This document shows, piece after piece, positions 1 to 64,000 of a stretch of DNA of 64,000 nucleotides. Source of the stretch: an uncultured delta proteobacterium (GTDB lineage Bacteria; Myxococcota_A; Polyangia; Fen-1088); assembly GCA_963737265.1 (NCBI GenBank), contig CAVTRY010000013.1, forward strand, positions 230,933 through 294,932. Direction: 5' to 3'. The position numbers were made by a program, and so were the translations under genes. The stretch's first letter is position 1. Each line of letters starts with the position of its first letter. The notes beneath the pieces are model-generated. The model worked only from the letters and a program-made list of their open reading frames with translations. It made no database searches and had not been told where the DNA came from.

Positions 1-1
1 C

Positions 2-772
2 ATCCGCATCGGCATTCGCGAACACGGCATGGGTGCCATCTTGAATGGCATCGCCTACCACGGCGGCGTGCGCCCCAGCGGCTCTACCTTCATGGTTTTC
101 GCCGACTACCTGCGGCCGAGCATTCGCTTGGCGGCGCTGGCGCGTTTGCCCGTGATCTACGTCTTCACCCACGATTCCGTGGGGGTGGGCGAAGACGGCC
201 CCACCCATCAACCCATCGAGACGCTGATGGGGTTGCGCGCGATGGTCGGGCTCGACGTGATTCGCCCCGCCGATCCCGAGGAGACGGCGGGCGCGTGGCT
301 CGCCGCCATCGAGCACACGGAAGGCCCGACGGTCCTGGCACTCACGCGGCAGGCAGTCCCGGTGCTTCCCGGCGAGGCACGGGCCAAACGTATTGGAGTC
401 CTGCGCGGTGGCTACGTCCTTTTGCCGGAGAGTGCCGCGCTCGACACGATCCTCATCGCCACCGGAAGCGAGGTGCAGCACGCGGTGGCGGCCGCGCGCG
501 AGCTCGGCCCCGGCACACGCGTCGTGTCCCTTCCTTGCTTTTCGCGCTTCGAGCGCCAACCGGCCGACTACCGCGAGGCGATTTTGCCGTCTGCGTGCGA
601 GCGGCGCGTGTCGATCGAGGCGGGCGTCACCTTCGGTTGGCGTGCCCATGTCGGAACTCGCGGCCGCATGGTGGGAATCGATCGCTTCGGCGCGAGCGCC
701 CCGGGGAACGTGGTCATGGAAGAGTTTGGCATGACCAAAGCGGCGGTGGTTGCGGCGGTGCGCAGCCTGTGA
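2..772 (+). CDS. tkt: transketolase, C-terminal part (5' end lies outside the window)
   Basis: The frame is open from the window edge. The translation contains [11 protein letters not shown] and [18 protein letters not shown], typical of the transketolase pyrimidine-binding and C-terminal domains. Confidence 0.9.
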
Positions 773-784
773 GGGGCTGCGGTG

Positions 785-968
785 CCGAACGCCAATAGGC
801 CTCGATGAGTGAATTGGAAAAGGCGACCTCAACCTGGACGAGGATGCGGTCCAAGCATGCGGTGAGCAGGATGGAATCCACCGCGCCATTCACGTTCTCG
901 ACACCGGAATCGGCATACAGCAGCGGCCGGCCCGCAATTACAAGATGCTTGCCAGCGGCCAGCAACAC
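785..968 (-). pseudogene. fragment of an rve-type (DDE integrase-core) transposase
   Basis: The minus-strand translation LLYADSGVENVNGAVDSIL...VAFSNSLIEAYWRS resembles the C-terminal end of IS3/IS481-type integrase cores (SNSxIExxWRSLK). It has no start and is cut off at the tkt stop. Confidence 0.4.
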
Positions 969-1000
969 CTGGCACGTGGCATCACCCCTCCTGGGGTGGA

Positions 1001-2983
1001 TCAGAAATAGCCCATCAGCTCGGCCAGGGCCTCGGTGTAGAATCCGGTGGCGTTGCCGACGAAACGGAGCTGGCCCCAGCTTCCGAAATTGAGTGCCTGG
1101 CCCACGCTGACAACCGGGGCACGCCGCTCGTCGCCGAGGAAGTAGTAGATGTAGCGGCCCTCGGCTTCGGTCTGGAGAAAGCGTCCCAGCCGCAACACGA
1201 CGCCGGCAAAGCCGCCCAAGCCAACCCGGAGGTGCTGTTCAAAGGGGGCCCCCGCGGCCACGTCGGCATCGGTCATGACAAAGACCAGTACAGGATGCCC
1301 GAGCCGAAGTGCAATCCCGCCCCCGGTGTTGATAGCGCCGTAGCTGCAACGAAGCCCTGCACAGCCCAAGTTGCGGGCCTGGGCACCGCCGGCGCGGATG
1401 GTCCAGGCCGTCTTGGGGATCCAGCGATCGTAGCCGGAGACGGACAGGATGTTGAGCAGGTCGAGGCGCTCCGGAAACAAGGTCCGCGCTTGGTTTTCGA
1501 ACCGGACGCGAAGCTGCAGCATCTCCAGCTCGGCGTCGTCGAGGTAGCCGCGCGCGGGGTCGAGAAAATCATGCAGGGCCACGCGCAAAGAGAGCTCCTC
1601 GAAAGAAGCGTGTCCGCCGCCCGCCACGCCGCCCGCCATTCCCAGGCGCAGCGACCGGTGGCCCGTTTCCGGGGCATCGCTTGCCGCCGCAACCGCGGGC
1701 TCCAGCGGCGGCACGGAGGTTCGACCTCGCAGAATGAGGAGCTCGCGCTCTTTGCGCAGAAACTCGGCCGATGGCTCCTTGGTCAAGCCCTCGCGAAACC
1801 GCAAGAGATCGGATGCAGTATCGAGGATGCGCGCCTGCCTTTGCCTCGACCAGTCGGCGATGAGCCCCTGCGCCTCGCCTCCGTGCCGGCTCAGCGCCTC
1901 GACGACCTGGACCTCGCCGCCAGTCAACTGCGCCTTGCGCTTCAGCAACTGCGCACGCAGCGACGGCCGGACCGTGCGCGCTTTCACCAGGCCGGGAACG
2001 GATAGAATGGCGCGCAGGGTTTCGGTGGGCACGACTGGGCCGTGAAAGCGCTCGCTCAGCCGCAGGTCAGGATCCGCGACCTCGAGCAATTCGAGCAAGA
2101 AGTAGGAACAGTTCTCGGTAACGAAGTAGTAGTTGAAATGGGTGCTGCGGGTTTCCCAGGTGTGCGCCACCAGCCGTTCGGCCTGCACCTCGGTGAGCGC
2201 CAGCTCGTATTCCCACAGGTCACGGCTTTCGATGTGCGAGTACTCCTGAATCTTCACGTAGTACGGCATGACGTAGAAGTGGCCGGCAAAACCTCCGAAG
2301 ATTCCCCTCCACGCGTAGACGAGACCATTCTTGGTGTTCTCGTCGGCGGCAAAGTTGACGATGTAGTCGATGAGGCGATTGCCTTCTCCAGTTCGGCGGG
2401 TCAGGCGCAAAAAGGTGTGGCCGTACATCGAAGCCGGACTGTTGATGTAGGCGGACGAGTAGACGAACGCGACCTTCTCCGGCGCGATGGTCCGACGCCA
2501 CAGATCGAACATGGGACAGGGCTGCGCCGCAATACGTTCGGGATCGATGGCCAGCTCCTGTCGGAGCCAGGACCATCGCGCGGGAAAGCGACACTGCGCA
2601 TGCTGGCTGGACTCGTCGCTTGGGGCGCCGGTCTTGGCCCCTTCGGCAAAGGCGGCCAGGGTCGCCATCAATTCGGCTTCCGGATCGGTTTCGCCCGCAG
2701 CGCCGGCGAGAAAGAATCCCGGTCCGTCGGCGCTGCTGCGCCAGCCGCCGAGCAGGGTGGGGTGGTAGTGAAGCAAGACCTGCCACATCCGCGAATGCGC
2801 TAACCCGTGCGCTCGCGCATGCGCCTGCAACTCGGCCAGGTAAGGCTGTTGCGCCGCCGCGGCCGGTGATGGGCGCAGCCCGACGCTCGCACCAAGAACG
2901 GCAAGCCCCAACAGAAAAACGTCCAGGCATTCCGCTTGGGAGCGCCTGGACCATCGGTTGTGCGTGATGTTTGCGACGGCCAA
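1001..2983 (-). CDS. DUF4105 (Lnb N-terminal periplasmic domain)-like protein
   Basis: 660-aa ORF with an N-terminal hydrophobic segment. The motifs GHTFLRL and FYVMPYYVKIQEYSHIESRDLWEYEL match my recollection of the DUF4105 family. Confidence 0.7.
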   Translation of the reverse strand: MAVANITHNRWSRRSQAECLDVFLLGLAVLGASVGLRPSPAAAAQQPYLAELQAHARAHGLAHSRMWQVLLHYHPTLLGGWRSSADGPGFFLAGAAGETDPEAELMATLAAFAEGAKTGAPSDESSQHAQCRFPARWSWLRQELAIDPERIAAQPCPMFDLWRRTIAPEKVAFVYSSAYINSPASMYGHTFLRLTRRTGEGNRLIDYIVNFAADENTKNGLVYAWRGIFGGFAGHFYVMPYYVKIQEYSHIESRDLWEYELALTEVQAERLVAHTWETRSTHFNYYFVTENCSYFLLELLEVADPDLRLSERFHGPVVPTETLRAILSVPGLVKARTVRPSLRAQLLKRKAQLTGGEVQVVEALSRHGGEAQGLIADWSRQRQARILDTASDLLRFREGLTKEPSAEFLRKERELLILRGRTSVPPLEPAVAAASDAPETGHRSLRLGMAGGVAGGGHASFEELSLRVALHDFLDPARGYLDDAELEMLQLRVRFENQARTLFPERLDLLNILSVSGYDRWIPKTAWTIRAGGAQARNLGCAGLRCSYGAINTGGGIALRLGHPVLVFVMTDADVAAGAPFEQHLRVGLGGFAGVVLRLGRFLQTEAEGRYIYYFLGDERRAPVVSVGQALNFGSWGQLRFVGNATGFYTEALAELMGYF

Positions 2984-3530
2984 CTAGCGCTTGGCTAAGG
3001 TCGTCGATAACTTGCCTTCGGCGCGGGCGATGGCCCGCTCGTCGGTGCAGCTTGCCGCAAGCGACGGCGATGCCTTGATCTGCTGCTTGACGCTCATGAG
3101 CATCTGGATGGGCGTGGTTGAGGTGCTGGGCACCAGTGTCTCGATCTTGTCCTGGGTCATCCTTGCGAAGGTCGGCTTGGCCGAGTCCTCGCAACCGAGC
3201 AGCGTAGCGAACGAAGCGAGGTACTCACCACCCCCGGCCGCCATGTTGGCTTTCAGATCTTGGAAATTGACCTCGGCGAACGCGGCCTGTTCGCGCTCGG
3301 CCTTGATGACCCCGCCGCTGACGCAGTTCGAAGTCCCAGATGTGATGCCGAAGGTTTGCGTACCAAAGAGACCATTGGTGGTGGCAGCAAGGACCTGCTT
3401 GAACATCGTTTGGTCGTTGCCAAACGCGATCGAATCCCAGGCCGCATCCAGCCATTCCGTATGGTTGTGCGTGGGCCGAGCCTGCAACGGACAGGGCTAA
3501 CATTCCTACTGCAAGTGCGAGTGTCTTCAT
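2984..3530 (-). pseudogene. DUF3015-family secreted protein with an apparent +1 frameshift near 3433
   Basis: The signal peptide and MAGCGLG motif (MKTLALAVGMLALSVAGSAHAQPYGMAGCGLG) are in one frame. The rest (SIAFGNDQTMFKQVLAATTNG...FGITSGTSNC) is in another. The frames join at CTGGGA[T]TCGATC. Confidence 0.65.
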
Positions 3531-4130
3531 GGATTCAATCCTCCAACTCTAGTTACGACCGCATCCAGTAGACCCACCGTGGGTCGTCCCATGCATGCGG
3601 TGCGATGATTCTACTGAGGTTCGCTACACGTGCAATCATTGACTGAAGACGTGTCCATCAATCGCTCTCGTCGCCCGTCCGGCTGCGCAGCCCGCCCGCT
3701 TCGTTTCTCCTCGCTTACATAGCGCCATTTTTCCTTCACCAAATCGCGCTCTCGGATCCATAATAGAAGGCGTCACGTAGGTCTGGGCACCTGATCTACC
3801 CCCTACCCAGGCATTCACGGCGCGGTCATGGAAGCGCCCAAGCGTGTACCTGGCCTGTTGGACGAGGTACGAAGCCCGATGGCGCACGCCCGATTTTGCG
3901 AGCTCGGATTCTGGTTTGTCGGTAATAATAAAGAGCCTCTTTCCAGTTTCGGTCGTTGAAGAACCACTTCCTTGGTACGTCGAGGCCGACGATAGGAAGA
4001 GAAGGGGGGTGCGTCAATCGGAAAAGCAAACCGCTTCGTTGCACAGGCGCGACACAAGCGCACTGGATCGAGGCATGGCTTGCGTCGTCCTTGCCCGCTC
4101 GTACGTGCTGTGGCATGGTGATACGTACGC

Positions 4131-4385
4131 ATGAAAGCCGTCGCGGATAAGAAGACATTGAGGAAGCTAACCGCCTCGCGGTTGCGGATGGATGTGTACA
4201 GGGTACTCGACCGAGTGCTTGAGACCGGGGTTCCCGCCGAGGTCGAGCGACGCGGCAGGTTGCTGCGCATCGTGCCCGCGGAGACGGTCGAGCGGCTCAA
4301 ACGCCTTCCTTCCCGTCCGAACTTCATCAAGGGAGACCCGGAGGATCTGGTACACCTAGACTGGTCGCACGCGTGGCGGCCATGA
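4131..4385 (+). CDS. type II antitoxin (Phd/YefM-like) of a VapBC-type pair
   Basis: 84-aa ORF. Its stop overlaps the start of the downstream PIN gene (ATGA at 4382-4385). Confidence 0.7.
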   Translation: MKAVADKKTLRKLTASRLRMDVYRVLDRVLETGVPAEVERRGRLLRIVPAETVERLKRLPSRPNFIKGDPEDLVHLDWSHAWRP

Positions 4386-4759
4386 TCCACCTCGACACCC
4401 ATGCTGTAGTTTGGCTCTACGCCGGCGATCTGACCCGTTTCCCGGCTGGGGCGCGCAAGCGGATCGAGCGCGAGGAACTCCTCATCTCGCCGATGGTGGC
4501 GCTTGAATTGGACTATTTGCACGAAGTCGGCCGGATAGCGGAAGGTGCCGCCACCGTGCTCCAGGACCTGGCGCACACGTTGGGGCTAGCCCAGGACGAT
4601 GGAAACTTTGCCGCCGTGGTGACCGCGGCCAGGGCGTTCGCTTGGACCCGGGATCCTTTCGATCGGATGATCGTGGGGCACGCGGCCATGGCCGGGGCCA
4701 GCCTGATGACCAAGGATCGAAACATCCGCCAGCACTACCGTCAAGCAGTATGGGGCTGA
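4382..4759 (+). CDS. vapC: PIN-domain ribonuclease toxin (VapC family)
   Basis: MIHLDTHAVVWL...ISPMVALEL...DPFDRMIVGHA...LMTKDRNI shows the typical PIN acidic-residue pattern. The ATG at 4382 overlaps the antitoxin stop. Confidence 0.85.
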   Translation: MIHLDTHAVVWLYAGDLTRFPAGARKRIEREELLISPMVALELDYLHEVGRIAEGAATVLQDLAHTLGLAQDDGNFAAVVTAARAFAWTRDPFDRMIVGHAAMAGASLMTKDRNIRQHYRQAVWG

Positions 4760-5157
4760 GTTCAGCCCCGAGCTTGCTGTGGACTGGCACTAGATGCCTG
4801 CCAACTCCCAAGTCTCGGGTCGGGCAGGACGTCAGGTGGATAGTCGGTACAAGCGCCATTTTCTTTTCACTGAATCGTATCTGTTAGGAAGACCACCCGC
4901 GGCGGCTACCAGTTCAGCACGAACCCGGCGCCGTATATCCTGTGTGCGAAAACGTTTTGTGCGACGGTCACGGTTCCGACGGGCCTGGTCGAATTCTCCG
5001 CGATCGACGCCACCTCCGGCCTGACCTGGGACGCGCCCAATGCGGTGCCACCCGCGCAGAGCATCGGCCCGTGCACGTTCGGCAATTAGCGCCACACTCG
5101 GATCTCCTCGGCGGAGCCCGGTAAGCGATCGTCCCAGCAAAGGGCTATGCTAGGTCC

Positions 5158-5929
5158 ATGCTCTTCAGCGATACGCGCGCGCTTTCGCGGTTCGGGTGCA
5201 GCATGCTGGCTGCGGCGCTCGGGGTGAGCCTGCTCGTCTCGATCGGATGCAACGGCGGATCCGCCAGCACCGCCGTCGGCGACGGAGCCTCCCCCGATCC
5301 GGGCTCGTGCAATCCCGATCCGCTGCGCACGAATCTTGCCCCCTTGTGGAATGGTCTCTCGGTGGACATCGACGACTGTCCCATCCTCGCGTCCACGGCC
5401 AAGTACAGCGAGCCCGACGCCATGATCTTCAAGGCGATCATCTACGTCGAGTCGCGCTTCCAGTACGACGCCGTCGGGTGCACCGGCAACGGGCCGTGCT
5501 GTCCGGCGCGCGGCTGGACCGCGTCCGAGTGTGCCTGCCTCGGCGCCATGCAGACCGGGCCTTGGTGTGATTCGTCGAACCTGCCCGCTGGGTGCACGGC
5601 GAGCGGGATCGGCTTGCTCCCGACCGGGCACGTGGACATGGAGACGAACCCCAGCGCCGCGAGCTGGGCCAACTCGGTCTTCAACCCCGTCATCAGCATC
5701 GAGCTCGGCATCGCCGGCATCGCCTGCAACCGCGCCCAGGCCAAGGCGCAATTCCGGGGCTGCACCGAGGATCAAGTACACGATGATGGCCATCGGCAAC
5801 TTCAACTCCTACGGCAGCACACAGAGCTGCACGGTCTACAACTTCGCCTACGACGCCGCGGTGGTCGATGCGTACAAGTCTTACTCGACCGCCGCTAGCT
5901 GGCCGGCCCACCCTTACGTGACTCAATGA
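5158..5929 (+). pseudogene. lytic transglycosylase (SLT-domain) lipoprotein with an apparent frameshift near 5775
   Basis: Lipobox-like LLVSIGC and IIYVESRF (catalytic Glu context) are in frame 1. The expected continuation YTMMAIGNFNSYGS...AHPYVTQ is in frame 2. The junction is GATCAA[G]TACACG. Confidence 0.65.
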
Positions 5930-6754
5930 CGGTCGTGCGCAACGCGCGAGCTTGAACGTCGTCGTCGTGCGCTAACCGATCCCATCTGGAGCGCCCGCTG
6001 CTCGCCCGTGTCTTGGCTGGGACCGAAGCGCTTCCACGCGCCGCCTGTACCGCTCGAAGCGCTTCCCGCCATCGATGCCGTGGTCATCTCGCACGACCAT
6101 TTCGACCACCTGGACATGGTCACGGTCCAGGCGCTGGCTGCCCGAGGCGCGCACTTCGCGGTTCCGCTCGGCGTTGGGGCACACCTTGAAGCGTGGGGAA
6201 TTCTGCCCGCCAAAATCTCGGAGCTCGACTGGAACGAGAGTGCGGACGTCGCCGGCTTGCGTTTGACGGCCACGCCCGCGCGCCACTAATCAGGACGCAA
6301 CCCTCTGCGCAAGGACAATACGCTTTGGGCTTCTTGGGTCGTGCAGGGACCACGACACAACTTCTTCGACGGGTTCAAGACCATCGGCAGGAACTACGGA
6401 CCCTTCGATCTGGCCTTGATCAAAATTGGCGCCTGCGATGTCACCTGGCCCGATATCCACATCACGCCAGAAGAGGCCGTGCAAGTGTTTCTGGATGTGC
6501 GTGGCAAGCTACTGCTACCCGTGCACTGGGGCACGTTCAATCTCGCGTTTCACGCCTGGAACGATCCGGCCGAGCGCGTCCTGGCCGCCGCGCAGACTTG
6601 TCACTCCATCGCTGACCGAGAATTCCGGGCCACCACCCGCCGTGGACGCCTGGTGGCGCTGACAACAAGCCCCCTTACAACCACGGCGTGCTGGATGAAG
6701 GCGTTCTCTTCATCCTGCAACAAATTCCGGCCGCGCACGTCTCCCTTAGTATGA
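5930..6754 (+). pseudogene. MBL-fold metallo-hydrolase (NAPE-PLD-like), decayed
   Basis: LTDPIWSARCSP..GPKRF...VVISHDHFDHLD...TATPARH is followed by an in-frame TAA (6287-6289), then SGRNPLRKDNTLWASWVV...GPFDLALIKIGA...HWGTFNL. The N-terminal roughly 100 aa are absent because the frame opens right after the upstream gene's stop. The GDTGY region looks shortened. Confidence 0.7.
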
Positions 6755-6782
6755 TAGGGCACCCTATGAAAACGATTCCGCA

Positions 6783-7697
6783 ATGAGAAGCAGCATCGAG
6801 GTGGAGAATTTCAGCAAGCTCTACGGCGAATTCCGGGCCGTCGACGACATCTCCTTCAGCGTGGAAGAAGGATCCATCTTCGCCTTCCTGGGCCCCAACG
6901 GGGCGGGAAAAAGCACCACCATCACCACCCTCTGCACCATCCAGCACAAGACGCGCGGGACGTTGCGGATCAACGGGAACGACGTGACCACGGAGCAGGC
7001 GAAGGTCCGCAAGGACATCGGGATCGTGTTCCAGGAGTGCACGCTGGATTCCAAGCTCACGGTGCGCGAGAACTTGAAGCTCCATTGCGACTTCTACGCC
7101 GTGCCCAAATCGGAGATCAAGGACAGGATCCAGTTCGTGCTGGGGCTCGTGGACATCGAGGAGTGGCGGAACGCGCCGGTCGGCGCCCTGTCCGGGGGCC
7201 TGAAGCGGCGCGCGGAAATCGCACGGGGATTGGTCCACTTCCCCAAGGTCCTGTTCCTGGACGAGCCCACCACGGGTCTCGACCCCCAGACCCGCGCCAA
7301 TGTCTGGGACTACATCAAGAAACTCCAGAAGCAGAAGAACATCACCATCTTCCTCACGACCCACTATCTGGAAGAGGCGGAGATCTGCGACCAGGTGGCC
7401 ATCATCGACCATGGGAAGATCGTGGCGCACGACACTCCGTACAATCTCAAGAAGCAGCACACCCGGACCACGACCAGGATCAAGACCTCCGACCCGGAGC
7501 CCCTGCTCCGGTATTGCGCCGAGAAGTCGCTCCCCGTCGCCAGGGAGAGCGAGGGGATTTCGATCACGTCGACGGACATCGGCGCGGTGATGGACCTCGT
7601 TGCCATCTTCAAGGATTCCATCCAGGACCTCGAAATCAACAAGGGAAAGCTCGACGACGTCTTCATTTCCCTGACCGGCAAGGAGATCCGAAACTGA
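6783..7697 (+). CDS. ABC transporter ATP-binding protein (ABC-2/DrrA-like exporter)
   Basis: Walker A GPNGAGKST, signature LSGGLKRR and Walker B LFLDEPTTGLD are all present. Confidence 0.9.
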   Translation: MRSSIEVENFSKLYGEFRAVDDISFSVEEGSIFAFLGPNGAGKSTTITTLCTIQHKTRGTLRINGNDVTTEQAKVRKDIGIVFQECTLDSKLTVRENLKLHCDFYAVPKSEIKDRIQFVLGLVDIEEWRNAPVGALSGGLKRRAEIARGLVHFPKVLFLDEPTTGLDPQTRANVWDYIKKLQKQKNITIFLTTHYLEEAEICDQVAIIDHGKIVAHDTPYNLKKQHTRTTTRIKTSDPEPLLRYCAEKSLPVARESEGISITSTDIGAVMDLVAIFKDSIQDLEINKGKLDDVFISLTGKEIRN

Positions 7698-8527
7698 TGC
7701 GCGCTATTCGAGCGATCCTGGCGAGGAACCTGATCAAGTTCTTTCGCGACAAGATGCGGTTTTTCTTTACGCTGTTCATGAGTGGGTTCCTGCTTTTCGC
7801 CTTCTCGTTCGTGATGAAGTCGGCCGTCGCTGGTGTGGCGCACCCCATGAGCTACCTGGTCTCGGGCATCATCATCATGACCGTGTTCCAGACGGCGCTG
7901 AACAATTCCATGAGCATCCTGGAGGACATCTCCACCGGCTTTATGAAGGAGATCCTGGTGGCACCCATCGCCAGGTGGCAGATCGCCGTCGGACAGGTCC
8001 TGTCTTCCGCGGTCCTGGCGGTCCTACAAGGCATCATCGTCCTGGTGGTGGGGGTCTTCATGGGCCTCAACCTGGATCTGGTTCACTTCGTCCTGATGGT
8101 GTGCCTCATGCTGCTGGTGGGGGTTACCTTCAGTTCCCTGGGACTCTTCCTCGCGGCGCTGTCCAAGGAATCCACCACATTCCAGATCATGATCTCGGTC
8201 GTGACCATGCCTCTCACGTTCCTGTCGGGCGCCTACATTCCCACCACGGTGCTCCCCGCCGTGCTGCGACCGATCGTCTACTTGAATCCCCTGACCTACG
8301 CCACCTCCATGTTCCGCTACACCGCGCTTCACCTGGAATCCATGACCACGCCTGAGTTGGTCAAGGCGGGCGTGGCTTTCGACATCCACGGGTTCGTGGT
8401 GCAGCCCTACGGCGGGGTGCTGATCACCCTGGCCATCGGCGCGACGTTCTTCGGCCTTTGCGTAAACCAGTTCCGCAAGGCCGACTTCTCGCGCGTCACC
8501 GTGTTCAAGCGAGGACAGCACCGGTAG
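7697..8527 (+). CDS. ABC-2 type transporter permease
   Basis: The ATG overlaps the ATPase stop (TGATG). The product is a multi-pass hydrophobic protein. The part of the long 7037..8527 ORF upstream of 7697 overlaps the ATPase gene and is discarded. Confidence 0.85.
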   Translation: MRAIRAILARNLIKFFRDKMRFFFTLFMSGFLLFAFSFVMKSAVAGVAHPMSYLVSGIIIMTVFQTALNNSMSILEDISTGFMKEILVAPIARWQIAVGQVLSSAVLAVLQGIIVLVVGVFMGLNLDLVHFVLMVCLMLLVGVTFSSLGLFLAALSKESTTFQIMISVVTMPLTFLSGAYIPTTVLPAVLRPIVYLNPLTYATSMFRYTALHLESMTTPELVKAGVAFDIHGFVVQPYGGVLITLAIGATFFGLCVNQFRKADFSRVTVFKRGQHR

Positions 8528-8567
8528 TGATGGCGCGTGCGGCCGCGCATCGCCTGACCATCCGTGG

Positions 8568-8816
8568 TGATCCCCGACCGAGGGTAGTTTCGTCGTCGCC
8601 CTGATCCCCGACCGAGGGTAGTTTGGGTGCCGTGATCCCCGACCGAGGGTTGGTGATCCCCGACCGCGTCGTGATCCCCGACCGAGGGTAGTTTGGGTGC
8701 CGTGATCCCCGACCGAGGGTAGTTTGAGCCGATCCCCGACCGAGGGCAGTTTCGTCGTCGTAGCGTCCGGAATTCGTCCCGGTGATCCCCGACCGAGGGT
8801 AGTTTCGTCGTCGTAG
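8568..8816. repeat. array of 8 degenerate direct copies of the left terminal repeat TGATCCCCGACCGAGGGTAGTTT
   Basis: Copies start at about 8568, 8602, 8633, 8654, 8672, 8703, 8730 and 8783, with irregular spacing of 18-53 bp. The short inter-copy tails (cgtcgtcg, gggtgccg) are themselves repeated. Confidence 0.85.
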
Positions 8817-8922
8817 ATGATCCCCAGGGTAGGTTCGTCGTCGTAGCGTCCGGAATTCGGACGTACCTTGTGCCGTTCGGGGGACATCATCGCCCTCCCA
8901 AAGTACCCCCGGATGCGGAATC
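8817..8922. mobile_element. MITE-like element, copy A (imperfect 23-bp terminal inverted repeats)
   Basis: The left end is TGATCCCCAGGGTAGGTT and the right end is AAAGTACCCCCGGATGCGGAATC. The core cgtcgtcgtagcgtccggaattcggacgtaccttgtgc.gttcgggggacatcatcgccctccc is shared with copies B and C. Confidence 0.7.
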
Positions 8923-8995
8923 CAACCGAACCGCGCCTCGGCGGAGGGCGGGGAGATGCAGACTAGCTAGGAGGAGACGGACATCCAGGTTCCGG

Positions 8996-9259
8996 CTACG
9001 CCTCGACGAGCAGCACCAGTGTCTCGGCCAGCACCCCATCGTGCGCCATCGCCTCGGCGGCACCTGGCGTGCTCATCGCGGTCTTGAGAGCATTCATGTC
9101 AGGAACCTCCATTAGCACCCCGACGCGAGTCGGATTCTGCGGGTCGACGAATTTACGAATGCCACTGACACCGAGGGGACCGAAAAACTTCTCCCGCATG
9201 GGCGAGGCGAGCCAATGCTTGGTGTCCTTCACGTGATGACAGCCGATGACGGCGGGCAT
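8996..9259 (-). CDS. hypothetical 87-aa protein carried between MITE copies
   Basis: Clean ORF (MPAVIGCHHVKDTKHWL...LVLLVEA) with no overlapping repeat. I do not recognise a family with confidence. Confidence 0.5.
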   Translation of the reverse strand: MPAVIGCHHVKDTKHWLASPMREKFFGPLGVSGIRKFVDPQNPTRVGVLMEVPDMNALKTAMSTPGAAEAMAHDGVLAETLVLLVEA

Positions 9260-9363
9260 GTTCTATCTCCTACGCAACGCATCTCCTACGCAACGCACGC
9301 GTTGGCGCCGCAGATGTGTTGTGAAAATCAAACCGCTGGTTTGATTCGCTACCTCACCAAAGC

Positions 9364-9518
9364 CATCCCCGACCGAGGGTAGTTTCGTCGTCGTTTGATC
9401 CCCGACCGAGGGTAGTTTCGTCGTCGTAGCGTCCGGAATTCGGACGTACCTTGTGCTGTTCGGGGGACATCATCGCCCTCCCAAAGTACCCTCGGATGGG
9501 GATCTGGGATGGGGAATC
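9364..9518. mobile_element. MITE-like element, copy B, preceded by one extra left-repeat copy
   Basis: An extra left repeat lies at 9364-9395. The full unit spans 9396-9504 and has the same core as copies A and C. An additional GGGATGGGGAATC stutter extends to 9518. Confidence 0.7.
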
Positions 9519-9664
9519 TGACTCGCGATCTGCCTCGGCCTATCGCGCGCCACGCGCGAGCTTGCCATCGCCGGCATCAAGCAGGCGAATCCTGGCCGCA
9601 TTCTCCCGGACCACGAGCTTCGCGAGAAGCTCGCCGAGCGCCTCTACGGTGCCGGTGATCCCGC

Positions 9665-9774
9665 TGATCCCCGACCGAGGGTAGTTTCGTCGTCGTAGCG
9701 TCCGGAATTCGGACGTACCTTGTGCTGTTCGGGGGACATCATCGCCCTCCCAAAGTACCCTCGGATGGGGAATC
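9665..9774. mobile_element. MITE-like element, copy C
   Basis: Nearly identical to copy B: TGATCCCCGACCGAGGGTAGTTT...AAAGTACCCTCGGATGGGGAATC. Confidence 0.75.
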
Positions 9775-9945
9775 TGATGGGGAATCTATGGGGAATCTAA
9801 AGTACCCTCGGATGGGGAATCTGGATGGGGAATCTAACATCTCGGATGGGGAATCTAACATCATCGCCCTCCCAAAGTACCCTCGGATGGGGAATCTGGG
9901 AATCTAACATCATCGCCCTCCCAAAGTACCCTCGGATGGGGAATC
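9775..9945. repeat. array of about 8 partial direct copies of the right terminal repeat (..GGATGGGGAATC)
   Basis: The motif (T)GGGGAATCT recurs from 9776 to 9945. Two longer 41-bp copies read taacatcatcgccctcccaaagtaccctcggatggggaatc. Confidence 0.85.
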
Positions 9946-10049
9946 TAGGGACGGCCTGCCCACAGCACCTTGGACAACCCTGTGGGTTGCCCACATGCCC
10001 ACAGCCACAGCAACGACTTTTTGTGTAGAATCAGATCCGGATCACAAAA

Positions 10050-10112
10050 CGTCACGGGGGGCGACATTTTCACTGAACCGTTGAGGGGTGACATTTTCAC
10101 TGACCTAAGACA
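10050..10112. mobile_element. solo right end of an IS21-family-like element
   Basis: There are two direct repeats, GGGG(C/T)GACATTTTCACTGA, ending in ..AAGACA. This is the same architecture as the right end of the intact IS21-family element at 13590-13651. No transposase genes are attached. Confidence 0.5.
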
Positions 10113-10168
10113 CGAAGGTGGCGAGAGGTTGACCTGAGATCCGGCGCGGGCCATCATGGCCTGGCCAC

Positions 10169-10630
10169 ATGCTGGATCTCTACGACGAGTTCGCGGCCCT
10201 TATCGGCGCGCTGGAAGCAGCGGGGGCCGAGTACGCCGTGTGTGGCGGACTGGCCATGGCCATCCATGGTCTCCCCAGGGCAACCATCGACGTCGATCTC
10301 GTCGTTCCGCCGAACGCCGCCGAGCGTGTGCTCGCCTGCGCGCGCGACCTCGACTATTCGATTCCCGCAGACCCCATGAGCTTGGCCGGTGGGGCAGTCG
10401 AGATCAGACGCGTGACGAAGATCGATGCGGCTTCCGGCGACCTGCTCAGTCTGGACCTGCTTCTCGTGACCCCGGCCATTGAGCGCATCTGGAGGCAAAG
10501 AACGCGTGTTCGCTGGGAGCGGGGCGAGCTGTGGGTGGTTTCGCGCCAGGGCCTGGTAAGCCTCAAGCGCCTGCGCGGTTCGGGTCAGGACCAGGACGAC
10601 ATCAAACGCCTCGAAGGAGACGGAGAATGA
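10169..10630 (+). CDS. nucleotidyltransferase-fold protein (AbiEii/DUF6036-like)
   Basis: The 153-aa product contains YAVCGGLAMAIHGLPRATIDVDLVV, the G-G...D-x-D minimal NTase motif. Confidence 0.6.
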   Translation: MLDLYDEFAALIGALEAAGAEYAVCGGLAMAIHGLPRATIDVDLVVPPNAAERVLACARDLDYSIPADPMSLAGGAVEIRRVTKIDAASGDLLSLDLLLVTPAIERIWRQRTRVRWERGELWVVSRQGLVSLKRLRGSGQDQDDIKRLEGDGE

Positions 10631-10764
10631 AGGTCGACATGTCGCCTTCTGCCGTCACCGCTCGCCTTAGACGAGTTTCCCAACTCCGCCGTCTCTGCCT
10701 TGCTCTTGGAAAAGCTACGGTTGTGGTCGCTCCGCCCGCGGTGACGCCTCCGACGGGTCAGTAG
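10627..10764 (+). CDS. small hypothetical protein, translationally coupled to the upstream NTase gene
   Basis: The ATG at 10627 overlaps the upstream stop (ATGA). The 45-aa product reads MKVDMSPSAVTARLRRVSQLRRLCLALGK... Confidence 0.35.
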   Translation: MKVDMSPSAVTARLRRVSQLRRLCLALGKATVVVAPPAVTPPTGQ

Positions 10765-11044
10765 GCGCAGCCAGGCACCTACTGTGCTCCAGCGTCGTTC
10801 CGCGGCGGCATCGGGAAATAGGTGTTGGTGCGAATGAGACTGCCATCGGTATGAATCGGAACGCTCGGCAGGCGCCCGTGTACTTTGGTGCGAATGAAGG
10901 GCGGCGGGCAACGCTCCTGACCCAGCTCGCCCGACCTCATCACATGGCGATAAGCGACACCGCTGGGTGACCTTTGGCGGAAAAGAAGGGTAAGCGGCCA
11001 ACCCTCCTGACCCACCAGGACTTCGCGCTTGACACGTGCGGCTT

Positions 11045-11158
11045 CCCCAATAACAATCCGACTCGCTGATCAGTTCGGCAGCGATGACCTTGAGCTTGGC
11101 GTCGCCCATGGCCTGCACGGCGCTGTTGTTGGCAGCCAGGGCGTCGTAGAAGGCGACC
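11045..11158 (-). pseudogene. hsdR: type I restriction enzyme R subunit, 3' fragment (left of the IS21 insertion)
   Basis: The translation FYDALAANNSAVQAMGDAKLKVIAAELI continues the LGLTDDEVA found right of the IS. Similarity is lost after about 11060, so the 3' end is deleted. Confidence 0.7.
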
Positions 11159-11270
11159 TGCTGAGCGACAATTACATCTCCCCAAAGACGACAGCTACGT
11201 CGCCCCGCTTTGAGGCGCGACGGTGACCGTGAGGTAGACCTCCAAGCCCGCAAGCGGGCAGGAGGCACCT

Positions 11271-12770
11271 TTGAAGCCGGTCACCGACGCCCAAGTGAGG
11301 CGTTTGATGGAAGAGATGAGCAAGATTGGAAAAGTAGGCCAGGCCGCCATGAAGGCGGGCATGGACCGGAAGACAGGGCGGCGATACATCGCCGCGGGCA
11401 AGCTACCGTCGGAGCTACGGCAGCCGCGGTGGTGGCGGACGCGCCCTGACGCGTTCGCCGAGGACTGGCCAGCCGTGGCCAAGTTGCTGGAGGAAACGCC
11501 TGGGCTGGAGGCTCAGACGGTGCTGGAGCTGCTGGAGGCGAAGCAGCCAGGGCGGTACAACGAGAGCCATCTTCGGACAATGCAGCGGCGAATCCGTCGC
11601 TGGCGGGCCGAGCATGGTCCTGCGCGTGAGATTTGGTTCACGCAGGCGCATCGGCCCGGTGAAGCCGCGCAAACCGACTTCACGTCGACGGCGGAGCTTG
11701 GTGTGACGATCGTGGGCCAGCTATTTGTGCACCTTTTGTGCGTGACGGTGCTGCCGTACTCGAACTGGCAATGGGCGACCGCGTGTCTGTCGGAGTCTCT
11801 GGCAGCGCTTCGGCGAGGGATCCAGTCGGCGCTGTTCCAGCTTGGGCGGGTGCCGCGATACCACCAAACCGACCACTCGACGGCGGCGACACATCAGATC
11901 GCTCGCGATGCGGAAGATCGCACTTTCAACGATGAATACAAGGCGGTCATGCGGCACCTCGGAATGGAGGCACGAACTACAGCCGTCGGGGCCAAGGAAC
12001 AAAACGGCGATGTGGAGGCCAGCAACGGCGCGCTCAAGCGTCGGCTTGAACAAGCGTTGCTGGTGCGTGGCAGCCGCGACTTCGCGGACCAAGACGACTA
12101 CGAACGCTTCGTAGCCAAGGTGGTCCGCAAAGCCAACGCTTCGCGAGGCCCGCGCGTCGCCGAGGAGATCGAAGCCATGCGGCCGCTGGTGGTGGAGCGT
12201 TTGCCGGAGTACGCAGAAATGACGGCACCTGTGGCGTCGACGAGCACCATCCGGGTCAAGTCGTGCGCCTACTCGGTGCCGTCGAGGCTGATCGGCGCAC
12301 GGGTGAGAGTCCGCGTGTTCGAGCACCGAATCGAGGTGTACTACGCCGACAACTTGGAATTGGCCTGCGACAGGCTGCGAGGCAAGACCGCGCGCATCGA
12401 CTACCGGCACGTCATCTGGTCTTTGGTGCGCAAGCCGGGCGCGTTTTCTCGCTACGTCTACCGAGAAGAGCTGTTTCCAAGCGTGACTTTCAGGCGGGCA
12501 TACGACGCGATCCAGGCGACCAAGCCTGGAATCAAAGGCGACGTTGAATACCTGCGCATTCTTCACCTGGCCGCCAGCACGATGGAAGCCGATGTCGAGC
12601 AAGCGCTCACGACTCTGCTTGCCGATGGGACCATCTTGACGGCGGATGCAACCAAGAAGAGATGCACACAGGCGACGGACAGTACCTATCCACCGAGCGT
12701 CCCCGCGCTCGAAGCACCGCTGGTCGATCTCGCGTCCTACGACCTGCTCCTCGAACAGGTGGCATCATGA
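11271..12770 (+). CDS. istA: IS21-family transposase IstA
   Basis: 499 aa with an N-terminal HTH, a DDE integrase core and a TTG start. Its stop overlaps the istB ATG. Confidence 0.9.
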   Translation: MKPVTDAQVRRLMEEMSKIGKVGQAAMKAGMDRKTGRRYIAAGKLPSELRQPRWWRTRPDAFAEDWPAVAKLLEETPGLEAQTVLELLEAKQPGRYNESHLRTMQRRIRRWRAEHGPAREIWFTQAHRPGEAAQTDFTSTAELGVTIVGQLFVHLLCVTVLPYSNWQWATACLSESLAALRRGIQSALFQLGRVPRYHQTDHSTAATHQIARDAEDRTFNDEYKAVMRHLGMEARTTAVGAKEQNGDVEASNGALKRRLEQALLVRGSRDFADQDDYERFVAKVVRKANASRGPRVAEEIEAMRPLVVERLPEYAEMTAPVASTSTIRVKSCAYSVPSRLIGARVRVRVFEHRIEVYYADNLELACDRLRGKTARIDYRHVIWSLVRKPGAFSRYVYREELFPSVTFRRAYDAIQATKPGIKGDVEYLRILHLAASTMEADVEQALTTLLADGTILTADATKKRCTQATDSTYPPSVPALEAPLVDLASYDLLLEQVAS

Positions 12771-13615
12771 CCAACGTCTCCGTAGACACGGTCAAGCCGA
12801 GCGCGCTCGACGCTCTGCTGGTGCTTCTGCGCGCGCTCAAGCTGCCTGCCTTCACCCGGCACGCCGAGGAGATCGCGATCAAGGCCAGCCGCGAGGGGTG
12901 GACCTTCAGCCAATACCTCCAGCACCTGGCCGAACTGGAAATCGAAGAGCGCCGAACCCGTCGCATCGATCGCGCGCTTCGCGATTCGGACCTTCCCACG
13001 GAGAAAACCCTGGCCACCCTGGAACGTGGTCGGCTGTCACCCAAGGTGATGAAGCAGATGGCGAGCCTGTGTGAGGGTGGCTTTGTCGAACGTGGGGAGA
13101 ACCTGCTCGTCTTCGGACTGCCCGGCCGAGGCAAAAGTCACGTTGTGGCTGCCATCGGCCACGAACTCATCCGGCGCGGCTACCGGGTCCTCTTCACGCC
13201 GACCTTCGCGCTTGTCCAGAGGCTGCTGGCCGCCAAGCGCGACCTTCGCCTGGAACGAGAACTGGCCGCGCTCAACATCTATCACGCCGTGATCCTCGAC
13301 GACATCGGCTACGTCCAGCAGAGCCGCGATGAAATGGAGGTCCTTTTCACCTTCCTGGCCGAGCGGTACGAACGCAAGAGCGTCCTCATCACCAGCAACC
13401 TGGTCTTCAGCGATTGGATCCGCATTTTCAAGGATCCCATGACCACCGCCGCCGCCATCGACCGACTGGTCCACCACGCGGTCATCCTTGAGATGACCGG
13501 CCCCAGCTACCGCAGCGAAGAAGCACGAAAGAGAGGCGTCACCACCCCAGCGACAACTACGACAACTACCGATCAACCAACGACAACTACCCCCGACAAC
13601 AATGGGGCGATGTAA
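12767..13615 (+). CDS. istB: IS21-family helper ATPase IstB
   Basis: Walker A GLPGRGKSH, Walker B VILDDIGY and the IstB-like AAA+ layout are present. Confidence 0.9.
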   Translation: MTNVSVDTVKPSALDALLVLLRALKLPAFTRHAEEIAIKASREGWTFSQYLQHLAELEIEERRTRRIDRALRDSDLPTEKTLATLERGRLSPKVMKQMASLCEGGFVERGENLLVFGLPGRGKSHVVAAIGHELIRRGYRVLFTPTFALVQRLLAAKRDLRLERELAALNIYHAVILDDIGYVQQSRDEMEVLFTFLAERYERKSVLITSNLVFSDWIRIFKDPMTTAAAIDRLVHHAVILEMTGPSYRSEEARKRGVTTPATTTTTTDQPTTTTPDNNGAM

Positions 13616-13651
13616 TTGACGTCACCGGGTGAATGTAGTTGACGTCCAGCA

Positions 13652-15060
13652 GCGACCTCGTCATCGGTCAGGCCCAGTTCTTCCCCGCGCTTGCCCGCGG
13701 CTTCCACTTCCTTCGCCAGCTTGATGAGCTCTTCGATGACCTCCTGGGTGGCGATGGCGCGGTTGTGGTAGGCGTTCAGAGCCTTCTTGAGCTTCTCGGA
13801 GAACAGCTCGGACTGCACCAGGTCGCGCTTGGCGCGGACCTTGATCTCATCTTTGAGCAGTTTCGCCAGTAGCTCGGCGGCGACGTTCTTGTGTTTGAGG
13901 CCGCGCACCTCGGCGAGAAACTGATCGGACAGGATGCTGATGTCGGGCTTCTGCAAGCCAGCCGCGGTGAAGACGTCGATGACTTGACCATCGGTCGTAA
14001 TCGCCATGGACACGAGCTGGCGGATGGCGGCGTCGATTTGCTCGGGCGACTTGGCGCTGGTACCACTCTTCTTGTTCAGTGCCGATTGAATGGCCTGGAA
14101 AAAGGCAATGTCATCGTGAATCTCCTCGGCTTCATCGCTGGCCGAGCACAGGGCGAAGGCGCGAGACAGCTCGGTCACCACCTGCACGAAGCGTTGCTTG
14201 CCATCTTCCTGCGAGAGGATGCGCTCCTGGCCGGCCGGGAGAAGCGCCAGCTTCTCGGCTGGCTTGCCGGCGGTCCATTTGTCCCAATCCAGCCCGTGCA
14301 GCATATCGCTGGCGATGCCGTGCTTCTCGAGCATGACGGCAATGGCCTGCTTCGGATCGTGGGCGGCCTCACCCTTGCCGCCGCTTTCCGTGTAGGTCGC
14401 CAGCGCGTGCTTCAGCTGGTCGGCCAGGCCAAGGTAGTCGACCACCAGTCCGCCCGGCTTGTCGCGGAAGACGCGGTTCACGCGCGCGATGGCCTGCATC
14501 AGGCCGTGTCCGCGCATCGGCTTGTCGGCTTACATCGTGTGCAGACAAGGGGCATCGAAACCGGTCAGCCACATGTCGCGCACGATGACGATGCGGAACG
14601 GATCCTTGCTGTCTTTGAAACGGACCGCCAGCTTGCGCCGCCGATCTTTATTGCGAATGTGCGGCTGCCATTCCGGCCCGTCGTCCGCGCTGCCGGTCAT
14701 GATCACCTTGACTACGCAGGCTTTACCCTTGTCGGCCTCGGCGTCGTCCGACCCTGCCCAGTCCGGCCGCAACTTGATCAGCGCCTCGTGCATGGCCACG
14801 CAGATGCGGCGGCTCATGCAGACGATCATGGCCTTGCCGTTCATCGCCTCCACGCGCTTGCCGAAGTGGGCCACCAAGTCGGCGGCGACAACCTTCAAGC
14901 GCTTTGGGTCACCCACCAGCGCCTCCAGTGCGGCCCACTTGCTCTTCAGCTTCTCGCGATTCGACTGCTCCTCGCCTTCGGTGATTTCGTCGAACTCCTC
15001 GTCCAGCTTGGGCAGCTCGGCGTTGTTCAACGAAAGCTTGGCTGCCAGGGCTTCGATGAA
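13652..15060 (-). pseudogene. hsdR: type I restriction enzyme R subunit, central/C-terminal fragments (5' truncated, in-frame TAA, IS-interrupted)
   Basis: [25 protein letters not shown]...[15 protein letters not shown], then TAA (14530-14532), then ADKPMRGHGLMQAIARVNRVFRDKPGGLVVDY...LGLTDDEVA. The helicase motif V-VI region is present. The nuclease and DEAD domains are missing. Confidence 0.85.
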
Positions 15061-15117
15061 TCCCTCGGGCTGCGACCAACGCGTGACGGCGGAAAGGTCC
15101 TTCAGAAGGTTGAAGTC

Positions 15118-15537
15118 CTATTCACTCCAGACGTCCATGGTGTCGTCGAACAGCGAGACGAACTGCAAGCCTTCGGGGCCAATCGCAAGAACGTTGAGAT
15201 CGTACCAAGCGGCCAGCACATGCTCGGTGACGTTCTTCGCCGCCGCCCTGCTGCCCGTGCTGAGGACGCAGACCAGCGAGCTACGTTTCGGCGTGCGCGT
15301 GTGGAAATCGGGTCGCCAGGTTCTCCCCGAGCGCCCGACCAATGGCTGGCTGCGTTCGAAGCCTACGCCCTTTTCCGATAGGAAGACCTCCACCTCGTCG
15401 GTGACACTTTCCACGGATCGCGTTCGCATGGTGAACCACACGTCGGCCGCACGAAGGCATGCCTGCGCGGCACGCATGACGACCGCCGCGATGTTGTCCC
15501 CTCGTTTCACCCGCGCGACCAGGTAGGCGTAGCTCAT
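15118..15537 (-). CDS. hypothetical 139-aa protein between the hsdS and hsdR remnants
   Basis: The ORF MSYAYLVARVKRG...DTMDVWSE ends in TAG (15118-15120). That TAG is in frame with the downstream hsdR remnant. No family recognised. Confidence 0.4.
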   Translation of the reverse strand: MSYAYLVARVKRGDNIAAVVMRAAQACLRAADVWFTMRTRSVESVTDEVEVFLSEKGVGFERSQPLVGRSGRTWRPDFHTRTPKRSSLVCVLSTGSRAAAKNVTEHVLAAWYDLNVLAIGPEGLQFVSLFDDTMDVWSE

Positions 15538-15589
15538 TTCCGATTCTATGTTGGGTGGCGATAGGGCCTTGCATCGATGCCATAGGTGT

Positions 15590-15694
15590 CTACGTCATTC
15601 TGGCCCCGATTTCAACGCTCAACTCCCCGCTTAGCAGCTTGGGCAGCAAGGTGTCGCGTACGGTAGCGAGGGTGCGGGACTGGATGCTCGATCC
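15590..15694 (-). pseudogene. hsdS: type I R-M specificity subunit, extreme C-terminal remnant
   Basis: The frame reads SSIQSRTLATVRDTLLPKLLSGELSVEIGARMT*. LxxLRDTLLPKL(I/L)SGEL is the conserved HsdS C-terminal helix. It overlaps the 3' end of the NTase ORF in another frame. Confidence 0.5.
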
Positions 15695-16007
15695 TTATTC
15701 GACACTTCCCCCTCCTGAAGAACGACATATTTTTCACGGATGATTTCGCGAAAGCGTTCGGGGACTTCGTCCCAGACATGCAGGTCCACAAGGAAGGGGA
15801 TATTGCTTTCGGCGATTGCTTCTTTGAGCTGCGAAACAACCGAACGCTGTTCGGGGGTGGTGAATGCGACCAGATCGAGATCGGAATTGGTGCGGGCGGT
15901 CCCCTTCACGCGCGAGCCATAGGCCCAGACCGCGACGGTGGGGATTAACTGGCGCAAGAACGCGAGAAGCGCGTCTCTTTGCTCGGCGGTGATGTCGATC
16001 GCGCTGG

Positions 16008-16011
<4 letters not shown>
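15631..16011 (-). CDS. MntA-like minimal nucleotidyltransferase (antitoxin-type NTase domain)
   Basis: VWAYGSRVKGTARTNSDLDLVAF carries the GS...DxD motif. The tail after ..KYVVLQEG reads through hsdS-derived DNA. There is no HEPN partner downstream. Confidence 0.8.
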
Positions 16012-16388
<377 letters not shown>

Positions 16389-16427
16389 GGTTCAGCTCTA
16401 GGGTTCGGTGAGCACGGAGATGCATCG

Positions 16428-16862
16428 GTGGCGGCATTGTATCACCAGGGAGATGACCTTGGTGGTCTCCCTGGGAATGCGCCCGGGCTGGCGCGCTTTG
16501 GCCGCCTGACCGTCACCGCCGTTACCGTCTTCGAGCGGTTGCGCGGATATCGCGCTGCTATTCACGCTGGCAAGCCCTTCGAAAGCCAGCTGCATGCCTT
16601 CGAGGCCCTGGTCGGCAACAGCATCGTTCTTCCGTTCGACGAGGAGGCGGCCAGCGTCGCGGCCGAGATCTGGGCCAAGGCTTCGCGTCCACAACGACGG
16701 CAGGTGGGCGATATCCTCATCGCGGCCATCGCGGTGTCGCGCCAGATGCCCCTCGTGACGAGAAACCGAAAGGACTTCGAAGGACTTGCCAAGATCTCGG
16801 GCGTAGGCCTTCGCCTCTTGGACTGGTCTGCCCCATGGACGCACGCGCGAACAGTCCGCTAG
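16428..16862 (+). pseudogene. PIN-domain (VapC-like) gene with a degenerate N-terminus and no adjacent antitoxin
   Basis: LTVTAVTVFERLRG...IVLPFDEEAASVAAEIWA...GDILIAAIAVSRQMPLVTRNRKDF is PIN-like. The first acidic LDTN-type motif is not recognisable, and the upstream DNA is the hsdM remnant. Confidence 0.55.
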
Positions 16863-16952
16863 CAGCCCGTGGTGAAAGTCGGATCGACGTTGGACAAGCC
16901 AAGAGTTATCGACAACTTGCCGAATCGGCGCTAGGGTTGTACCAACGCCGGG

Positions 16953-19361
16953 ATGAGTTTGTCCTCAGCAACCCCCCCAGCCGAGGTATGTCTCATGGCA
17001 GTAACCGTCATGTTAGGTGACCCGGGAAAGCATCTCGAATGTTGTGATCGCGGACTGTTATTGGGATGCGTGATGCTCCTCTTGACGGCACCAGCCTGCA
17101 GCTCTCCCAAAATCGTCGGCAATGGCGCAGCTGGAGGTCAGGGCGGAGGCGGCGGTGGGGTGGGTGGCAGTCCCGCCGGAGGCGGCGGCACGGGGGTCGT
17201 CATTACCATTTCCACCGGCGGAGACGCTGGCACCGGTTCAACCGACATCAAGAAATGCGGCGACGGCGTCCTCGACCTGGGCGAGGGATGCGACGATGGC
17301 GTCGCACCTATAAAGAAGATCAGGAGCGCCGACAATCCCAATCCCATCGATGATGGCTGCAATGCACTTTGCCAGGTTGAGTCGGGTTGGGCGTGTCCAA
17401 CCGCGGGACAGCCTTGCATCGACCAAAGGGTGTGTGGTAACGGCGTTCTGACTCCCAACAAGGAATGTGACGACGGAAACACGGTGAGCGGCGACGGCTG
17501 CTCGTCGACCTGCCAGTCCGAGGCGGGTTACCGGTGCCGGCTTCCCGGAAAGCCGTGCAGCATCCTATGCGGGGACGGCATCATCAAGGCACCCGAGCAA
17601 TGCGATGATGGTAACACCGTCGGCGGTGACGGCTGTTCTTCGGGTTGCAAAGTAGAGGCTGGCTTTCAGTGCAGCGGTACCCCTAGCGTATGCAAGCCAA
17701 CCGTTTGCGGCGACGGCATCGTCGAGGGCTCCGAGGGATGTGACCTTGGTCAAGGCAAGAACCTACCCGGCAGTGGCTGCTCGCCAACCTGCCACCTCGA
17801 GCCGAACTGCAGTGCGGCCTCGGGCCAGTGCACCTCGACGTGCGGAGATGGACTCGTTGTCAACGAAGGATGCGACGATGGCAACACGGTGAGTGGCGAC
17901 GGTTGCTCATCGAGTTGCAAGGTCGAACCCGGCTTCCAGTGCAGCCAGCCCGATGCCAATTCTCCGACCATGACCGTGCCGGTCACCTACCACGACTTTC
18001 TCGTGGGCGGCGATTTCCACCCGGCCGACGTCCAAGGCTCCAACCTTGCCGTTGTCGGCCTCGTTAACGACACTCTCGACAACGAAGGCAAACCGGTGTT
18101 TGCCGGTGCGCCAGGCGACGGCCACATCACGAGTGCGGACAGCTTCCACCAATGGTACAGGGACGTGGCGAAGGTCAACACGCCCTACGTATCGACCATC
18201 CTGCTGCACAACAACGGCAATGGCGCCTACGTGAACTGGTGGAAGGACAATCAACAGTGGATCGAGCAACTCAACCCTCGGTGGTGCTCCGATGCGACCT
18301 GCGCCACTTGCAACCCTCCGGCCTACGTGGCGGGCCCGACGACCGCGTGCTTGGCCCAATGCACGCCGTGGGGGATAGGCAGCACCAATCCCTGCGCGGT
18401 CGACCTCCAGATGGTCGATGGAAACCCGCTCTTCTTCCCCCTCGACAATATCCCGGGCATGATCACGCCGACCACCGCGTACGCGCCCGGCCAGGTTCCA
18501 CCCCTGTACAGCGGCGGCGGCTGGACCTGGGAGGCGGGCGGCGCCGCTGCCCCCCAGCACAACTTCAGTTTCACCAGCGAGGTACGCTATTGGTTCAGCT
18601 ATCAGACAAACAAGAAATATGTCCTCGATTTCGCGGGTGACGACGATGTTTGGGTCTTCGTCAATCGCAAGCTGGCGGTAGACCTGGGAGGCATCCACAC
18701 CCCTGTCGCGGGGCACTTGGCGTTCAATGCGACCGGAGGCGGGACTGTTGCCATTACCCCGACCGAGGGTGCCGCCTGCAAAACGCAGGGCGCCGTGGCA
18801 ACCTGCACCACTTCCCCGCCGACGACGGCGAATTTCGGCATGGTGAACAACGGCGTCTACGAGATCGTCGTGTTCCAGGCGGAACGATGCTGGAACGGAT
18901 CGACGTACAAACTCACGCTGAGCGGCTTCAATGATGCTCCAAGCAGTTGTGTGCCGACGTGTGGCGATGGCATCGCGGTGGCCAGTGAGGAATGCGACTG
19001 CGGTGACGGAACCGTGCCTGTCCCGGCAGGCTGCCCAGGTCCGAACAGCGACAGCGCGTATGGTGGCTGCACGACAAAGTGCACGTGGGGTCCATTCTGT
19101 GGAGATGGCGTGGTCAATGGTTCAGAGGAGTGCGATCTCGGCAAGGAGAATGGCACGGACGTGAGTCCAGCGGGATGCTCCTTCCAATGCACGAAGCCTC
19201 ATTATTGTGGCGATGGCGTTCTCGATACGGATCTGGGCGAGCAGTGCGATATGGGCTCCCTCAATGGACAGACATTGGACGCCAGTGGGAGCCCAACGAC
19301 CGATCCTAGCGGCCAGGTATGGTGCAGTAGTGCCTGCGAGATTGTGATGGTACCGTTCTAG
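16953..19361 (+). CDS. secreted fibro-slime-domain protein flanked by myxobacterial Cys-rich (DUF4215-type) repeats
   Basis: Lipoprotein-like LLLTAPACSS. At least 8 repeats of CGDG..(E/Q)CDDGN..GDGCS..C. The central block VPVTYHDFLVGGDFHP...DDDVWVFVNRKLAVDLGGIH is PA14/fibro-slime-like. The true start may be the ATG at 17010. Confidence 0.85.
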   Translation: MSLSSATPPAEVCLMAVTVMLGDPGKHLECCDRGLLLGCVMLLLTAPACSSPKIVGNGAAGGQGGGGGGVGGSPAGGGGTGVVITISTGGDAGTGSTDIKKCGDGVLDLGEGCDDGVAPIKKIRSADNPNPIDDGCNALCQVESGWACPTAGQPCIDQRVCGNGVLTPNKECDDGNTVSGDGCSSTCQSEAGYRCRLPGKPCSILCGDGIIKAPEQCDDGNTVGGDGCSSGCKVEAGFQCSGTPSVCKPTVCGDGIVEGSEGCDLGQGKNLPGSGCSPTCHLEPNCSAASGQCTSTCGDGLVVNEGCDDGNTVSGDGCSSSCKVEPGFQCSQPDANSPTMTVPVTYHDFLVGGDFHPADVQGSNLAVVGLVNDTLDNEGKPVFAGAPGDGHITSADSFHQWYRDVAKVNTPYVSTILLHNNGNGAYVNWWKDNQQWIEQLNPRWCSDATCATCNPPAYVAGPTTACLAQCTPWGIGSTNPCAVDLQMVDGNPLFFPLDNIPGMITPTTAYAPGQVPPLYSGGGWTWEAGGAAAPQHNFSFTSEVRYWFSYQTNKKYVLDFAGDDDVWVFVNRKLAVDLGGIHTPVAGHLAFNATGGGTVAITPTEGAACKTQGAVATCTTSPPTTANFGMVNNGVYEIVVFQAERCWNGSTYKLTLSGFNDAPSSCVPTCGDGIAVASEECDCGDGTVPVPAGCPGPNSDSAYGGCTTKCTWGPFCGDGVVNGSEECDLGKENGTDVSPAGCSFQCTKPHYCGDGVLDTDLGEQCDMGSLNGQTLDASGSPTTDPSGQVWCSSACEIVMVPF

Positions 19362-19747
19362 GTGGCCAGGGTGGCGGCCTGCCCGGACGGGCGCAGCACC
19401 TGGCGGTGCACGAAGTCGTAGTTGACCAGGTACGCGTGATCGGCGTGGCACTCACGTCTCGCGTCCCAACCAACAGAGGTGCCGGCGCACTGTATCGCGC
19501 GTTCGACCTGTGGCACTGTAGCTGCGGCACATCCGCGCTCCTATTTCAGGCTACGGGAGAGTCTCCTTCTGGAACTGGGTCCAGGCCGTGTCGACGATCT
19601 TCGCCAACCTGTAGCTGCCACAGTGACTGCTGCTTGGAGCAGTGGTGTCCTTCCGGTAAGCGTGTATGACACGATGGTGCGAGGCCGGGTACCGTGGGCG
19701 GCATGGACACGGAGCGGATCGAGAAAGGCGAAACACCTCAGACGGCT

Positions 19748-19803
19748 TTGCCCAACAATTGCGGTCTGCCCAGCAATTCGGACGGCTGCCCAATAATTCG
19801 CGG
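19748..19803 (+). repeat. three tandem copies of CTGCCCA(A/G)(C/T)AATT(C/G), period 18-20 bp
   Basis: The copies are ttgcccaacaattgcgg, ctgcccagcaattcgga and ctgcccaataattcgcgg. The same motif recurs at 21931-21965. Confidence 0.8.
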
Positions 19804-19863
19804 CGCGGCGTGAAAACCACGCTATTTTGACGCGCACACCTGGGAGCCGTCTAATCGCGAGCG

Positions 19864-20130
19864 ATGGCCGACGATGCTCCTCCCGTTGCCTTTGATCGCC
19901 TTATGCCCAACAAGATCAGGACAAAGCCCGATTGGGTTACGTCCCTGAACGCTGGCCGCGCCTACATATGGGCGGCCGTTGCCCTGTCGTGTGACATTCG
20001 TCCAGACGCCATCAAGATGAATGACAAGAGCGACGCGGATGCACCCGACTTGGCCCAGTTCTGGAAGCGCTACACCGTGGCATTAACGAACATACGCGCG
20101 CTCCGGCTGCCGATAGTCTACGAGGAGTAG
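19864..20130 (+). CDS. hypothetical protein (lower-GC islet)
   Basis: 88-aa ORF with an ATG start. Its GC is lower than the surroundings. No family recognised. Confidence 0.35.
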   Translation: MADDAPPVAFDRLMPNKIRTKPDWVTSLNAGRAYIWAAVALSCDIRPDAIKMNDKSDADAPDLAQFWKRYTVALTNIRALRLPIVYEE

Positions 20131-20252
20131 GCCATGAGAGAAATCAGGCAACGGCGGAGCCATGTCACCCCATCCGAGCGCAAGCTGTGGCAATGGAGAA
20201 TTGACGCGCTAGCTAGCAAGTAGATGCGGCTCATCCGGCGAGCACAGGGAGC

Positions 20253-20441
20253 CTACTTCTTGGGCTCGCCCTTTACCTTCTCTCCCGCGCCAGCCTCGCG
20301 GAGTCCCAAGGACCGCAGCCAACTGCTGAGATCCAAGCCCGCGCGATTCGCCGCATCTTGAAGCGTCACCTTCTGTTCATCCGTGACCCTGACCAGGATC
20401 GCGGCTTCCTTTCGCTCGCCTTTGGTTTTGCGTCGAATCAT
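20253..20441 (-). CDS. ribbon-helix-helix (CopG/MobC-like) DNA-binding protein
   Basis: MIRRKTKGERKEAAILVRVTDEQKVTLQDAANRAGLDLSSWLRS shows the typical RHH beta-strand/helix pattern. Start taken at the internal ATG at 20441. Confidence 0.5.
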   Translation of the reverse strand: MIRRKTKGERKEAAILVRVTDEQKVTLQDAANRAGLDLSSWLRSLGLREAGAGEKVKGEPKK

Positions 20442-20447
20442 CCTGGC

Positions 20448-20510
20448 TAATGTATATCTGAAGGAAATACAAATCAAGGGTTGACATCTGTGTCTGATAG
20501 ATATACATTA
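20448..20510. promoter_or_regulatory. 12-bp perfect inverted repeat bracketing a sigma70-like promoter
   Basis: TAATGTATATCT (20448-20459) pairs with AGATATACATTA (20499-20510). TTGACA (20481-20486), a 17-bp spacer and TACATT (20504-20509) point toward the SWIM/transposase gene. The region is AT-rich and divergent. Confidence 0.45.
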
Positions 20511-20534
20511 GTTATACATCATGTGGAGACGAAG

Positions 20535-21374
20535 ATGAACACCACGACGAACGAAACAGACCTTCGGCAAGAGCGCGGACGCATCCTTTCCAACGACCGC
20601 AGGATCAAGCACATCGCTGGCGTGACCTGGCTTGTCCCCTCGCAGACGCAGAACGCTGGCGGCTACGTCGTCAACACCGCCGCGAAGACCTGCACCTGTC
20701 CCGACTTCGAGCTTCGCCGCTGCCGCTGCAAGCATCAGTGGGCAGTTTCCTTCGTCCAGACCGTCGAGACCGACGCCGCTGGCAACACCACCGTGACCGA
20801 GACCTTGAGCTACTCCCGCACCACACACGGGCAGGATTGGGCCGCCTACAACGCCGCCCAGACCGGCGAGAAGGACACGGTTCAGGCGCTTCTGGGGGGG
20901 CTGTGAGAAGGCGTGAAGACGCCAGAGCACGCCGGGCGAGGACCGAAGCCCATTCCGCTGTCTGACGTGGTCTTCGCCATGACGATGAAGACCTACGGGC
21001 TGATGTCTGCCCGCCGTGCAACCTGCGACATCGAGGCATCCGCCGAAGCTGGCAACATGACTCGCGCCCCGCACTACAACAGCACCCTGGCTGCATTCTC
21101 CAAGCCCGAGATGACCGCCATCCTTACCACCCTCATCGAGCGGAGCGCGGCGCCCCTGGCCAGCATCGAGTCGAGCTTCGCGGTCGATTCCACGGGCTTC
21201 GGCACCTGCGTCTATCACCGCTGGTACGACGAGAAGTACGGCAAGCCGATGAAGAAGGCGACCTGGCTCAAGGCTCACGCTATGGTCGGAACTTCGACCG
21301 GCGTCATCACCTCGGTCAAGGTCACGGCCAGCGATGGCGCGGACTGCCCGCAGCTTCCCGAGCTTGGACTATAG
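20535..21374 (+). pseudogene. SWIM-zinc-finger / DDE transposase, stop-interrupted and 3' truncated
   Basis: MNTTTNE...CTCPDFELRRCRCKHQ (SWIM CxC..CxH), then an in-frame TGA (20904-20906), then KTPEHAGRGPKPIPLSDVVFAM...FAVDSTGFGT...WLKAHAMVG. It ends abruptly at the junction with the minus-strand gene at about 21370. Confidence 0.6.
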
Positions 21375-21850
21375 CACCAGGATGATGCACAAAGCCAATG
21401 CGTCCCCCTTTCCCGACCATGCCAACCACGATAAACTCCGCGCCAATGTTGTAATTCTGAATGTTCGCCATGACTTGGCCGAATATCTGGATCGGCATCT
21501 GCTTTTGACCAGTCTGGAAGGTCTGAAATGTGTAGTTTATTGACCGCAGTACGTTCTCCTCGATGGCCTTGTGACGCACAGATGCGTAGCCATCCTTGAG
21601 TATCTCGCCTACTTGCGTCACATCGGCGGTCGGCCTGTTTGTAAGATTGGTTGAAACCGCTCCAAGAATGTCGGTGCTGATCAGAGCGTTGCCGGCTGTC
21701 ATCACGGCAAACTGCCCATTCAGGATCTCGATCTTCTTCCGGTCATGCTCAAATTCCATGTTCATGGGAGGCCCGGCCGTGATCATCCGATCCTGAGGCT
21801 ATGACGATTGCTGAACCATGCTCGCAAAGGGCTCCAACACAAACTGTCAT
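21322..21850 (-). pseudogene. proteasome-beta/Anbu-like Ntn-hydrolase, frameshifted (near 21792) and C-terminally truncated
   Basis: AGGAGG followed by ATG, then MTVCVGALCEHGSAIVIAS. After a frameshift the frame reads DRMITAGPPMNMEFEHDRKKIEILNGQFAVMTAGNA... GC is only about 50%. The C-terminus runs into the transposase remnant. Confidence 0.5.
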
Positions 21851-21930
21851 CGGCATCCTCCTGGATAAGGGCGGCGACGTTATCAGCGATTGCCGTTTGT
21901 GGCAATCGGAGTTTTCAGCGCGCGTCATCG

Positions 21931-21965
21931 CTGCCCAACAATTCCCCACTCTGCCCAATAATTCC
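21931..21965 (+). repeat. two more copies of CTGCCCAA(C/T)AATTC, period 20 bp
   Basis: ctgcccaacaattcc and ctgcccaataattcc, in the same orientation as the 19748-19803 set. Confidence 0.8.
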
Positions 21966-22135
21966 GCCAGTCATCGCGTCATCTCCGAATCATTGGGCAA
22001 AGCCGCCCACGGCCGGTCATCGACTTAGCCGGCCGCACCCAGCGCAGATCGAAAGAAGCTTTGGGCAGTGCCCACACATATTTTCGCAGAATGTTTTCCC
22101 AAGGACCGTCACAAGAAGGAGTCGCGAGGTTAGCA

Positions 22136-23596
22136 ATGAGAGGCTCTCTTTTCACCGTCATGGTTTTCGGCCTCGTGGCAGCGGGCACCTCGTGCTCGAG
22201 CAGTTCCGGCGGGTCCAACGGGCTGGGCGGCGCAGGGGCGGGCGGCGCGCCGAGCAAAGGCGGAGACCCGGGCGCGGGCGGCGCTGGCGCGCAAGCCGGA
22301 GGCGCCACGATAGGGTCCGGTGGCGCGACAGGGGCCGGTGGTGCGACGGGCGCGGGTGGGGCCACAGCGTTGGGCGGCGCCGCTGGCACTGGCGGCGTGG
22401 CGGCGAAGGGTGGCGCTGCCGGTGCTGGCGGCGCGACGGCGACGGGCGGGGCAACGGCGACGGGCGGCGCGACGACGATGGGTGGCACAGCGGCGACGGG
22501 TGGGACAACGGCGACAGGCGGAGCGCTGGCCACGGGCGGGGCGGGGACCGGCGGCACCGCCAATAGCTGCGGAACGACGATGCGAGGCATTTCGGCAATG
22601 GACATGGTCAAGGACATGGGGCTCGGATGGAACCTGGGAAACACCCTTGATGCAACAGGATCGGGCCTCTCGAGCGAGACTGCATGGGGCAACCCGCTGA
22701 CGACCCAGGCTATGATTCAGTCCGTTGCTACGGCAGGGTTCAAGTCGATCCGCATTCCCGTGACCTGGGCGGGCCACTTTGGCGGCGCACCCGGCTATGT
22801 CATCGATTCGGCCTGGATGAACTGCGTCCAGCAGATCGTGGACTGGGCGCAGGCTGCGGGCCTGTACGCGATCGTCAACATGCATCACGACGGGCTAAGT
22901 CCTAACGGGTGGCTCCTTGGCGCCGCCACCAACCCCACGGGTGTCATTGCGGAGTACAAGGCCCTGTGGGCGCAGATCGCCAAGAGGTTCAGCTGCTATT
23001 CCGACAAGTTGATCTTTGAGTCCATGAATGAGGTGGGTTTCGCAAGCATGGAATCTGGCGGCAGCCCATCCCAAACCGCTATCAACCTGCTGAACCAATT
23101 GAACAGCGAATTCGCCACACTGGTACGCGCATCGGGCGGAAACAACTCTCTACGCTACTTACTGGTTGCGGGCTATTGGACGGATATTCCCCGCTCCACA
23201 GGTGTACTCATGCCGGACAGTCGGTGTATCCTATCCGTTCACTACTACACACCCTCTTCTTTCACGTTCGGCTCTTCGAACCCCTGGGGTAGCACCACGG
23301 AGGTCAACTCGTTGCTCGCAGATTGGGCTTTTGTCCAGACCCACTACATCAACAAGAATATACCCGTGATCCTCGGTGAGTACGGCGTTGCTTCGGCCGA
23401 TGATGCCGCAAGCCGCATCTACTGGAACGAGTATGTGACTAAGGCTGCGCATGATTGCGGCGCCGCCCCCTATCTTTGGGATGACGGCGGTGACATGAGC
23501 ATTTTCAACCGCCGAAATCTGACTTGGACGACGAGCGTACTCGACGCCTTGAAGCGCGCAGGGAGCGGGCAGACCTACACCATCACCAAGCAATGA
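22136..23596 (+). CDS. secreted glycoside hydrolase family 5 (cellulase-type) with a Gly/Ala/Thr-rich linker
   Basis: Lipoprotein signal VAAGTSCSS, a roughly 120-aa GGA/GGT low-complexity linker, then GWNLGNTLD...NMHHD...FESMNEV (acid/base Glu)...GEYG (nucleophile Glu). Confidence 0.85.
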   Translation: MRGSLFTVMVFGLVAAGTSCSSSSGGSNGLGGAGAGGAPSKGGDPGAGGAGAQAGGATIGSGGATGAGGATGAGGATALGGAAGTGGVAAKGGAAGAGGATATGGATATGGATTMGGTAATGGTTATGGALATGGAGTGGTANSCGTTMRGISAMDMVKDMGLGWNLGNTLDATGSGLSSETAWGNPLTTQAMIQSVATAGFKSIRIPVTWAGHFGGAPGYVIDSAWMNCVQQIVDWAQAAGLYAIVNMHHDGLSPNGWLLGAATNPTGVIAEYKALWAQIAKRFSCYSDKLIFESMNEVGFASMESGGSPSQTAINLLNQLNSEFATLVRASGGNNSLRYLLVAGYWTDIPRSTGVLMPDSRCILSVHYYTPSSFTFGSSNPWGSTTEVNSLLADWAFVQTHYINKNIPVILGEYGVASADDAASRIYWNEYVTKAAHDCGAAPYLWDDGGDMSIFNRRNLTWTTSVLDALKRAGSGQTYTITKQ

Positions 23597-23934
23597 GACG
23601 CACCCCGCGTGGGATGCGCGCGGTTACGACGAAGTTGTATTGGATGCCGGGAATCAAATCTGGAGTCCGTGGTCGTGAAGGAAATGCCCTGGCAACCCTA
23701 ACCGGTGTCCGCACTCGATTGTCTTTGAAGTTTGGCAGCAGCGGAGCGAGTGCGGTCGGCACGGAAAGCTCTGCCAGCTCCGGTGGCACAAACACGGAAG
23801 CTAGCTAGGGACTCGGATCGGCCCGGTCCCCGCTTGGCCGAGCCGGGGCGAGGATTACCCCACGCGACTGTCGTACCACACCGTTAGCGGTTTCGGGAGT
23901 TGCCGGTCGTGAGGACGATCAGTCCTGGGCGAGG

Positions 23935-25140
23935 TTACGGCTTGAGCGAGATGAGCCGATCTTCGGTGGGATTGACCTCGACCCAGATGTCCTTGTAGTA
24001 GACCTTCGTGTTGGCGGCGTGAGCCTGAAGGCCGATGGGGCCTTCGGGCTTCGGGCGGTTGAGATCCGCAACGGTAATGTCGAGGATGAGCGACCCGTTC
24101 ACGGCCATGCGAATGCGACCCGTGGCGCGGGTGAGGAGTATCTCGGCCTGCGTCCAAGCATCCATGAGCTGCTGGGCGGGCGTGTTGAAGATGCTGCCCG
24201 CCGTGGTCGCGATGCCGGCGTTGGTGAGGTAGTCCCAGGTCCACTCGTTCGGCGGCATGACGTCCAAGCAAGCGACATCACCGTTGCCCCACTTGCCGGG
24301 AGGCGGCTGCGGGCCCCAGAAGCCGATGCCCTGGTGATCGCTGTCCGTCTTCGTCGACACAAAAATGCGCACGGTCGAGAAGCTATCCTTGGTGATGCAG
24401 AATTCCCCTTGTCCCGTGCCTACTATGGCCCCGTCCACGACGTGCCATGTGTTCGGGTTGCAGTTCCATCCGGTCAGGGTCTTGCCATCGAAAAGCGGCA
24501 TGAGGGTGGAGACCGTCGACGGATCGAACGGTGGCGTGTAGAGACTGTCCTTGGGTGGAACCTGAATCCCGGAATCGGGCCGAACGATCACGGTGCCGGT
24601 TTCGTCGAGCCTCACGTCGGGCCCTCCGCTGCCACCGAGACCGCCATCGCTCACGGCTCCGCCCAATCCGGAGGTGCCGGCAGTGCCGGTTGCACCACCG
24701 CTACTCGTTCCGCCGCCTCCGGTTGCCCCGGCGTTGCCGCCCGAGCCGCCACCACTTGAGCCAGCCTTGCCGCCCGAGCCATTTCCCGCCGCTCCGGCAT
24801 TGCCGCCGGTTCCGCCACCACTCGAGCCAGCCTTGCCGCCCGAGCCATTTCCCGCCGCTCCGGCATTGCCGCCCGTTCCGCTGCCACCGGTTGCCCCGGC
24901 ATTGCCGCCCGAGCCGCCACCACTCGAGCCAGCCTTGCCGCCCGAGCCATTTCCCGCCGCTCCGGCGCTACCGCCCGTTCCGCCTTTTACCGTCACGCCG
25001 CCGGATCCTGTGGTGCTGGTCGCCGGTGTGCTGCTACCGCATGCCTGCATGCAGACCCAGGTGAGGGCCGCGGCGATGCCGAGAGCGGATCCATTTGCGA
25101 AGCGTGCGGTCGTTCGAGATACGGGTCCTAACAGTGCCAT
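23935..25140 (-). CDS. secreted DUF1080 (3-keto-disaccharide hydrolase-like) domain protein with a Gly/Ser repeat linker
   Basis: Signal peptide, tandem GNGSGGKAGSSGGG(S/T)GGNAGA repeats, and a C-terminal LFDGKTLTGW...GPIGLQAHAANTKVYYKDIWV. Confidence 0.8.
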   Translation of the reverse strand: MALLGPVSRTTARFANGSALGIAAALTWVCMQACGSSTPATSTTGSGGVTVKGGTGGSAGAAGNGSGGKAGSSGGGSGGNAGATGGSGTGGNAGAAGNGSGGKAGSSGGGTGGNAGAAGNGSGGKAGSSGGGSGGNAGATGGGGTSSGGATGTAGTSGLGGAVSDGGLGGSGGPDVRLDETGTVIVRPDSGIQVPPKDSLYTPPFDPSTVSTLMPLFDGKTLTGWNCNPNTWHVVDGAIVGTGQGEFCITKDSFSTVRIFVSTKTDSDHQGIGFWGPQPPPGKWGNGDVACLDVMPPNEWTWDYLTNAGIATTAGSIFNTPAQQLMDAWTQAEILLTRATGRIRMAVNGSLILDITVADLNRPKPEGPIGLQAHAANTKVYYKDIWVEVNPTEDRLISLKP

Positions 25141-25244
25141 GCGGTTTCTCCTGCGCGATGAGGTGAACCAGAGGATCGACCCTAATCCGGCGCAATAGGA
25201 TTACTGAGCCTGAAGTATCGCCCTTCTTTGGGACGCGTAACTGA

Positions 25245-26690
25245 CTAGAATGGCGCCTTCACAGCGCGATTCGTGTACAGCCAGTCTTTGACGAAGCCAC
25301 CCATGTTGTCCTGCCCGGTCATGAGAACCCAGCTACCGTTGGCGCCGTCCGTGAACATCTTGGGCAACCAACTGTCGCTGGCGCACCAACCGGTCCAACT
25401 GCCACCCATGGCCTCTAGCCATGTCAGCATGGGTTGCCCGTAGGACCCGATGAGGTTGGTGTTTTCTCCCGGCTGGTTTGGATCGTGATCGAAGCCCCAC
25501 TCGGTCATGACGACCGGGTTGACTGCCGCGCATTTCTCCACCTGGGACCGGTTCCCCGCGCTTCCGTAGTGCTGCGCATACATGTGCACGGTATAGACGA
25601 TGTTGCCGCCAGTCAGCGGATTGGTGGCCGCGTCCCCCATGGTCTGGTCCCAGGCCGGGCTACCGGCGAAAATGAGATTCTTGGGTGCGGCAGCGCGAAT
25701 CAGATCGACCCAGGCTTGCATGGTGGGCTTATACGTGCCCCAGCTGTCCATCACCGATGATTCATTGAACACTTCATAGATGACGTTGGGGTAGTCCTTG
25801 AACATCGGGGCAACGATCGTCCAGAAGGACTTCACATTGGCGTCATTCGAGTAGGGGTTGTCCACGTAGTGGAGGTCCACGATGGCGTAGAGGCCCTTGG
25901 TCGTGGCGTAATCCACGGTCGGCTTCAAGAGGGTGTTGATTTGCGGGTTCGGGTTGGGCGTGTCGACTGGAATACGTAGCAACTTCGTGTACCAACCCGG
26001 CGAGGTTCCCTGGGTATCGTTCGTGTTGGTGAGGTAATCGATGGCGCCGTGGAGTCCGAGCTTGTTGCCGTTTTGCGTGCCGAGGCCCGCGAGCGACACG
26101 CCCCGCAAAATCACCTGCTGACCCGTGGCTTCCACTTGGATCTGGTTGCCTACCACCTTCAGCCAGGGCAAAGAACCGGTGGCGGCGCCGCTGCCTGTCG
26201 CTCCACCGGAGCCTGTGTTCCCGCCAGTACCTGTCGCGCCACCGCTGCTCGCCGCTCCACCGCTGCCAACGGCGCCGCCGGCACCCGTCGCTCCACCGGT
26301 GCTCGTCGCGCCACCACTGCCGGTGGCAGCGCCACCGCTGCTCGCCGCTCCACCGCTGCCAACGGCGCCGCCGGAGGTTGTCGCTCCGCCGGTGCTCGTC
26401 GCGCCACCCCTGCCGGTGACAGCGCCACCGCTGTTCGTCGCACCACCGCTGCCGGTGGCGCCGCCGGAGGTTGTCGCTCCGCCGGTGCTCGTCGCGCCAC
26501 CCCTGCCGGCGCCGGCACCTCCGCTGTTCGTCGCGCCGCCGCTGCCTGCGCTAGCTCCGCCGGTGCCCATCGCGCCGCCGCTGCCTACGGTCGAATCTTT
26601 GGACACGCTTTGTGAGGCAGAGCACCCAGCACCAAGGATGGCGAGCAAAGCAGTCAGGAGCGCAGAAGGGAAAAATGAGCGTGGATACAT
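25245..26690 (-). CDS. secreted glycoside hydrolase family 5 with a Gly/Ser/Ala/Thr linker
   Basis: Start at MYPRSFFPSALLTALLAILGAGCS, a GGATSTGGATTSGGA repeat linker, then DLHYV...YEVFNES...MTEWGF (catalytic Glu pair). Confidence 0.85.
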   Translation of the reverse strand: MYPRSFFPSALLTALLAILGAGCSASQSVSKDSTVGSGGAMGTGGASAGSGGATNSGGAGAGRGGATSTGGATTSGGATGSGGATNSGGAVTGRGGATSTGGATTSGGAVGSGGAASSGGAATGSGGATSTGGATGAGGAVGSGGAASSGGATGTGGNTGSGGATGSGAATGSLPWLKVVGNQIQVEATGQQVILRGVSLAGLGTQNGNKLGLHGAIDYLTNTNDTQGTSPGWYTKLLRIPVDTPNPNPQINTLLKPTVDYATTKGLYAIVDLHYVDNPYSNDANVKSFWTIVAPMFKDYPNVIYEVFNESSVMDSWGTYKPTMQAWVDLIRAAAPKNLIFAGSPAWDQTMGDAATNPLTGGNIVYTVHMYAQHYGSAGNRSQVEKCAAVNPVVMTEWGFDHDPNQPGENTNLIGSYGQPMLTWLEAMGGSWTGWCASDSWLPKMFTDGANGSWVLMTGQDNMGGFVKDWLYTNRAVKAPF

Positions 26691-27099
26691 CGTCGGAGCC
26701 TCCAATTTTTCGTATGTGCCAAGCAAACGCCCCGCGATCGAGGCATCACGCACTTGCCCGCGCATCTCAAGGCCTTTGAGACAACGAGGCGTACGATGTA
26801 ATGTCTATCCAGAAGCTAGAGCTTCAATCGTGCTTCGGCAAGAGCAAGATCCATAGGACGCTAGAGAACCACATGAAGTGGGGGTTGGGGAAGTGCAGGA
26901 GATGCAAGGATTTGAGCTGGGTTACGGCCGGGTGGCATCTTCAGGAAACCCCGTCAGGCCCCAGAAACCCGGTCAAGTGCGCTGCGCAGACGTGATCGGG
27001 GCCGACCTGATGCGGTCCGGCAGGGTTCTCCGACGCTCAAAAAAAGGACATCAAAATGACCATCGACAACGACCTGAACACCAGAAAGGGATTTCGCCC

Positions 27100-28422
27100 A
27101 TGAAGACCACTCTTTTGCTGGCCTGCGGTTCGCTCTGGTCCTTCATCCTGGTTCTACCATCCGCGCAAGCCATTGCGGCGGACGGCTGGGGCGCGAGCTG
27201 GAGCTTCGGGCCGGTTCATCCGACCACCACCAACCACATCATCTATACCAAGACGACAATGGTACCGGGTCGCTTGCCGGTCTCGTACTGGTCCTCGTCG
27301 AGCGTAGGCCCGCTATTCCTATGGCCGGGCATGTCCAACCCCACGAGCGACCTCGTCCAGACCACCATGGATGCTTGGTCGGGTTCAACGAACAGCAGCT
27401 ATTGCAGAGGCAATGGCAGCCAGTGGTGTGTGGAAGCGTCGGTCTTCGGCAGCTTCGGACAGCGCAACGGTCCAACCGTTGCCATCGACCCTGATGACCA
27501 CGTCACTATCGAGTACAGGCTGGGGTCGGACAACAACACGTGGACCCAGACAGTGACATCCCAGAAGCTGGGCAAGGTGGTGTCGACGCTAACGAGCACC
27601 AGCGGCCTCATGCTGGGTGGTGGCTTCGGCTTCGCCACGGAGGCCGACGCTGATTCGTTCACCGTCGACACCGCGTACTACCTGTGCACCGAGATACACC
27701 TGGCAGCGGCCGACCCGGCCTTCGGTGCAACTGGCGCGGGTGGCGTCGGCGCAAATCACGGCGCAACTGGCACGGGTTCCGGCATCGGCACCGCCAAGAA
27801 CCTCCGCACTCCAGACAACGGCCTCACGTGGCTGGTGGATCTCATCACGCTGCCCGCGATGAACCCGCAAGGCACGCAGACCCCCTCGCCGACCTATAAC
27901 TGCTCCGGAAGCGGCGGCAGTGGCGGCAGCGGTGGCAGCACTGGCAGCGGCGGCAACATCGGCAGCGGCGGCAGCGGCGGCAGCGCCCGGGTTGACGGTG
28001 GTGCCGGCCCTGGCGGCAGTACGCGCAGCGACGGCAGCGTCAGCTCCGGCGGCAGCATCGGTAGGGGTGGGACGGTGGTGGCGGGAATGACTGGGACCAA
28101 CGGGGGCGTGGTCGGGTCGGGAGGAAGTGTGGCCGCTGGAAGTGGCGGCGTAACGGGCGAGGGGGGCCTCAAGGGGACAGCCGGTGCCAACGAAGGATCT
28201 GGCGGCAGCGTGGTGGCCGTAAGCGGAGGTATCTCCTCGGGGGGCACCGGCACAGGTGGCACAACCGGACCGAGTTCGACCGGCGGATCGGCAGGTACCA
28301 CGGTCGGCTCCTCGGGCTGTGGCTGCGTCGTTGGCTCGCGATCCCCACGCGGCGGGATGTCGACCCTCTTGCTGTTGGGAGCGCTCACTCTGCTTGCAAG
28401 ACGGCGCCGAAACCGCACCTGA
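27100..28422 (+). CDS. secreted protein with a MYXO-CTERM-type sorting tail
   Basis: Signal peptide MKTTLLLACGSLWSFILVLPSAQA, a roughly 200-aa beta-rich domain and a Gly/Ser linker. The C-terminal GCGC..STLLLLGALTLLARRRRNRT matches the MYXO-CTERM pattern. Confidence 0.7.
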   Translation: MKTTLLLACGSLWSFILVLPSAQAIAADGWGASWSFGPVHPTTTNHIIYTKTTMVPGRLPVSYWSSSSVGPLFLWPGMSNPTSDLVQTTMDAWSGSTNSSYCRGNGSQWCVEASVFGSFGQRNGPTVAIDPDDHVTIEYRLGSDNNTWTQTVTSQKLGKVVSTLTSTSGLMLGGGFGFATEADADSFTVDTAYYLCTEIHLAAADPAFGATGAGGVGANHGATGTGSGIGTAKNLRTPDNGLTWLVDLITLPAMNPQGTQTPSPTYNCSGSGGSGGSGGSTGSGGNIGSGGSGGSARVDGGAGPGGSTRSDGSVSSGGSIGRGGTVVAGMTGTNGGVVGSGGSVAAGSGGVTGEGGLKGTAGANEGSGGSVVAVSGGISSGGTGTGGTTGPSSTGGSAGTTVGSSGCGCVVGSRSPRGGMSTLLLLGALTLLARRRRNRT

Positions 28423-28620
28423 GGTCCACCCCAACCCTGAAGAGGTGTCCCAAAATCGTTGGCGACGGGACCGCCAGGTGGTGATGTGGCAGCCGCTTGC
28501 CGTCCGCCCACCAGCCCATTGTCATTCACCAGGCGCGCTCGACGCCGTCGACTTGCAGCTCTCCGGCCCCAGAACCTTGCCTGGGACGAATCCTTTCGGC
28601 CGAGACCGGCTCCCAGCAGT

Positions 28621-29970
28621 GTGCGAATCCTACATGTCATTGAAAATCGGACACGCCTCGGCCTCCACGGTTGGGCACTCACCGCGGCGGTTCTCTCACT
28701 GCCATCTCTAGCCACCGCAGCGCCCTTCACTATTGAAGATGCCATCCGCGCGACCTGGAAACAGAATCCAGCCATCACCAGCAGTGGCGAGATGGTTGCC
28801 GCGGCCAGGGCTGATGCCGAGGGTGCACGAGACGGACGTTTGCCAAGCATCCTTCTTTCGGCGAAAGCTGTCGCGACCAACGAGCCGATGTCGGCGTTTG
28901 GCCTCAAGCTGGACGAACAGAGGATCACGGCCGCCGATTTCGATCCCAACCGGTTGAATGCTCCTGCCAGCGTGGGTGGCGTTGGGCTGGGTGCCACCGT
29001 GATGCAGCCGCTTTACATGGGCGGCCGTCTGACTGCCGCCCGTCACGCTGCCTCGGCGCAAGCCGAAGCCGAAACCTGCTCGCACGAGCGACGCATGCAG
29101 GAGATGGCGCTGCAGGTGGTTCAAGCCTACTTTGGCGCCCAGGTTGCGGCCGAGGGGCTCAAGTTCGCGGAGGATGTGCTGGCGCAGGCACGCGAGACTG
29201 AAAGCTTCACCCGTTCTCGAAATCAACAAGGGCTTGCGCTCGATGCTGATGTCGCCCGCGCAACCGCATTCCGCGCGCAAGCCGAGGCGGAGAGCAGCGT
29301 CGCCAAGCAACGCCTGGATTCTGCGCGCGCAATGCTCGTGTTGTTGGCGGGCGAGCAAGCCGCGACAGGTGACCTAGGTTCACCGCTTGTCGTAGCAGAA
29401 GTTTCCGTGAATCCTGAAAACACCAGCCATCAACGAGCCGACCTCAAGGCCGCCGAGCTTCGTGCCGAGGCCGCGCGCGCCATGGTTGTAGCCATGCGTG
29501 GAAGCATGCTTCCCGAGGTGATGGCCCAGGCCACGCTGGAGACCATGCGCTCAGATTTCACTCAAGGAGCAACCTGGTACAGCCTGGGCCTGGTCGCCCG
29601 CTGGAGGTTGTCCGTCACAGACCTGCGAACGACCAACGCGGCCTCGCTGCGCGCAAGCGCCGCGGAAGATTCTCGACGATGGCAAGATCGGAAGGCAACC
29701 TTTGAAGTCGACGAAGCCCAACGCGCCTTGCAGTCGGCGCGATCGCGGGGACAGTCCGCGCTCGAAGCTGAGGCCGCCTCTGAGTCCGCGCGCACCCTGC
29801 GCATGGCACGCCATCGTCAGGGGCTACTGCCACTGACCGAAGTTCTCGACGCCGAAGCCGGCCTTGCCGGTGCACGGACGCTTTTACTCAGCAGCGAGTA
29901 CGACGCCCGAGTCGCCGCAGCCCAGCTTCAATTCGCATTCGGCAAACCCATCGAAGGAGTACGACCATGA
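28621..29970 (+). CDS. TolC-family outer-membrane efflux protein
   Basis: Two repeated coiled-coil halves (LEDAIRATW.., AARADAEGA.., RLDSARA..), typical of OEP. The start is uncertain: GTG at 28621 was chosen because it precedes the signal-like ALTAAVLSLPSLATA. Confidence 0.75.
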   Translation: MRILHVIENRTRLGLHGWALTAAVLSLPSLATAAPFTIEDAIRATWKQNPAITSSGEMVAAARADAEGARDGRLPSILLSAKAVATNEPMSAFGLKLDEQRITAADFDPNRLNAPASVGGVGLGATVMQPLYMGGRLTAARHAASAQAEAETCSHERRMQEMALQVVQAYFGAQVAAEGLKFAEDVLAQARETESFTRSRNQQGLALDADVARATAFRAQAEAESSVAKQRLDSARAMLVLLAGEQAATGDLGSPLVVAEVSVNPENTSHQRADLKAAELRAEAARAMVVAMRGSMLPEVMAQATLETMRSDFTQGATWYSLGLVARWRLSVTDLRTTNAASLRASAAEDSRRWQDRKATFEVDEAQRALQSARSRGQSALEAEAASESARTLRMARHRQGLLPLTEVLDAEAGLAGARTLLLSSEYDARVAAAQLQFAFGKPIEGVRP

Positions 29971-30971
29971 TCCGTTCATCACGCATCGGCGCGACCATCG
30001 CGCTTGCCATCACCCTTGGCCAAGGAAATCCGGCTCGGGCCGAGCCGCATCCGGTGACCGTGCACCTCGCGACCGCCGCGACCGATAGCACCGTGCCACT
30101 TTATGCCGCCACCCTAGCGCCCGTGCACCGAGCAACGGTTTCCACGCGTCTGGCGGCAACGGTCCAAAGGGTGCTCGTGGCTGAGGGCACGCACGTGAAG
30201 CACGGGCAGCTCCTGGTGACGCTGTCGAATGACGAGGTTCAGGCCCAAGTAGCGGCGTCTTCCACAGCCCTTGCAAACGCTACGGCCTACGAGCGGCGCA
30301 TATCAGAGTTGACGAGCCAGCGCGCCGCCACGCCGGTCGAGCTGGAATCGGCCCAGGCCCAACGCGCGCAGGCCGCCGCCGCGCTCGCTGGCACGCGAGC
30401 CAGTCTCGCTTACACACAGCTAAGGGCGCCATTCGACGGAGTCGTGCAGGCCCGCCGGGTCAGCGCTGGTGATTTTGTCGGTCCAGGACAGCCGCTCATC
30501 GAGATCGAGGGGGCTGCACTCGAAGTACAGGCGACACTGTCCGAAGAAGAGGCTGGATCTCTCCATATCGGGCAGAAGATCAAATTCGAGGCCGACGGCC
30601 GGCACGGCGAGGCAGAGATCACCGCTCTCACTCCCGGCGGTGATGCGCTTTCGCATCGCCGAGCGCTGCGCGCCAGGGTCACCGACCGGGTATCCGAATT
30701 CCGCTCGGGCGCGTTCGTCCGCATGCAGATCCCGGGCGGCGTCCAGCCAACGCAGCGAAGGGTTCCCAAGAGTGCTCTCGTCCAGCGCGGCGACTTGACC
30801 GGCGTGTTCGTGGCCGAGAATGGCCACGCCCGTTTGCGCTGGTTGTCTCTGGGCGAGACGTCGAGCAACGATGTCGTCGTGCGCGCCGGCCTATCTCCGA
30901 GCGAGTCGATCATTGATGCGCCCGGCAGCCTGCGTGATGAGCAAGCGGTGGAGATCGTCAATGCCCGCTGA
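29967..30971 (+). CDS. efflux RND periplasmic adaptor (MFP/HlyD family)
   Basis: Signal peptide, a lipoyl/barrel-sandwich pattern (VKHGQLLVTL...LRAPFDGVV) and a 4-nt overlap with the tolC-like stop. Confidence 0.85.
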   Translation: MIRSSRIGATIALAITLGQGNPARAEPHPVTVHLATAATDSTVPLYAATLAPVHRATVSTRLAATVQRVLVAEGTHVKHGQLLVTLSNDEVQAQVAASSTALANATAYERRISELTSQRAATPVELESAQAQRAQAAAALAGTRASLAYTQLRAPFDGVVQARRVSAGDFVGPGQPLIEIEGAALEVQATLSEEEAGSLHIGQKIKFEADGRHGEAEITALTPGGDALSHRRALRARVTDRVSEFRSGAFVRMQIPGGVQPTQRRVPKSALVQRGDLTGVFVAENGHARLRWLSLGETSSNDVVVRAGLSPSESIIDAPGSLRDEQAVEIVNAR

Positions 30972-31154
30972 ACGAGAGATAGGCTTTGCCCAGGGCCATC
31001 GCATCATCCTACATCGACGCAGGATCCATCAGAGTCTCGGCCATTTCTGGAAGGTTTTCCCCTGGGGTCGGTGCGCGCGCCGGTGTGCAGGCAGGTTCGG
31101 CAGCGCGCACGGGCGCGGAGACCGGCATAACTATCGGCATCTCCGCAAGATCAC

Positions 31155-31475
31155 TTACAATTTAGATGCGTTGGCCCTGCCGACGATGTCGAGAGGGCTT
31201 CGTCCCAGCTCGTGCCCCTCTCTGTCCCAAAGCATGAGAGCGAGGGCATCCGTTTCCAGGTTCTTCACAATGGCCAGGATCTTGCCCCCGGGCAAGGGAT
31301 AGACCGGCGGTATGAACTCGCCTTGCACCTGCCAGCTTGCCTGCCATCCCGTGAGCTGCAGTCGTTGGCTCAGACCACGCACCGTCACACGGTTTTCTTC
31401 AGCACGAACATTGTACGTCATGATGAGTCCAGCAAATACGAGTCCAGCGAATACGAGGATCGCACACAGGGTCAT
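31155..31475 (-). CDS. hypothetical membrane-anchored protein inside the IS (possible passenger)
   Basis: MTLCAILVFAGLVFAGLIMTYNV... has one TM helix and contains a 15-bp tandem duplication. GC is lower. It lies between IRL and the transposase gene on the opposite strand. Confidence 0.35.
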   Translation of the reverse strand: MTLCAILVFAGLVFAGLIMTYNVRAEENRVTVRGLSQRLQLTGWQASWQVQGEFIPPVYPLPGGKILAIVKNLETDALALMLWDREGHELGRSPLDIVGRANASKL

Positions 31476-31571
31476 CGCATCTAAATCCCGAACGATCTTC
31501 GTGGTATAGCCGGCGCACCAGAGAGGAACGTTTTTTGATTGAAGGGCGATATCGTGGCTTGTTCGTAAGTC

Positions 31572-32741
31572 ATGAAGCGAACAACCGTGGCGGAACGAGA
31601 AAAGGAAGAGCTGGCGGCATCGATCCTGGAGTACTTCGCGTCGGTGCCGGATCCGCGGGTGGAGCGGACGCGGCACCACGCGCTGACGGACATCCTGATG
31701 CTATCGTTGTGTGCCGTGGTCTGTGGTGCTGACTCCTTCTGTGCTATCGAGACCTATGGGCGGGCAAGAGAAGCCTGGTTACGAACGTTTATCGGTCTGC
31801 GCGGCGGGATTCCCACACACGACACCATCGGGAGGGTGTTTGCAGCCCTGAATCCAGATGCCCTGGCTGAGAGGTTCCGGCAGTGGATCTTGAGCGTGGC
31901 GCGACTCACGAAAGGCGAGGTCGTGGCCATCGACGGCAAGACGCTGCGACGATCCTTCCAAGAGGCCGGCAGCCACGCTTTCGTCCACATGGTTAGTGCC
32001 TGGGCCACCAACAACCACGTGGTTCTTGGGCAGGTCAAGACAGAGGAGAAATCCAACGAGATCACTGCCATTCCGCGGTTGCTCAAGCTCCTGAAGATCA
32101 AGGGCTGTCTAGTAACTATCGATGCGATGGGCTGCCAGAAGCAGATCACCGCAGATATCCAGGACGCCGACGCGGATTACCTGCTCGCGGTGAAGGAGAA
32201 CCAACCCACGCTCAGCGCTGAAGTGACGACAATCTTCGCGCATTGTCGTCGCGACCCGACGGGATTGGACGTGGATTTTCACGAGACACGCGATGTTGGG
32301 CACGGACGAACCGAGGTTCGCCGGTGCTGGACCACAAACATGGTCGAGAGCATCTCCCAGTACCAGGAATGGACGGGTCTGAGCAGCTTGGTATTGATCG
32401 AGTCCGAGCGCACGGTCTCGGGGCACACTTCAACCGAGTGCCGCTACTACATCAGTTCGCGAAAGAACCTCCCAGCAGATGCCGCTCTCGACGCCGCTCG
32501 GAAGCACTGGGGAATCGAAAATGAATTGCACTGGGTTCTCGACGTCACTTTCCGTGAGGACGAATGCCGTGTTCGCGCCGGCAACGCCGCCCAGAACTTT
32601 GCAGTGATGCGCCACATCTCACTCAACCTCCTCAAATCAGTCAAAGACTGCAAGCTCAGCATCAGGCTTCGCCGAATGCGCGCGGCATGGGATCAGGACT
32701 TCATTCTGCAAGTCCTCATGGCCCAACCCGATGTGGGATGA
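31572..32741 (+). CDS. ISAs1-family (H-repeat-associated) DDE transposase
   Basis: FASVPDPRVERTRHHALTDILMLSLCAVVCGADSF..IETYG... is the characteristic ISAs1 N-terminus. The stop lies inside IRR. Confidence 0.9.
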   Translation: MKRTTVAEREKEELAASILEYFASVPDPRVERTRHHALTDILMLSLCAVVCGADSFCAIETYGRAREAWLRTFIGLRGGIPTHDTIGRVFAALNPDALAERFRQWILSVARLTKGEVVAIDGKTLRRSFQEAGSHAFVHMVSAWATNNHVVLGQVKTEEKSNEITAIPRLLKLLKIKGCLVTIDAMGCQKQITADIQDADADYLLAVKENQPTLSAEVTTIFAHCRRDPTGLDVDFHETRDVGHGRTEVRRCWTTNMVESISQYQEWTGLSSLVLIESERTVSGHTSTECRYYISSRKNLPADAALDAARKHWGIENELHWVLDVTFREDECRVRAGNAAQNFAVMRHISLNLLKSVKDCKLSIRLRRMRAAWDQDFILQVLMAQPDVG

Positions 32742-35700
32742 TGCGATGACCCTGAGGCTTTGCCGGCCGGGTCGCACAGACCTTTCTGCGCAGCAAGCTC
32801 ACCCCGCTTATCGTCGTCGCCTCACTGTTGCTTGGTCTAGCGGCGGTCTTCCTCACGCCTCGTGAAGAAGAGCCACAGATCGTTGTGCCCATGGTGGACG
32901 TCATCGTGCCCATGCCTGGTGCCACGCCGGTCGAGGTGGAATCCCAACTGACGACACCGCTCGAACGCCGCATGTGGGGCTTGCCAGGCGTCGAGTACCT
33001 CTACAGCACCAGCCGCCCCGGGGCCGCCCTGCTCACGATTCGCTTCAAAGTGAACGAGCCTCTCGAACCCAGCCTGGTGAAGGTCCATCAAGAACTGGCG
33101 GCCCACCCAGAGCTCATGCCTGCCGGTGCACTCCAGCCGGTCGTTCGTTTGCTGACCATTGACGACGTACCGTTCTTGAACCTGACATTGCACGGTGAAG
33201 ACCAGGCACCCGGTGTTCTGCGGGCTGTGGCCGACGAGGTGGCGCGCGAATTGGCCGATGTGCCGCAGACCGCCCAGGTGCACGTACTCGGCGGCGCCCG
33301 TCGCGTGGTTCGCATCGAACCCGATCCCGAACGGCTACGAACGCTACAAGTCTCGCTTGCCGAATTGGATCCGGCTCTGCGTGCCTCGCAGGCCCAGCTG
33401 CCCGCGGGCGCGCTGGTCGACGCCAACAGGCGGGTTGAACTGGAAGCCAAAGGTTACGCGCTGTCGGCCGCCGACTTGCGCCGCGTAGTCGTGGCCACGC
33501 GCGGAGATCGCCCGGTCTATTTGGAAGACGTGGCGCGCGTGACGGACGGTCCCGAACCCGAGCCCGCCATCGTCGTGACGGCCAAGAAGGGGCAGTCCGG
33601 CTTCGAGCAAGCGGTGGCCATTGCCGTGGCCAAGCGGCCGGGTACCAACGCCACCGATCTGGCGACGCGCGTGCTCGGTAAGGTCGAGGCACTCAAGGGC
33701 CGGCTTATCCCCTCGTCGATCACCGTGGATGTAACCCGCAACTATGGCGAAACGGCCGGCGAGAAGTCGAACGAGCTCATCGAGCACCTCCTCATTGCCA
33801 CGCTTTCCGTCATCGCGCTCATCTTGCTCGCCATGGGCTGGCGCTCGGCCGTCATCGTGGCCATCGCGGTCCCGGTCACGCTAGCGCTGACCCTGCTGCT
33901 CACGTACCTGTTCGGCTACACACTCAACCGCGTCACACTGTTCGCGCTCATCTTCTCCATCGGCATCTTGGTGGACGACGCCATTGTGGTGGTCGAGAAC
34001 GTGCACCGGCATCTCTATCTGCCCGGACCCAAGCGCAGCTTCGCGCGCACGGTGATTGACGCCGTGGACGAAGTCGGTAACCCGACCATCCTAGCCACCT
34101 TCGCCGTTGTCGCGGCCATCCTGCCGCTGGCCCTCGTGCGCGGCCTCATGGGCCCGTACATGCGGCCCATTCCCATCGGTGCCAGCGTGGCCATGATGTT
34201 CTCGCTGGCAATTGCCTTCATCGTCAGCCCCTGGGCGGCCATGATCGTCTTTCGCAAGAAGGCACATTTGCCCGACACGGACGAGACGGGGCTACACCCC
34301 GCGGATCCAAGCTACGAGGCTCCCTCGCCAGAAACCGACGACGTCACGGCCCACCCCGAGTCGCGACCAGAGACCATTTGGACGCGCATGCACCGGACCA
34401 TCACACGAGAGCTGCTGGGATCCACCGGCGCCCGCTGGGCTTTCGTGGGTGGACTGGTGGTGCTCTTGGGTGGTGCGGCAGCTTTGGTCGCGGCTGGCAC
34501 GGTCAAGGTCAAGATGTTGCCCTTCGACAACAAGGCCGAGTTCCAGGTTCAGCTCGACATGCCGGCGGGAACGCCCCGCGAAGACACCTTCGTTGTCGGC
34601 CAAGCCCTGGCGCGCCGGGTGCTCGATGAGCCGGAGGCGCTCGACGTCCAGGTCTATGCAGGCGTGGCCGCGCCCTTCACCTTCGTCGGCATGGTTCGCC
34701 ATAGCTTCTTCCGGGATGCGCCCGAGCAGGTCGACTTGCAGGTCAACCTGGTGCCGAAGGGCAAGCGCAAGGCGCAAAGCCACGCCATCGTCATGCGCCT
34801 GCGGCCCGCCCTGGAAGCGATTGCCAGCGCCAAGGGTGGCCGGCTCAAGTTGGTCGAGATTCCGCCGGGTCCTCCCGTGCTCGACACCCTGGTGGCGGAG
34901 GTCTACGGCCCCAGCACTGCCGAGCGCGATCGCTTGGCGCAGAGACCCTGGCCGCTTTTCACTCCACCGTGGGTGTCGTCGACATCGATTCGACCCTGAA
35001 CCCGACCTCGCCCAAGATTTCCATCGAAATCGATCGAGAAAAGTCCGCCCTGCACGGGGTTGCGCCCACCGCCGTCGTGCAGACCTTGGCCGCGGCCGGG
35101 TATGGCGCGCAACTGGGTCTATTCCACGGCGGACACGGCGCAAACCAGAATCCCCATCATCCTGCAACTCGCACCGGCCCAGCGCAGCCGCATCGATCAA
35201 CTGTTGCAGTTGACTGTTCCCGGTGTTCGCGGTCCGGTCCCACTCTCCGAACTGGTGCATACCACCGCTGGGCTCGCCGACCCCGACATCTTCCACAAGA
35301 ACCTCATGCCTGTGTCCTACGTCTTCGGGGACCTGGCCGGTAGCATTGAAAGCCCGGTCTACGCCCTGGCTGCCCTCAACAAGAAGCTCGACAACCTCCG
35401 CAGCGCCTCGGGCGAAGTTGTGCCGCGCTTCGGGCTCAACCTGCCCACCGATACCGAACACTCTTCGCTCAAATGGGACGGCGAGTGGCACATCACCCTG
35501 GAAGTGTTCCGCGATCTCGGCCTCGCCTTCGCGGCGGTGCTGATTCTCATCTACGTTCTGGTCGTCGGCTGGTTCCAGAGCTTCACGGTTCCGCTGGTCA
35601 TTCTGGTTCCCATCCCGCTGTCACTCATCGGAATCATTCCCGCCCACTGGGCGATGGGGAGCTTCTTCACCGCGACCAGCATGATCGGCTTCATCGCCGG

Positions 35701-36069
35701 AGCCGGCATCATCTTACGCAACAGCATCATCTTGGTGGACTTCATCGAGCTGAAGTTGCGCGAGGGCATGCCGCTGGCCCTGGCCGTCGAGGAAGCGGGC
35801 GTGGTCCGATTTCGCCCCATGGTGCTCACCGCGGCCGCCGTTTTGGTCGGCAGCGCAGTCATGCTGGCCGATCCCATTTTCCAGGGTTTGGCCATCGCAC
35901 TCATGGCCGGCCAAGTGGCGGCGACCTTGCTGTCTCGCTTGGCCGTCCCGCTTCTTTACTTCGTGCTGGCTCGCCGCGGTCGTGCTGCCGAGTTGCAACG
36001 TGAAGGCGCCCGCAACCTGCCCACCGAACTCGCCAACATCATCCCCTTGTCTCGAACCGGGAGCACGCC

Positions 36070-36300
36070 ATGACCATTGACCGTATCGTCTTCGCAGTGG
36101 CCGGTTCACTCGTGCTTCTGAGCGTGGTACTTACCCTCGCCGTCAGCCCTTGGACCAACGGCAAGGTGGTGGTGCCTGCCCTCAACGCCTTGCACATCGA
36201 CCTCGCCATCCCGGGCAACTGGGAGGTGGTCTATGGGATCCCGGCGCTGCTCGAGCGCTCACGCGAGCTCAACTACCCGATCGTGGTAGATGGTCGCTAG
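36070..36300 (+). CDS. small membrane protein (N-terminus DUF2892/YgaP-like)
   Basis: The ATG overlaps the RND stop (ATGA). [28 protein letters not shown] resembles the DUF2892 N-terminus. The C-terminal half was not recognised. Confidence 0.4.
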
Positions 36301-37956
36301 CTAGGTTTCCCAATTGAAGCCGCCCTCGGCCACCATGCTCATGTGGCCGCCGGTCACGTTGGCGACGTCGGCGAAGCCGTGCTGCTTGAGAATGCGGACG
36401 GCCAGATGGGCGCGAAAGCCCGACCGGCAGTGCACGACGATGCGCCTATCCTTGGGCAGGCGATCGATCTCGAAGCGCAGGTCGTCCACCGGAAGGTGCA
36501 TGGCTCCAGCAAGATGAGACGCCTCGTACTCGCCGAGGGTTCGGACGTCGAGAACGAGGGGCGGCTTGGGCGTGGCTAGCTCGGCCTTGAGCTCTGCCGC
36601 CGACACGAGCGGGCTGAATCCCGAGAGATCGTTCTGACCGATGAACGCGGCCAGGTTGATCGGGTCGTTGGCCGTCGAGTAAGGCGGCGCGTAGGCGAGA
36701 TCGAGCTCGGCCAAATCGTGCAGTGTGAGCTTGCCGGCAAGCGCGGTGGCGAGCACGTCGATGCGCTTGTCGACGCCGGCCGGGCCGAATGCCTGGGCGC
36801 CGAGCAGTCGAGCGGTCTTCTTGTCGTAGATGAGCTTGAGCGACAGCTCTTCGGCGCCTGGGTAGTAGCCGGCGTGGTGGCCCTTGTAGATGACCGCAAC
36901 GCCGACGGCGAAGCCGGCCTCGCGCGCCGAACGTTCAGATAAGCCAGTTGCCGCAGCCGTGGCCTCGAAGATCTTGACGACGCTGGTGCCGAGCGCGCCT
37001 CGGTAGGCCATGTCCAAGCCCAGCGCGTTCGAAGCAGCGATGCGGCCCTGACGATTGGCTGGCCCGGCCAGCGGTACGCGCACGCGCCTGCCCGAGACCT
37101 TGTGCAGGATCTCCAGCATGTCACCCGCCGCGTAGATGTCGGGATCTGCCGTGCGCAAATGGTCGTCGACCACGAGGCCCCCGGTCGAGCCAATTTCAAG
37201 CCCCGCCTTGCGCGCCAGGGTGAGCTCGGGGCGAACGCCAACCGAGAACAGCACCAGATCCGCGGGCAGGCGGCGCCCGTCTCCGAGCACGACGGTGCTG
37301 TCCGCAACCGATTCGACCTTCACGCCCGTCAGCACCTTCACGCCGTTGGCTTCGAGCACGGAGGCAACCTGGTGACCGACCTCTGGATCCATGTTTGCCA
37401 TCACGCTCGGCAAAAGCTCGACCACGGTTGTCGCGAGTCCGCGTTTCTTCAGCGCCTCGGCCATTTCGAGACCGATGAAGCCGCCTCCGACCACGACGGC
37501 GGTGCGGGGCTTGTCCTTTTCGATATAGGCGTGCATTCGGTCCATGTCAGGGACCGTCCATAGTTTGAATACGTAGGGCGCGTCAGCCCCGGGCATGGAG
37601 GGCGTGATGGGATTGCCACCCTGGGCGAGGATGAGCTTGTCGTAGGCCAGCCACGACTCGCCGCCCTTGCCGCGCACCAGGACCTTCTTGCCCAATCGAT
37701 CGATCTCGATGGTTTCGGTTTCGAGCAAGACGCGTACGCCGTAGCGGGCATCGAAGCCCTCTGGCGTCTGCAGAAGCAGATCAGAGCGTTTGACGATGTC
37801 GCGCGAGATGAAGTACGGCAGCCCGCAGTTGGCATACGAGACATAGGGCCCCCGCTCGACCACGGTGATCTCGGCCGCTTCGCTGATTCGACGGGCACGT
37901 GCGGCGGCGGTCGCTCCGCCCGCAACACCTCCGACGATGACGATTTTGGTCTTCAT
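36301..37956 (-). CDS. CoA-disulfide reductase / NADH-dependent persulfide reductase fused to a C-terminal rhodanese domain
   Basis: FAD motif IVGGVAGGATAA, redox Cys in SYANCGLPY, a second dinucleotide fold VVGGGFIGLE, and a C-terminal rhodanese active site VVHCRSGFR. Confidence 0.85.
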   Translation of the reverse strand: MKTKIVIVGGVAGGATAAARARRISEAAEITVVERGPYVSYANCGLPYFISRDIVKRSDLLLQTPEGFDARYGVRVLLETETIEIDRLGKKVLVRGKGGESWLAYDKLILAQGGNPITPSMPGADAPYVFKLWTVPDMDRMHAYIEKDKPRTAVVVGGGFIGLEMAEALKKRGLATTVVELLPSVMANMDPEVGHQVASVLEANGVKVLTGVKVESVADSTVVLGDGRRLPADLVLFSVGVRPELTLARKAGLEIGSTGGLVVDDHLRTADPDIYAAGDMLEILHKVSGRRVRVPLAGPANRQGRIAASNALGLDMAYRGALGTSVVKIFEATAAATGLSERSAREAGFAVGVAVIYKGHHAGYYPGAEELSLKLIYDKKTARLLGAQAFGPAGVDKRIDVLATALAGKLTLHDLAELDLAYAPPYSTANDPINLAAFIGQNDLSGFSPLVSAAELKAELATPKPPLVLDVRTLGEYEASHLAGAMHLPVDDLRFEIDRLPKDRRIVVHCRSGFRAHLAVRILKQHGFADVANVTGGHMSMVAEGGFNWET

Positions 37957-38002
37957 GCTCGTACGCTAGCCCCAAAATGGGATGTCCGCGCGGCCAGGTC
38001 TT

Positions 38003-38173
38003 TCACTTGCCCATTCCGCCGCCGGCCAAAAATCCCATCACTGCGCCGAACAGCGTGGAAATGTAGGGATTGGACGTGATGGGACAAGCACCGCTGCTAC
38101 AGCCAACCAGCTTGTAGTAGCCGAAGCCGAGAACTGCGCCGCCAGCGGCGAATGCGACCGTGTGCAATATCAT
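38003..38173 (-). CDS. small membrane protein with a CxxxxC motif (DUF6132-like)
   Basis: MILHTVAFAAGGAVLGFGYYKLVGCSSGACPITSNPYISTLFGAVMGFLAGG. Its ATG overlaps the stop of one frame of the upstream DUF134 gene (ATGA). Confidence 0.5.
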   Translation of the reverse strand: MILHTVAFAAGGAVLGFGYYKLVGCSSGACPITSNPYISTLFGAVMGFLAGGGMGK

Positions 38174-38429
38174 TGTGTGTTCCCCTTTTCGAACCTTGTC
38201 TGTTTCGGCATCGGCGGACGTTCCACCCGGCTGATTGGAGCCAGCCCCGGTCCAAAGGATTCGCGAAGGATTCCTGGTAGAGCCCCTCAAGATCCGCGAG
38301 CCGGAGCAATTCGAACTCGTCCAAGGTCATGACAACCTGTTCGAGGGCGTGGATTGGAATCCCCGCGCGGCTGAACACCGATGCAGCGGGCTTGCCGGCG
38401 ACTTGGCGGCGGCAGGGAGGTCTGGGCAT
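38170..38429 (-). pseudogene. DUF134 (UPF0251)-family protein, C-terminal half in a different frame
   Basis: MPRPPCRRQVAGKPAASVFSRAGIPIHALEQVVMTLDEFELLRLADLEGLYQE is a clear DUF134 N-terminus. The only frame that ends in the ATGA overlap with the next gene differs from the N-terminal frame. The expected HTH is not cleanly readable. Confidence 0.5.
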
Positions 38430-38601
38430 GCATGAACCATAGGGAACGTCGTGGCGGGGGCAAGGTGTCCGGAACTTCATCGGCGCCTTTGTCTGAAGCG
38501 CACGCGCGTACCGCCACGACCGGTGATCCTGAGAGAAGAAGATGTCAGTTGACAACATGGCCAAGTCACCACATGCTTGTCTGCGTATCGTGGGGATCTG
38601 A

Positions 38602-38893
38602 ATGGCGGCCAAGGGCGACGACACATTTCGACGGCACGCGCGGGTGCTCAAGGCGCTTGCCAATGAGTCGCGCCTCAAGATCGTCGATCGGCTCTCGAAG
38701 GGGGAATGCTCGGTGGGTGAGCTGACCGATCTTGTCGGTTCGGATCGTACGACCATTTCGAAGCACCTTGCCGTGCTCCGGTCTCACGACATCGTGCGCG
38801 ACCGGCGCGAGGGGAATGTTGTGTATTACACGTCTGCCAGAAGCTCTTGGGGCGAGCCTTTGGGGTGGCGGAGACGCCGATGTTACCAACTAG
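38602..38893 (+). pseudogene. ArsR/SmtB-family regulator (BigR/persulfide-sensor-like context), possible 1-nt insertion at 38830
   Basis: LKALANESRLKIVDRLSKGECSVGELTDLVGSDRTTISKHLAVLRSHDIVRDRREGNVVYY is canonical ArsR wHTH. Skipping A38830 gives ..VYYRLPEALGASL.. ending at TAG 38891-38893. The uninterrupted ORF instead runs to 38988 through un-protein-like sequence. Confidence 0.75.
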
Positions 38894-38921
38894 CAGGCTG
38901 CGGTTTGCCTTGCCATCACCT

Positions 38922-38951
38922 GAAGAACTGTCCAAAATTGGACAGTTCTTC
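38922..38951 (+). terminator. perfect 14-bp-stem hairpin/palindrome downstream of arsR
   Basis: GAAGAACTGTCCAA-AA-TTGGACAGTTCTTC. There is no trailing T-run, so terminator versus protein-binding palindrome is unresolved. Confidence 0.35.
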
Positions 38952-39036
38952 AGCAGCCGAGCCAAGGGCTCGGCCGCAGGTGGGGTGAAGTCCGCGAATT
39001 TACTTCGCGGACGAGGGGAGGGCAGCGGCCCTCCCT

Positions 39037-39330
39037 TCAAAAATCTTCAAGACGGGTCCATTTATGGACACGTCTTGAGGAGACCTGCGCTTTTCCCTTT
39101 GGTGCTGCGGGCTGGGGCGTGCTTTTAGGAGGGGCACCACTTGCGCCCAGTTCACGCTTTTGGCCACGATGCGACTTAGGATTCGAGCCCGTACCTGTCG
39201 CGGATGCCGTCGGCGCGGGGGCAGCTACTTGCGACTGGGCATTCCCAGCCTGGGCAGCGCTCGGCGGGCTGTGAACCATGACGACAAAAATGGGTGCAAG
39301 GAGAACAATCGAGCGACCGATGCTTGACAT
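39037..39330 (-). CDS. hypothetical small secreted protein
   Basis: MSSIGRSIVLLAPIFVVMVHSPPSAAQA is signal-like, followed by a Pro/Ala/Lys-rich tail. Coding support is weak. Confidence 0.3.
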   Translation of the reverse strand: MSSIGRSIVLLAPIFVVMVHSPPSAAQAGNAQSQVAAPAPTASATGTGSNPKSHRGQKRELGASGAPPKSTPQPAAPKGKAQVSSRRVHKWTRLEDF

Positions 39331-39479
39331 TGGATGTCTCCAAACAGTGGCTCCTACTCTTGGAACACGCATGAAACGTGCCTTCCCGGTTTCATTGAAG
39401 CAGTCAGGAAGGCACACGGGATATCGCGGTGGGTGACGGGACGAATTCCCGATCAATCGGGAATCCATCCCGACTCAGG

Positions 39480-39764
39480 CTGGGGTACCTGGTGGTCTTA
39501 ATGCTGACCGGTGCGAAGACCTACTTTGGCCGCACCAAGCAGAGCCTGCGCTTGTTCTGGTGCTACACGTCCCCCCACTGGGCGGGCTGGTTTCTTGACC
39601 GCTGGTCGATAGCTTCCCGAATCGGCAAGTCAGCAAAACCGCCGTGCGCGAACCGCCGCAACGAAGGCCGCTCCCAAGCCGGGCGAACGTTCGTCGTACC
39701 AACGTGCCGCCTCAAAGGCCTCCGCCTCGGCTGGCGGGTTGAAGCGCAGTCGCCTAGCGGCCAC
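39480..39764 (-). pseudogene. ParE/RelE-family toxin remnant
   Basis: The GTG overlaps the antitoxin stop. VAARRLRFNPPAEAEAFEAARWYDERSPGLGAAFVAAV is the typical ParE-like N-terminus. The frame then terminates after 44 codons, and no frame continues the family pattern. Confidence 0.6.
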
Positions 39765-39975
39765 CGAAACGCTGCTCGAGGCGGGAGAAGACTTCCTCGG
39801 CCGGTACGGTTTTCACGCGTCCGGCGTCCACGTCCTGGATCCGTCGCTGGATTTCCGCCTCCCACTCTTCCCCAAGATCCCCGTCAAGGCTGGCCCACAG
39901 TTCGTTGATGACCTCCTCACGTTCCTTGGGGTCGAGCTGAAGAGCAGCGTCCACTATTTCCTTGGCCTGAAGCAT
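39754..39975 (-). CDS. addiction-module antitoxin (TIGR02574-like 'putative addiction module component')
   Basis: MLQAKEIVDAALQLDPKEREEVINELWASLDGD...WEAEIQRRIQDVDAGRVKTVPAEEVF matches the family pattern as I recall it. Confidence 0.7.
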   Translation of the reverse strand: MLQAKEIVDAALQLDPKEREEVINELWASLDGDLGEEWEAEIQRRIQDVDAGRVKTVPAEEVFSRLEQRFGGR

Positions 39976-40329
39976 CGTTTTCTCAATCGTACCACGCTAT
40001 CGCGGGCGATACCGCCATAGGGTTTCAGCGAGAGGGCTGCGCCGCCTGGACGACGCAGCCTTGAGATCCGGCCGTTCGGCGGCTAGCTCGTCTTGGCGAA
40101 GGGGGTTCTTCGTCCGAGAACTCCTACGCCACGGCGCGACACCAGGTCACCGTACCCGCCATCCCAGCCTTGCAGGCCGCGTTTTGCGTGCTCGGAACGG
40201 CCGGCAGCATCTCTGGCATGTCCTGGAACGCGTGTCTTGACCACGGGCCGCAGTCTACGCCATCAGGTCCCCGCGGAGGTCGCCTCGATCAGTTCACCCA
40301 GTCCTCGCCGCTCTCGGGCTCCCCGGCGG

Positions 40330-43300
40330 CTACCCTCTGTCGTCGACCCTCGCCGCGCCGCCGCTGCCCTCGCGCACGCGCGACAGCAGATTTTTCGCCG
40401 GCACCAGTCGGTCGCGGTTCGACAATCCCATCGAAGGTGGCGCGCTGGGACCGTCCGAAAGCGCGGCCATGCCGCGCCGGCCGCGAACTGCATTGTTGAG
40501 GAAAACCTCGAGGCGGCGGTTTTGTCCGCCGCTGCCGTCGTAGAATAAACTGACGATGGGCATGTCCACGTCGGCCGAGAGCCGGCCGGTGATGGCCGTC
40601 GCGACGGTTTCTGGCATACAGCCGAAGGGGGCGCAATTGACCACCATGGCCGCGCCCTGCTGCGCGAACTTGATGGCGCGCCCGACGGACAGCTTGCCCT
40701 CGCCGCCCAAGTAGAAAGGAATGTAGGGCGTGGCCAGCTCCAGGTACTCCTGGAAGGGCGGCTCGTGCCGGTCGTCGAGGAAGGGACTGGCCGCCTTCAT
40801 CAGCTTCTCTTCCCAGTGCTTCATCCAGTGGTAGGTGATGAAGGTGTCCGCCTTTTCCCACGAGAAGATCGTCGACGGGAATTCCTCTTTGAAGTTTTCC
40901 ATCGACGACGTGTAGATGACCCAGTCGGTGATGGGCAGCATCCACGCCTCGCCACCGAAGGTCTCGATGGCGCCGATGACGTCCTCGTTGGCGAAGGTGT
41001 TGTTGCGCACGTAGATTTCGCCCACCACGCCGACGAGTGGCTTGCGCGGCCCGGCGGTTTCAATCGCCGCGATCTTCTCGATGGCGGTGCGCAGGGTCGC
41101 GGCGATGTCGCCATTCGCTTCGATGGTCTTGGCCAAAGCGTCCGCGCCTTCGTTCACCACGCGGTCGGTTTCGCCGATTTTCACTTCGTACGGCCGAACC
41201 TTGCACTGGGCCTTGAGCAGAATGTCCGCGCACGCGATGGCCTTGAATAGCGTGCGGCGCATGATTCCGTCGAGCCCCTGGTAGGCGTTGTTCGAAGCCG
41301 GCGCCAAAATCGCCACCTCGTCGCCCAAGCCTTCGCGGTCGAGGATCTGCCGGTGCAAGACCGTGTACTGACCGAAACGGCACGGGCCCTTGGAGCTCGG
41401 CATGAAGAAGGCGTGCTTGCCACCGCGCGGCTGCTCGCGCAGGGTCTTGAGAAACACGCCCAGGGTCAGCGCGCACGGCAGGCATTCCGAACCGCGGGTC
41501 AGCGAACGGCCGAGCTCGAACGATTCCTTGTTCTCATCGGGCAACATGCGTGCGTCGTAGCCGTGCGAGCGAAAGGCCGCCGCGAACAGGCGCGTGCCGA
41601 AAAGATGCATGGGCGGCAGCCAAATGATCCTGTCACGCATGTCCGACGCCTCGGGGCGCGCGGGCGTGCGCGGACCACGCGGCGGGCGAGGGCGGCGGAG
41701 CACGTCGAAGAAGGCCTCGAGGCGGGTCATGTAGCCCGCGTCGGCGCCGTGCTCGTCGAGCTCCAGCATCAGCAGTGGCCGGTTGCCCATGATCTCCTCG
41801 GCGTAGCTCAGCAGGAAGCTGTCCGGCCCGCACGAGAAGTTGGTGAGATAGACCACGTCCATGGTTTTGCTCTCGGCGGCCATTTCGAGCACCGCCAAGA
41901 TCTTCTGACCGTAGCTCCAGAAGGCGTTGCGATAGCGCTCGCCCAAACGACTCAAGTCGGGCTTGATGAAGTCCATGGGCAGCACGGTGCGGCCGAGATC
42001 CGCGATCTTCTGCGGCAATCCCAAGTTGGCGCCAGCGTCGTAGATATTGTAGGGACGACCGACGAGCAGGATGAGCTTTTCGTCCTTGCTCTCGGCGTCG
42101 GCCATCATCTTCGCGCCTTCTTCGTGACAGCGGCTCTCGAAGGCCGCCTGGGCTTCCAGGCCCGCGTGCCACGCCTTCTTGATCTGGCGCGCCGACCGGC
42201 CGAGCTGTCGCGAAAGTCCGTCGCCAAGCGTCTTGATGATGTCTCGTTCGCGCATGCGCATGTCGACGAGCGGGGTCAGCACGCGCGAGGCATCGATGTG
42301 GTTCATCAGGAGCGCCGTCCGCGAGGCTGCGGCGGTGCCCTGCACATACGGGCACACCGTGGTGCCGGTGGTTTCCTCGTTGGCCGGCGTGTTCTTGACG
42401 TGCGGAACGAAGACGAAATCCACGCCTTCCTGCGTGGCCAGCTTGGCCACATGGCCGAGCGCGAGCTTGGCCGGGAAGCAGAAGTCCGCGCCCGCCATGC
42501 GCGTGCCCATCTCGCGAACCTCGTCGGTGGTCTGGCCCGAAAGCTGGACCTTGTAGCCGAGCGTATTGAAGAAGCGCTGCCACATTGGATAGTAGGTGTA
42601 GGTGATGAGCGACTGGGGAATGCCCACCGTGCGCGCATCGTCCGCGACCTTCACGCCGGCGCCCGATTCGCGCCACAGGCGCTGGCGCAGGCGAAGAGCG
42701 CGGTCGTGCGGACTCTTGCGCACCTTTTGCTCGCCCGGATCGCGACCGCACATGTAGCCCCAAGAGGGCGCGGGCACGTCTTCCACACCTTCGATTTCCG
42801 CAAAGGTGATGCTGCAATCGTTTTGGCACAGCTCGCAGGTTTCCTTGCGCAGGCTCACCTTGCGGCTTTCCAGGTCGAGCCCGTGAAAGCGCGACTTGGT
42901 CACACCCATTTCCGCCATGAACTGGCGGGCCAGACGGGCCACGCCAAACGCGCCCATGACGTGGCAGTAGGGCGAAACCACGACCTCCACGCCAAGGATG
43001 CGCTCGAACGCGGCCACCAGCGCCTTGTTGCGGGCCGTGGCGCCCTGGAACATGATGCGCTTGCGACTGTAGTGGCGGTTGCCCACGACCTTGTTGAGGT
43101 AGTTTTTGGCCACCGCGACCAGCACCGCCGCCAGGGCTTCCTCGCGTGTCGCTCCCCCTTCGATGAAGCGGGCCACATCCTGCTCCATGAAGACGGTGCA
43201 GCGATCGGTGGCGCGCGGAGGCTTCACGCCCAGCACCGCGGCGCCCACGTCGGCGACTTTGTAGCCGAGCTTGTTGGCCTGCTCCTCGATGAATGAACCG

Positions 43301-44649
43301 GTGCCGGCGGCGCACACGTAGTTCATGTTGGCGTCGCGGATGTGGCCATCCACGATGTGCATGTACTTGGCGTCCTGGCCGCCGATTTCGAAGATGGTGT
43401 CGACCGCGGGATCGGTGAACGTCGCGCCGGCTACGTGCGCGCTGATCTCGTTGACGATGGAGTCGGCGCCGATGACCTCGCCGACGATCTTTCGCCCGCT
43501 GCCGGTGGTGGCCACGCCCAGAATCTCGATGCGCGTACCCTTCTTGCGTTCGAGCTCGCGCAGGGCACGGAAGAGCTTCTGCGAGGCGCCGACCGGATCG
43601 CCCGAGGTTTTGCGATAGATGTCGACCTTGAGGTCGTCCTTTTCGTCGATGAGAGCCAGCTTGGTGCTGGTCGAGCCGATGTCGATGCCGAGGTAGACAC
43701 GCAAGATCTGGCCCGCCGGCCACGACACCACGCGAACCTCGTTGTTGTCGGCGTCGACGTACGCCTCGGCGCTGGCGAAACTGGGATAGGTGGACTTTTC
43801 CAGCGTCAGCGGCCAGTCGTGGTACTCGACGTCGTTGCTGGTGGCGATGCGATGAATGGCCTCGCGCGAGGGTAAGTGCTTGGGCACGCTGCCGCGGGTC
43901 GCGGCGCCCATGGCGGCCACCAAATGAGGCTGAGAAGGCGTGCGCAAAAGGCCGGGATAGGCCGCGTCCAGCCAGCGCAAGACCTCGCGGTTCAAGGCCA
44001 CGCCACCGATAATCGCCGTGGGCTTGTCGAGCGGCTTGGCGCGCAGAAGGGTGCCGATAAGGGTGCGGGTCATGCCGCGACACAGGCCCGACCACATCGC
44101 GGCCTTGCTGTAACCTTCCTGCTGACGGTGGATGAGATCGCTCTTGGCGAACACCGAACAGCGAGTGGCGATGGAAGGCGGTTCTGCGACCGATCCCACC
44201 AGGGTCGGGTCGTCGTAGGAAATGCCGAGGCGCGCGGCCTGCTCGTCGAGAAACGAGCCGGTGCCGGCGGCGCACATGGAGTTTGTGGCATAGTTCTGAA
44301 AATGTCCCTGGTCATCGAGCTGCACCAAGGTGACGGAGCCGCCGCCGATGTCGATGATGTTGGTGACGTCGGGAAACTGGGCCAGCACGACCGCGATCTG
44401 ACAGGCTGCGAGATCCTGGCGCGGGACTTCGAAGGACTCGCAGAACCTGGCCGAGTTGGAGCCGCAGAATCCGATTGAATCGCCAGCCTTCACCGACAGT
44501 TCGGCGAGTGCGCTTTCCAAGATTTTGGCGGGCTCGCCGCGATGCCTGGCGTAGAAGGACTTGACGACTTCGCCATCCGCGCCAAGTCTCACCGCCTTGA
44601 GTGACACCGCGCCGATATCGATGCCAATCTTCCCTGGGTTTTCCTTCAT
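40330..44649 (-). CDS. fused acyl-CoA dehydratase activase-related protein (two BcrAD/BadFG ATPase modules plus DUF2229/2-hydroxyacyl-CoA-dehydratase-like region)
   Basis: 1439 aa. Two actin-fold ATPase starts are present (GIDIGAVSLKAV and LGIDIGSTSTKLALID), each with a CAAGTGSF cluster-ligand motif. The long C-terminal region is typical of 'CoA-substrate-specific enzyme activase' giants. Confidence 0.85.
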   Translation of the reverse strand: MKENPGKIGIDIGAVSLKAVRLGADGEVVKSFYARHRGEPAKILESALAELSVKAGDSIGFCGSNSARFCESFEVPRQDLAACQIAVVLAQFPDVTNIIDIGGGSVTLVQLDDQGHFQNYATNSMCAAGTGSFLDEQAARLGISYDDPTLVGSVAEPPSIATRCSVFAKSDLIHRQQEGYSKAAMWSGLCRGMTRTLIGTLLRAKPLDKPTAIIGGVALNREVLRWLDAAYPGLLRTPSQPHLVAAMGAATRGSVPKHLPSREAIHRIATSNDVEYHDWPLTLEKSTYPSFASAEAYVDADNNEVRVVSWPAGQILRVYLGIDIGSTSTKLALIDEKDDLKVDIYRKTSGDPVGASQKLFRALRELERKKGTRIEILGVATTGSGRKIVGEVIGADSIVNEISAHVAGATFTDPAVDTIFEIGGQDAKYMHIVDGHIRDANMNYVCAAGTGSFIEEQANKLGYKVADVGAAVLGVKPPRATDRCTVFMEQDVARFIEGGATREEALAAVLVAVAKNYLNKVVGNRHYSRKRIMFQGATARNKALVAAFERILGVEVVVSPYCHVMGAFGVARLARQFMAEMGVTKSRFHGLDLESRKVSLRKETCELCQNDCSITFAEIEGVEDVPAPSWGYMCGRDPGEQKVRKSPHDRALRLRQRLWRESGAGVKVADDARTVGIPQSLITYTYYPMWQRFFNTLGYKVQLSGQTTDEVREMGTRMAGADFCFPAKLALGHVAKLATQEGVDFVFVPHVKNTPANEETTGTTVCPYVQGTAAASRTALLMNHIDASRVLTPLVDMRMRERDIIKTLGDGLSRQLGRSARQIKKAWHAGLEAQAAFESRCHEEGAKMMADAESKDEKLILLVGRPYNIYDAGANLGLPQKIADLGRTVLPMDFIKPDLSRLGERYRNAFWSYGQKILAVLEMAAESKTMDVVYLTNFSCGPDSFLLSYAEEIMGNRPLLMLELDEHGADAGYMTRLEAFFDVLRRPRPPRGPRTPARPEASDMRDRIIWLPPMHLFGTRLFAAAFRSHGYDARMLPDENKESFELGRSLTRGSECLPCALTLGVFLKTLREQPRGGKHAFFMPSSKGPCRFGQYTVLHRQILDREGLGDEVAILAPASNNAYQGLDGIMRRTLFKAIACADILLKAQCKVRPYEVKIGETDRVVNEGADALAKTIEANGDIAATLRTAIEKIAAIETAGPRKPLVGVVGEIYVRNNTFANEDVIGAIETFGGEAWMLPITDWVIYTSSMENFKEEFPSTIFSWEKADTFITYHWMKHWEEKLMKAASPFLDDRHEPPFQEYLELATPYIPFYLGGEGKLSVGRAIKFAQQGAAMVVNCAPFGCMPETVATAITGRLSADVDMPIVSLFYDGSGGQNRRLEVFLNNAVRGRRGMAALSDGPSAPPSMGLSNRDRLVPAKNLLSRVREGSGGAARVDDRG

Positions 44650-44782
44650 TACTGCCTTTCCCCGGAATCAGATGCAGGTGTCCATCGGTGGGGCCGATGC
44701 CTACCACGGATAGACCGGATTCGCTAACCCGAAGAGCCGACCGGTCCGCCGGACTGCTTTGTTGCTACACTTGCCGCCGCAC

Positions 44783-45634
44783 ATGATCGGCACCTACCCC
44801 AACCTGACCGAGCTGACCCTCGCGGATCGGCCACTGCTCGACCCTTTTTTTCACCAGCTTCGCGACGGGCTGTCGGAACTGACCTTTGCCGGCATCTACT
44901 GTTTTCGCGAAGCGCATGCCTATCGCATCGGCCAACTTGTCGACGGGACCTACATCCTAGCCGGCGCCGACAAGGGCAAGACTTTCTTCGTGTGTCCGTT
45001 CGGTCTGCCGCGCCCCGATATGCTGGCCGGCCTTTTCGCGGTTTTTTCCAGCATGAAGCTGGTCACCGAGACACAGTCCGACCGCCTTCGCGCGGCCGGT
45101 TACGAGGTGACCGAGGATCGCGACAACTTCGACTACCTTTACCACCGCGAAGACCTGGCCAGTCTGTCCGGCCGCGCCCTGCAGAAGAAACGCAATCTGG
45201 TCAATTTCTTCCTCAAGGAAAATGCCTACCAGGCCCATCCGCTGTCCAACGAGCGTTTGGCCGATGCGCTGGCGGTGCTCGAAGCCTGGCGCAGCCACAG
45301 CCGCGATCCGGCGGACTACGCTCCGGCGCGCCAAGCCCTCATCCACGCGGGCGAATTCGGTCTGCGCGGGGCGGTTTACTATGTCGAAGGCGAGCCGGCG
45401 GGCTACACCCTTGGCGAAGAGGTGCGCGACGGCGCGATGTTCGTCGTGCACTACGAAAAGACCATTCCGGACATGAAGGGACTCTACCAGCTCATCAACA
45501 TGGACTTCGCGCGCACCCTGCCGGCCACATGCGTCCTCATCAACCGCGAGCAGGACCTCGGAGATCCCGGGCTGCGCCAGTCCAAGCTGACCTACCGTCC
45601 CCACGCCTTCGTGAAAAAATACCGAGCGCGCTAG
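44783..45634 (+). CDS. DUF2156-domain protein (lysyl-phosphatidylglycerol-synthase C-terminal-domain-like, GNAT-like fold)
   Basis: LSELTFAGIYCFREAHAYRI...KKRNLVNFFLKE...FVVHYEKT...GLYQLINMDFAR resembles the DUF2156 pattern. It is divergent from the activase giant. Start chosen at the ATG at 44783 (a TTG at 44759 is possible). Confidence 0.7.
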   Translation: MIGTYPNLTELTLADRPLLDPFFHQLRDGLSELTFAGIYCFREAHAYRIGQLVDGTYILAGADKGKTFFVCPFGLPRPDMLAGLFAVFSSMKLVTETQSDRLRAAGYEVTEDRDNFDYLYHREDLASLSGRALQKKRNLVNFFLKENAYQAHPLSNERLADALAVLEAWRSHSRDPADYAPARQALIHAGEFGLRGAVYYVEGEPAGYTLGEEVRDGAMFVVHYEKTIPDMKGLYQLINMDFARTLPATCVLINREQDLGDPGLRQSKLTYRPHAFVKKYRAR

Positions 45635-46182
45635 ATCATGAACAACCCGTAGAGCAGGTATCCCAGGCCGCCCGTGCCGAGGGCGGCCGAGGCCGCCCAC
45701 ATGGATTTTCGCTTGGTGATCATGCAAACGGACGCCAGCGCGATGGCGATTTGCAGAGCGGCGATGCCGGTCCCAAGCGGCGGCCCGTGCTTGGCGGCGT
45801 CGTCGCGTTCCGCCTCGTGGCCCTTGGCCATCGCCTGAATCTCGTCCTGCTCTTGTTGGTATTTTTCCACGCGCTTCTTGGCGTCGGCCTGAACGTCGGA
45901 CGTGCCGAGGCGGCTTTCCATCTCAGCCAGCGAACGCTTGATGCCCTTGGCTTGAAAAAACGCCCATTCGTCGGAAGCCTTGGCCTGGCTGAGCAGCACC
46001 TTGCTGCCGTAGCCACCCGACTTTAGGCTGCCGTAGGCCGTGATCACGGCGAGAAACACGATCATCAGGGAAACGTATTTCGTCCACGAGTCGCGCTTTT
46101 CCTTGTCCTTGGCCGCCCGTCGGTCTTCGTGGATAGCTTTGATGAGCGAGCCAATTTCGTCGTGTTGCGATTGATTTTCCAT
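45631..46182 (-). CDS. DUF4337-family membrane protein
   Basis: 183 aa with a coiled N-terminus, a TM segment (YVSLMIVFLAVITAYGSL), SQAKASDEWAFFQAKGIK and a C-terminal TM pair. Confidence 0.65.
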   Translation of the reverse strand: MENQSQHDEIGSLIKAIHEDRRAAKDKEKRDSWTKYVSLMIVFLAVITAYGSLKSGGYGSKVLLSQAKASDEWAFFQAKGIKRSLAEMESRLGTSDVQADAKKRVEKYQQEQDEIQAMAKGHEAERDDAAKHGPPLGTGIAALQIAIALASVCMITKRKSMWAASAALGTGGLGYLLYGLFMI

Positions 46183-46397
46183 GAATTAGCCTCGTCAGGT
46201 GTGCGCGTCACGCCTACAGTGGGGTATACTCCGTCCCCATTGCTGGCGGTCGTCCTGGTTCGTTGCGGGTCTTTGATAGAAGTTTTTGGGCACTTTCCTT
46301 ACGTTGCATGTCACCGCCGGGTAGTGAGGTGTGCAACTTGGTGGTCTCTGGTGTTCCGTGTACGACCAGTTGGCCGTGAAGCTCGAAGGGAGATCGC

Positions 46398-49300
46398 ATG
46401 AACCTATTGCCTGAAGCTCTAGTCGAACGCCTCAAAAATCGCCAGGCGGTTTTGGTGACGGGCCTTGGGTGTTCCGGGTTGGCGGGCTTTCCCGCCTGGC
46501 CCGCGCTGTGTGGGCACCTGGCCGACCGGATCGAGAGCGAAGCCGACAAGCAAGCGGTGTTCGAGCTGCTGCACGCGGGCTCACTTGCCACCGCGACGGC
46601 GCTAGTCCGCGACCTCGTGCCCGAAAAAGCCCTGGTCGAGGTCCTGCGTGATGCGTACCCGATGAGCGCACCGGTCCCCGAAGCTATCCGGGCGGCCGCG
46701 CGCGCGCACTGGCGGGGCATCATCACCACCGCCCTCGATGCGCTGTGGACGTCTGCGCTGGCTGGGGATGCCGAGGTCGCGAATCGCATGGTCTTTGCCG
46801 GCAACGCCGCCGCGCTTGACAGCGGCCGCGGTCGATTCCTCGTCCAGCTTTTCGGACGCACCGATGTACCCGCGTCGCTGTGCCTGGCGCCGTTCGAAGT
46901 CGGCCCCAAGATCGTAGCCACCGGCGCCGCCAAATACCTTGAAAACCTGCACAAGAAGTGGTCGTTCGTCTTCGTCGGCTTCGCGCCGAACGATCCCGAT
47001 CTCAACTTGCTCGCCGGTCGGATCCTGGGCGCCAGCCCGTCCACCAGCCAGCACTTCTTCGTCGCGCACGATTTGCAGCCCATCGACGCCTACCGGGTCA
47101 AAGCCGAATTCGGCTTGGTGCCCGTATCCGTCGCGGGTGGCCTCGAGGATGTCCTCAAGGCTGTCACGCAGGGTTGTGCCCTGGCCGGCGCTAGACCCGC
47201 CGCCGACGACGCCGAGGCGTGGCTTGAGCGACTGACCGCCGATCCCGACGACAGCGAAGCCGACGCGGCACTGGCGCGAGGCTTGGCCAAGTTGCGCGAA
47301 CACAAGGAATGGGAGCGCCTGGTCGGCGTTCTGGTCGGTCGCGCCGAGCACAAGCACGATGCCAAGGATCAGGCCGCCGATCTTCACGCCGCCGGGCTCG
47401 TGCTCGACCAGGAGCTCGCCGCCGCGGATAGAGCCCATCCCGTGCTGATGATGGCCCTGCACTTGACCCCGAACGACGCCGCCCTGTTGGCCGATGCCAA
47501 GCGGGTAGCCGACAAGGCCGGCCAGGCGAGCGAATTCCTGCACGAGCTGCATGAGATCGAAAGAGAGTCCGCCGGTTCGCCGCACTCCGATCCCGTGGCC
47601 CTGGGACTGGCCCGGCTGCTCGCCGAAGATCCCGCCCGGCGCGACGAAGCCGTCACCGCATTTGAGAAGGTGCTCGCCCGCGATCCCAGTCATGCCGAGG
47701 CCCTGGAAGGCCTGGAGGCTATCTGGCGCAAGGCCCAACGCTGGGACGCCCTGCGCGCACTGTACGAGAAGGCCATCGAGCGCGATCCGGCCAACGCGGC
47801 GGTGGCGGAAAAGCTGGAAGACATCTACGAGCGAACCGGCGAGAGCGCCCAGCTCATCGAGCTTTTGCAAGCACGGCTGGCCCGCAATCCCGGCGAAGCC
47901 CGCGGCCACGCCAAGCTCGAGGCCCTGTACGAGAAGACGCAGCGCTGGCAGCCGCTCGGCGCCCTGTATGAACGCCTGCTCGGCAAGAATCCCGGCGACC
48001 TCGACACCCGGACCAAACTTGAAGCGCTGTATAGGAAGACACAGCAGTGGCAGCCGCTCGGCGCTCTGTACGAACGTCTGCTGGCCCAGGCTCCGGACGA
48101 CAGCGAGGTGCTGGACAAGGTGGAAAACCTCTACCGCCAAAGCGAGCAATGGCGGCCACTCGCCGACTTGCTCGAACGCCGCGCGGCCACCAAGACACCG
48201 GCCGAGGCCCGCACCCTGCGTCTCGAGCGCGCCACGATTCTGCTTGAAAAGTTGAAGGACAGCGATGCCGCCCTGGCCGTGGCGAGCTCGTTCCTTGCCA
48301 GCGACGGGGCGGCGGCGGAGGAGATTTTCGCCAAGTGCCTCGACCGCGATCCGGGCAATCCGACTGCGCTGCTGGCACTGGCCGAAAGCGCCCGCGCCAA
48401 GGGCGACTACTTGCGCGCGGCCAAGTTCACCCTCGACAGCGCCGAGCGCACGCAAAACCCACTCGAGCTTGGACGCCTGCTTGCCGACGCCGGCACGCTC
48501 TACCTCGATCGCCTGAACGACGAGGCCAAGGCCGTCGAGCTCTTCGAGCGCGCGTTGGCCGCGGATCCGGAGCAGGCGACCGCCGCCGCGCGACTGCTGT
48601 CGCTGAGCGAAGCTCGCGAAGAATGGGCTGCCGTCGAGCCCTTGCTGGACTTGGTGCTGCGCAAAACCGACGACAGCGATCCGGCGAAGAAAATCGACCT
48701 CTACCAGCGCGTGGCACGTTGCGCGCGCAAGCTCGGTAAATTCGACAAGGCAGTCGCGGCCCTGACCTCGGCCACCAAGCTCGATCTCACATCGCCAAAG
48801 CTGGCACGCGACCTAGCCGATTCGCACTTCGAACGGGGAGCCTGGACCGAGGCACGCGCCGCCTACGAGAACACGCGGCAGGTGCTTGGCGACAACGGAA
48901 CCGCCGCCGAACGGGCTGGCCTGCTCGAACGGCTGGCGAATTGCGCGATCCAGACCGACGACCTCGACGCGGCCTTGCGCTTCTACGAGGAAGCCCTGGC
49001 GCTAGAGCCCGAGAAGCGCGACGTGCTCGAAGAAGATCGTCGACCTGCGCACCGTGCGCGGCGACTGGAAGGAGCTGCTGGCGCTCAAGCGGCGGCTCCT
49101 GCCGCTGGTGGACGACGCGGAGAAAGCGAAAATCGTCGAGGAGATCGGCGATGTGATGCAGGAGAAACTCGACGACTGGCCGGGCGCCATGGATGCGTAT
49201 CGCCAGGCCCTGATCTTCCAGCCCGATCGGCGCCAGACGCTGTATAAGACGCTCGAATACCACACCGTCGAACGCGAGTGGCCCTTGGCCATCGCAACCT

Positions 49301-50829
49301 TGCAGAGGCTGGCCGAGCTTGAAGGCGACCCGCTGGCGCGCGCGAAATGCAACTACGCGATGGCGGCCATCTACCGCGACGAAGAGAAGGACTCGGCCAA
49401 GGCCAATGCGCTTTTCACCAAGGTTCTCGACGACAGTCCGCTTTACCCCAAGGCATTCGATGCCATCGAGAAGATCCTGGTCGAGAACAAAGACCTCAAG
49501 GAGCTTGAACGCGCCTACCGCAAGCAGATCAAGCGCCTGCCGGCGGAGGCGTCGGTCGATGCCAAGCTGCGCCTGTGGGACGGTCTCGCCGAGGTGGCGC
49601 TCAAGCAGCGCGACAAGGAGAGCGCGGCGCTGACCATGGAAGTCGCGCTTTCGCTCGATCGCGCGAACATGGCCCGCCAGGAACAATTGGCGAAGCTGTA
49701 CTTCGACATGGGGCCGTCGGCGGCGGACAAGGCCATCGCGCAGCACCAGTACCTGATTTCCAAGAAGCCCGACCGCCTGGACTCGTACAAAGCGCTGGCA
49801 TCCCTATACTTCCAGGCTGGCGCGCACGACAAGATGTGGTGTGTGGCGGGCTCCATGACCTGTTTGGGTAAGGCCGACCCGCCACTACAAGCCCTGTACG
49901 AGAATTTCCGGCCCACGCAAATTCCACCTGCCAACAGCAAGCTCAATGAGGAGCTGTGGCGCAAGATCCTTCATCCCGACGAGGATCCGTATCTCGGCGC
50001 GCTCTTCGCGCTGTTATCGCCGGCCATCGCCATGTCCAGCGCGCAGCCGCGCAAGATGCTGGGGCTGGACCGCGACGCGCGCGTGGACGTGACGACCGAT
50101 GCCTGGCCGCACTCCGCGTCCTTGCGCTATGTCGCCAATTCCATCGAGGCGACCTTGCCCGATGTGTTCATCAAGAGGGACGCGCCTGGCACGATTAGCC
50201 TCGTCAACCTCAAGGACAAGAACACCCTCGCCCCGGCGCTGGTCATCGGCATTGGCTTCCAGCAACTGGCCTCGCACAGCGAGGTGATCTTCGATTTCGC
50301 CAAGCGCATGGTTCTGCTGCGTCCCGAGCGCTTCCCGCGTTTCGCTCTCGGTACGGGCGCGGCACTGGAGATCGCCGTGCGCGCCGGCCTGCAGTTGGGG
50401 GGCGCCCCGATTGGCAAGGGCGATCACGGCACCCTGGTGGACAAGATGGCCAAGAAGATCGACGGGCTGCTGTCGACGCCCCTGCGTGCCGAGCTCAAAG
50501 GCGTGGCCAAGCGCTATGTCGAAGCGCGCGGCGACAAGATAGACATTCCGGGCTGGATTATCGCTTCGGATCTGACCGCTTCGCGCGCGGCCCTCGCCCT
50601 GTGCGGCGACATCGTCGCGGCGGCGCGCGTGCTCGCGCTTGAGCCCTCGGGACAAAGCCCGCTCACCGTTCAAGAACGGACGAACGATCTCCTGGCCTAC
50701 TTCACCAGCGACGATCACTTCACCGTGCGCGCCGCCTTGGGCATGCAGGTCAACCTGACGCCGGCAAGCGAGCCGGGAGCGCCACAAAAGCGCCGCATGA
50801 GCCCGATACAGATCAAGGCCCAGCCCTAA
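46398..50829 (+). pseudogene. giant SIR2_2-like / TPR-repeat protein (about 1470 aa) with an apparent frameshift at about 49030
   Basis: The N-terminus has SIR2-like blocks: AVLVTGLGCSGLAGFPAWPAL, GIITTALDALW, LVQLFGRTD and FVFVGFAPNDPDLNLL. These are followed by more than 20 TPR-like units. The frames join at ..EKRDVLE(E)/KIVDLRTVRGDWKELL. Confidence 0.75.
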
Positions 50830-51041
50830 TCGCCAATCCAGAACCGGCAATTCGGACCGGGCGCGGTCTATTTAATGGGCCGCCCGAGCAAGGAAACGTG
50901 GCCGAGAACGCTACGTTTCCGTCATGTATCGTTAGTGGAAAAGTGCCGCAAACTCTGACCAGTGGCTATTGCAATAGGCGTCGCAAGTTGCTTCCCTACC
51001 TTTGCACACTGTTCATAGGAAAAGAGGAGAAGGAGAAACCA

Positions 51042-52250
51042 ATGCGACTTTTGTCCACGGTCTTTACGCTCTGTACGGTCTTCCCCATGGTGGCGAGTGC
51101 CCAAGAAGCCGCCCCCGCCCCAGCACCTGCTGGCATGCCGCCAGCGGCAGCACCCGCTCCCGCTGCCGCCGTGGTCGCGGCACCAGCGGCAGCCCCCGCC
51201 CCAGCGACGCCGCCACCCGTTGCATTTGGGTGGGAGGCGCTGGTTGACGCCTACTACATGTACAACTTTACGGGCGATCCCAAAACGCAGGCGCCACTCG
51301 GCCGTCAGTTCGACACTACCGCGAACAACTTCGCGCTTAGCTACGCCAAGCTTGGTGTGCACGCGGACACCGATTTGGTTTCGTTCCGTTTGGACTTTGG
51401 CGGGGGGCACACGGCTGCGATTATCAACGCCGCAAGCGGCGGGAGCTCGGCACCAGCAACGGCGACGGCGGCGACAGACACTACTTCGCTCTACGGAAAC
51501 GGTTTCCTGATCCAGCAAGCCTTCGCTACCGTTAAGCCTACCAGCTATCTGACAATCGACGCCGGCAAGTTCGTGACCTCGGCGAGCGCCGAGGTCATCG
51601 AGACCAATAAGAACTGGCTCTACAGCCGCTCGTTGCTCTTCACCGGTGTTCCTCTGCTGCACACCGGTTTGCGCATCAATGGGACCGTGAATCCAGCACT
51701 GACCTTGTCCCTTCAGCTTGTCAATGGCTGGAACAACGATCCAGACATCAACTCGGATAAGACCTTTGGCTTTAACGCAACCTACGCACCCCCTAATCAG
51801 GGATTGACCGCTGGCTTTACAACATATATCGGCGACGAAGGCGGCGCCGACGGCACTAAGACCCGCATTCTGCTTGACGCCGTATTCTCAAAGGACATTG
51901 GCAACCTCTCGGTTGGCGCGAATGTCGACTATCTAAAGCACGACACGGCCTGGTGGTTCGGCGTTGCGGCAATGGCACGTTTCATTCTTTCCGATGCCTT
52001 TAACGTTGCCGCGCGAGCCGAGTACCTGACGAGCAAGAAGGATGGTTATTTTGCTCCGGATCCGGCGGCTGGCCCGTCTGATGCGTCTCTGTACGAGATT
52101 ACTGGTCAGGGCGCATGGACCGTTGGCAAGCACTACGAGCTGCGCCTCGAATTCCGCGCCGACCTGTGCGACAAGGATGTGTTCGAAAAGGGAACTACGC
52201 CCAGGAAGAATCAGGTCACCGGCCTGCTCGGTGCGCTCGCCTATTTCTAG
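51042..52250 (+). CDS. outer-membrane beta-barrel porin
   Basis: AGGAGA RBS, signal peptide MRLLSTVFTLCTVFPMVASA, an Ala/Pro linker, alternating beta-strand pattern and a C-terminal ..GLLGALAYF. Confidence 0.7.
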   Translation: MRLLSTVFTLCTVFPMVASAQEAAPAPAPAGMPPAAAPAPAAAVVAAPAAAPAPATPPPVAFGWEALVDAYYMYNFTGDPKTQAPLGRQFDTTANNFALSYAKLGVHADTDLVSFRLDFGGGHTAAIINAASGGSSAPATATAATDTTSLYGNGFLIQQAFATVKPTSYLTIDAGKFVTSASAEVIETNKNWLYSRSLLFTGVPLLHTGLRINGTVNPALTLSLQLVNGWNNDPDINSDKTFGFNATYAPPNQGLTAGFTTYIGDEGGADGTKTRILLDAVFSKDIGNLSVGANVDYLKHDTAWWFGVAAMARFILSDAFNVAARAEYLTSKKDGYFAPDPAAGPSDASLYEITGQGAWTVGKHYELRLEFRADLCDKDVFEKGTTPRKNQVTGLLGALAYF

Positions 52251-52652
<402 letters not shown>

Positions 52653-52676
52653 CCGCCAGGTTGGTTTGCCGGAGCC

Positions 52677-53066
52677 ATGATGTCTGGCGAGAACGAGTAT
52701 TCCGTGAGCGAAATGACCGACCTTTCGCCGCGCACAGTTCGTCGTCACGACGACGCGGCACGATTTATCGAACGCTTCGCGGTCCTGACCGGACTTCGCG
52801 TGAATTCCACCAGCGTGGAAGGCCTGCCGCGCGAATTTCTTGGGCGCACAGTCCCCGCGCCCGATCTTTTGGTACGCCAGTACGGCTACGAATTGGAGCC
52901 GCGCACGCACAATGCCCTGTGCCGCTACGAGCCCGGCCGGCGCCCCGAAGACCGCTGGACCTACGGCCGCCTGCTCGAAATTCGCGGCTTCGGCGTGTTT
53001 TCACTCCTCGATTTGCTCGAAGTCATGGCCAAGCACGGCATCTCGGCGACCGGATCCGACCCTTGA
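52677..53066 (+). CDS. hypothetical protein with an RNA-polymerase-alpha-CTD-like helix-hairpin-helix
   Basis: EPRTHNALCRY...TYGRLLEIRGFGVFSLLDLLEVMAKHGI follows the S.R..N.L....T.G.L..I.NFG.KSL.EI pattern of the RpoA CTD. This is a pattern-level match only. Confidence 0.4.
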   Translation: MMSGENEYSVSEMTDLSPRTVRRHDDAARFIERFAVLTGLRVNSTSVEGLPREFLGRTVPAPDLLVRQYGYELEPRTHNALCRYEPGRRPEDRWTYGRLLEIRGFGVFSLLDLLEVMAKHGISATGSDP

Positions 53067-53101
53067 CGTAGCCCGTTTCTCGCCGGAGGCTGTGCCGGCG
53101 C

Positions 53102-55339
53102 ATGGATCTATTCGAACGCGCCGCAGGTAAACGTCCCGGCAACGCGGTGGACGAGTCCGTCGAGGGCACCATCGAGCGCATCGTCTTTTCCGGCGGTGAC
53201 GGCGAGTTTACGGTGGCGCGCCTCAAGGTAGCCGGTGCGGCCGAGCCGGTGACCGTGGTCGGCAGTCTGCTCGGCCTGCCCGTGGGCGCAAACCTGCGCG
53301 CGAACGGCTACTACGAAACCAATCCGCGTTTCGGCCGACAATTCCGCATCGTCGCGTACACCGAGCTTTCCCCCAACACCCTCGCCGGCATCAAGCGCTA
53401 CCTCGGCGCCGGGCTCATCAAAGGCATCGGTCCCGAATTCGCGTCCCGCATCGTCGCCCGCTTCGGCGACAAGACCCTGGAGATTCTCGACGCCCGGCCC
53501 GAGCGCATCCGCGAAGTGCCCGGCATCGGCCGTTCGCGCGCCGAGGCCATCAAGAAAGCCTGGGCCACCCAGCGCGGGCAGCGCGAGGTGATGGTTTTCC
53601 TGCAAGGCTACGGCGTGTCCCCGGCTCTCGCCGCGCGCATTTACAAACGCTACGGCACCGCGGCCGTGGCGCGCGTGCGCGAGAATCCCTATCGCCTCGC
53701 CTTCGACGTGTGGGGCATCGGATTTCTCTCGGCCGATCGCCTGGCCAGCTCGCTCGGCATCGGCAAGGAAACCGACATGCGCATCGAAGCGGGCGTGCGC
53801 CACGTTTTGGAAGAAGCTGGCAGCCAAGGCCACGTGTACCTGCCGCGCGCACGGCTCGCGCAGGATGCGAGCAATCGCCTGGAGGTCGATCTCGCCCTGG
53901 TCGAGCCCGCCATCGATCGGTTGGCGCGCATTGGAGAAGTCGCCGTCGAGCACGTGCAAGCCGGCGAACCAGGCGGCGAGGCCGGCGGTGAAGCGGTCTT
54001 TGAAACCAGCCTGCTGCGTGCCGAGCTGGCCGCGGCTGCGGGTCTGCGCCGCCTGCTGCACGCCCAGTGCAAACCGCTGCCCGTGGATCCTGACAGCGCC
54101 ATCGCCCGCTACGAAAAGGAAGCCGACATCACCCTGGCACCGAAACAGGCCGAGGCCGTGCGGCGCGCGCTCGTCGAGCCGTTGCTGGTCATCACCGGCG
54201 GCCCCGGCGTGGGCAAGACCACCATCGTGCGCGGGATCGTGGCGAGCTTCCTCCGCTGCGACCTGCGCGTGGCCTTGGCCGCCCCCACCGGGCGCGCCGC
54301 CAAACGTCTGCAAGAAGCCACCGGCCAGCCGGCCGCGACCTTGCACCGCCTGCTCGAATGGCGACCGGCCGAGGGCGTGTTTGGGCGCAACCGGGAGCGC
54401 CCGCTCGCCGCCGATCTGCTGGTCGTCGACGAGGCGTCCATGGTGGACATCCGCCTGTGCGCGGATCTCGTCGCCGCCCTGGCCAACGGCACGCGCCTGT
54501 TGCTGGTGGGCGACCAAGATCAGCTTCCATCGGTCGGCCCCGGCATGGTTCTGCGCGACACCATCGAATCCGAGGCCGTGCCGGTGGTGCGCCTCAATGA
54601 AATCTTCCGCCAGGCCGCGCAGAGCCTGATCGTCGTCAACGCCCACCGCATTCACGATGGTGAAATGCCCGAGCTCGGCGAGCCGCCCACGCAAGGTCCG
54701 ACGGCCGACACGCGCGATTTCTTCTTTCTCGAAGAAAACGATCCGGCAAGCGCCGCGCAAACCATTCGCGATCTCGTGGTCGCGCGCCTACCGCGCCGCT
54801 ACGGTTACTCGCCGTCCGACATTCAAGTGCTCACGCCCATGCACCGGGGCGAGCTCGGCGCCACCAACCTCAATCGGCTCCTGCAAGAAGCGCTTAGCGC
54901 TGGCGGCGAGTCGCTCACCAGTGGCAGTCGCCTCTTTCGTGCCGGCGACCGGGTCATGCAAATGCGCAATAACTACGACAAAGACGTATTCAACGGCGAC
55001 GTCGGCCAAGTCGTTCGCGTCGCCCAGGAAGAGCGCGAGCTGGTCGTCCGTTTCGACGAGCGCGAGGTGAGCTTTGCCAGCGACGAGCTCGATGAGTTGT
55101 CGCTCGCCTACGCGGCGACGGTGCACAAGTCGCAGGGATCGGAGTACGCCGCCGTCGTCATCCCCGTGCACACGCAACACTTCGTCATGCTCCAGCGCAG
55201 CCTGCTTTACACCGCCGTCACCCGCGGGAAGAAATTGGTGGTGCTGGTGGGTACGCGCAAGGCGCTCGCGATTGCGGTTCGCAACGCCGAGGTAGCCCTG
55301 CGCTGCACGCGCCTGCGCCACCGCCTGGCGAAGGCGTGA
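53102..55339 (+). CDS. recD2: RecD2-type SF1B ATP-dependent DNA helicase
   Basis: N-terminal OB-like VEGTIERIVFSGGDGEFTVARLKV, an HhH region, Walker A GGPGVGKTT, DEASMVD, a SH3/2B domain, and C-terminal AATVHKSQGSEY...LLYTAVTRGK. Confidence 0.85.
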   Translation: MDLFERAAGKRPGNAVDESVEGTIERIVFSGGDGEFTVARLKVAGAAEPVTVVGSLLGLPVGANLRANGYYETNPRFGRQFRIVAYTELSPNTLAGIKRYLGAGLIKGIGPEFASRIVARFGDKTLEILDARPERIREVPGIGRSRAEAIKKAWATQRGQREVMVFLQGYGVSPALAARIYKRYGTAAVARVRENPYRLAFDVWGIGFLSADRLASSLGIGKETDMRIEAGVRHVLEEAGSQGHVYLPRARLAQDASNRLEVDLALVEPAIDRLARIGEVAVEHVQAGEPGGEAGGEAVFETSLLRAELAAAAGLRRLLHAQCKPLPVDPDSAIARYEKEADITLAPKQAEAVRRALVEPLLVITGGPGVGKTTIVRGIVASFLRCDLRVALAAPTGRAAKRLQEATGQPAATLHRLLEWRPAEGVFGRNRERPLAADLLVVDEASMVDIRLCADLVAALANGTRLLLVGDQDQLPSVGPGMVLRDTIESEAVPVVRLNEIFRQAAQSLIVVNAHRIHDGEMPELGEPPTQGPTADTRDFFFLEENDPASAAQTIRDLVVARLPRRYGYSPSDIQVLTPMHRGELGATNLNRLLQEALSAGGESLTSGSRLFRAGDRVMQMRNNYDKDVFNGDVGQVVRVAQEERELVVRFDEREVSFASDELDELSLAYAATVHKSQGSEYAAVVIPVHTQHFVMLQRSLLYTAVTRGKKLVVLVGTRKALAIAVRNAEVALRCTRLRHRLAKA

Positions 55340-55361
55340 GCGAGCCCTGCTACCCCACCTG

Positions 55362-56414
55362 CTACCCCTCCCAGGTCGCCCGGTCTCGACCTGCCTTCTT
55401 GGAAAGATAGAGCCTCCTGTCGGCTTTTTTCAGCAAGGCGCTCGCGCTCCGCGTTTCCTCGGATCCGGCCACGCCCGCGCTCGCCGTCAGCCCGATGTGC
55501 CGTCCCTCGAAAAGACAGGGCGTTTTGCGGATCCTGCCAATCAGCTTCGCCGCCACGAAGCGTCCGCCCTCCAGCTCCGTATCGGGCAAGAGAAGAAGGA
55601 ACTCGTCCCCGCCATAGCGGAAGAGCGTGTCCGTTCTGCGGCTGCCGGACTGGAGGATCTCCGCCAAGTGCCGGATCACCTGGTCGCCCGCCAGGTGGCC
55701 GTGTTCGTCGTTGACGGTCTTGAACCGATCGATGTCGAACAGCACCACCGAGAATTCTTTCCGACACCCATTGTCCTTCACCCGCGTCTTCAGCCTAAAA
55801 CTCTTCTGGAGAGTCTCACGCAGGGCCCGCCGGTTGAGTAGGCCCGACAGGGGGTCGATGCGCGAGAGCTGAGCGAGCTCCCGGTTCGCTGCCTCCAGGG
55901 CATCCTCCGCCCGCTTGAGCGCAGTGATGTCCCGCGAGATGCCCCAGGTCCCTATCACCCGCCCCGGCTTGTCGCGCAGCGGGAACTTCGAGGTCGAGAC
56001 CCACGTAACTCTCCCGTCCGGCCAGGTTTCTTTTTCCACCATCTCGACCACCGGCTTGCCAGTCCTGATGATTCGCCGCTCGTCGCGGAACGCCTGGACC
56101 GCGTGCTCTCGCGTGAAGTGGTCGAAATCCGAGGTGCCGATGATCCTATTCACATTTGCCGTGCCAAACCGAAGCGCCGCCGTGCGGCTCACGAAGAAGA
56201 ACCGCGACTGACGGTCTTTGAAATAGATCGTGTCCCGTCCCAGGTTCATGATCACATTCTGCACATCGGTCTCGGCCAGAAGTCCCGATGACCAGGCAAG
56301 GCGATCCGATTGGGGAACGGACCGCGGCCAAGAAGGTTTCTTTCCATTCTTCCCGCTCTTGTCCGAGCGAAGTCGTCTCAAGCGCACGCTACTCATCGCC
56401 GCATCGCTTCCCAC
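55362..56414 (-). CDS. PAS-domain diguanylate cyclase (GGDEF)
   Basis: A PAS block is followed by a coiled linker and then the GGDEF domain, with active site RYGGDEFLLLL and the upstream DxFKxxND motif. Confidence 0.85.
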   Translation of the reverse strand: MGSDAAMSSVRLRRLRSDKSGKNGKKPSWPRSVPQSDRLAWSSGLLAETDVQNVIMNLGRDTIYFKDRQSRFFFVSRTAALRFGTANVNRIIGTSDFDHFTREHAVQAFRDERRIIRTGKPVVEMVEKETWPDGRVTWVSTSKFPLRDKPGRVIGTWGISRDITALKRAEDALEAANRELAQLSRIDPLSGLLNRRALRETLQKSFRLKTRVKDNGCRKEFSVVLFDIDRFKTVNDEHGHLAGDQVIRHLAEILQSGSRRTDTLFRYGGDEFLLLLPDTELEGGRFVAAKLIGRIRKTPCLFEGRHIGLTASAGVAGSEETRSASALLKKADRRLYLSKKAGRDRATWEG

Positions 56415-56657
56415 GACATTGGCCTCTCACCCATTAGCGAGGTTACATCATCGCTCCAACTGGGTGGCCCGTCCATCCTGGAAAGGCACCTTTTTCTGCC
56501 GCCTTCCGCGACGTCGCTGCGCTCCTCGCGGGATTACGGCGGTCTCGATGCCGAATACCCGGCCGCGCGCGGGAGGTTCGACCGAGCTGCCCGCATTCAG
56601 GGCTTGTGGACGCGGCCCGGGTGAGGGATAACCGGAAGGAGATTCATTTTCGAGGTT

Positions 56658-57503
56658 GTGATGTTTGACGAAGTTGTTTCCGTAGAAGTTGTGCGGCGCT
56701 TTTGCCACATTGCAACTCGGCGTTTGGGGGTCGGAATCGATGCCAAGGTGGAGGCCCTGGTCGCGGGCCGGGTCGCCAAACGGCTGAAGGTTTTGCAGCT
56801 GCCACTCGACGAGTATTTGAGTCGTCTGGATGAGGATGAGCATTGCGACGAAGTCATCGGTTTCTTGGACTTCATGCGATCCCGGCCGCCGCGTTTCTTT
56901 GCGCGCGTGTCGGAGCACGCCGAGCTGTACGCGCAGGTGCGGCGTTGGTTGGCGGCTGGCCGCCGCCGATTTCGTCTGTGGTCCGCGGGCTGTGGCTCGG
57001 GCGAAGAGCCGTACGCCATGGCGTTGACGGTTATCCGGGCCATCGAGGACGCGAAGCTCAAGCTCGGGCTGGTGGATTGGAAGATTCTGGCCAGCGATCT
57101 TTCCTCGCGTTCGCTCGAACGAGGCCGAAGGGGCGTGTTCGACGACGAGCAAATCGCCGGTCTGCCCGCAGATTCGGCCGCGCGTTTCTTCACCGAAACC
57201 AGCGAGGGTCTGGAGATCGGCGGCGAAGTGAAGGCGCGCGTGGTGTTTCGCCGCCTCAACATCGCGCAACCGCCCTTTCCGATGACCGGGCCGCTCGATG
57301 CGATTTTCTGTCATGAGGGCCTACTGCCGCTGGTGCCCGGGGTTCGTCGCCGCGTGATCGCCGCGGCCAAATCGCTGTTGGCTGAAGATGGTGTTTTCTG
57401 CTCGGGCTACGACGAAGGAGTCTTCGATGCGGCACAAGACGCCGATGAAGCGTTTTGGCGGGACGGTACCAGCGCTTCGCCCCGGCCGCGGGGAAACTGC
57501 TGA
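56658..57503 (+). CDS. CheR-type SAM-dependent protein-glutamate methyltransferase-like protein
   Basis: The N-terminal helical CheR_N-like region is followed by RLWSAGCGSGEEPYAMAL (SAM motif I), ILASDLSSRSLERGRRGVF and FRRLNI. Confidence 0.75.
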   Translation: MMFDEVVSVEVVRRFCHIATRRLGVGIDAKVEALVAGRVAKRLKVLQLPLDEYLSRLDEDEHCDEVIGFLDFMRSRPPRFFARVSEHAELYAQVRRWLAAGRRRFRLWSAGCGSGEEPYAMALTVIRAIEDAKLKLGLVDWKILASDLSSRSLERGRRGVFDDEQIAGLPADSAARFFTETSEGLEIGGEVKARVVFRRLNIAQPPFPMTGPLDAIFCHEGLLPLVPGVRRRVIAAAKSLLAEDGVFCSGYDEGVFDAAQDADEAFWRDGTSASPRPRGNC

Positions 57504-57516
57504 TCGCAAGTGATGG

Positions 57517-58744
57517 CTACGCCAGCGTGGCGTATTCGCCGAGCAGATCTTCCATGCGACCGAGCACGTCAGCCATGGCCTTTTCGTCGGGCAGAAGCGT
57601 GATGCGGAAGTGGTTGCGGTAGGGCACGTTGAAGCTCGACCCTGGCGCCACCAGCACGTGTTTGCGTTCGAGCAGATCGATGGCGAACTTTTCGTCGTCG
57701 AAGGCGGGCAGCTTGGTCAGGTCCACGCCGGGGAAGGCGTACAGCGCCCCGCGCGGAGGCACGAGGGTCAGGTACTTGCTGCGTTTCACGCCTTCAATCA
57801 CCGTGGCTCGCGTCTGGAACAGTCGGCCTCCAGGCTTGGTCAAATCGTGGATGGACTGGTAGCCGCCGAGCGCGGTCTGCACGGCCCACTGGCCAACGAC
57901 GTTCGAGCACAGGCGTAGCGATGCGATGGTGTCGAGGCCGAGCAGGTAGTCTTGCGCCTGCTGCTTCTCGCCCGAGAAAACCAGCCAACCGACGCGGAAC
58001 CGCACACGATCGGTAGACCTTGGAAAGGCCGGAAAAGGTTCCGCACAGGGTGTGCTTGACCAGGGGCGCGACCGGCGTGTATTCGGCGCCTTCGTAGGTA
58101 ATCTGGTCGTAGATCTCGTCGGTGAAGACCACCAGATCGTGCTTTTCGGCGATCGACACCATCTCTTGCAGAACCTCGCGCGGATAGACCGCGCCGGTTG
58201 GGTTGTTCGGCGAAATGATGACCAGGGCGCGCGTGCGCGGCGTGATCAGCTTGCGCAGAGCGCCTAAGTCGGGCAACCAATTGAGCTCGCGCGGGCAAGG
58301 GTAGTGCACCGCCCTGCCGTCGTTGAGGTGGGTGGCGGCGGTCCACAGCGGGTAGTCGGGACTTGGCACCAGCACCTCGTCGCCTTCGTCGAGCAGCGCC
58401 CGCAACGAAAACAAGATCAGCTCGCTGACGCCGTTCCCCATGAAGACGTCGTCCACGGTCGTCTCCATCACACCGCGGTTCTGCTGCTGCATGACCACCG
58501 CCTCGCGCGCCGGAAAGATTCCCTTCTGGTGGCAGTAGGCGTCCGATTCGCGCAGGTTCTCGATCATCGCCTGCCGCATCGTCTCGGGCGCGCGAAAACC
58601 GAACGCGCCGGGGTTGCCGATGTTGAGCTTGACGATCTCGTGACCAGCTTTTTCGAGCTCCGCGGCCCGGCGTGCCAGCGGTCCGCGAATCTCGTAGCGG
58701 ACGTTGGCGAGTTGGGAGCTGGCCTTGATGCGATTCATGGTCAT
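57517..58744 (-). pseudogene. AlaA/AlaC-type PLP-dependent aminotransferase with an apparent 1-nt insertion near 58000
   Basis: Frame 1 reads MTMNRIKASSQLANVRYEIRGP...NIGNP...SPNNPTGAVY...FSGLSKVYR. Frame 2 continues GFRVGWLVFSGEKQ...RITLLPDE... The PLP lysine lies in SGLSK, just before the shift. Confidence 0.85.
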
Positions 58745-58962
58745 GGCGAGGCACCAAGATAGACCACCTGCTTGCGATGTAAAAGTCCGCGTGCAGGCGA
58801 ATCGGCGGAGAGGTTACAAGCCCACGATATCATGGCCGATTCTGGAATATCGGCGATGCGGGTCCGGGCGCCGTTTGCGTCGGATGGTGCGATGGCTCAC
58901 TGGCTGTCATGATATTGTTTCTTCACGTTTCCCTTCCATCCAAGCGAGGTTGTTAATCTATC

Positions 58963-60075
58963 GTGCAGACCCATCGAAGATTCTTGGTAGCCACGTTCAT
59001 GATCTTGCTCGGCCAGGCGTGCGCCGGGGCTAAAGTCGATTCCTCAACCACGTTGGGCGGCGATGGTGGGAGCGGTGGAAGCGGGGGACCGTCAGGCGGC
59101 GGCGGAACGGTGTCGATCAACCTGGACGCCGTATCTCTTCCCCCGCCGCACTACGGTCGCGAGGCATCGGTTGGGGACGCTAAGCCGTATCGTTGTGACG
59201 ACGCGGGCAATTGCAACATATGTCTGGCGATTCTGTCGTTAGGGCAACCCGCGCACTATGGCGAGCAAAGCAGCGGCGGGGACAACACGGACGCGTTTCA
59301 GAACTTCATGAACACCAACACCAACGCCAAGATGGTGATGCTGAAGACCTACACGCCACTGACCGATTCGCTGCTGAACCAGTACGACGTCGTCATCTTG
59401 CAGGCGCTGGAAGACAACGAATACACTGGATTGTGGAGTTATTCGCAAAGCGACATCGCGGCTCTAAGCAAGTGGGTAAACAACGGCGGTGCCATCATTT
59501 CGATGTCTGGCTACGGCAATAATGTTTCAGAGGTTCAGCCGCTCAATCAGTTGCTGGGTCCGTTCGGAATCACCTACAACACGGACAATATTTTCGATGC
59601 CAACGCATGTACCGACAACCTTTGCTATTGCTCCTATGGTTCGATTCCATTTACCAACTGGCAAGCGGGCGATGCCGACGCCGCCGCCATCACGACGAAC
59701 CACGACAATTCCACCCTTGGCAAGGTGGGTATTTTCCTTGGGCGATCCATCAATTGCAGCGGGGATTGCAGCATCTTCGCGAAAGATCCCAAGCCCGCCG
59801 CCGGCGAAGGCAGCGTTGGTGTGGCGAAAGTCATCGGGAACGGACGGGTATTTGCCTGGGCCGACGAGTGGATCACCTACACCAGCCAATGGGGCCTGAC
59901 GCCGGACCCGATGTATGACAATGCCACCACCTATCAACAGTGCGTTGGCCACACGCCGTATACGTCCTATGCCGTGCCACAGTTCTGGTACAATGCTTTC
60001 AGATGGGCGGCGCCGAGCGCCGCCTGTTTCACGATCGATCAGCCAGCAAATCCCGTCCAACAGATCGTTTATTAG
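58963..60075 (+). CDS. hypothetical lipoprotein (possible GATase1/ThuA-like fold)
   Basis: GTG start, lipobox ILLGQAC and a Gly/Ser linker. The central YDVVILQALEDNEY...NNGGAIISMSGYG suggests a flavodoxin-like/ThuA-type domain. This is a low-certainty fold guess. Confidence 0.5.
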   Translation: MQTHRRFLVATFMILLGQACAGAKVDSSTTLGGDGGSGGSGGPSGGGGTVSINLDAVSLPPPHYGREASVGDAKPYRCDDAGNCNICLAILSLGQPAHYGEQSSGGDNTDAFQNFMNTNTNAKMVMLKTYTPLTDSLLNQYDVVILQALEDNEYTGLWSYSQSDIAALSKWVNNGGAIISMSGYGNNVSEVQPLNQLLGPFGITYNTDNIFDANACTDNLCYCSYGSIPFTNWQAGDADAAAITTNHDNSTLGKVGIFLGRSINCSGDCSIFAKDPKPAAGEGSVGVAKVIGNGRVFAWADEWITYTSQWGLTPDPMYDNATTYQQCVGHTPYTSYAVPQFWYNAFRWAAPSAACFTIDQPANPVQQIVY

Positions 60076-60146
60076 GCATCTCGGGTTCGCGTATGGGGCG
60101 TAGGGCGGGGCGGTGTGCCCAGTGCGTATCACCCTCACCCTGTGGC

Positions 60147-60178
60147 CCCTCTCCCGGAGCTCTCTCGAAGGGAGAGGG
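60147..60178. repeat. REP-like extragenic palindrome (CCCTCTCCC ... GGGAGAGGG)
   Basis: 9-bp perfect stem with a 14-nt loop, preceded by tcaccctcaccct. It lies in an intergenic position. Confidence 0.5.
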
Positions 60179-60518
60179 TGGTCTACCTGCGACCGCTTAA
60201 CGCCTATGGGGGTCGGGGGTGAGGAATACTTGCTCCTCCGTGGCACTGGCCATCGTCTCGCGGCCACGGCTCGCCTCCCATTTGCACCCCAGCCCTGAAT
60301 GCCAATTTCTGGACACAGCTTGAGTGGCGAAACGTTCGAGCACCCCGTGGCGCGTCATTCCGAGCACGCGAATCTTGATCGCCTGCGCCTCGGCGAGCCG
60401 GGCCTTGATCACTTCACCAGAAGGTCGGGGAGTTGTTGCCGGTTCGACACACAAGATTGCGATACTAACTGCCCGTGGAACATCCGCGACGTTCGGCAAG
60501 GATCAATCTGGTGCTGCC

Positions 60519-62894
60519 ATGAGCCGCCTGGCCCAAGCATTCTCCGAACCCGTTGTCCGGTCGGTGGACAATTCGGCGCCGCCCTCCGCGGAGCGGTTGC
60601 GCGATGCCCTCGGCATGCGCGACGTAAGCGACCTCGACCGTCTGCCATTCGTGGGCGAGGACACCACCGCGGGCAGCGAAGCGGAACTGCAAGCGTCGGT
60701 CCAGGGCTGTCGGCAAACCGTGGACTTGCCTCGGGTCGTGGCGCAATCGGATTTCTTCGCCAACATCGTGCGCCGTGCGGCCGTCGGTGACACCGCGGCG
60801 CGCGCGGTGCATGCGCTCGAACGCTTTCTCGACGAGAACCGCGACGGCGTTTGGGACAACAGTTGGGTGCGTTTTCCCCGGCAACTGCTCGGACGGGCGG
60901 CGGCCGACACGCTGATGAACGATCTCTACGCAGACAAGGCCAATCCGCCCAGTGGATTGCGTAGCGATCTCACTAGTTTCCTAGCCGAGGAACGCGGCAT
61001 TGAATACGTTCGCGTCCCCATCAGCTACCTGCTCAAACTGGCCCTGGCCGACGCGGTCGCGGCCTTGCGCGAGGCGCCCGAGGCGGTTCGCAAGACCGGC
61101 CGTCGGCTGCTCGACAACTTCCTCAGCGACAACACCTCGCCCGAAACCTGCTCGTTCAACGTGGTTTCGCTGTCGCCTTCGGCGGGCGGCGGTCGGGTGC
61201 TCGCGCGCGAGGCGGGTCGACGCTTTCTTCTTACGCAATTGCTACTTGCCTACGCCAACCGACGCTACGAGCTCGAAGCCACGGGACAGAAGGCGGCTGC
61301 CTGCCACGCGCCGACTCCGCCCGTACGGCAACGCGAGCTCAACGAGCTCATCTCCGACTCCTTTTACCGCGAGGTCTTCATGAATCCCTGCCTGTCGGGC
61401 TGGGATCGCGGCGAGGAGAAACGCGCCTACATGGGCCTGTGCCACGAGGTACTCTCGCGCAGCCAACTCAACGGCGTAAAGAAGCTGCGCGACGCGGGCA
61501 TCATCTACAACAACCTCGTCGTCATGCCGAACACCTCGAACACCAGTCTTGCCAACAACGGTGTTCACGTGAGTCTAGGCAGCAGGCGCCTGACCGCTCT
61601 GGTCGCGGCAAACAACGACCGCTTCGGTCCGCGCGACGAAAAGCATTTCGGGGATCTCGCCATCAAGATCATGGAGCACTTCCTGCCGCTGTTCGTCGGC
61701 ACCTACAGCGCGGCTCCGTATCGACTGGGCTTTCGCGATCTCCACCCGGAGACCGCGCTCGGCTTTCTGCCGCACGAACTGGATTTTACCCATCTGCGCA
61801 TGCTGTGGCGTCGCTGGAAAGGCAAGGCCTCGATGCATGCCTTCGGTATGACCTTGACCCCGTGTGGACCGGCGTGGATCGATCGCGCTCTCAGCACGGT
61901 GTTCGGCCTGCGCGGGGATTGGGTGCCGGATTTTCGCCTCATCGACTATTTGGTCTTCCTGATGAGCACCCACACCAGTCCGTCGCTAAGTGGCGCCCTC
62001 GGCAACTCCGACCGCCTTAAACGAGATCTTGCCAGCATGGGCGTCTTCGACGCGCGCATGTCGCTCTACCTGCTCGTCAAGCTGCGCGAGCAAGCCGTGA
62101 TGGGATTTTCTGGCTTCGAAGGCCGCCAATACAGCCTGTTCGAGCGCTTCGCCGGCGACATGGCGCCTGCGGTCGGCCTGCAAAACCTTCTGTGTGCCCT
62201 GTCCTACCGGCTGATGGCGTCGGGCGCGGCGACACACGCCGATATTCCGGACGGCCCCACCATTGAAAGCGAACGGCGCCAAGTGGTATTCGATTGCGCC
62301 ATTGGACTGCCGACCTTCTTCGTCAACCAAGAGACGCCCAACCGATTCTTGAAAGCGATCCTCGAGCGCACCCAAGGCATTCGATCCAGTCGGCGTTACC
62401 CGGGCTACTGGCGCGTGGCGACCGACGAGTATCGTCGCGGCCTCGTGCGCTACATCCGCGAGGAAGCCGCCGACCTGGTCGAGGCGCTTGGCGTGGAGGA
62501 AACCCTGGGCGATCTCTTGCGCCGGATCGACGAACCGGAAGCACGCGCCGCCTATCGCCTGACGAGCGGTATCTTGGACCTGACCGGCGGGCGCGATCCA
62601 ATGAAGGTCGAGGCGCGCACGTTCAACCTCGCCGCTGAAGCCTACTATCGCGGGCCACTCCGCAAGGCGCAGCTTGCCGAGTCCCTGGACCTTCTGCGCG
62701 AGGAATTCACCGAGCCCATGCTCCGGTTGTGGGCTGCGCAAGGCGCTGGACTGCAATCGGTGGCCGATCCCGATGGCTACCTCGCCGCGGTCAAGAACGA
62801 CGTGGTCGAGGACCGCATCAACACCGAGGTGGTCCTACAACTCATCGGGCTTATTCTGCTCGTGACCTTGAACGCGGAGCCCACGGATGGTTGA
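60519..62894 (+). CDS. large conserved-looking protein of unknown function (about 790 aa)
   Basis: Long uninterrupted ORF with coding-like composition. Start chosen at the ATG at 60519 (the ORF is open from 60324). The stop overlaps the psd start by 8 nt. I recognise no domain or motif. Confidence 0.6.
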   Translation: MSRLAQAFSEPVVRSVDNSAPPSAERLRDALGMRDVSDLDRLPFVGEDTTAGSEAELQASVQGCRQTVDLPRVVAQSDFFANIVRRAAVGDTAARAVHALERFLDENRDGVWDNSWVRFPRQLLGRAAADTLMNDLYADKANPPSGLRSDLTSFLAEERGIEYVRVPISYLLKLALADAVAALREAPEAVRKTGRRLLDNFLSDNTSPETCSFNVVSLSPSAGGGRVLAREAGRRFLLTQLLLAYANRRYELEATGQKAAACHAPTPPVRQRELNELISDSFYREVFMNPCLSGWDRGEEKRAYMGLCHEVLSRSQLNGVKKLRDAGIIYNNLVVMPNTSNTSLANNGVHVSLGSRRLTALVAANNDRFGPRDEKHFGDLAIKIMEHFLPLFVGTYSAAPYRLGFRDLHPETALGFLPHELDFTHLRMLWRRWKGKASMHAFGMTLTPCGPAWIDRALSTVFGLRGDWVPDFRLIDYLVFLMSTHTSPSLSGALGNSDRLKRDLASMGVFDARMSLYLLVKLREQAVMGFSGFEGRQYSLFERFAGDMAPAVGLQNLLCALSYRLMASGAATHADIPDGPTIESERRQVVFDCAIGLPTFFVNQETPNRFLKAILERTQGIRSSRRYPGYWRVATDEYRRGLVRYIREEAADLVEALGVEETLGDLLRRIDEPEARAAYRLTSGILDLTGGRDPMKVEARTFNLAAEAYYRGPLRKAQLAESLDLLREEFTEPMLRLWAAQGAGLQSVADPDGYLAAVKNDVVEDRINTEVVLQLIGLILLVTLNAEPTDG

Positions 62895-63900
62895 GGCCGT
62901 CTGCCGCCATCAATACGTGGAACGGCAATCCGGGGACGTGCGCGACGAACAGCTCTTTTGGGATGGCGCGATTCGCTTTCTCTATTCGTCGGTGCGCGAA
63001 CGGGCGCCGGCGCTCTTTGCGGCCTTGACCAGCCAGCGCATGTCGTCGGTGCTGCGCTTCTTGAACTACGATCTGTTTGTCTGCCGGCGCTTCACGGGCG
63101 CCCGCCGCTTCATCGAGGCCTCCGGAATCGACCTCGGCGAGTGTTTGGACGAGCCGGAGTCGCTCGACACCCTGACCCGTATCTTCGAGCGCAGAATTCG
63201 CTACTGGGATTGCCGCCCCATGCTTGAGCGCGAATCCGTCGTCGTGTCGCCAGCGGACGCGCGCATGGTCTGTGGATCGCTGTCGAGCGAGTCGATGTTG
63301 AATATCAAAGGCAAATTCTTCGACCTCGAGGAATTGCTGGGTAACAGGGCCGATTACGCGCGCCGCTTCACCGAGGGCGATTGGGCGGTGTTCCGTTTGA
63401 CGCCGGACAAGTACCACTACAACCATGCGCCGGTGGCCGGCGTGGTGATGGATTTCTTCGAAGTGTCGGGCGCCAACCACTCGTGCAACCCCAATGCCGT
63501 GGTGGAAGTCGTGACTCCGTTTTCGAAAAATCGCCGCGCCGTCACTCTCATCGACACGGACGTTCCGCACGGCAGCGGCGTGGGCCTCGTCGCCATGATC
63601 GAAGTTGCGGCGTTGATGATTGGTGGCATCGTGCAGTGCTATTGCGACTCTCGCTACGAGAACCCACGAATCGTCGAGCGGGGCCTATTCGTCCGCCGAG
63701 GCGCGCCCAAGAGCCGCTATCGTCCAGGCGGCAGTACCGATGTACTGCTTTTCGAAGCTGGCCGGATCCGCTTTCGCGAGGATCTACTGCGCAACCAACA
63801 ACGGACGGACGTGGCGAGCCGGTTCTCGACGGGATTTGGCCACCCGCTGGCCGAAACCGACGTGCGCGTGCGCTCCGCCATCGCCGAGCAAGCTCCGTGA
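62887..63900 (+). CDS. psd: phosphatidylserine decarboxylase proenzyme (pyruvoyl-dependent, long N-terminal form)
   Basis: FRLTPDKYHYNHAPVAGVV (the DYH(R)xHxP-type motif) is present, along with the self-cleavage GST motif in RYRPGGSTDVLLFE. Confidence 0.85.
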   Translation: MVEAVCRHQYVERQSGDVRDEQLFWDGAIRFLYSSVRERAPALFAALTSQRMSSVLRFLNYDLFVCRRFTGARRFIEASGIDLGECLDEPESLDTLTRIFERRIRYWDCRPMLERESVVVSPADARMVCGSLSSESMLNIKGKFFDLEELLGNRADYARRFTEGDWAVFRLTPDKYHYNHAPVAGVVMDFFEVSGANHSCNPNAVVEVVTPFSKNRRAVTLIDTDVPHGSGVGLVAMIEVAALMIGGIVQCYCDSRYENPRIVERGLFVRRGAPKSRYRPGGSTDVLLFEAGRIRFREDLLRNQQRTDVASRFSTGFGHPLAETDVRVRSAIAEQAP

Positions 63901-64000
63901 ACGCCAACGTCGCATTTTGGACCGTTCTGGCCGTGGCGGCGATGGCGATCCTTGTATGGGGCGTTCGCGTGCTGCCGCGCGAGCATATGCAGATCCTTGC
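63897..64000 (+). CDS. membrane protein, 5' end only (runs off the window)
   Basis: The GTG overlaps the psd stop (GTGA). VNANVAFWTVLAVAAMAILVWGVRVLPREHMQILA begins with a TM helix. Identity unknown. Confidence 0.3.
   Translation, partial: MNANVAFWTVLAVAAMAILVWGVRVLPREHMQIL

Follow-up and report, generated by a model that had tools for sequence, protein, structure and literature searches.

Terminal stutter arrays on hairpin units of a Myxococcota contig and a divergent transposase family of the RAYT/TIRYT kind

In a 64,000-nt stretch of DNA from an uncultured delta proteobacterium (the window), we determined that positions 8566-9946 hold three hairpin units (~105-111 nt) accompanied on both sides by outer arrays of truncated arm copies (Table 1), and that these stutter arrays are nested tandem duplications including the outer arm terminus, not arrays of binding sites. 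A family of Y1/HUH transposases probably moves the units, and the stutter pattern may record where the enzyme cuts and how the DNA is recopied. We consider it likely that the block represents three non-autonomous REPIN/TIR-doublet MITEs served by a trans-acting RAYT/TIRYT-like Y1 enzyme, with the arrays being the scars of nicking, copying and resealing.

Layout of the block and its surroundings

The main features of a preliminary description of this DNA, namely three units, a palindrome, eight left and eight right partial copies and the polarity of these copies, were all recovered, as were the enclosed 87-aa ORF and gene fragment. Its view of the units as MITE-like, non-autonomous elements bearing terminal inverted repeats (TIRs) also held. 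Units B and C are 100% identical over 107 nt, while unit A, which has a 5-nt deletion in its left arm, is 87% identical to both. The 22-nt arms, TGATCCCCGACCGAGGGTAGTTT and AAAGTACCCTCGGATGGGGAATC, are 86% complementary, and the palindrome GTCCGGAATTCGGAC occurs in the block as three exact copies and one degenerate copy. Allowing up to three mismatches, we found 11 matches to the left-arm 22-mer and six to the right arm, compared with none of either in shuffled sequence; at this setting, neither arm was found elsewhere in the 64 kb. For 8-mers of unit C, copy number is highest at the two termini (10-11 on the left, 9-10 on the right) and drops to 2-3 in the core. The inner ends of units B and C carry one small stutter each (the partial left-arm copy, the unit B right-terminus stutter and the head-only copy in Table 1).

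As single-stranded DNA, unit C folds into a long hairpin (-25.7 kcal/mol, z -2.6). Single arms form no hairpin: six arms folded as single strands did no better than shuffles (z -0.25 to +1.13). Nine units from five contigs could be aligned; their spacers measure 8-65 nt. Termini are of the form GGGGATCA, GGGGAATC or GGGGTTCC. The exact 20-mer is present in only 12 metagenome loci, and the 64 kb contain one cluster. No match was obtained (i) for the unit by blastn against plasmid and phage collections; (ii) in an exact 20-mer scan of viral contigs and 185,579 species-representative genomes; or (iii) in an Rfam scan of positions 8300-10300 at E<=1. Two further readings of the repeats were rejected: copy spacings of 18-53 nt leave no spacers for a CRISPR array, and the R''/R' sites of an integron attC (RYYYAAC ... 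GTTRRRY) are absent, with no AAC/GTT pair at the termini of unit C when inspected by eye in both orientations.

The 87-aa ORF has no family match. Its last 36 codons are homologous to positions 7151-7263 of L064, a locus in a related Polyangia MAG, and the ORF is probably host DNA outside the element. The 80-aa gene from which the window fragment derives is intact at L064 (6667-6909); a weak Rv0078B (PF18993) match of this gene in a precomputed annotation was not reproduced by a separate Pfam scan. The closest related loci, L063 and L064, have 92% and 91% nucleotide identity, respectively, in ABC-transporter genes, and L064 is without any units. We sought a precise empty site or target-site duplication, but L063 and L064 diverge as soon as the stop codon is passed and have both undergone rearrangement, and no exact junction was comparable. 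Two host segments (window 8932-9108, then 9520-9654) are ordered opposite to L064. A circular intermediate or a duplication-deletion was considered as the origin of this order; L064 is not ancestral either. An IS21-family element (IstA/IstB) lies 1.2 kb to the right of the block, where it interrupts an hsdR gene; a link to this neighbor was rejected because it has its own TIRs (11166-11184 and 13603-13621), which are unrelated to the arms.

Table 1. Features of the block and their positions in the window
Feature	Position	Strand	Remarks
Left stutter array	8568..8817	+	8 left-arm copies, all from (T)GATCCCC; inner truncation points differ
Left-array fragment F1	8568-8601
Left-array fragment F2	8602-8632
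Left-array fragment F3	8633-8653
Left-array fragment F4	8654-8671
Left-array fragment F5	8672-8702
Left-array fragment F6	8703-8730
Left-array fragment F7	8731-8782
Left-array fragment F8	8783-8817
Unit A	8818..8922	+	Full hairpin doublet: left arm, core with GTCCGGAATTCGGAC hairpin, right arm
87-aa ORF	8996..9259	-	Between units A and B
Partial left-arm copy	9364..9395	+	Adjoins unit B outward; TRF: 33-nt period, 100% match
Unit B	9396..9505	+	Full hairpin doublet
Unit B right-terminus stutter	9506..9519	+	Short and imperfect (GGGATGGGGAATCT)
Gene fragment	9522..9655	+	Codons 24-68 of 80-aa gene; unit termini cut both sides
9-nt head-only copy (TGATCCCGC)	9656..9664	+	Adjoins unit C outward
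Unit C	9665..9775	+	Full hairpin doublet
Right stutter array	9776..9946	+	8 nested perfect tandem duplications, each with right terminus ...GGGGAATCT

The transposase family and the arrays at its loci

An autonomous-looking relative, of the kind envisaged in the preliminary description, is present on a metagenome contig (L009), the left end of which is identical to the left arm (22/22 nt) and which carries a transposase gene. In this ~1.5-kb unit, a 316-aa ORF sits between two stutter arrays, of which the right one is inverted. The ORF matches nearly the whole profile of NCBIfam NF047646 'REP-associated tyrosine transposase' (E 5.6e-9; 36 bits, under the 80-bit curated cut-off). Its protein has an invariant H60-x-H62 and a Y120 within KMVYAYANP, a motif that hhalign aligned with the Y115 motif of E. 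coli RayT. An AlphaFold model (pLDDT 77.7) gave 4ER8, a RAYT bound to REP, as the top Foldseek match in the PDB (E 5e-5, TM 0.75), and the ISDra2/IS608/IS200 transposases came next. As judged from its sequence and modeled fold, the L009 gene product is a divergent Y1/HUH transposase of the RAYT/TIRYT kind. Queries with the single transposase sequence or with an alignment matched neither Pfam nor PDB sequences, and no A1 member had a Pfam match; the relationship was visible only via NCBIfam, structure prediction with Foldseek, and hhalign. Another transposase locus, L036, has as its left end the right-arm variant of unit B, GATCCCCATCCGAGGGTACTTT in reverse complement.

The family comprises at least 1989 close homologues and 969 clusters at E<=1e-30, with proteins of ~300-316 aa. 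All 38 recovered genome loci belong to Myxococcota, and genomes contain several diverged paralogues, at least six in one MAG; since paralogues within a genome are only 60-75% identical to the query, they are not identical copies. The 64-kb window encodes no gene of this transposase family (tblastn), and we therefore infer that the units are acted on in trans, from a copy elsewhere in the genome.

Mirror-image arrays flank the transposase genes in most loci, including that of cultured Enhygromyxa salina, and inverted cognate repeats surround the gene at L009, L013, L019, L033, L034, L036, L047 and others. Counting perfect tandem duplications of at least 7 nt at 34 loci, we found 99 in the flanks (64 upstream, 35 downstream), compared with one in the gene bodies and 4+4 in the far flanks. 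The median period is 11 nt, and the flanks are ~15-fold enriched over neighboring DNA with the same composition. In 61 events the duplication contains a conserved motif, CCGANGGTA, or has it on its inner side, against seven with the motif on the outer side. Of 55 junctions, 30 are placed 11 nt outward of the motif, where uniform positions would give 4.6. The outer junction is not strictly fixed, as distances of 12 to 17 nt also occur, and the duplication junctions have no conserved cleavage dinucleotide such as the C|T of E. coli RAYT. Arrays differ among samples with an identical protein (L019/L020/L024; L013/L015); such differences in length could in part reflect array collapse in short-read assemblies. 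At L019, one copy starts at the terminus and reaches ~12 codons into the transposase gene. The flanks of E. coli rayT have no such duplications, and we found no description of the stutter signature within the range of literature searched, including RAYT papers.

Origin of the arrays

The eight duplications of the right array in the window are all perfect and nested, with periods of 8, 11, 12, 13, 21, 24, 41 and 41 nt, and their removal leaves exactly one unit plus flank. The L009 left array likewise collapses wholly to a single copy by perfect tandem duplications. The left array of the window is irreducible to tandem duplications, both by exact matching and with 13% mismatch. Its fragments each end in an odd tail of 1-8 nt and show three continuations after GTTT (GTTTCGTCG, GTTTGGGTGCCG and GTTTGAGCC), which match spacer variants of other loci (L001, L004, L006). 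Array copies are cut to as short as 8 nt and irregularly spaced, no cleavage motif is shared by the inner ends of the fragments, and larger block duplications (70-nt and 49-nt periods) are also present. At L002/L007/L011, truncated copies of another, transposase-type left end (…CCGAGGGTACTTTTCGCGCAAC) adjoin the unit on its outside.

RAYTs cut single-stranded DNA near REP at several close sites, generating a 5'-phosphotyrosine and a free 3'-OH, and the product can be resolved by any suitable 3' end (PMC8266576, PMC3333891). For the arrays described here, we infer nicking, extension and resealing, all from sequence. The enzyme would recognize the conserved inner motif CCGANGGTA and nick ~11 nt outside it, on the strand reading 5'-head-CCGANGGTA-3', which would be the top strand at the left arm and the bottom strand at the right arm. 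Short synthesis of variable length from the 3'-OH of the flank would accompany displacement of the 5' end linked to the tyrosine, and the enzyme would then rejoin the displaced end to the nascent 3' end, so that each cycle would add one terminus-anchored, inwardly truncated copy just outside the motif-bearing copy. Family members acting on the window units would be expected to end in GATCCCCGACCGAGGGTAG and GATTCCCCATCCGAGGGTAC. Several points argue against this explanation: trans action is assumed for a window in which tblastn detects no family transposase; the left-array tails and the three continuations are not predicted by purely local copying; the junction is variable and lacks a conserved cleavage dinucleotide; and single arms, unlike known Y1 substrates, are without hairpins.

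Whether the family runs a replicative, end-initiated 'nick - short copy - reseal' reaction is a more tentative matter, and we regard this as possible but somewhat doubtful. If it does, the arrays would be a readable log of catalytic cycles (cleavage position, strand and coupling to synthesis) and a natural read-out of how RAYT-like enzymes copy repeats, by a type of reaction for which RAYT and IS200-type enzymes offer no described precedent. The predictions on cleavage site, strand and involvement of DNA synthesis are testable.

The left-array continuations that match L001, L004 and L006 spacer variants, as well as the foreign left-end type (…CCGAGGGTACTTTTCGCGCAAC) outside the unit at L002/L007/L011, would be expected from repeated one-ended or abortive transposition, in which variable-length, terminus-anchored single-stranded fragments of other elements are pasted beside termini. 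We consider this unlikely, as the right array and the L009 array are wholly accounted for by local perfect duplication and the inner ends of the fragments have no common cleavage motif; the two processes may operate side by side. The preliminary description had offered self-targeted insertion or abortive transposition as one reading: abortive processing at the element's own ends comes close to the data, whereas self-insertion of whole elements is at odds with the right array.

We consider it more improbable still that the arrays arose without any nicking by a transposase, through replication slippage or unequal exchange between short direct repeats that the hairpin or a tightly bound protein may have promoted. 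Short perfect tandem duplications are the classic product of slippage, which would also be compatible with the 70-nt and 49-nt block duplications and with the somewhat fuzzy outer junction. However, slippage alone leaves unexplained (i) the clustering of junctions 11 nt outside a conserved motif across paralogues with differing terminal sequences; (ii) the strict mirror image on either side of 1-kb genes, where no hairpin can form; and (iii) the ~15-fold enrichment over neighboring DNA with the same composition. Such duplications are also lacking at E. coli REP/BIME flanks.

A composite DDE transposon with multiple transposase-binding sites at its ends (Tn7-, Mu- or IS21-style), the other reading of the preliminary description, would explain the direct repetition of a ~22-nt site at both ends in mutually inverted orientation, and an IS21-family element is nearby, but we discard it as very improbable: the IS21 TIRs are unrelated and an intact gene separates that element from the block, the copies are irregularly spaced and truncated down to 8 nt, the gene found between such arrays elsewhere encodes a Y1/HUH and not a DDE enzyme, and array length varies among near-identical loci, including samples with an identical transposase. 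An assembly artefact is just as implausible: short-read assemblers can mis-size tandem arrays in repeat-rich regions, but the architecture recurs in >30 independent assemblies (JGI, ENA, NCBI; isolates and megabase-scale MAG contigs), and assemblers do not invent fragments of distinct length in a unique order.

Significance and comparison with known systems

How domesticated transposases of the RAYT type spread repeats has so far been approached only in vitro, where enzymes from E. coli and Stenotrophomonas were shown to cleave and join DNA (PMC3333891, PMC8266576), and tandem REPIN arrays have been recorded without a mechanism (PMC3337134). The scars described here bear on this question, as they lie at a mostly fixed distance from a motif, both around the family's own genes, on either side, and on its non-autonomous derivatives; some are so young that their copies are still perfect. 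The analysis also defines a large protein family outside Pfam coverage (about 1000 clusters at 50% identity) and accounts for a class of odd intergenic 'stutter' repeats in the annotation of Myxococcota, regions that are rearrangement-prone and likely mis-assembled.

Tn7, Mu and IS21 have a fixed count of complete sites and a DDE transposase, whereas the copies here are truncated and vary in number. Rolling-circle Reps and relaxases of the HUH type offer an analogy, in that a nick yielding a 5'-phosphotyrosine is followed by strand-displacement synthesis and rejoining; the family does not belong to them by sequence or structure, and synthesis here would halt after ~8-40 nt.

IS200/IS605 elements (IS608, ISDra2) have the same catalytic fold (Foldseek), and their enzymes cleave at a set distance from a recognized subterminal element, strand-specifically on single-stranded DNA and without target-site duplications. 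In IS608, both end hairpins are on one strand and excision is as a circle, while the ends here are inverted and non-hairpin, and there is therefore a single active end per strand. No guide/target tetranucleotide of the IS200/IS605 type was identified here, and in place of multiple identical copies of a whole IS we found paralogues of 60-75% identity.

The REPtron/REPIN-RAYT systems (E. coli TnpA_REP, 4ER8; Pseudomonas fluorescens REPINs) are similar in having a Y1/HUH enzyme with a RAYT-like Tyr motif, with its HUH motif and with Y-x-Y-x-N-P around the catalytic Tyr; cognate repeats inverted around the gene; action in trans on dispersed copies; a GTAG/GTAC box in the arm; and, as in REPINs, non-autonomous doublets of two inverted arms that form a long hairpin and occur at several loci. 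The system departs from REPtrons in several ways. Its protein, at ~300-316 aa, has double the length of RAYTs, its C-terminal half is helical, and Pfam does not detect it; the arms form no palindromic hairpin of their own, as REPs (20-40 nt imperfect palindromes) do; genomes hold several diverged paralogues, where REPtrons have a single-copy transposase gene and numerous dispersed repeats, and the number of repeat copies seems low (one cluster in 64 kb); and the termini bear nested truncated duplications that are lacking at E. coli rayT flanks.

TIRtrons contain RAYT-like genes (TIRYTs) with terminal inverted repeats instead of REP hairpins (Di Nocera et al. 2013, PMC3733652), and TIRYTs correspond to subclass 2.1 of Quentin et al. 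2018 (PMC6006769). They resemble the present system in their non-REP-hairpin TIRs around a RAYT-like gene, their longer protein with an extra C-terminal part and their TIRs, which are sometimes small families in dimers or clusters. However, the published TIR consensus GGGGWSAS does not fit the termini found here (GGGGATCA, GGGGAATC), Pfam revealed none of the HTH domains that mark subclass 2.1, and stutter arrays are not described for TIRtrons. The stutter-bearing system is a variant of the RAYT/TIRYT kind.

Hairpin units and terminal arrays in the window

Upon reading the block at window positions 8566-9946, we confirmed its preliminary description as three copies of a short element, with partial copies of the left end alone piled up to the left and of the right end alone to the right. 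Each unit is a hairpin doublet of left arm, core and right arm; the arms are 22 nt long and 86% complementary, the core contains the palindrome GTCCGGAATTCGGAC, and unit C, folded as single-stranded DNA, forms one long hairpin (-25.7 kcal/mol, z -2.6). When the whole 64-kb window was searched, the left-arm 22-mer had 11 matches and the right arm six, all in the block, with none in the rest of the 64 kb and none in shuffled sequence. A 14-nt arm match (CCCCGACCGAGGGT, 18757-18770) within the coding region of a gene for an 802-aa DUF4215/PA14 protein is probably due to chance; at locus L004, outside the window, a copy of the left arm is located ~215 nt past the alignable end of a homologue of this gene.

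Features of the repeat block and its neighborhood (window positions)
Feature	Position	Strand	Remarks
ABC ATPase	6783-7697		upstream of block
ABC-2 permease	7694-8527		upstream of block
Left array	8568-8817		eight fragments; common start (T)GATCCCC, differing inner stops
Unit A	8818-8922		full unit (repeat finding); 87% identical to B and C
Unit B	9396-9505		full unit (repeat finding); identical to C over 107 nt
Unit C	9665-9775		full unit (repeat finding); identical to B over 107 nt
Small stutters	9364-9395, 9506-9519, 9656-9664		at inner-facing ends of B and C
Right array	9776-9946		all copies end in ...GGGGAATCT
Nucleotidyltransferase gene	10169-10630		downstream of block
IS21-family element	11166-13621		TIRs 11166-11184 and 13603-13621 (19 nt, 89% complementary)
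IstA	11271-12770		rve and Mu-transposase C domains
IstB	12662-13615
hsdR (type I restriction)	~11067-11165 and 13573-14517	minus	split by IS21-family element

The polarity of the stutter arrays, i.e., the piles of truncated arm copies, can be measured from the copy number of 8-mers along unit C, which is 10-11 at the left terminus, 2-3 in the core and 9-10 at the right terminus. Taking out perfect tandem duplications one by one, we needed eight removals, with periods of 8, 11, 12, 13, 21, 24, 41 and 41, to bring unit C plus the right array (298 nt) down to exactly one unit and its flank. Block boundaries were almost fixed, and the right terminus lay inside every duplicated block. Since this reduction is complete, the right array is a set of nested, recent and still-perfect tandem duplications anchored at the element end. 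Within it, short copies consisting of the outer 'head' alone are in every case the immediate outer neighbors of a longer copy that contains the motif. The left array did not reduce to tandem duplications, either exactly or with 13% mismatch allowed; its fragments carry tails of 1-8 nt (CCC, GGGTGCCG, TGG, CGTCG, GAGCC, TCCCGG, A) and show three alternative continuations after GTTT.

Stutter arrays around a family of Y1 transposases

Searches of Rfam, plasmid and phage sequences, viral contigs and 185,579 species-representative genomes returned no matches to the repeat; in metagenome contigs, an exact 20-mer from it was found at 12 loci. Most of these carry single hairpin doublets in which the arms are the same and the spacer measures 8-65 nt, frequently with the internal hairpin CGTCCGGAATNCGGACG. 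On one contig (L009), a left stutter array is followed by a 316-aa ORF and an inverted right stutter array that runs up to the contig end; the full copy in the left array is identical to the window left arm (22/22), and three duplication removals reduce this array completely to a single copy.

The L009 protein had no matches in Pfam, or in the PDB by sequence search; it matches NCBIfam NF047646 ('REP-associated tyrosine transposase') with E 5.6e-9 over positions 4-144 of 146, a score under the curated cut-off. Its close homologues number at least 1989, some of them named RayT by JGI, and a profile search of a library clustered at 50% identity returned 969 clusters at E<=1e-30, nearly all of about 300 aa and matching end to end. 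Alignments reveal invariant H60-x-H62 and Y120, the latter in the motif KM[VT]YA[YF][AT]NP, which hhalign aligns with the motif around Y115 in E. coli RayT. The best PDB match of the AlphaFold model (mean pLDDT 77.7, above 90 in the N-terminal half) is the E. coli RAYT-REP complex 4ER8 (E 5e-5, target TM 0.75), followed by the ISDra2, IS608 and IS200 transposases. Based on the NCBIfam match, the conserved His and Tyr residues, the hhalign result and the match of the model to 4ER8, the enzyme is a divergent Y1/HUH transposase, nearest to RAYT, with an additional helical C-terminal half. The window itself encodes no member of this family. A scan of representative genomes identified 38 loci, all in Myxococcota (uncultured Myxococcales/Polyangia MAGs, Kofleriaceae, Nannocystaceae and, at 33-38% identity, the cultured Enhygromyxa salina), a limit that is provisional as the scan used two peptide patterns; each genome has several diverged paralogues.

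Most of the genes at these loci are flanked by mirror-image arrays of their own ends, anchored at the terminus and truncated inwardly, in which the terminal 8-mer reaches up to about 20 copies. Across 34 loci, perfect tandem duplications (7 nt or longer) numbered 64 within 600 nt upstream of the genes, 35 within 600 nt downstream, one in gene bodies, and four and four in the far flanks. The flank duplications have a median period of 11 nt (range 7-44), and 70 of the 99 contain the commonest 7-mer of their flank. While the outer 10-11 nt 'head' is variable, paralogues have in common an inner motif, CCGANGGTA. In 61 events this motif is within the duplication or on its inward side, and in seven it is on the outward side; the junction falls exactly 11 nt outside this motif in 30 of 55 events, where a uniform spread would yield 4.6. 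Arrays differ between samples with the identical protein: upstream in L019 and L024 versus L020, and downstream in L013 (three copies) versus L015 (one). In the left array of L019 (2781-3000; also L024, 506-725), a long copy starts at the terminus, crosses the 5' UTR and takes in the first ~12 transposase codons; it is missing from L020, which is from another sample. The flanks of E. coli MG1655 rayT, used as a control, consist of ordinary REP/BIME sequence with zero such duplications. The arrays are family-wide, polar, fast-changing, terminus-anchored nested duplications, and their junctions show a preferred spacing from a conserved motif.

A DDE (DDE_Tnp_1) insertion sequence lies within the right stutter array of L024 (1945-3790), and L020 has a short apparent remnant of it at the same point.

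The insertion region

In a related Polyangia MAG (L064), which is 91% identical to the window in the permease at the nucleotide level, no units are found downstream of that gene. L064 does contain counterparts, intact or partial, of the two pieces enclosed in the window. One (window 9522-9655) aligns with codons 24-68 of an 80-aa L064 gene, and the other (window 8932-9108) with the end of a chimeric ORF of 95 aa (L064 7151-7438, minus strand). In this ORF an N-terminal part, ParE/RelE-like by eye and with zero Pfam matches, is fused to the 36 C-terminal residues of a homologue of the window 87-aa protein; the region downstream of this ABC transporter has therefore been rearranged in several lineages. 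The 80-aa gene fragment occurs once more in another relative (L063 205-278), 4.7 kb upstream of the transporter. In the window, both pieces directly abut unit termini, and they are arranged in reverse order compared with L064. As neither of the loci appears to be ancestral, our conclusions are limited: the units are insertions into a region that varies, and adjacent deletions and rearrangement are associated with them. The comparison gives no definable target-site duplication and no exact empty site.

Directly upstream of the 87-aa ORF start (minus strand), a perfect 16-nt tandem duplication in two copies (ATCTCCTACGCAACGC, 9265-9297) doubles the GGAG ribosome-binding stretch. Upstream of the nucleotidyltransferase gene (10019-10103), an inverted repeat, TTTTGTG...CACAAAA, is followed by two direct copies of GGGG[CT]GACATTTTCACTGA, 27 nt apart and unique to that site in the window; together these may constitute an operator. 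The IS21-family element was rejected as the source of the repeat, having TIRs of its own and no sequence relation to it.

Proposed mechanism and relationship to known systems

In vitro, RAYTs cut single-stranded DNA close to REP, at more than one nearby site, generating a 5'-phosphotyrosine and a 3'-OH, and the covalent intermediate can be resolved by another 3' end (PMC3333891, PMC8266576). For the Y1 family, we infer a sequence of events in which the enzyme would bind CCGANGGTA and nick about 11 nt outside it, on the strand that reads head-to-motif 5'-to-3'. Left arms would thus be nicked on the top strand and right arms on the bottom strand, giving rise to the mirror symmetry of the arrays. 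The flank 3'-OH would then be extended by a polymerase over a short, variable distance, and the enzyme would rejoin the displaced end to the nascent end, so that with every cycle a copy carrying the motif would gain a single partial copy immediately on its outer side. Below about 20 nt, copies lack the motif and would be inert, matching the order of copies in the right array.

At L002 (840-870), and likewise at L007 (12087-12120) and L011, two truncated copies of a different, transposase-type left end (CTCTCCGAGGGTACTTTTCGCGCAAC) lie directly outside a window-family unit; ends of different paralogue families thus cluster together. These ends and the heterogeneous left array suggest that the arrays may at times take up fragments from other copies. 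The stutter signature is of interest because it yields testable predictions on how Y1-family enzymes cut and copy DNA.

The initial proposal of a DDE-type composite transposon (Tn7-, Mu- or IS21-style) must be rejected, as the linked enzyme is of the Y1/HUH type and the nearby IS21-family element has its own TIRs; the other proposal, abortive processing at the element's own ends, was roughly right. None of the papers on RAYTs, REPINs and TIRYTs covered by our search, which was incomplete, mentions truncated arrays anchored at the terminus, and an earlier description may exist; tandem repeats of whole REPINs have been noted without a mechanism (PMC3337134). The Y1 family resembles REPtrons in enzyme type and in its gene-plus-inverted-repeat layout, and the window units act as REPINs do. 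However, single arms, unlike REPs, do not fold into hairpins here, which places the system nearer to the TIRtron/TIRYT class than to the REP type, although the published TIR consensus and HTH domains of that class are not shared (PMC3733652, PMC6006769). The element belongs to the RAYT/TIRYT-REPIN kind, as a new variant.

Follow-up and report, generated by a model that had tools for sequence, protein, structure and literature searches.

The window analyzed here, a 64,000-nucleotide stretch of contig CAVTRY010000013.1 from an uncultured member of the Polyangia, carries an unusually long gene that is divergently paired with a much shorter one. The features of the locus are given below, with residue numbers referring to the long ("giant") protein:

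40330..44649, minus strand: whole gene for a 1439-aa single-chain protein (P0001) assigned to the PlsA/Ger family; open ORF, Pfam and NCBIfam domains, metagenome orthologues, and dN/dS.
43885..44634, minus strand: ATPase ("activase") module 1, residues ~6–255, with invariant C126 and C164; first of two BcrAD_BadFG stretches.
42910..43695, minus strand: ATPase module 2, residues ~319–580, with invariant C446 and C484; match to HgdC (1HUX), E = 1e-31.
42730..42852, minus strand: small four-cysteine hairpin, residues ~600–640 (C605, C608, C612, and C634); invariant cysteines and structure model.
41695..42630, minus strand: reductase/dehydratase-like module 1 (DUF2229), residues ~674–985, with invariant C724, C766, and C940; PF09989, HGD-D tail, and fold match.
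40480..41637, minus strand: reductase/dehydratase-like module 2 (PlsR-equivalent), residues ~1005–1390, with invariant C1056, C1090, and C1344; AlphaFold model and Foldseek.
40333..40479, minus strand: weakly conserved C-terminal tail, residues 1391–1439; undefined columns at the end of the alignment A1 consensus and pLDDT <50 where the model ends.
44650..44782, no strand: divergent spacer of 133 bp (109 bp if counted from TTG 44759); read from the sequence.
44783..45634, plus strand: free-standing DUF2156 (tandem GNAT) gene, 283 aa, with an alternative start at TTG 44759; PF09924, 2HQY match, model, and family motifs.

Pfam searches identified two BcrAD_BadFG domains (E = 1.4e-57) and a DUF2229 domain (PF09989; residues 674–895, E = 2.5e-61, covering the full profile positions 1–218) in the giant protein, followed by an HGD-D stretch at residues 914–984 that reached 23.7 bits, under the cut-off of 28.4. 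In control genomes, PF09989 matched in Thermotoga maritima, Lactococcus lactis, Bacteroides thetaiotaomicron, and Thermus thermophilus, three of the four above the cut-off, and gave no match in E. coli and B. subtilis. Among the NCBIfam models, TIGR00241 (acyl-CoA dehydratase activase) matched with an E-value of 8.8e-71, and the best stretch for TIGR02261 comprised residues 9–228. The cysteine pairs C126/C164 and C446/C484 are unchanged throughout alignment A1; alignment to 1HUX places C446 at Cys127 of HgdC and C484, within a "CTVF" motif, at the second cluster cysteine. The four hairpin cysteines are likewise unchanged in 35/35 sequences from many phyla, as are both cysteine triplets of the reductase modules in the same 35-sequence alignment. 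The hairpin region was modelled as two beta-hairpins with a pLDDT of ~54–71, and residues 590–1400 as a whole gave an AlphaFold model with a pLDDT of 86.6 and a pTM of 0.85. No Pfam family matched reductase module 2. A Foldseek comparison of the C-terminal ~800 aa with the PDB returned catalytic subunits of the BCR/HAD/double-cubane family for all of the best 16 matches, including HadB/C, BzdNO, MbdON, and the double-cubane protein. Orthologues with 79–96% identity were found in metagenomes, and the gene is under purifying selection (dN/dS of 0.09–0.13 against four orthologue pairs). Close homologues carry the source names "Polyangia bacterium" (81% identity) and "Myxococcota bacterium" (59% identity), which, along with a DUF4215 repeat protein encoded in the window, contribute to the Myxococcota/Polyangia assignment.

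The initial annotation had ascribed a PlsA/PlsR-type architecture to this protein, and all expected parts are indeed present, i.e., two HgdC-like ATPase modules, DUF2229, and a second HadB/C-like module. Judged by its sequence, the giant gene encodes an intact one-chain representative of the PlsA/PlsR-Ger type, which converts ester into ether membrane lipids. The order of two activation modules followed by two reduction/dehydration modules is that of PlsA/PlsR, known as CPE1194/1195 in C. perfringens and as single genes in E. faecalis, L. cremoris, and B. longum; conservation extends to the cluster cysteines, the length of 1439 aa fits the single-gene forms (4,248–4,920 bp; PMC12838417), and the hosts of these forms are, like the present one, also able to live with oxygen. 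The differences concern the separate clade described below, the lack of an adjacent TetR gene at this locus, and an identity of just 26% to the 1475-aa homologue of Listeria monocytogenes (80% coverage, E = 1e-86), the only relative from a plasmalogen producer that was compared. Listeria makes plasmalogens anaerobically, and the role of its gene is taken from PMC9702350. The Listeria match lies within the published family threshold of E ≤ 1e-50 and ≥30% coverage (PMC13159169), but fails a stricter rule of ≥30% identity (PMC11868695). The resemblance to Ger (Tmari_0479 of Thermotoga maritima and SHJ90043 of Desulfatibacillum alkenivorans) lies in the domains, as Ger combines two BcrAD_BadFG domains, DUF2229, and HGD-D-like pieces in this order on one polypeptide (PMC13159169). 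In "deltaproteobacterial" and Myxococcota MAGs, Ger homologues are frequent (PMC13159169, PMC11868695), and Ger and PlsA are indistinguishable from sequence (PMC11868695). The more distant HgdABC/HadIBC systems and class I benzoyl-CoA reductases share the HgdC-type ATPase with its two cluster cysteines and the HadB/C-type catalytic fold, but the giant protein differs from them by its fusion, its DUF2229 domain, and its four-cysteine insert, and is only ~10% identical to the solved catalytic subunits. A classical dehydratase with a separate homodimeric activator of ~260 aa (HgdABC, HadIBC, or YjiL/YjiM) was rejected in view of the tandem fusion of the activators, the HGD-D score below cut-off, and the lack of a PF09989 match in E. 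coli among the control genomes.

The ORF on the opposite strand (44759–45634, plus) contains a full LPG_synthase_C/DUF2156 domain (PF09924, E = 1.2e-39). Translation from TTG 44759 yields 291 aa; since homologues start at the position of ATG 44783 and a database lookup found no exact protein for the 291-aa form, the product is likely the 283-aa protein. Counted from the ATG, the spacer agrees with the 130 bp noted initially, and a consensus scan detected no sigma-70-like promoter in it. With a dN/dS of 0.17–0.25 against four orthologue pairs, the DUF2156 gene is also under purifying selection. Kinship to the catalytic domain of lysyl-phosphatidylglycerol synthase had been proposed for its product. 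At the level of the family this holds, as PF09924, the tandem GNAT fold, and a basic helix separating the GNAT halves (residues 131–146, R137 and N138 invariant, K136 nearly so) are shared with MprF/aminoacyl-phosphatidylglycerol synthase, and the family motifs are kept. The nearest relative is a different one, though: 2HQY (BT_3689) was the sole PDB match by sequence (E = 7.6e-28), and no MprF chain in the PDB was matched at E ≤ 0.01. The structure model (pLDDT 92.8) aligned to 2HQY with a TM-score of 0.85–0.87 at 27–28% identity, compared to 0.56–0.66 for MprF/FemX (0.59–0.62 for FemX alone), and lipid aminoacyl transferases were rejected as closest relatives on this ground. In contrast to MprF, the protein has no flippase domain (283–291 aa), and all 120 homologues among the matches listed comprise 269–347 aa, from a search that covered proteins of 155–496 aa. 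BT_3689 and HPB8_1270 of H. pylori are of the same size, soluble, built as tandem GNATs, and free-standing as here. Acetyl-CoA occupies the active site of BT_3689, and its counterpart in H. pylori acts like a protein acetyltransferase (PMC10700544). In other lineages a small GNAT gene lies directly upstream of the DUF2156 homologue (9/12 loci), which is missing beside the DUF2156 gene here. We predict from sequence and model that the product is a soluble acyl or aminoacyl transferase of the BT_3689-type tandem-GNAT kind.

Within the genus, the giant gene was found in 12/12 genomes and the DUF2156 gene in 11/12, while each occurred in 0/12 genomes of sister genera. Genus genomes with both genes always carry them on the same contig, 0.2–7.2 kb apart. 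Of the genes flanking the giant gene, DUF2156 alone persists throughout the genus, the others being variable; ten related metagenome loci retain it, and in nine of these the two genes are separated by others, one of which encodes a TonB_C protein. Direct adjacency (0.2 kb) is seen in the most divergent members, i.e., the window, G207, G212, and L096, and may therefore be ancestral. Outside the genus the picture differs. No DUF2156 gene was found in the flanks of 79 other loci with homologues of the giant gene, and in 11 genomes of the phylum and four of the class that have both genes, no PlsA/Ger homologue shares a contig with DUF2156. All four same-class genomes with an orthologue of ~50% identity also carry a DUF2156 homologue, unlinked, and at least 10 genomes with orthologues of 45–47% identity have no DUF2156 gene at all. 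The divergent pairing, whose conservation across myxobacteria had been put forward as a check, is thus kept within one genus only.

These data bear on the proposal of the initial annotation that the two genes form a lipid-modifying module. In this case the products of both genes would jointly modify membrane lipids, e.g., by aminoacylation or acylation of an ether lipid, from a shared divergent promoter region. The part that stands is the linkage within the genus, which persists while all other neighbors change, together with the possibly ancestral adjacency and the common genus-limited distribution. Furthermore, 28 of 30 genome rows with DUF2156 homologues from two samples (29 distinct genomes, as G000 is in both) also have a PlsA/Ger-family gene. 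However, these rows represent about eight independent lineages, of which six have the family; this is barely above the base rate, and the genomes are mostly anaerobe-like. The genes are unlinked in every other lineage, DUF2156 is absent from most orthologue-bearing genomes, and the apparent co-loss in G202, the sole genus genome without DUF2156 and one with a broken giant gene, could reflect one deletion, given that the two genes are neighbors. Since the linkage is confined to the genus and the DUF2156 protein is a GNAT of 2HQY type, with acetyl-CoA bound or used by those relatives that have been studied (PMC10700544) and with the small GNAT gene as conserved partner in other lineages, we regard a two-gene lipid module as unlikely, and joint lipid modification in the form given above as rather improbable. 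We give slightly less credit still to a genus-specific variant, in which the genus would have acquired and kept a sister-clade member of PlsA/Ger and a BT_3689-type transferase that had lost its GNAT partner, for joint membrane remodelling, be it by acylation or aminoacylation of ether lipids or by acetyl control of the reductase. By analogy to HPB8_1270, the DUF2156 protein might instead act as an acetyltransferase on the giant enzyme or on further proteins, which would make the connection between the genes regulatory rather than biosynthetic. The similarity to 2HQY fits such a role, as does the share that the DUF2156 protein of H. pylori has in acetylating RNase J at lysine residues (PMC10700544), but nothing indicates a target and the basic helix of tRNA-dependent members is also kept; we consider this analogy very improbable. 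We do not read the closeness of the DUF2156 gene to the giant gene as a functional module, but as an inherited feature of the genus.

A further question concerns the substrate of the giant enzyme. Phylogenetic trees placed the window protein outside the Listeria-type PlsA clade (Listeria/Fusobacterium/Collinsella), in a clade that is sister to Desulfobacteraceae/anammox/Nitrospirota sequences and has no characterised member among the sequences in the tree. Sequences from Listeria, Fusobacterium, Collinsella, Haliovirga, Acetoanaerobium, and Paraclostridium, taken from chromosomes mislabelled as plasmids in PLSDB, stood in for PlsA/R of C. perfringens, PlsA of E. faecalis, and the Ger proteins of T. 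maritima and D. alkenivorans, so that the place of the Ger references in the trees is itself inferred. It is conceivable that this sister clade applies the same ATP-driven radical machinery to another substrate, be it some other ester lipid or a carbonyl compound that is not a lipid, in which case the protein would not synthesize ether lipids. The separation from both other clades and the low identity to the Listeria protein are consistent with such a divergence, and the host genome encodes another system of the PlsA/Ger family, split and found throughout the class, which could be the real lipid enzyme. Nevertheless, domain order and length match the characterised single-gene forms, the cluster cysteines are all invariant across both clades, and homologues of this kind are classed as Ger in published screens that apply looser thresholds (PMC13159169, PMC11868695). 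A TetR regulator, the sole conserved neighbor among clade relatives (6–7 of 24 loci), recurs as it does for pls genes of facultative anaerobes, with the same pairing in EF1326/EF1327 of E. faecalis (PMC9702350). A different substrate is therefore unlikely in our view. We consider it probable that the giant gene encodes a complete single-chain PlsA/PlsR-Ger member that acts alone, and that the proximity of DUF2156 reflects inheritance within the genus without constituting a module.

Based on what is known for the family, the fused HgdC-like ATPase modules would together hold one bridging [4Fe-4S] cluster, as suggested by their homology to HgdC, and receive an electron from reduced ferredoxin or flavodoxin. 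ATP hydrolysis would then power the transfer of this electron to the pair of HadB/C-like modules, which have one three-cysteine cluster site apiece and would reduce and dehydrate a diacyl glycerophospholipid at its sn-1 acyl ester. This is predicted to yield an alk-1-enyl ether, as with PlsA, or, if a further reduction follows, an alkyl ether, as with Ger. The sequence does not separate alkyl from alkenyl, and the position nearer to the Desulfobacteraceae/anammox clade than to the Listeria clade leans slightly toward alkyl ethers. Most likely, the enzyme would act alone when oxygen is low, its host being a facultative bacterium of soil or peat. Relatives of the host were found in permafrost, peat, and wetland metagenomes, and its genome encodes COX1 and cytochrome bd, making oxygen respiration possible, as well as three 2-oxoacid:ferredoxin oxidoreductases. 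A class III ribonucleotide reductase was not found in the host genome; the CarF-type desaturase profile PF10520 had 0 matches there and equally 0 in every control genome. An oxygen-sensitive type of enzyme had been called unexpected in an aerobic lineage, an assessment that we do not share given these oxidases and ferredoxin oxidoreductases. Ger homologues are present in 61/347 Black Sea Myxococcota MAGs (PMC11868695), and we detected full-length homologues of the giant protein in ~60/201 sampled genomes of the phylum. Moreover, one PlsA works aerobically (PMC12838417), so an oxygen-respiring host poses no paradox.

A giant gene and a DUF2156 neighbor that are retained together only in one uncultured soil/peat genus are a fairly ordinary find, and the Ger-type gene adds a further case to a pattern already reported (PMC11868695). 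The only point of wider interest is the meaning of the genus-wide linkage to the free-standing DUF2156 protein, as this type has no settled function; if the genus-specific remodelling were true, it would provide the first function for free-standing bacterial DUF2156 proteins. If the giant gene is expressed, an oxygen-respiring, peat-dwelling relative of the myxobacteria could make ether lipids by the anaerobic route, which would bear on the question of which organisms produce the bacterial ether lipids that serve as environmental proxies.

The giant activase/dehydratase gene beside a DUF2156 gene, as described in the initial annotation, was confirmed by intact ORFs, Pfam and NCBIfam domains, and purifying selection. 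The locus comprises the following features:

40330–44649, minus strand: PlsA/Ger-family ORF (large gene), uninterrupted, 1439 codons
42730–42852, minus strand: four-cysteine motif C605, C608, C612, C634 (residues 600–640), shared without exception by 35 homologues of many phyla
44783 (ATG) or 44759 (TTG) to 45634, plus strand, opposite to the large gene: LPG_synthase_C/DUF2156 ORF, 283–291 aa, full domain (Pfam, E = 1.2e-39)

Two BcrAD_BadFG ATPase stretches (E = 1.4e-57) and a complete DUF2229 domain (E = 2.5e-61) were assigned to the large protein by Pfam, with a sub-threshold HGD-D tail, and an acyl-CoA dehydratase activase domain by NCBIfam; dN/dS values of 0.09–0.13 reflect purifying selection. 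The protein was aligned with 13 close to mid-distance homologues and in a set of 35 sequences drawn from many phyla. In each ATPase module, one cysteine pair is invariant among homologues (C126/C164 and C446/C484). C446 aligns with Cys127 of HgdC (1HUX), the activator ATPase of 2-hydroxyacyl-CoA dehydratase, and C484 with its second ligand in the 'CTVF' motif, which suggests that the fused ATPase pair can hold the bridging [4Fe-4S] cluster that is held by a homodimer in HgdC. Because matches in a PDB sequence search were confined to the activase half, residues 590–1400 were modelled (pLDDT 86.6, pTM 0.85). The best 16 Foldseek matches of this model in the PDB were without exception catalytic subunits, from 2-hydroxyisocaproyl-CoA dehydratase, from benzoyl-CoA reductases, or from the double-cubane cluster protein, and the 35-sequence alignment revealed two invariant cysteine triplets, one in each reductase module (724/766/940 and 1056/1090/1344). 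Domains, cysteine sets, and modelled fold together give the order activation 1, activation 2, reduction 1, reduction 2. An extra four-cysteine hairpin (605/608/612/634) lies between the ATPase and catalytic halves, outside every Pfam family scanned; modelled as two beta-hairpins, it may form an additional metal or cluster site.

The DUF2156 ORF is separated from the large gene by 109–133 bp and is under purifying selection as well (dN/dS 0.17–0.25). Translation probably begins with the ATG at 44783, since homologues start at this position and the product of the TTG at 44759 has no exact record in the protein database. The only solved relative by sequence, BT_3689 of Bacteroides thetaiotaomicron (2HQY), is also the closest in fold: the model (pLDDT 92.8) reached TM-scores of 0.85–0.87 to 2HQY, but only 0.56–0.66 to FemX and MprF domains. 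The invariant family motifs, including the basic helix, are retained. Acetyl-CoA is present in 2HQY, and the DUF2156 protein of H. pylori has a part in the lysine acetylation of proteins (PMC10700544); the donor used by this subtype may therefore be acetyl-CoA or aminoacyl-tRNA. At 9 of 12 loci from other lineages of the phylum, the gene immediately upstream of the DUF2156 homologue (30–36% identity) encodes a small GNAT acetyltransferase:

L124–L131 and L133 (genomes G225, G064, G124, G079, G084, G114, G046, G092, and G232): GNAT–DUF2156 pairs

The GNAT gene encodes about 140 aa, more in some loci, and its stop often overlaps the DUF2156 start; in these lineages, GNAT and free-standing DUF2156 make up a conserved two-gene unit. 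No such small GNAT partner lies next to the DUF2156 gene of the window.

The PlsA/PlsAR-type architecture initially recognized matches both the published single-gene PlsA, whose two activation and two reduction parts follow the order given above (PMC12838417), and the Ger domain string, which likewise agrees in part order (PMC13159169). A 1475-aa protein of Listeria monocytogenes is 26% identical across 80% of the large protein (E = 1e-86); Listeria is reported to produce plasmalogens anaerobically (PMC9702350). Sequence and model thus provide good support for membership in the broad PlsA/Ger family, within which alkyl (Ger) and alkenyl (PlsA) producers are not separable by sequence (PMC11868695). 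Our trees, whose named relatives came from chromosomes filed as plasmids in PLSDB, revealed three groups: one of Listeria, Acetoanaerobium, Fusobacterium, Collinsella, and Haliovirga; a large one of Desulfobacteraceae, Syntrophaceae, anammox Planctomycetota, Nitrospirota, and Bacteroidales; and its sister, in which the large protein falls with MAG proteins from 'Deltaproteobacteria', Myxococcota, Vicinamibacterales, Krumholzibacteriia, Spirochaetes, and Syntrophales. Among the sequences in these trees, no characterised enzyme is known to us from this last group. We consider the large protein probably a stand-alone ether-lipid reductase; that its clade acts on another substrate is unlikely.

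The DUF2156 pairing, from which a two-gene lipid module had been suggested, held as linkage inside the genus, but no comparison beyond the genus supported a functional module. DUF2156 orthologues were found in 11 of 12 genus genomes, always divergent and on the same contig as the large gene, and in none of 12 genomes of sister genera; ten related metagenome loci share the arrangement, and DUF2156 is the only neighbour of the large gene retained across the genus. The gap is 226–254 bp in two genus genomes and 1.9–7.2 kb in the others, most members having intervening genes, one of which codes for a 531-aa TonB_C-domain protein. In the remaining genus genome (G202, completeness 84%), a search found no DUF2156 homologue; its large gene is broken into frame-shifted pieces that overlap, are duplicated in part, and contain several stops (contig C28:9067–14680), reflecting either decay or an assembly problem. 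DUF2156 is absent from several related loci despite 5.4–6 kb of upstream DNA read, and from the flanks of large-gene homologues at all 79 loci of other species. Eleven phylum genomes and four class genomes carry both types on separate contigs, and at least ten genomes have a 45–47% orthologue of the large gene without a DUF2156 gene. A real two-gene module, favoured by common distribution and retained linkage within the genus but by no comparison outside it, is therefore quite improbable; the pairing is a genus-level feature.

The sole recurrent neighbour of large-gene relatives is a TetR regulator, present at 6–7 of 24 loci of the clade:

L008, L143, L144, L145, and L151: TetR/AcrR gene upstream of the large-gene homologue
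L009: TetR/AcrR gene downstream

This parallels a Collinsella aerofaciens locus (L138) and E. faecalis EF1326/EF1327, where a TetR gene lies beside the pls gene (PMC9702350); none adjoins the large gene in the window. About 2.4 kb downstream of the large gene, 36301–37956 encodes a 551-aa CoA-disulfide-reductase-like fusion of pyridine nucleotide-disulphide oxidoreductase and rhodanese, which no relative keeps beside the large gene. An efflux operon (29967–36073) appears disrupted, with an IS-type DDE transposase gene (31572–32741) between its HlyD-like and AcrB-like genes and the AcrB frame in two ORFs (32828–34999 and 35060–36073). At 60324–63900, 15 kb from the locus, a phosphatidylserine-decarboxylase-like gene follows that of an 856-aa protein without Pfam match; neither has an apparent connection with the locus.

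The host genome encodes a second PlsA/Ger-family system, which is split:

Contig C7:234094–241713 (L121:5095–12714): genes for 1247 aa and, 18 bp later, 1285 aa

The first protein combines two ATPase modules with DUF2229. The second begins with ~690 aa that resemble the second catalytic module of the large protein; its remainder comprises an NAD(P)H oxidoreductase similar to the glutamate synthase small subunit (Fer4_20 and Pyr_redox_2) and a ferredoxin domain, and could act as an internal source of electrons. Among 40 class genomes, about half have an unfused pair (~1200 aa and ~600–670 aa); a reading frame of sufficient length for the fusion is open in the host and perhaps in two others (G228 and G230).

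The host has genes for a haem-copper oxidase and for cytochrome bd, and an oxygen-sensitive enzyme had been considered unexpected in this aerobic lineage. This tension is weak, because the host has three 2-oxoacid:ferredoxin oxidoreductase genes, the family is common in the phylum, and L. cremoris PlsA makes plasmalogen even aerobically (PMC12838417). Among 201 phylum genomes, 112 had a match to the large protein (about 60 strong, mostly full-length), and Ger homologues are reported from 61 of 347 Black Sea Myxococcota MAGs (PMC11868695). Near homologues come from a 'Polyangia bacterium' (81% identity) and a 'Myxococcota bacterium' (59%), names that tentatively place the host with uncultured Polyangia-like Myxococcota. 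Identical fragments of the locus are present in one soil metagenome; pieces from permafrost, peat, and wetland runs are mostly 90–99% identical, with about two thirds in the 90–95% range. Within the host's family, the large gene occurs in 12 of 12 genomes of one genus and 0 of 12 of sister genera (E ≤ 1e-50). The large gene is intact and ordinary for its family, which is known and had already been reported from this phylum; its restriction to one genus within the host's family is a new, though modest, point.

Follow-up and report, generated by a model that had tools for sequence, protein, structure and literature searches.

Three genes at the 3′ end of the window, the 64,000-nucleotide stretch of DNA from an uncultured member of the Polyangia analysed here, encode a protein with the predicted fold of a carboxylate-amine ligase, a divergent phosphatidylserine decarboxylase (PSD) paralogue and a divergent LGT-family membrane protein. 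This trio may form a phosphate-limitation-linked pathway that makes a remodelled, possibly phosphorus-free, diacylglyceryl amino-lipid, a reading to which we give slightly less than an even chance. An earlier note on this DNA had linked the first of these genes to the metabolism of head groups or amino-lipids; such a role is still the best reading that can be inferred, and it is strengthened by the LGT-family assignment of the third gene and by the lipid- and phosphate-related neighbours of the trio. No published description of such a pathway was found in the literature. Anoxic sediments, soils and stratified waters are rich in lipids that lack phosphorus, and the genes responsible have been identified only in part. 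The trio, a candidate pathway for such lipids, occurs in hundreds of species of anaerobes and soil bacteria (at least 577 species genomes), cultivable relatives of Geobacter among them; cultured carriers include Geobacter pickeringii, Citrifermentans bremense, Trichlorobacter thiogenes and Geobacter sp. SVR. The hypothesis is directly testable, as all three enzymes are divergent representatives of classes whose mechanism is well understood.

Table 1. Features of the three-gene locus (positions are those of the window)
Feature	Position	Strand	Details
Conserved non-coding block	60414..60478	+	TCAC..AAG.TCG..TCGACACA..CCGTGG; alignment with relatives
Gene 1 ('BIG')	60519..62894	+	791 aa; TGA at 62892-62894
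Gene 1 candidate catalytic residues	E54/E56 60678-60686; H350 61566-61568; R473/D476 61935-61946; Y517; E534/R536 62118-62126	+	Family conservation
Gene 2	62887..63900	+	337 aa; ATG 62887, TGA 63898-63900
Gene 3	63897..64000	+	Only 34 codons before the window end; the GTG of GTGA is the start

The three overlapping reading frames of the earlier note were confirmed from the open-reading-frame list and the sequence (Table 1). The longest form of the gene 1 frame opens with a GTG at 60324; the ATG at 60519 gives the 791-residue form, and close homologues have the same length and the same start. Genes 1 and 2 overlap by ATGGTTGA (62887-62894), and genes 2 and 3 by GTGA (63897-63900). Overlaps as tight as these occur in the lineage of the window and in some others (loci L001-3, L088 and L089); most Geobacteraceae loci have gaps of about 30-250 nt between the genes. 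Among the 69 species-level genome loci with enough downstream DNA to be assessed, 59 keep the ligase, PSD-like and LGT-like genes contiguous and in this order, so that the trio is one conserved unit. Taken with the at least 2950 homologues of gene 1, this conservation means that the arrangement is not due to chance. Carriers include Geobacteraceae, Desulfuromonadales, Syntrophales, Desulfomonilaceae, Acidobacteriota and a Polyangia metagenome-assembled genome, among others. A linkage to psd confined to this genome would have spoken against the proposal of the earlier note; the linkage is instead widespread, in several phyla. In five genomes gene 1 has no adjacent PSD or LGT gene, and there it lies beside an α/β hydrolase gene and Pho genes.

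Gene 1 had been described as cleanly coding and as lacking an assignable sequence family, and this description is borne out: no match was found in Pfam, NCBIfam, the PDB sequences or PADLOC. Together with 54 members of its family, it gave zero Pfam or NCBIfam matches even at E ≤ 10, including those to the curated glutamate-cysteine ligase (GCL) models (Glu_cys_ligase/GCS2/GCS, gshA). Profiles of the family found nothing among the PDB sequences in an hmmsearch, and hhalign detected no similarity between gene 1 and E. coli GshA. The homologues share 54-90% identity, every one is labelled 'hypothetical', and gene 1 is present in at least 577 of the 185,579 species genomes in the collection. On these sequence criteria, gene 1 is a new, compact and highly conserved family.

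The AF2 model of gene 1 has a pLDDT of 91.4 and a pTM of 0.93, and a Foldseek search of the PDB with this model returned exclusively GshA, GshF and GCL structures at ranks 1-17 (best E = 1.3e-4, probability 1.0, target-normalised TM 0.46-0.53). Dop followed at rank 18, with a much weaker match than those of the GCL structures, and then a glutamine synthetase (GS)-like enzyme. According to the model, gene 1 has the fold of a GCL/GS-type carboxylate-amine ligase, which indicates an enzyme rather than a regulator and settles in favour of the former what the earlier note had left as 'enzyme or regulator'. Three elements, E54-x-E56, H350 and E534-x-R536, are invariant or near-invariant and lie on predicted strands. 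The metal/ATP-binding residues of GshA used for comparison were E27, E29, E67, H150 and E328, plus R330. When read by eye, the order of E54/E56, H350, R473-L-I-D476, Y517 and E534-x-R536 in gene 1 parallels that of E27/E29, H150, R235-L-S-D, Y300 and E328-x-R330 in E. coli GshA, and the last three intervals are similar in length; no counterpart of E67 was identified. Gene 1 matches GshA and the GCL domain of GshF (PDB codes 1V4G, 2D32, 3NZT, 3LN6 and 3LN7) in fold, and its conserved acidic, His and Arg residues appear to echo the order of the Mg/ATP and substrate ligands. However, it shares no detectable sequence similarity with these enzymes, is about 270 residues longer, has large insertions between its ExE and His strands and a C-terminal region, about 150 residues in length, that is all helical, and has different gene neighbours.

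Gene 2 matches the Pfam domain PS_Dcarbxylase (PF02666) with E = 5.4e-39 and 134 bits (gathering score 22). The earlier note had called it a clear pyruvoyl-type PSD with a GGST site; the domain and the site hold, but the word 'clear' does not, as the protein scores below all NCBIfam PSD equivalog cut-offs (NF001941, 138.9 versus 371 bits; TIGR00163, 85.8 versus 111.75; NF002853, 85.5 versus 307). The Geobacter orthologue likewise falls below them. The motifs comprise G281-G282-S283-T, D124 in SPAD, and H177 and H180 in YHYNH, with self-cleavage predicted at G282|S283 (S283 at 63733-63735). G282-S283-T284, D124 and H177/H180 align with G253-S254, D90 and H144/H147 of E. coli Psd, and this autoprocessing set is conserved in 70 orthologues. 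Judged by sequence, gene 2 encodes a pyruvoyl decarboxylase of the PSD family, a divergent paralogue with intact catalytic motifs. It shares with Psd (PF02666, NF001941/TIGR00163) the domain and the Asp/His/Gly-Ser-Thr set, and with the E. coli type a long N-terminal region. In contrast, the family blocks CNPxAV and PKSxYRPG are absent from E. coli Psd, and gene 2 always occurs together with the genes for the ligase and the LGT-like protein. PSD-family enzymes can use soluble, free amino acids, as PsiD does, so the substrate of gene 2 need not be a lipid.

The third gene, for which the earlier note had proposed a membrane protein, could be named by looking beyond the window. The full protein (P0273, 343 aa) has the same N-terminus as the window frame, is flagged as window-encoded and carries a precomputed Pfam LGT tag; 'membrane protein' was correct, and the more exact description is a divergent, polytopic membrane protein of the LGT family, as judged from the profile matches. 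Pfam LGT (PF01790, gathering score 24.9) scores 37.2 bits for the L001 orthologue, which is 76% identical to gene 3 of the window, and 30.7 bits for the Geobacter protein. The LGT-like protein lies far under the Lgt equivalog cut-offs (NF000778, 30.4 versus 334; TIGR00544, 19.7 versus 118.9). The signature and essential residues of Lgt are Y26, R143, N146, E151, G154, R239 and E243. When 60 orthologues were aligned by MAFFT to the distant sequence of E. coli Lgt, the family kept Y26, R143, G154, R239 and E243, as well as R246, and had Cys for N146, Cys for E151 and Val for H103. Its signature motif is GRLACISFGCCYG. Gene 3 is polytopic and belongs to the same Pfam family as Lgt, but its family has extra hydrophobic segments at both termini, and the genes linked to it are those of two soluble or peripheral enzymes, not lsp or lnt. 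In public annotation, gene 3 is a 'prolipoprotein diacylglyceryl transferase'.

Genes of phosphate and lipid metabolism recur around the trio in many lineages, and the link to phosphate starvation was beyond what the earlier note could see. Counted within 6-10 kb, in loci that are not phylogenetically independent, a PhoB-like regulator occurs in 20 loci, PstS/C/A/B in 8-9, PhoU in 7 (207 bits, above the cut-off), PPK1 in 7 and PhoH2 in 4. Directly 3′ of the trio and on the same strand lie a Zn-phospholipase C in 12 loci and a DUF2062 protein in 18, and an 800-aa GT4 glycosyltransferase, with glycolipid synthases among its best NCBIfam matches, is found nearby in 20. Alkaline phosphatase, a YegS-type lipid kinase, PAP2, patatin, PhnJ and Ppx were each seen once. 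At the window's own locus, the part read (8 kb, from 56000) holds no Pho gene. The frequent proximity to phosphate-starvation genes suggests that the trio is probably an undescribed pathway for rebuilding the head groups of membrane lipids when phosphate is scarce. The trio resembles known systems of this kind, namely PlcP with Agt or BtaAB, and OlsBA/OlsF, in its association with genes of the Pho regulon, for a phospholipase C and for a glycosyltransferase of glycolipid type, and in its predicted outcome, the replacement of phospholipid head groups. However, none of PlcP, BtaA/B, OlsA/B/F and Agt is homologous to any trio enzyme, and no described system has the chemistry proposed here, which combines direct diacylglyceryl transfer by an Lgt paralogue with pyruvoyl decarboxylation and ATP-dependent amide ligation.

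Upstream of gene 1, the conserved non-coding block (Table 1) sits 41-105 nt 5′ of the start. It is common to relatives at 74-90% protein identity, and the remaining spacer is not alignable. The block has no Rfam match, no sigma-70 consensus and no terminator; it is probably a promoter or operator. Some loci have candidate PhoB-type direct repeats (GTCAT-N6-GTCAC, 11-bp spacing) 70-200 nt 5′ of gene 1. With a position weight matrix built from 10 of these sites, 20 of the 79 upstream regions score at least 10, versus 3 expected from mononucleotide shuffles; the region upstream of gene 1 in the window contains no Pho-box-like repeat.

The data show the gene order and its conservation, the predicted fold of gene 1, the catalytic motifs kept in genes 2 and 3 and the phosphate- and lipid-related neighbourhood; for the pathway as a whole, we infer that gene 1 is a ligase, which substrates are used and in what sequence the steps run, that the product is free of phosphorus and that Pho control applies. 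Expression of the trio would probably be turned on by phosphate limitation; a search for RNA runs found none. Gene 1 would act in the cytoplasm as an ATP-dependent carboxylate-amine ligase that, like γ-glutamylcysteine ligase, activates a carboxylate as acyl-phosphate before coupling it to an amine, and might thereby build or lengthen a head group with an amide linkage, such as a γ-glutamyl unit attached to an amine of the Cys, Ser or ethanolamine type. Gene 2, converted by its self-cleavage into a pyruvoyl enzyme, would strip the α-carboxylate from an amino-acid moiety anchored by its side chain, in the way that PSD acts on phosphatidylserine (PS). Gene 3 would shift diacylglyceryl from a phospholipid to a thiol or hydroxyl of the head-group precursor, and this step would free a phosphorylated alcohol for phosphate recycling. 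Several points speak against this pathway: the tie between gene 1 and GCL is structural only; the neighbour counts come from loci that are not phylogenetically independent; gene 2 could act on a soluble amino acid; E. coli Lgt works on proteins and at the periplasmic face, whereas an ATP-dependent ligase is necessarily cytoplasmic; N146 and E151 of Lgt are Cys in the gene 3 family; free diacylglycerol, which a phospholipase C encoded in the same operon would provide, is no substrate of Lgt-type chemistry; and the window's locus has no Pho gene in the 8 kb read (from 56000) and no Pho-box-like repeat. If the pathway is true, it would extend the known chemistry of the Lgt, PSD and GCL families, annotate thousands of 'hypothetical' 800-residue proteins and provide a gene marker of phosphate stress in anaerobic communities. 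It is doubtful, but conceivable, that the product is a new class of phosphorus-free lipid, for which the Lgt paralogue would load diacylglycerol straight from a phospholipid on the thiol or hydroxyl of a small molecule (for example cysteine, serine or a γ-glutamyl dipeptide), the PSD paralogue would then decarboxylate the tethered amino acid and the giant GCL-fold ligase would add an amide-linked unit. No Lgt-family acceptor other than a protein and no lipid role of a GCL-fold ligase would have preceded these, and anaerobic Desulfobacterota, Geobacter, Acidobacteriota and soil Myxococcota would have a phosphate-sparing route with one-step release of the phospho-head group.

Other explanations account for parts of these data. 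The trio might modify the head group of an existing phospholipid without sparing phosphorus, for example by N-glutamylating or N-acylating phosphatidylethanolamine (PE) or PS supplied by the PSD-like enzyme, as an adaptation to envelope stress, with the LGT-like protein serving a different step or acceptor. The PSD fold and intact motifs of gene 2, the fold of gene 1 and the lack of Pho genes in the part of the window's own locus that was read are consistent with this, as is the existence of GS/GCL-type ligases that glutamylate ethanolamine-type amines (GlnA4 of Streptomyces). We consider it unlikely, since it leaves unexplained both the tight retention of an Lgt paralogue and the recurrent Pst, PhoU, PhoB, phospholipase C and phosphatase neighbourhood. 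Alternatively, the product of ligase and decarboxylase may be a soluble metabolite, an amide or amine such as a low-molecular-weight thiol akin to γ-Glu-Cys, or a glutamylated ethanolamine or cysteamine in head-group salvage, and the LGT-like protein would only anchor, export or be functionally separate. The nearest structures to gene 1 are indeed γ-glutamylcysteine ligases, PsiD decarboxylates free amino acids, and gene 1 stands apart from PSD and LGT genes in the five genomes mentioned above. But the contiguity of the LGT-like gene in 59 of 69 genomes, its overlap with the PSD-like gene in several lineages and a neighbourhood dominated by lipid enzymes (phospholipase C, lipid kinase, PAP2, patatin and glycolipid-type GT4) make such a metabolite quite improbable.

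Protein modification would have the ligase couple a carboxylate to a protein amine, as do PafA and Dop of the same fold class, and the Lgt paralogue lipidate a dedicated protein on cysteine. Dop is among the structural matches of gene 1, and all characterised Lgt enzymes act on proteins (PMC4728403, on the E. coli Lgt structure). This explanation is nevertheless very improbable: the GCL matches are far above that of Dop, the trio locus has no conserved lipobox-bearing or tag gene as a candidate protein substrate, and a PSD-type decarboxylase would have no obvious role. That the locus merely joins canonical, housekeeping psd and lgt genes to an unrelated conserved gene would agree with the Pfam PSD and LGT domains and with the public annotation of gene 3. 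We regard this as extremely improbable, as all equivalog cut-offs are missed widely (PSD, 139 versus 371 bits; LGT, 30 versus 334 and 20 versus 119) and N146 and E151 of Lgt are substituted. Moreover, psd and lgt are near-universal in bacteria, in contrast to gene 1, with at least 577 of the 185,579 species genomes, and the trio stays together across phyla.

Three overlapping open reading frames (ORFs) had been read in the earlier note as an unrecognised protein of roughly 790 residues coupled to phosphatidylserine decarboxylase (PSD) and a membrane protein, and both the table of ORFs and inspection of the sequence bear this arrangement out. The closest homologues of gene 1 have the same length and start as the form chosen here. 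Since gene 2 begins at ATG 62887, ATGGTTGA is common to genes 1 and 2. The G+C content is even over the trio region (0.62-0.65), and the source is a soil metagenome. A search for RNA runs that could show co-transcription found none for the window, where only soil-metagenome DNA is on record, and none for Citrifermentans bremense.

Coordinates of the trio and of features near it; L loci carry relatives of gene 1 in other genomes and have their own numbering
Feature	Locus	Position	Strand	Remark
Gene 1, putative ligase	window	60519-62894	+	791 aa from ATG; TGA 62892-62894; longest form from GTG 60324
Gene 2, PSD-like	window	62887-63900	+	337 aa; TGA 63898-63900, within GTGA
Gene 3, LGT-like	window	from 63897	+	starts at GTG of GTGA; runs out of window after 34 codons
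Aminotransferase, class I/II	window	57520-58833	-	three frame segments
370-aa protein	window	58963-60075	+	signal-peptide or lipobox-like N-terminus (LLGQAC); Gly/Ser-rich linker
Metallophosphoesterase remnant	window	60314-60409	-	32 codons, 69% identical
Conserved non-coding block	window	60414-60478		41-105 nt upstream of gene 1 start
800-aa GT4	L090	7083-9515	-	
~720-aa family	L004	3209-5365		
~720-aa family	L090	17312-19480		
~720-aa family	L057	9292-11454		
~250-aa protein	L020	5042-5806		
~250-aa protein	L004	9026-9772		
Discoidin-domain protein	L001	14411-19960	-	
Discoidin-domain protein	L002	14411-20728	-	

At the sequence level the gene 1 protein has no assignable motif, in agreement with the first reading: Pfam, NCBIfam and PADLOC gave zero matches, Pfam scans of individual family members at E≤10 gave nothing, and PDB sequences were found neither by phmmer with the single sequence nor by hmmsearch with two family profiles. 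On the absent PADLOC match, a defence-system reading was rejected. A homologue search identified a family of at least 2950 proteins, each named ‘hypothetical’, with 54-60% identity among Geobacter, Syntrophales and Acidobacteria members in the matches listed. A profile search of 1.84 billion representatives returned this family alone (878 representatives after clustering at 50%, many of which are fragmentary), with no bridging relatives among the best 150 matches. The 44-member alignment has a mean column identity of 61% and many invariant residues. The protein lacks a signal peptide; the hydrophobic C-terminal tail noted previously is present, and closes a predicted helix. The C-terminal region to which this helix belongs is all-helical and poorly conserved.

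A first AlphaFold model, built on 44 close sequences, reached a pLDDT of 76 and had no significant Foldseek match. Only once divergent family members were added (pLDDT 91.4, pTM 0.93) did the glutamate-cysteine ligase (GCL) fold surface. In a Foldseek search of the PDB with this model, the type of search that had been proposed for this protein, ranks 1-17 were all GCLs, among them GshF of Streptococcus agalactiae and Pasteurella multocida, GshA of E. coli and Francisella, and the yeast enzyme (best E-value 1.3e-4, probability 1.0, target-normalised TM 0.46-0.53). The next matches, Dop and a glutamine-synthetase-like enzyme, are of the same fold class. The model points to a kinship seen through structure only; when the family profile was compared with E. 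coli GshA by hhalign, nothing was returned. Matched by eye, the invariant residues of gene 1 appear to run in the order of the GshA ligands: G-S-E54-A-E56, in the first long strand, would correspond to E27/E29 of the E. coli enzyme, NNG-V-H350-V-S-L-G to SG-V-H150-Y-N-F-S, R473-L-I-D476-Y to R235-L-S-D, Y517 to Y300, and F-E534-G-R536, on a strand, to E328-V-R330. The roles of these GshA residues follow what Hibi et al. 2004 reportedly found.

The gene 2 protein matches Pfam PS_Dcarbxylase (E=5.4e-39), and none of the NCBIfam PSD equivalog cut-offs is approached (138.9 bits vs 371 in one case). An alignment with E. coli Psd and 70 orthologues shows that it keeps the pyruvoyl-forming residues D124 (SPAD), H177/H180 (YHYNH) and G282|S283-T, which makes it an active-looking PSD-family paralogue and not demonstrably the housekeeping enzyme. 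Its description in the earlier note as a clear pyruvoyl-type PSD thus holds for the domain and the cleavage-site residues, but the protein is a divergent paralogue far under the equivalog cut-offs.

In Geobacter pickeringii and in relatives at 90% identity, the PSD-like gene is followed by one for a protein of 343-350 aa that carries the Pfam LGT domain of prolipoprotein diacylglyceryl transferase (Lgt). A homologue search with the relatives’ protein returned P0273, a 343-aa protein flagged as the window genome’s own, whose N-terminal 35 residues are those of the gene 3 ORF; synteny and P0273 together identify the third gene, previously left to be established, as a member of the LGT family. 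The LGT-like family (2355 matches) is similar in size to that of gene 1, and its protein lies far under the Lgt equivalog cut-offs (30 vs 334 and 20 vs 119). Aligned with the distant E. coli Lgt, it appears to keep Y26, R143, G154, R239, E243 and R246; Cys seems to take the place of N146 and E151 (motif GRLACISFGCCYG), and Val that of H103. Additional hydrophobic segments are found at both ends. Hydropathy combined with a positive-inside count failed to recover the seven helices known for Lgt of E. coli, and was dropped as a guide to the topology of the LGT-like protein.

With one genome taken per species, at least 577 genomes encode a gene 1 relative. From this species-level scan 80 loci were fetched, 69 of them with enough downstream DNA for gene order to be counted. 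The ligase, PSD-like and LGT-like genes are contiguous and in that order in 59 of the 69; five have only the PSD-like gene adjacent, and five have neither. The linkage to psd, whose conservation had been singled out for checking, is therefore not unique to this genome. By label, the carriers belong to Geobacteraceae, Desulfuromonadales, Syntrophales/Smithella, Syntrophobacterales, Desulfomonilaceae and Acidobacteria/Blastocatellia, together with a Brocadia MAG and ‘delta proteobacterium’ MAGs, of which NCBI assigns one to Polyangia. In the Smithella/Syntrophales group, a gene for a DksA/TraR-type C4 zinc finger (130-150 aa) lies between the PSD-like and LGT-like genes (L015, L026, L027, L060, L064, L069, L073), and in other Syntrophales just before or after the trio.

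When all ORFs flanking the trio were clustered and the recurrent clusters annotated, the neighbourhood showed a phosphate theme. Counted over loci that are not phylogenetically independent, an OmpR-type regulator with PhoB as best model (270 bits vs a cut-off of 296) is present at 20, sensor kinases at 17, PstS, PstC/A and PstB at 8-9, PhoU (207 bits, above cut-off) and polyphosphate kinase at 7 each, and PhoH2 at 4. These genes occur upstream, downstream and in both orientations, which argues against merely inherited synteny. A putative HAD-type phosphatase follows the LGT-like gene at 4 Syntrophales loci; in Geobacteraceae, DUF2062 (18 loci) and a Zn-dependent phospholipase C (PLC; 12 loci) are found downstream in the orientation of the trio. 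At 20 loci an 800-aa GT4 is encoded upstream of, and divergently from, the ligase gene; lipid glycosyltransferases (GlcNAc-PG synthase, monoglucosyl-DAG synthase) are among its best matches in NCBIfam. Within 10 kb, Geobacter sp. SVR encodes PAP2, PPK, GT4, the trio, PLC, DUF2062, an alpha/beta hydrolase, a YegS-type lipid kinase and alkaline phosphatase; a Syntrophaceae genome has a PhoB-like regulator, the trio, PIN-PhoH, patatin and PhnJ; and in G. pickeringii a PstS-like protein is encoded upstream, with Ppx and CHAD on the downstream side. Four Syntrophales genomes with a ligase gene lacking adjacent PSD/LGT genes have it beside an S33 alpha/beta hydrolase and a PhoB-like regulator, and one of these loci (L014) has PhoU/Pst genes too.

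The GT4 has an unusual architecture, an N-terminal CehA/McbA (PHP-type) metallohydrolase domain being fused to a glycolipid-synthase-like GT4. Adjoining the GT4 gene and the trio at 8 loci of Geobacteraceae and Trichlorobacter is a ~720-aa family with zero Pfam matches, which may be another uncharacterised member of the island. Directly upstream of the ligase gene at 13 Geobacteraceae loci stands a ~250-aa protein with zero matches in Pfam and NCBIfam.

Direct repeats of PhoB/OmpR type (e.g. ACGTCATCACCTCGTCACA) are enriched in the DNA preceding the ligase gene, as judged by k-mer enrichment and a PWM scan; scores ≥10 occurred in 20/79 upstream regions vs 3 expected from shuffles, a simple control for a PWM trained on ten of these sites. 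The window’s own spacer has no such site. The conserved non-coding block found there, shared with L001 and L005-L007, differs from these repeats and is common to the window and its nearer relatives; it contains TCAC(C)AGAAG / TCG units ~11 bp apart, with TTCGACACA and CCGTGG. For a riboswitch or RNA leader upstream of gene 1 there was no Rfam match, and neither a sigma-70 consensus nor a terminator was found.

Each trio protein belongs to a known superfamily, yet fails the tests for characterised families, namely the equivalog cut-offs for genes 2 and 3 and any sequence model for gene 1. The most economical reading is a three-enzyme lipid head-group pathway tied to phosphate limitation, for which we infer substrates, step order and product alike. 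Gene 1 would be an ATP-dependent amide ligase, gene 2 a pyruvoyl decarboxylase acting on an amino acid tethered through its side chain, and gene 3 an Lgt-type diacylglyceryl transferase. Lgt takes diacylglycerol straight from phosphatidylglycerol, with glycerol phosphate set free. If a paralogue used a small thiol or hydroxyl acceptor, a single step would both yield a (thio)ether lipid that is phosphorus-free and liberate the phosphate. For a PSD-type enzyme, S-diacylglyceryl-cysteine or O-diacylglyceryl-serine are near analogues of phosphatidylserine, and the GCL-type ligase could either cap the amine that results or provide the acceptor as a gamma-glutamyl dipeptide.

Several objections can be raised. 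The ligase would be cytoplasmic vs the periplasmic Lgt of E. coli, two Lgt signature residues appear to be substituted, and the diacylglycerol supplied by the PLC of the operon is in a form not used by Lgt chemistry. PSD-family enzymes can also use soluble amino acids, and a lipid is thus not a necessary substrate for gene 2. That the trio makes a soluble metabolite we regard as improbable. Phospholipid N-modification has a slightly better, though still small, chance of being correct, and a protein modification system would come as a considerable surprise. Least credible are housekeeping genes: model scores against the equivalog cut-offs and the distribution both oppose them, and a housekeeping psd/lgt reading was discarded on these grounds. 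A full-text literature search found neither the trio nor the ligase family described. We rate the trio as phosphate-linked lipid head-group remodelling, a known process, by enzymes unrelated to those known; that its product is a new lipid class is conceivable but doubtful.

Elsewhere in the window, the aminotransferase segments correspond to residues 1-26, 29-278 and 279-438 of an intact 438-aa orthologue in L001, to which the two long segments (residues 29-438) are 93-94% identical. Two frameshifts, near 58753 and 58000, are implied, reflecting either a pseudogene or assembly indel errors. The 370-aa protein, without a match in NCBIfam, has a 341-aa counterpart at the same place in L001, to which it is 64% identical. 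The relatives L001-L003, at 90% identity, have the metallophosphoesterase gene upstream of the ligase gene and divergent from it; this gene and a neighbouring 490-530-aa gene are absent from the window, implying a deletion in the window lineage. In the closest relatives (L001, L002), the LGT-like gene ends against a convergent gene, which encodes a giant protein of 1850-2100 aa containing repeats of the F5/8 type C (discoidin) domain; such a gene may likewise lie just past the window end.
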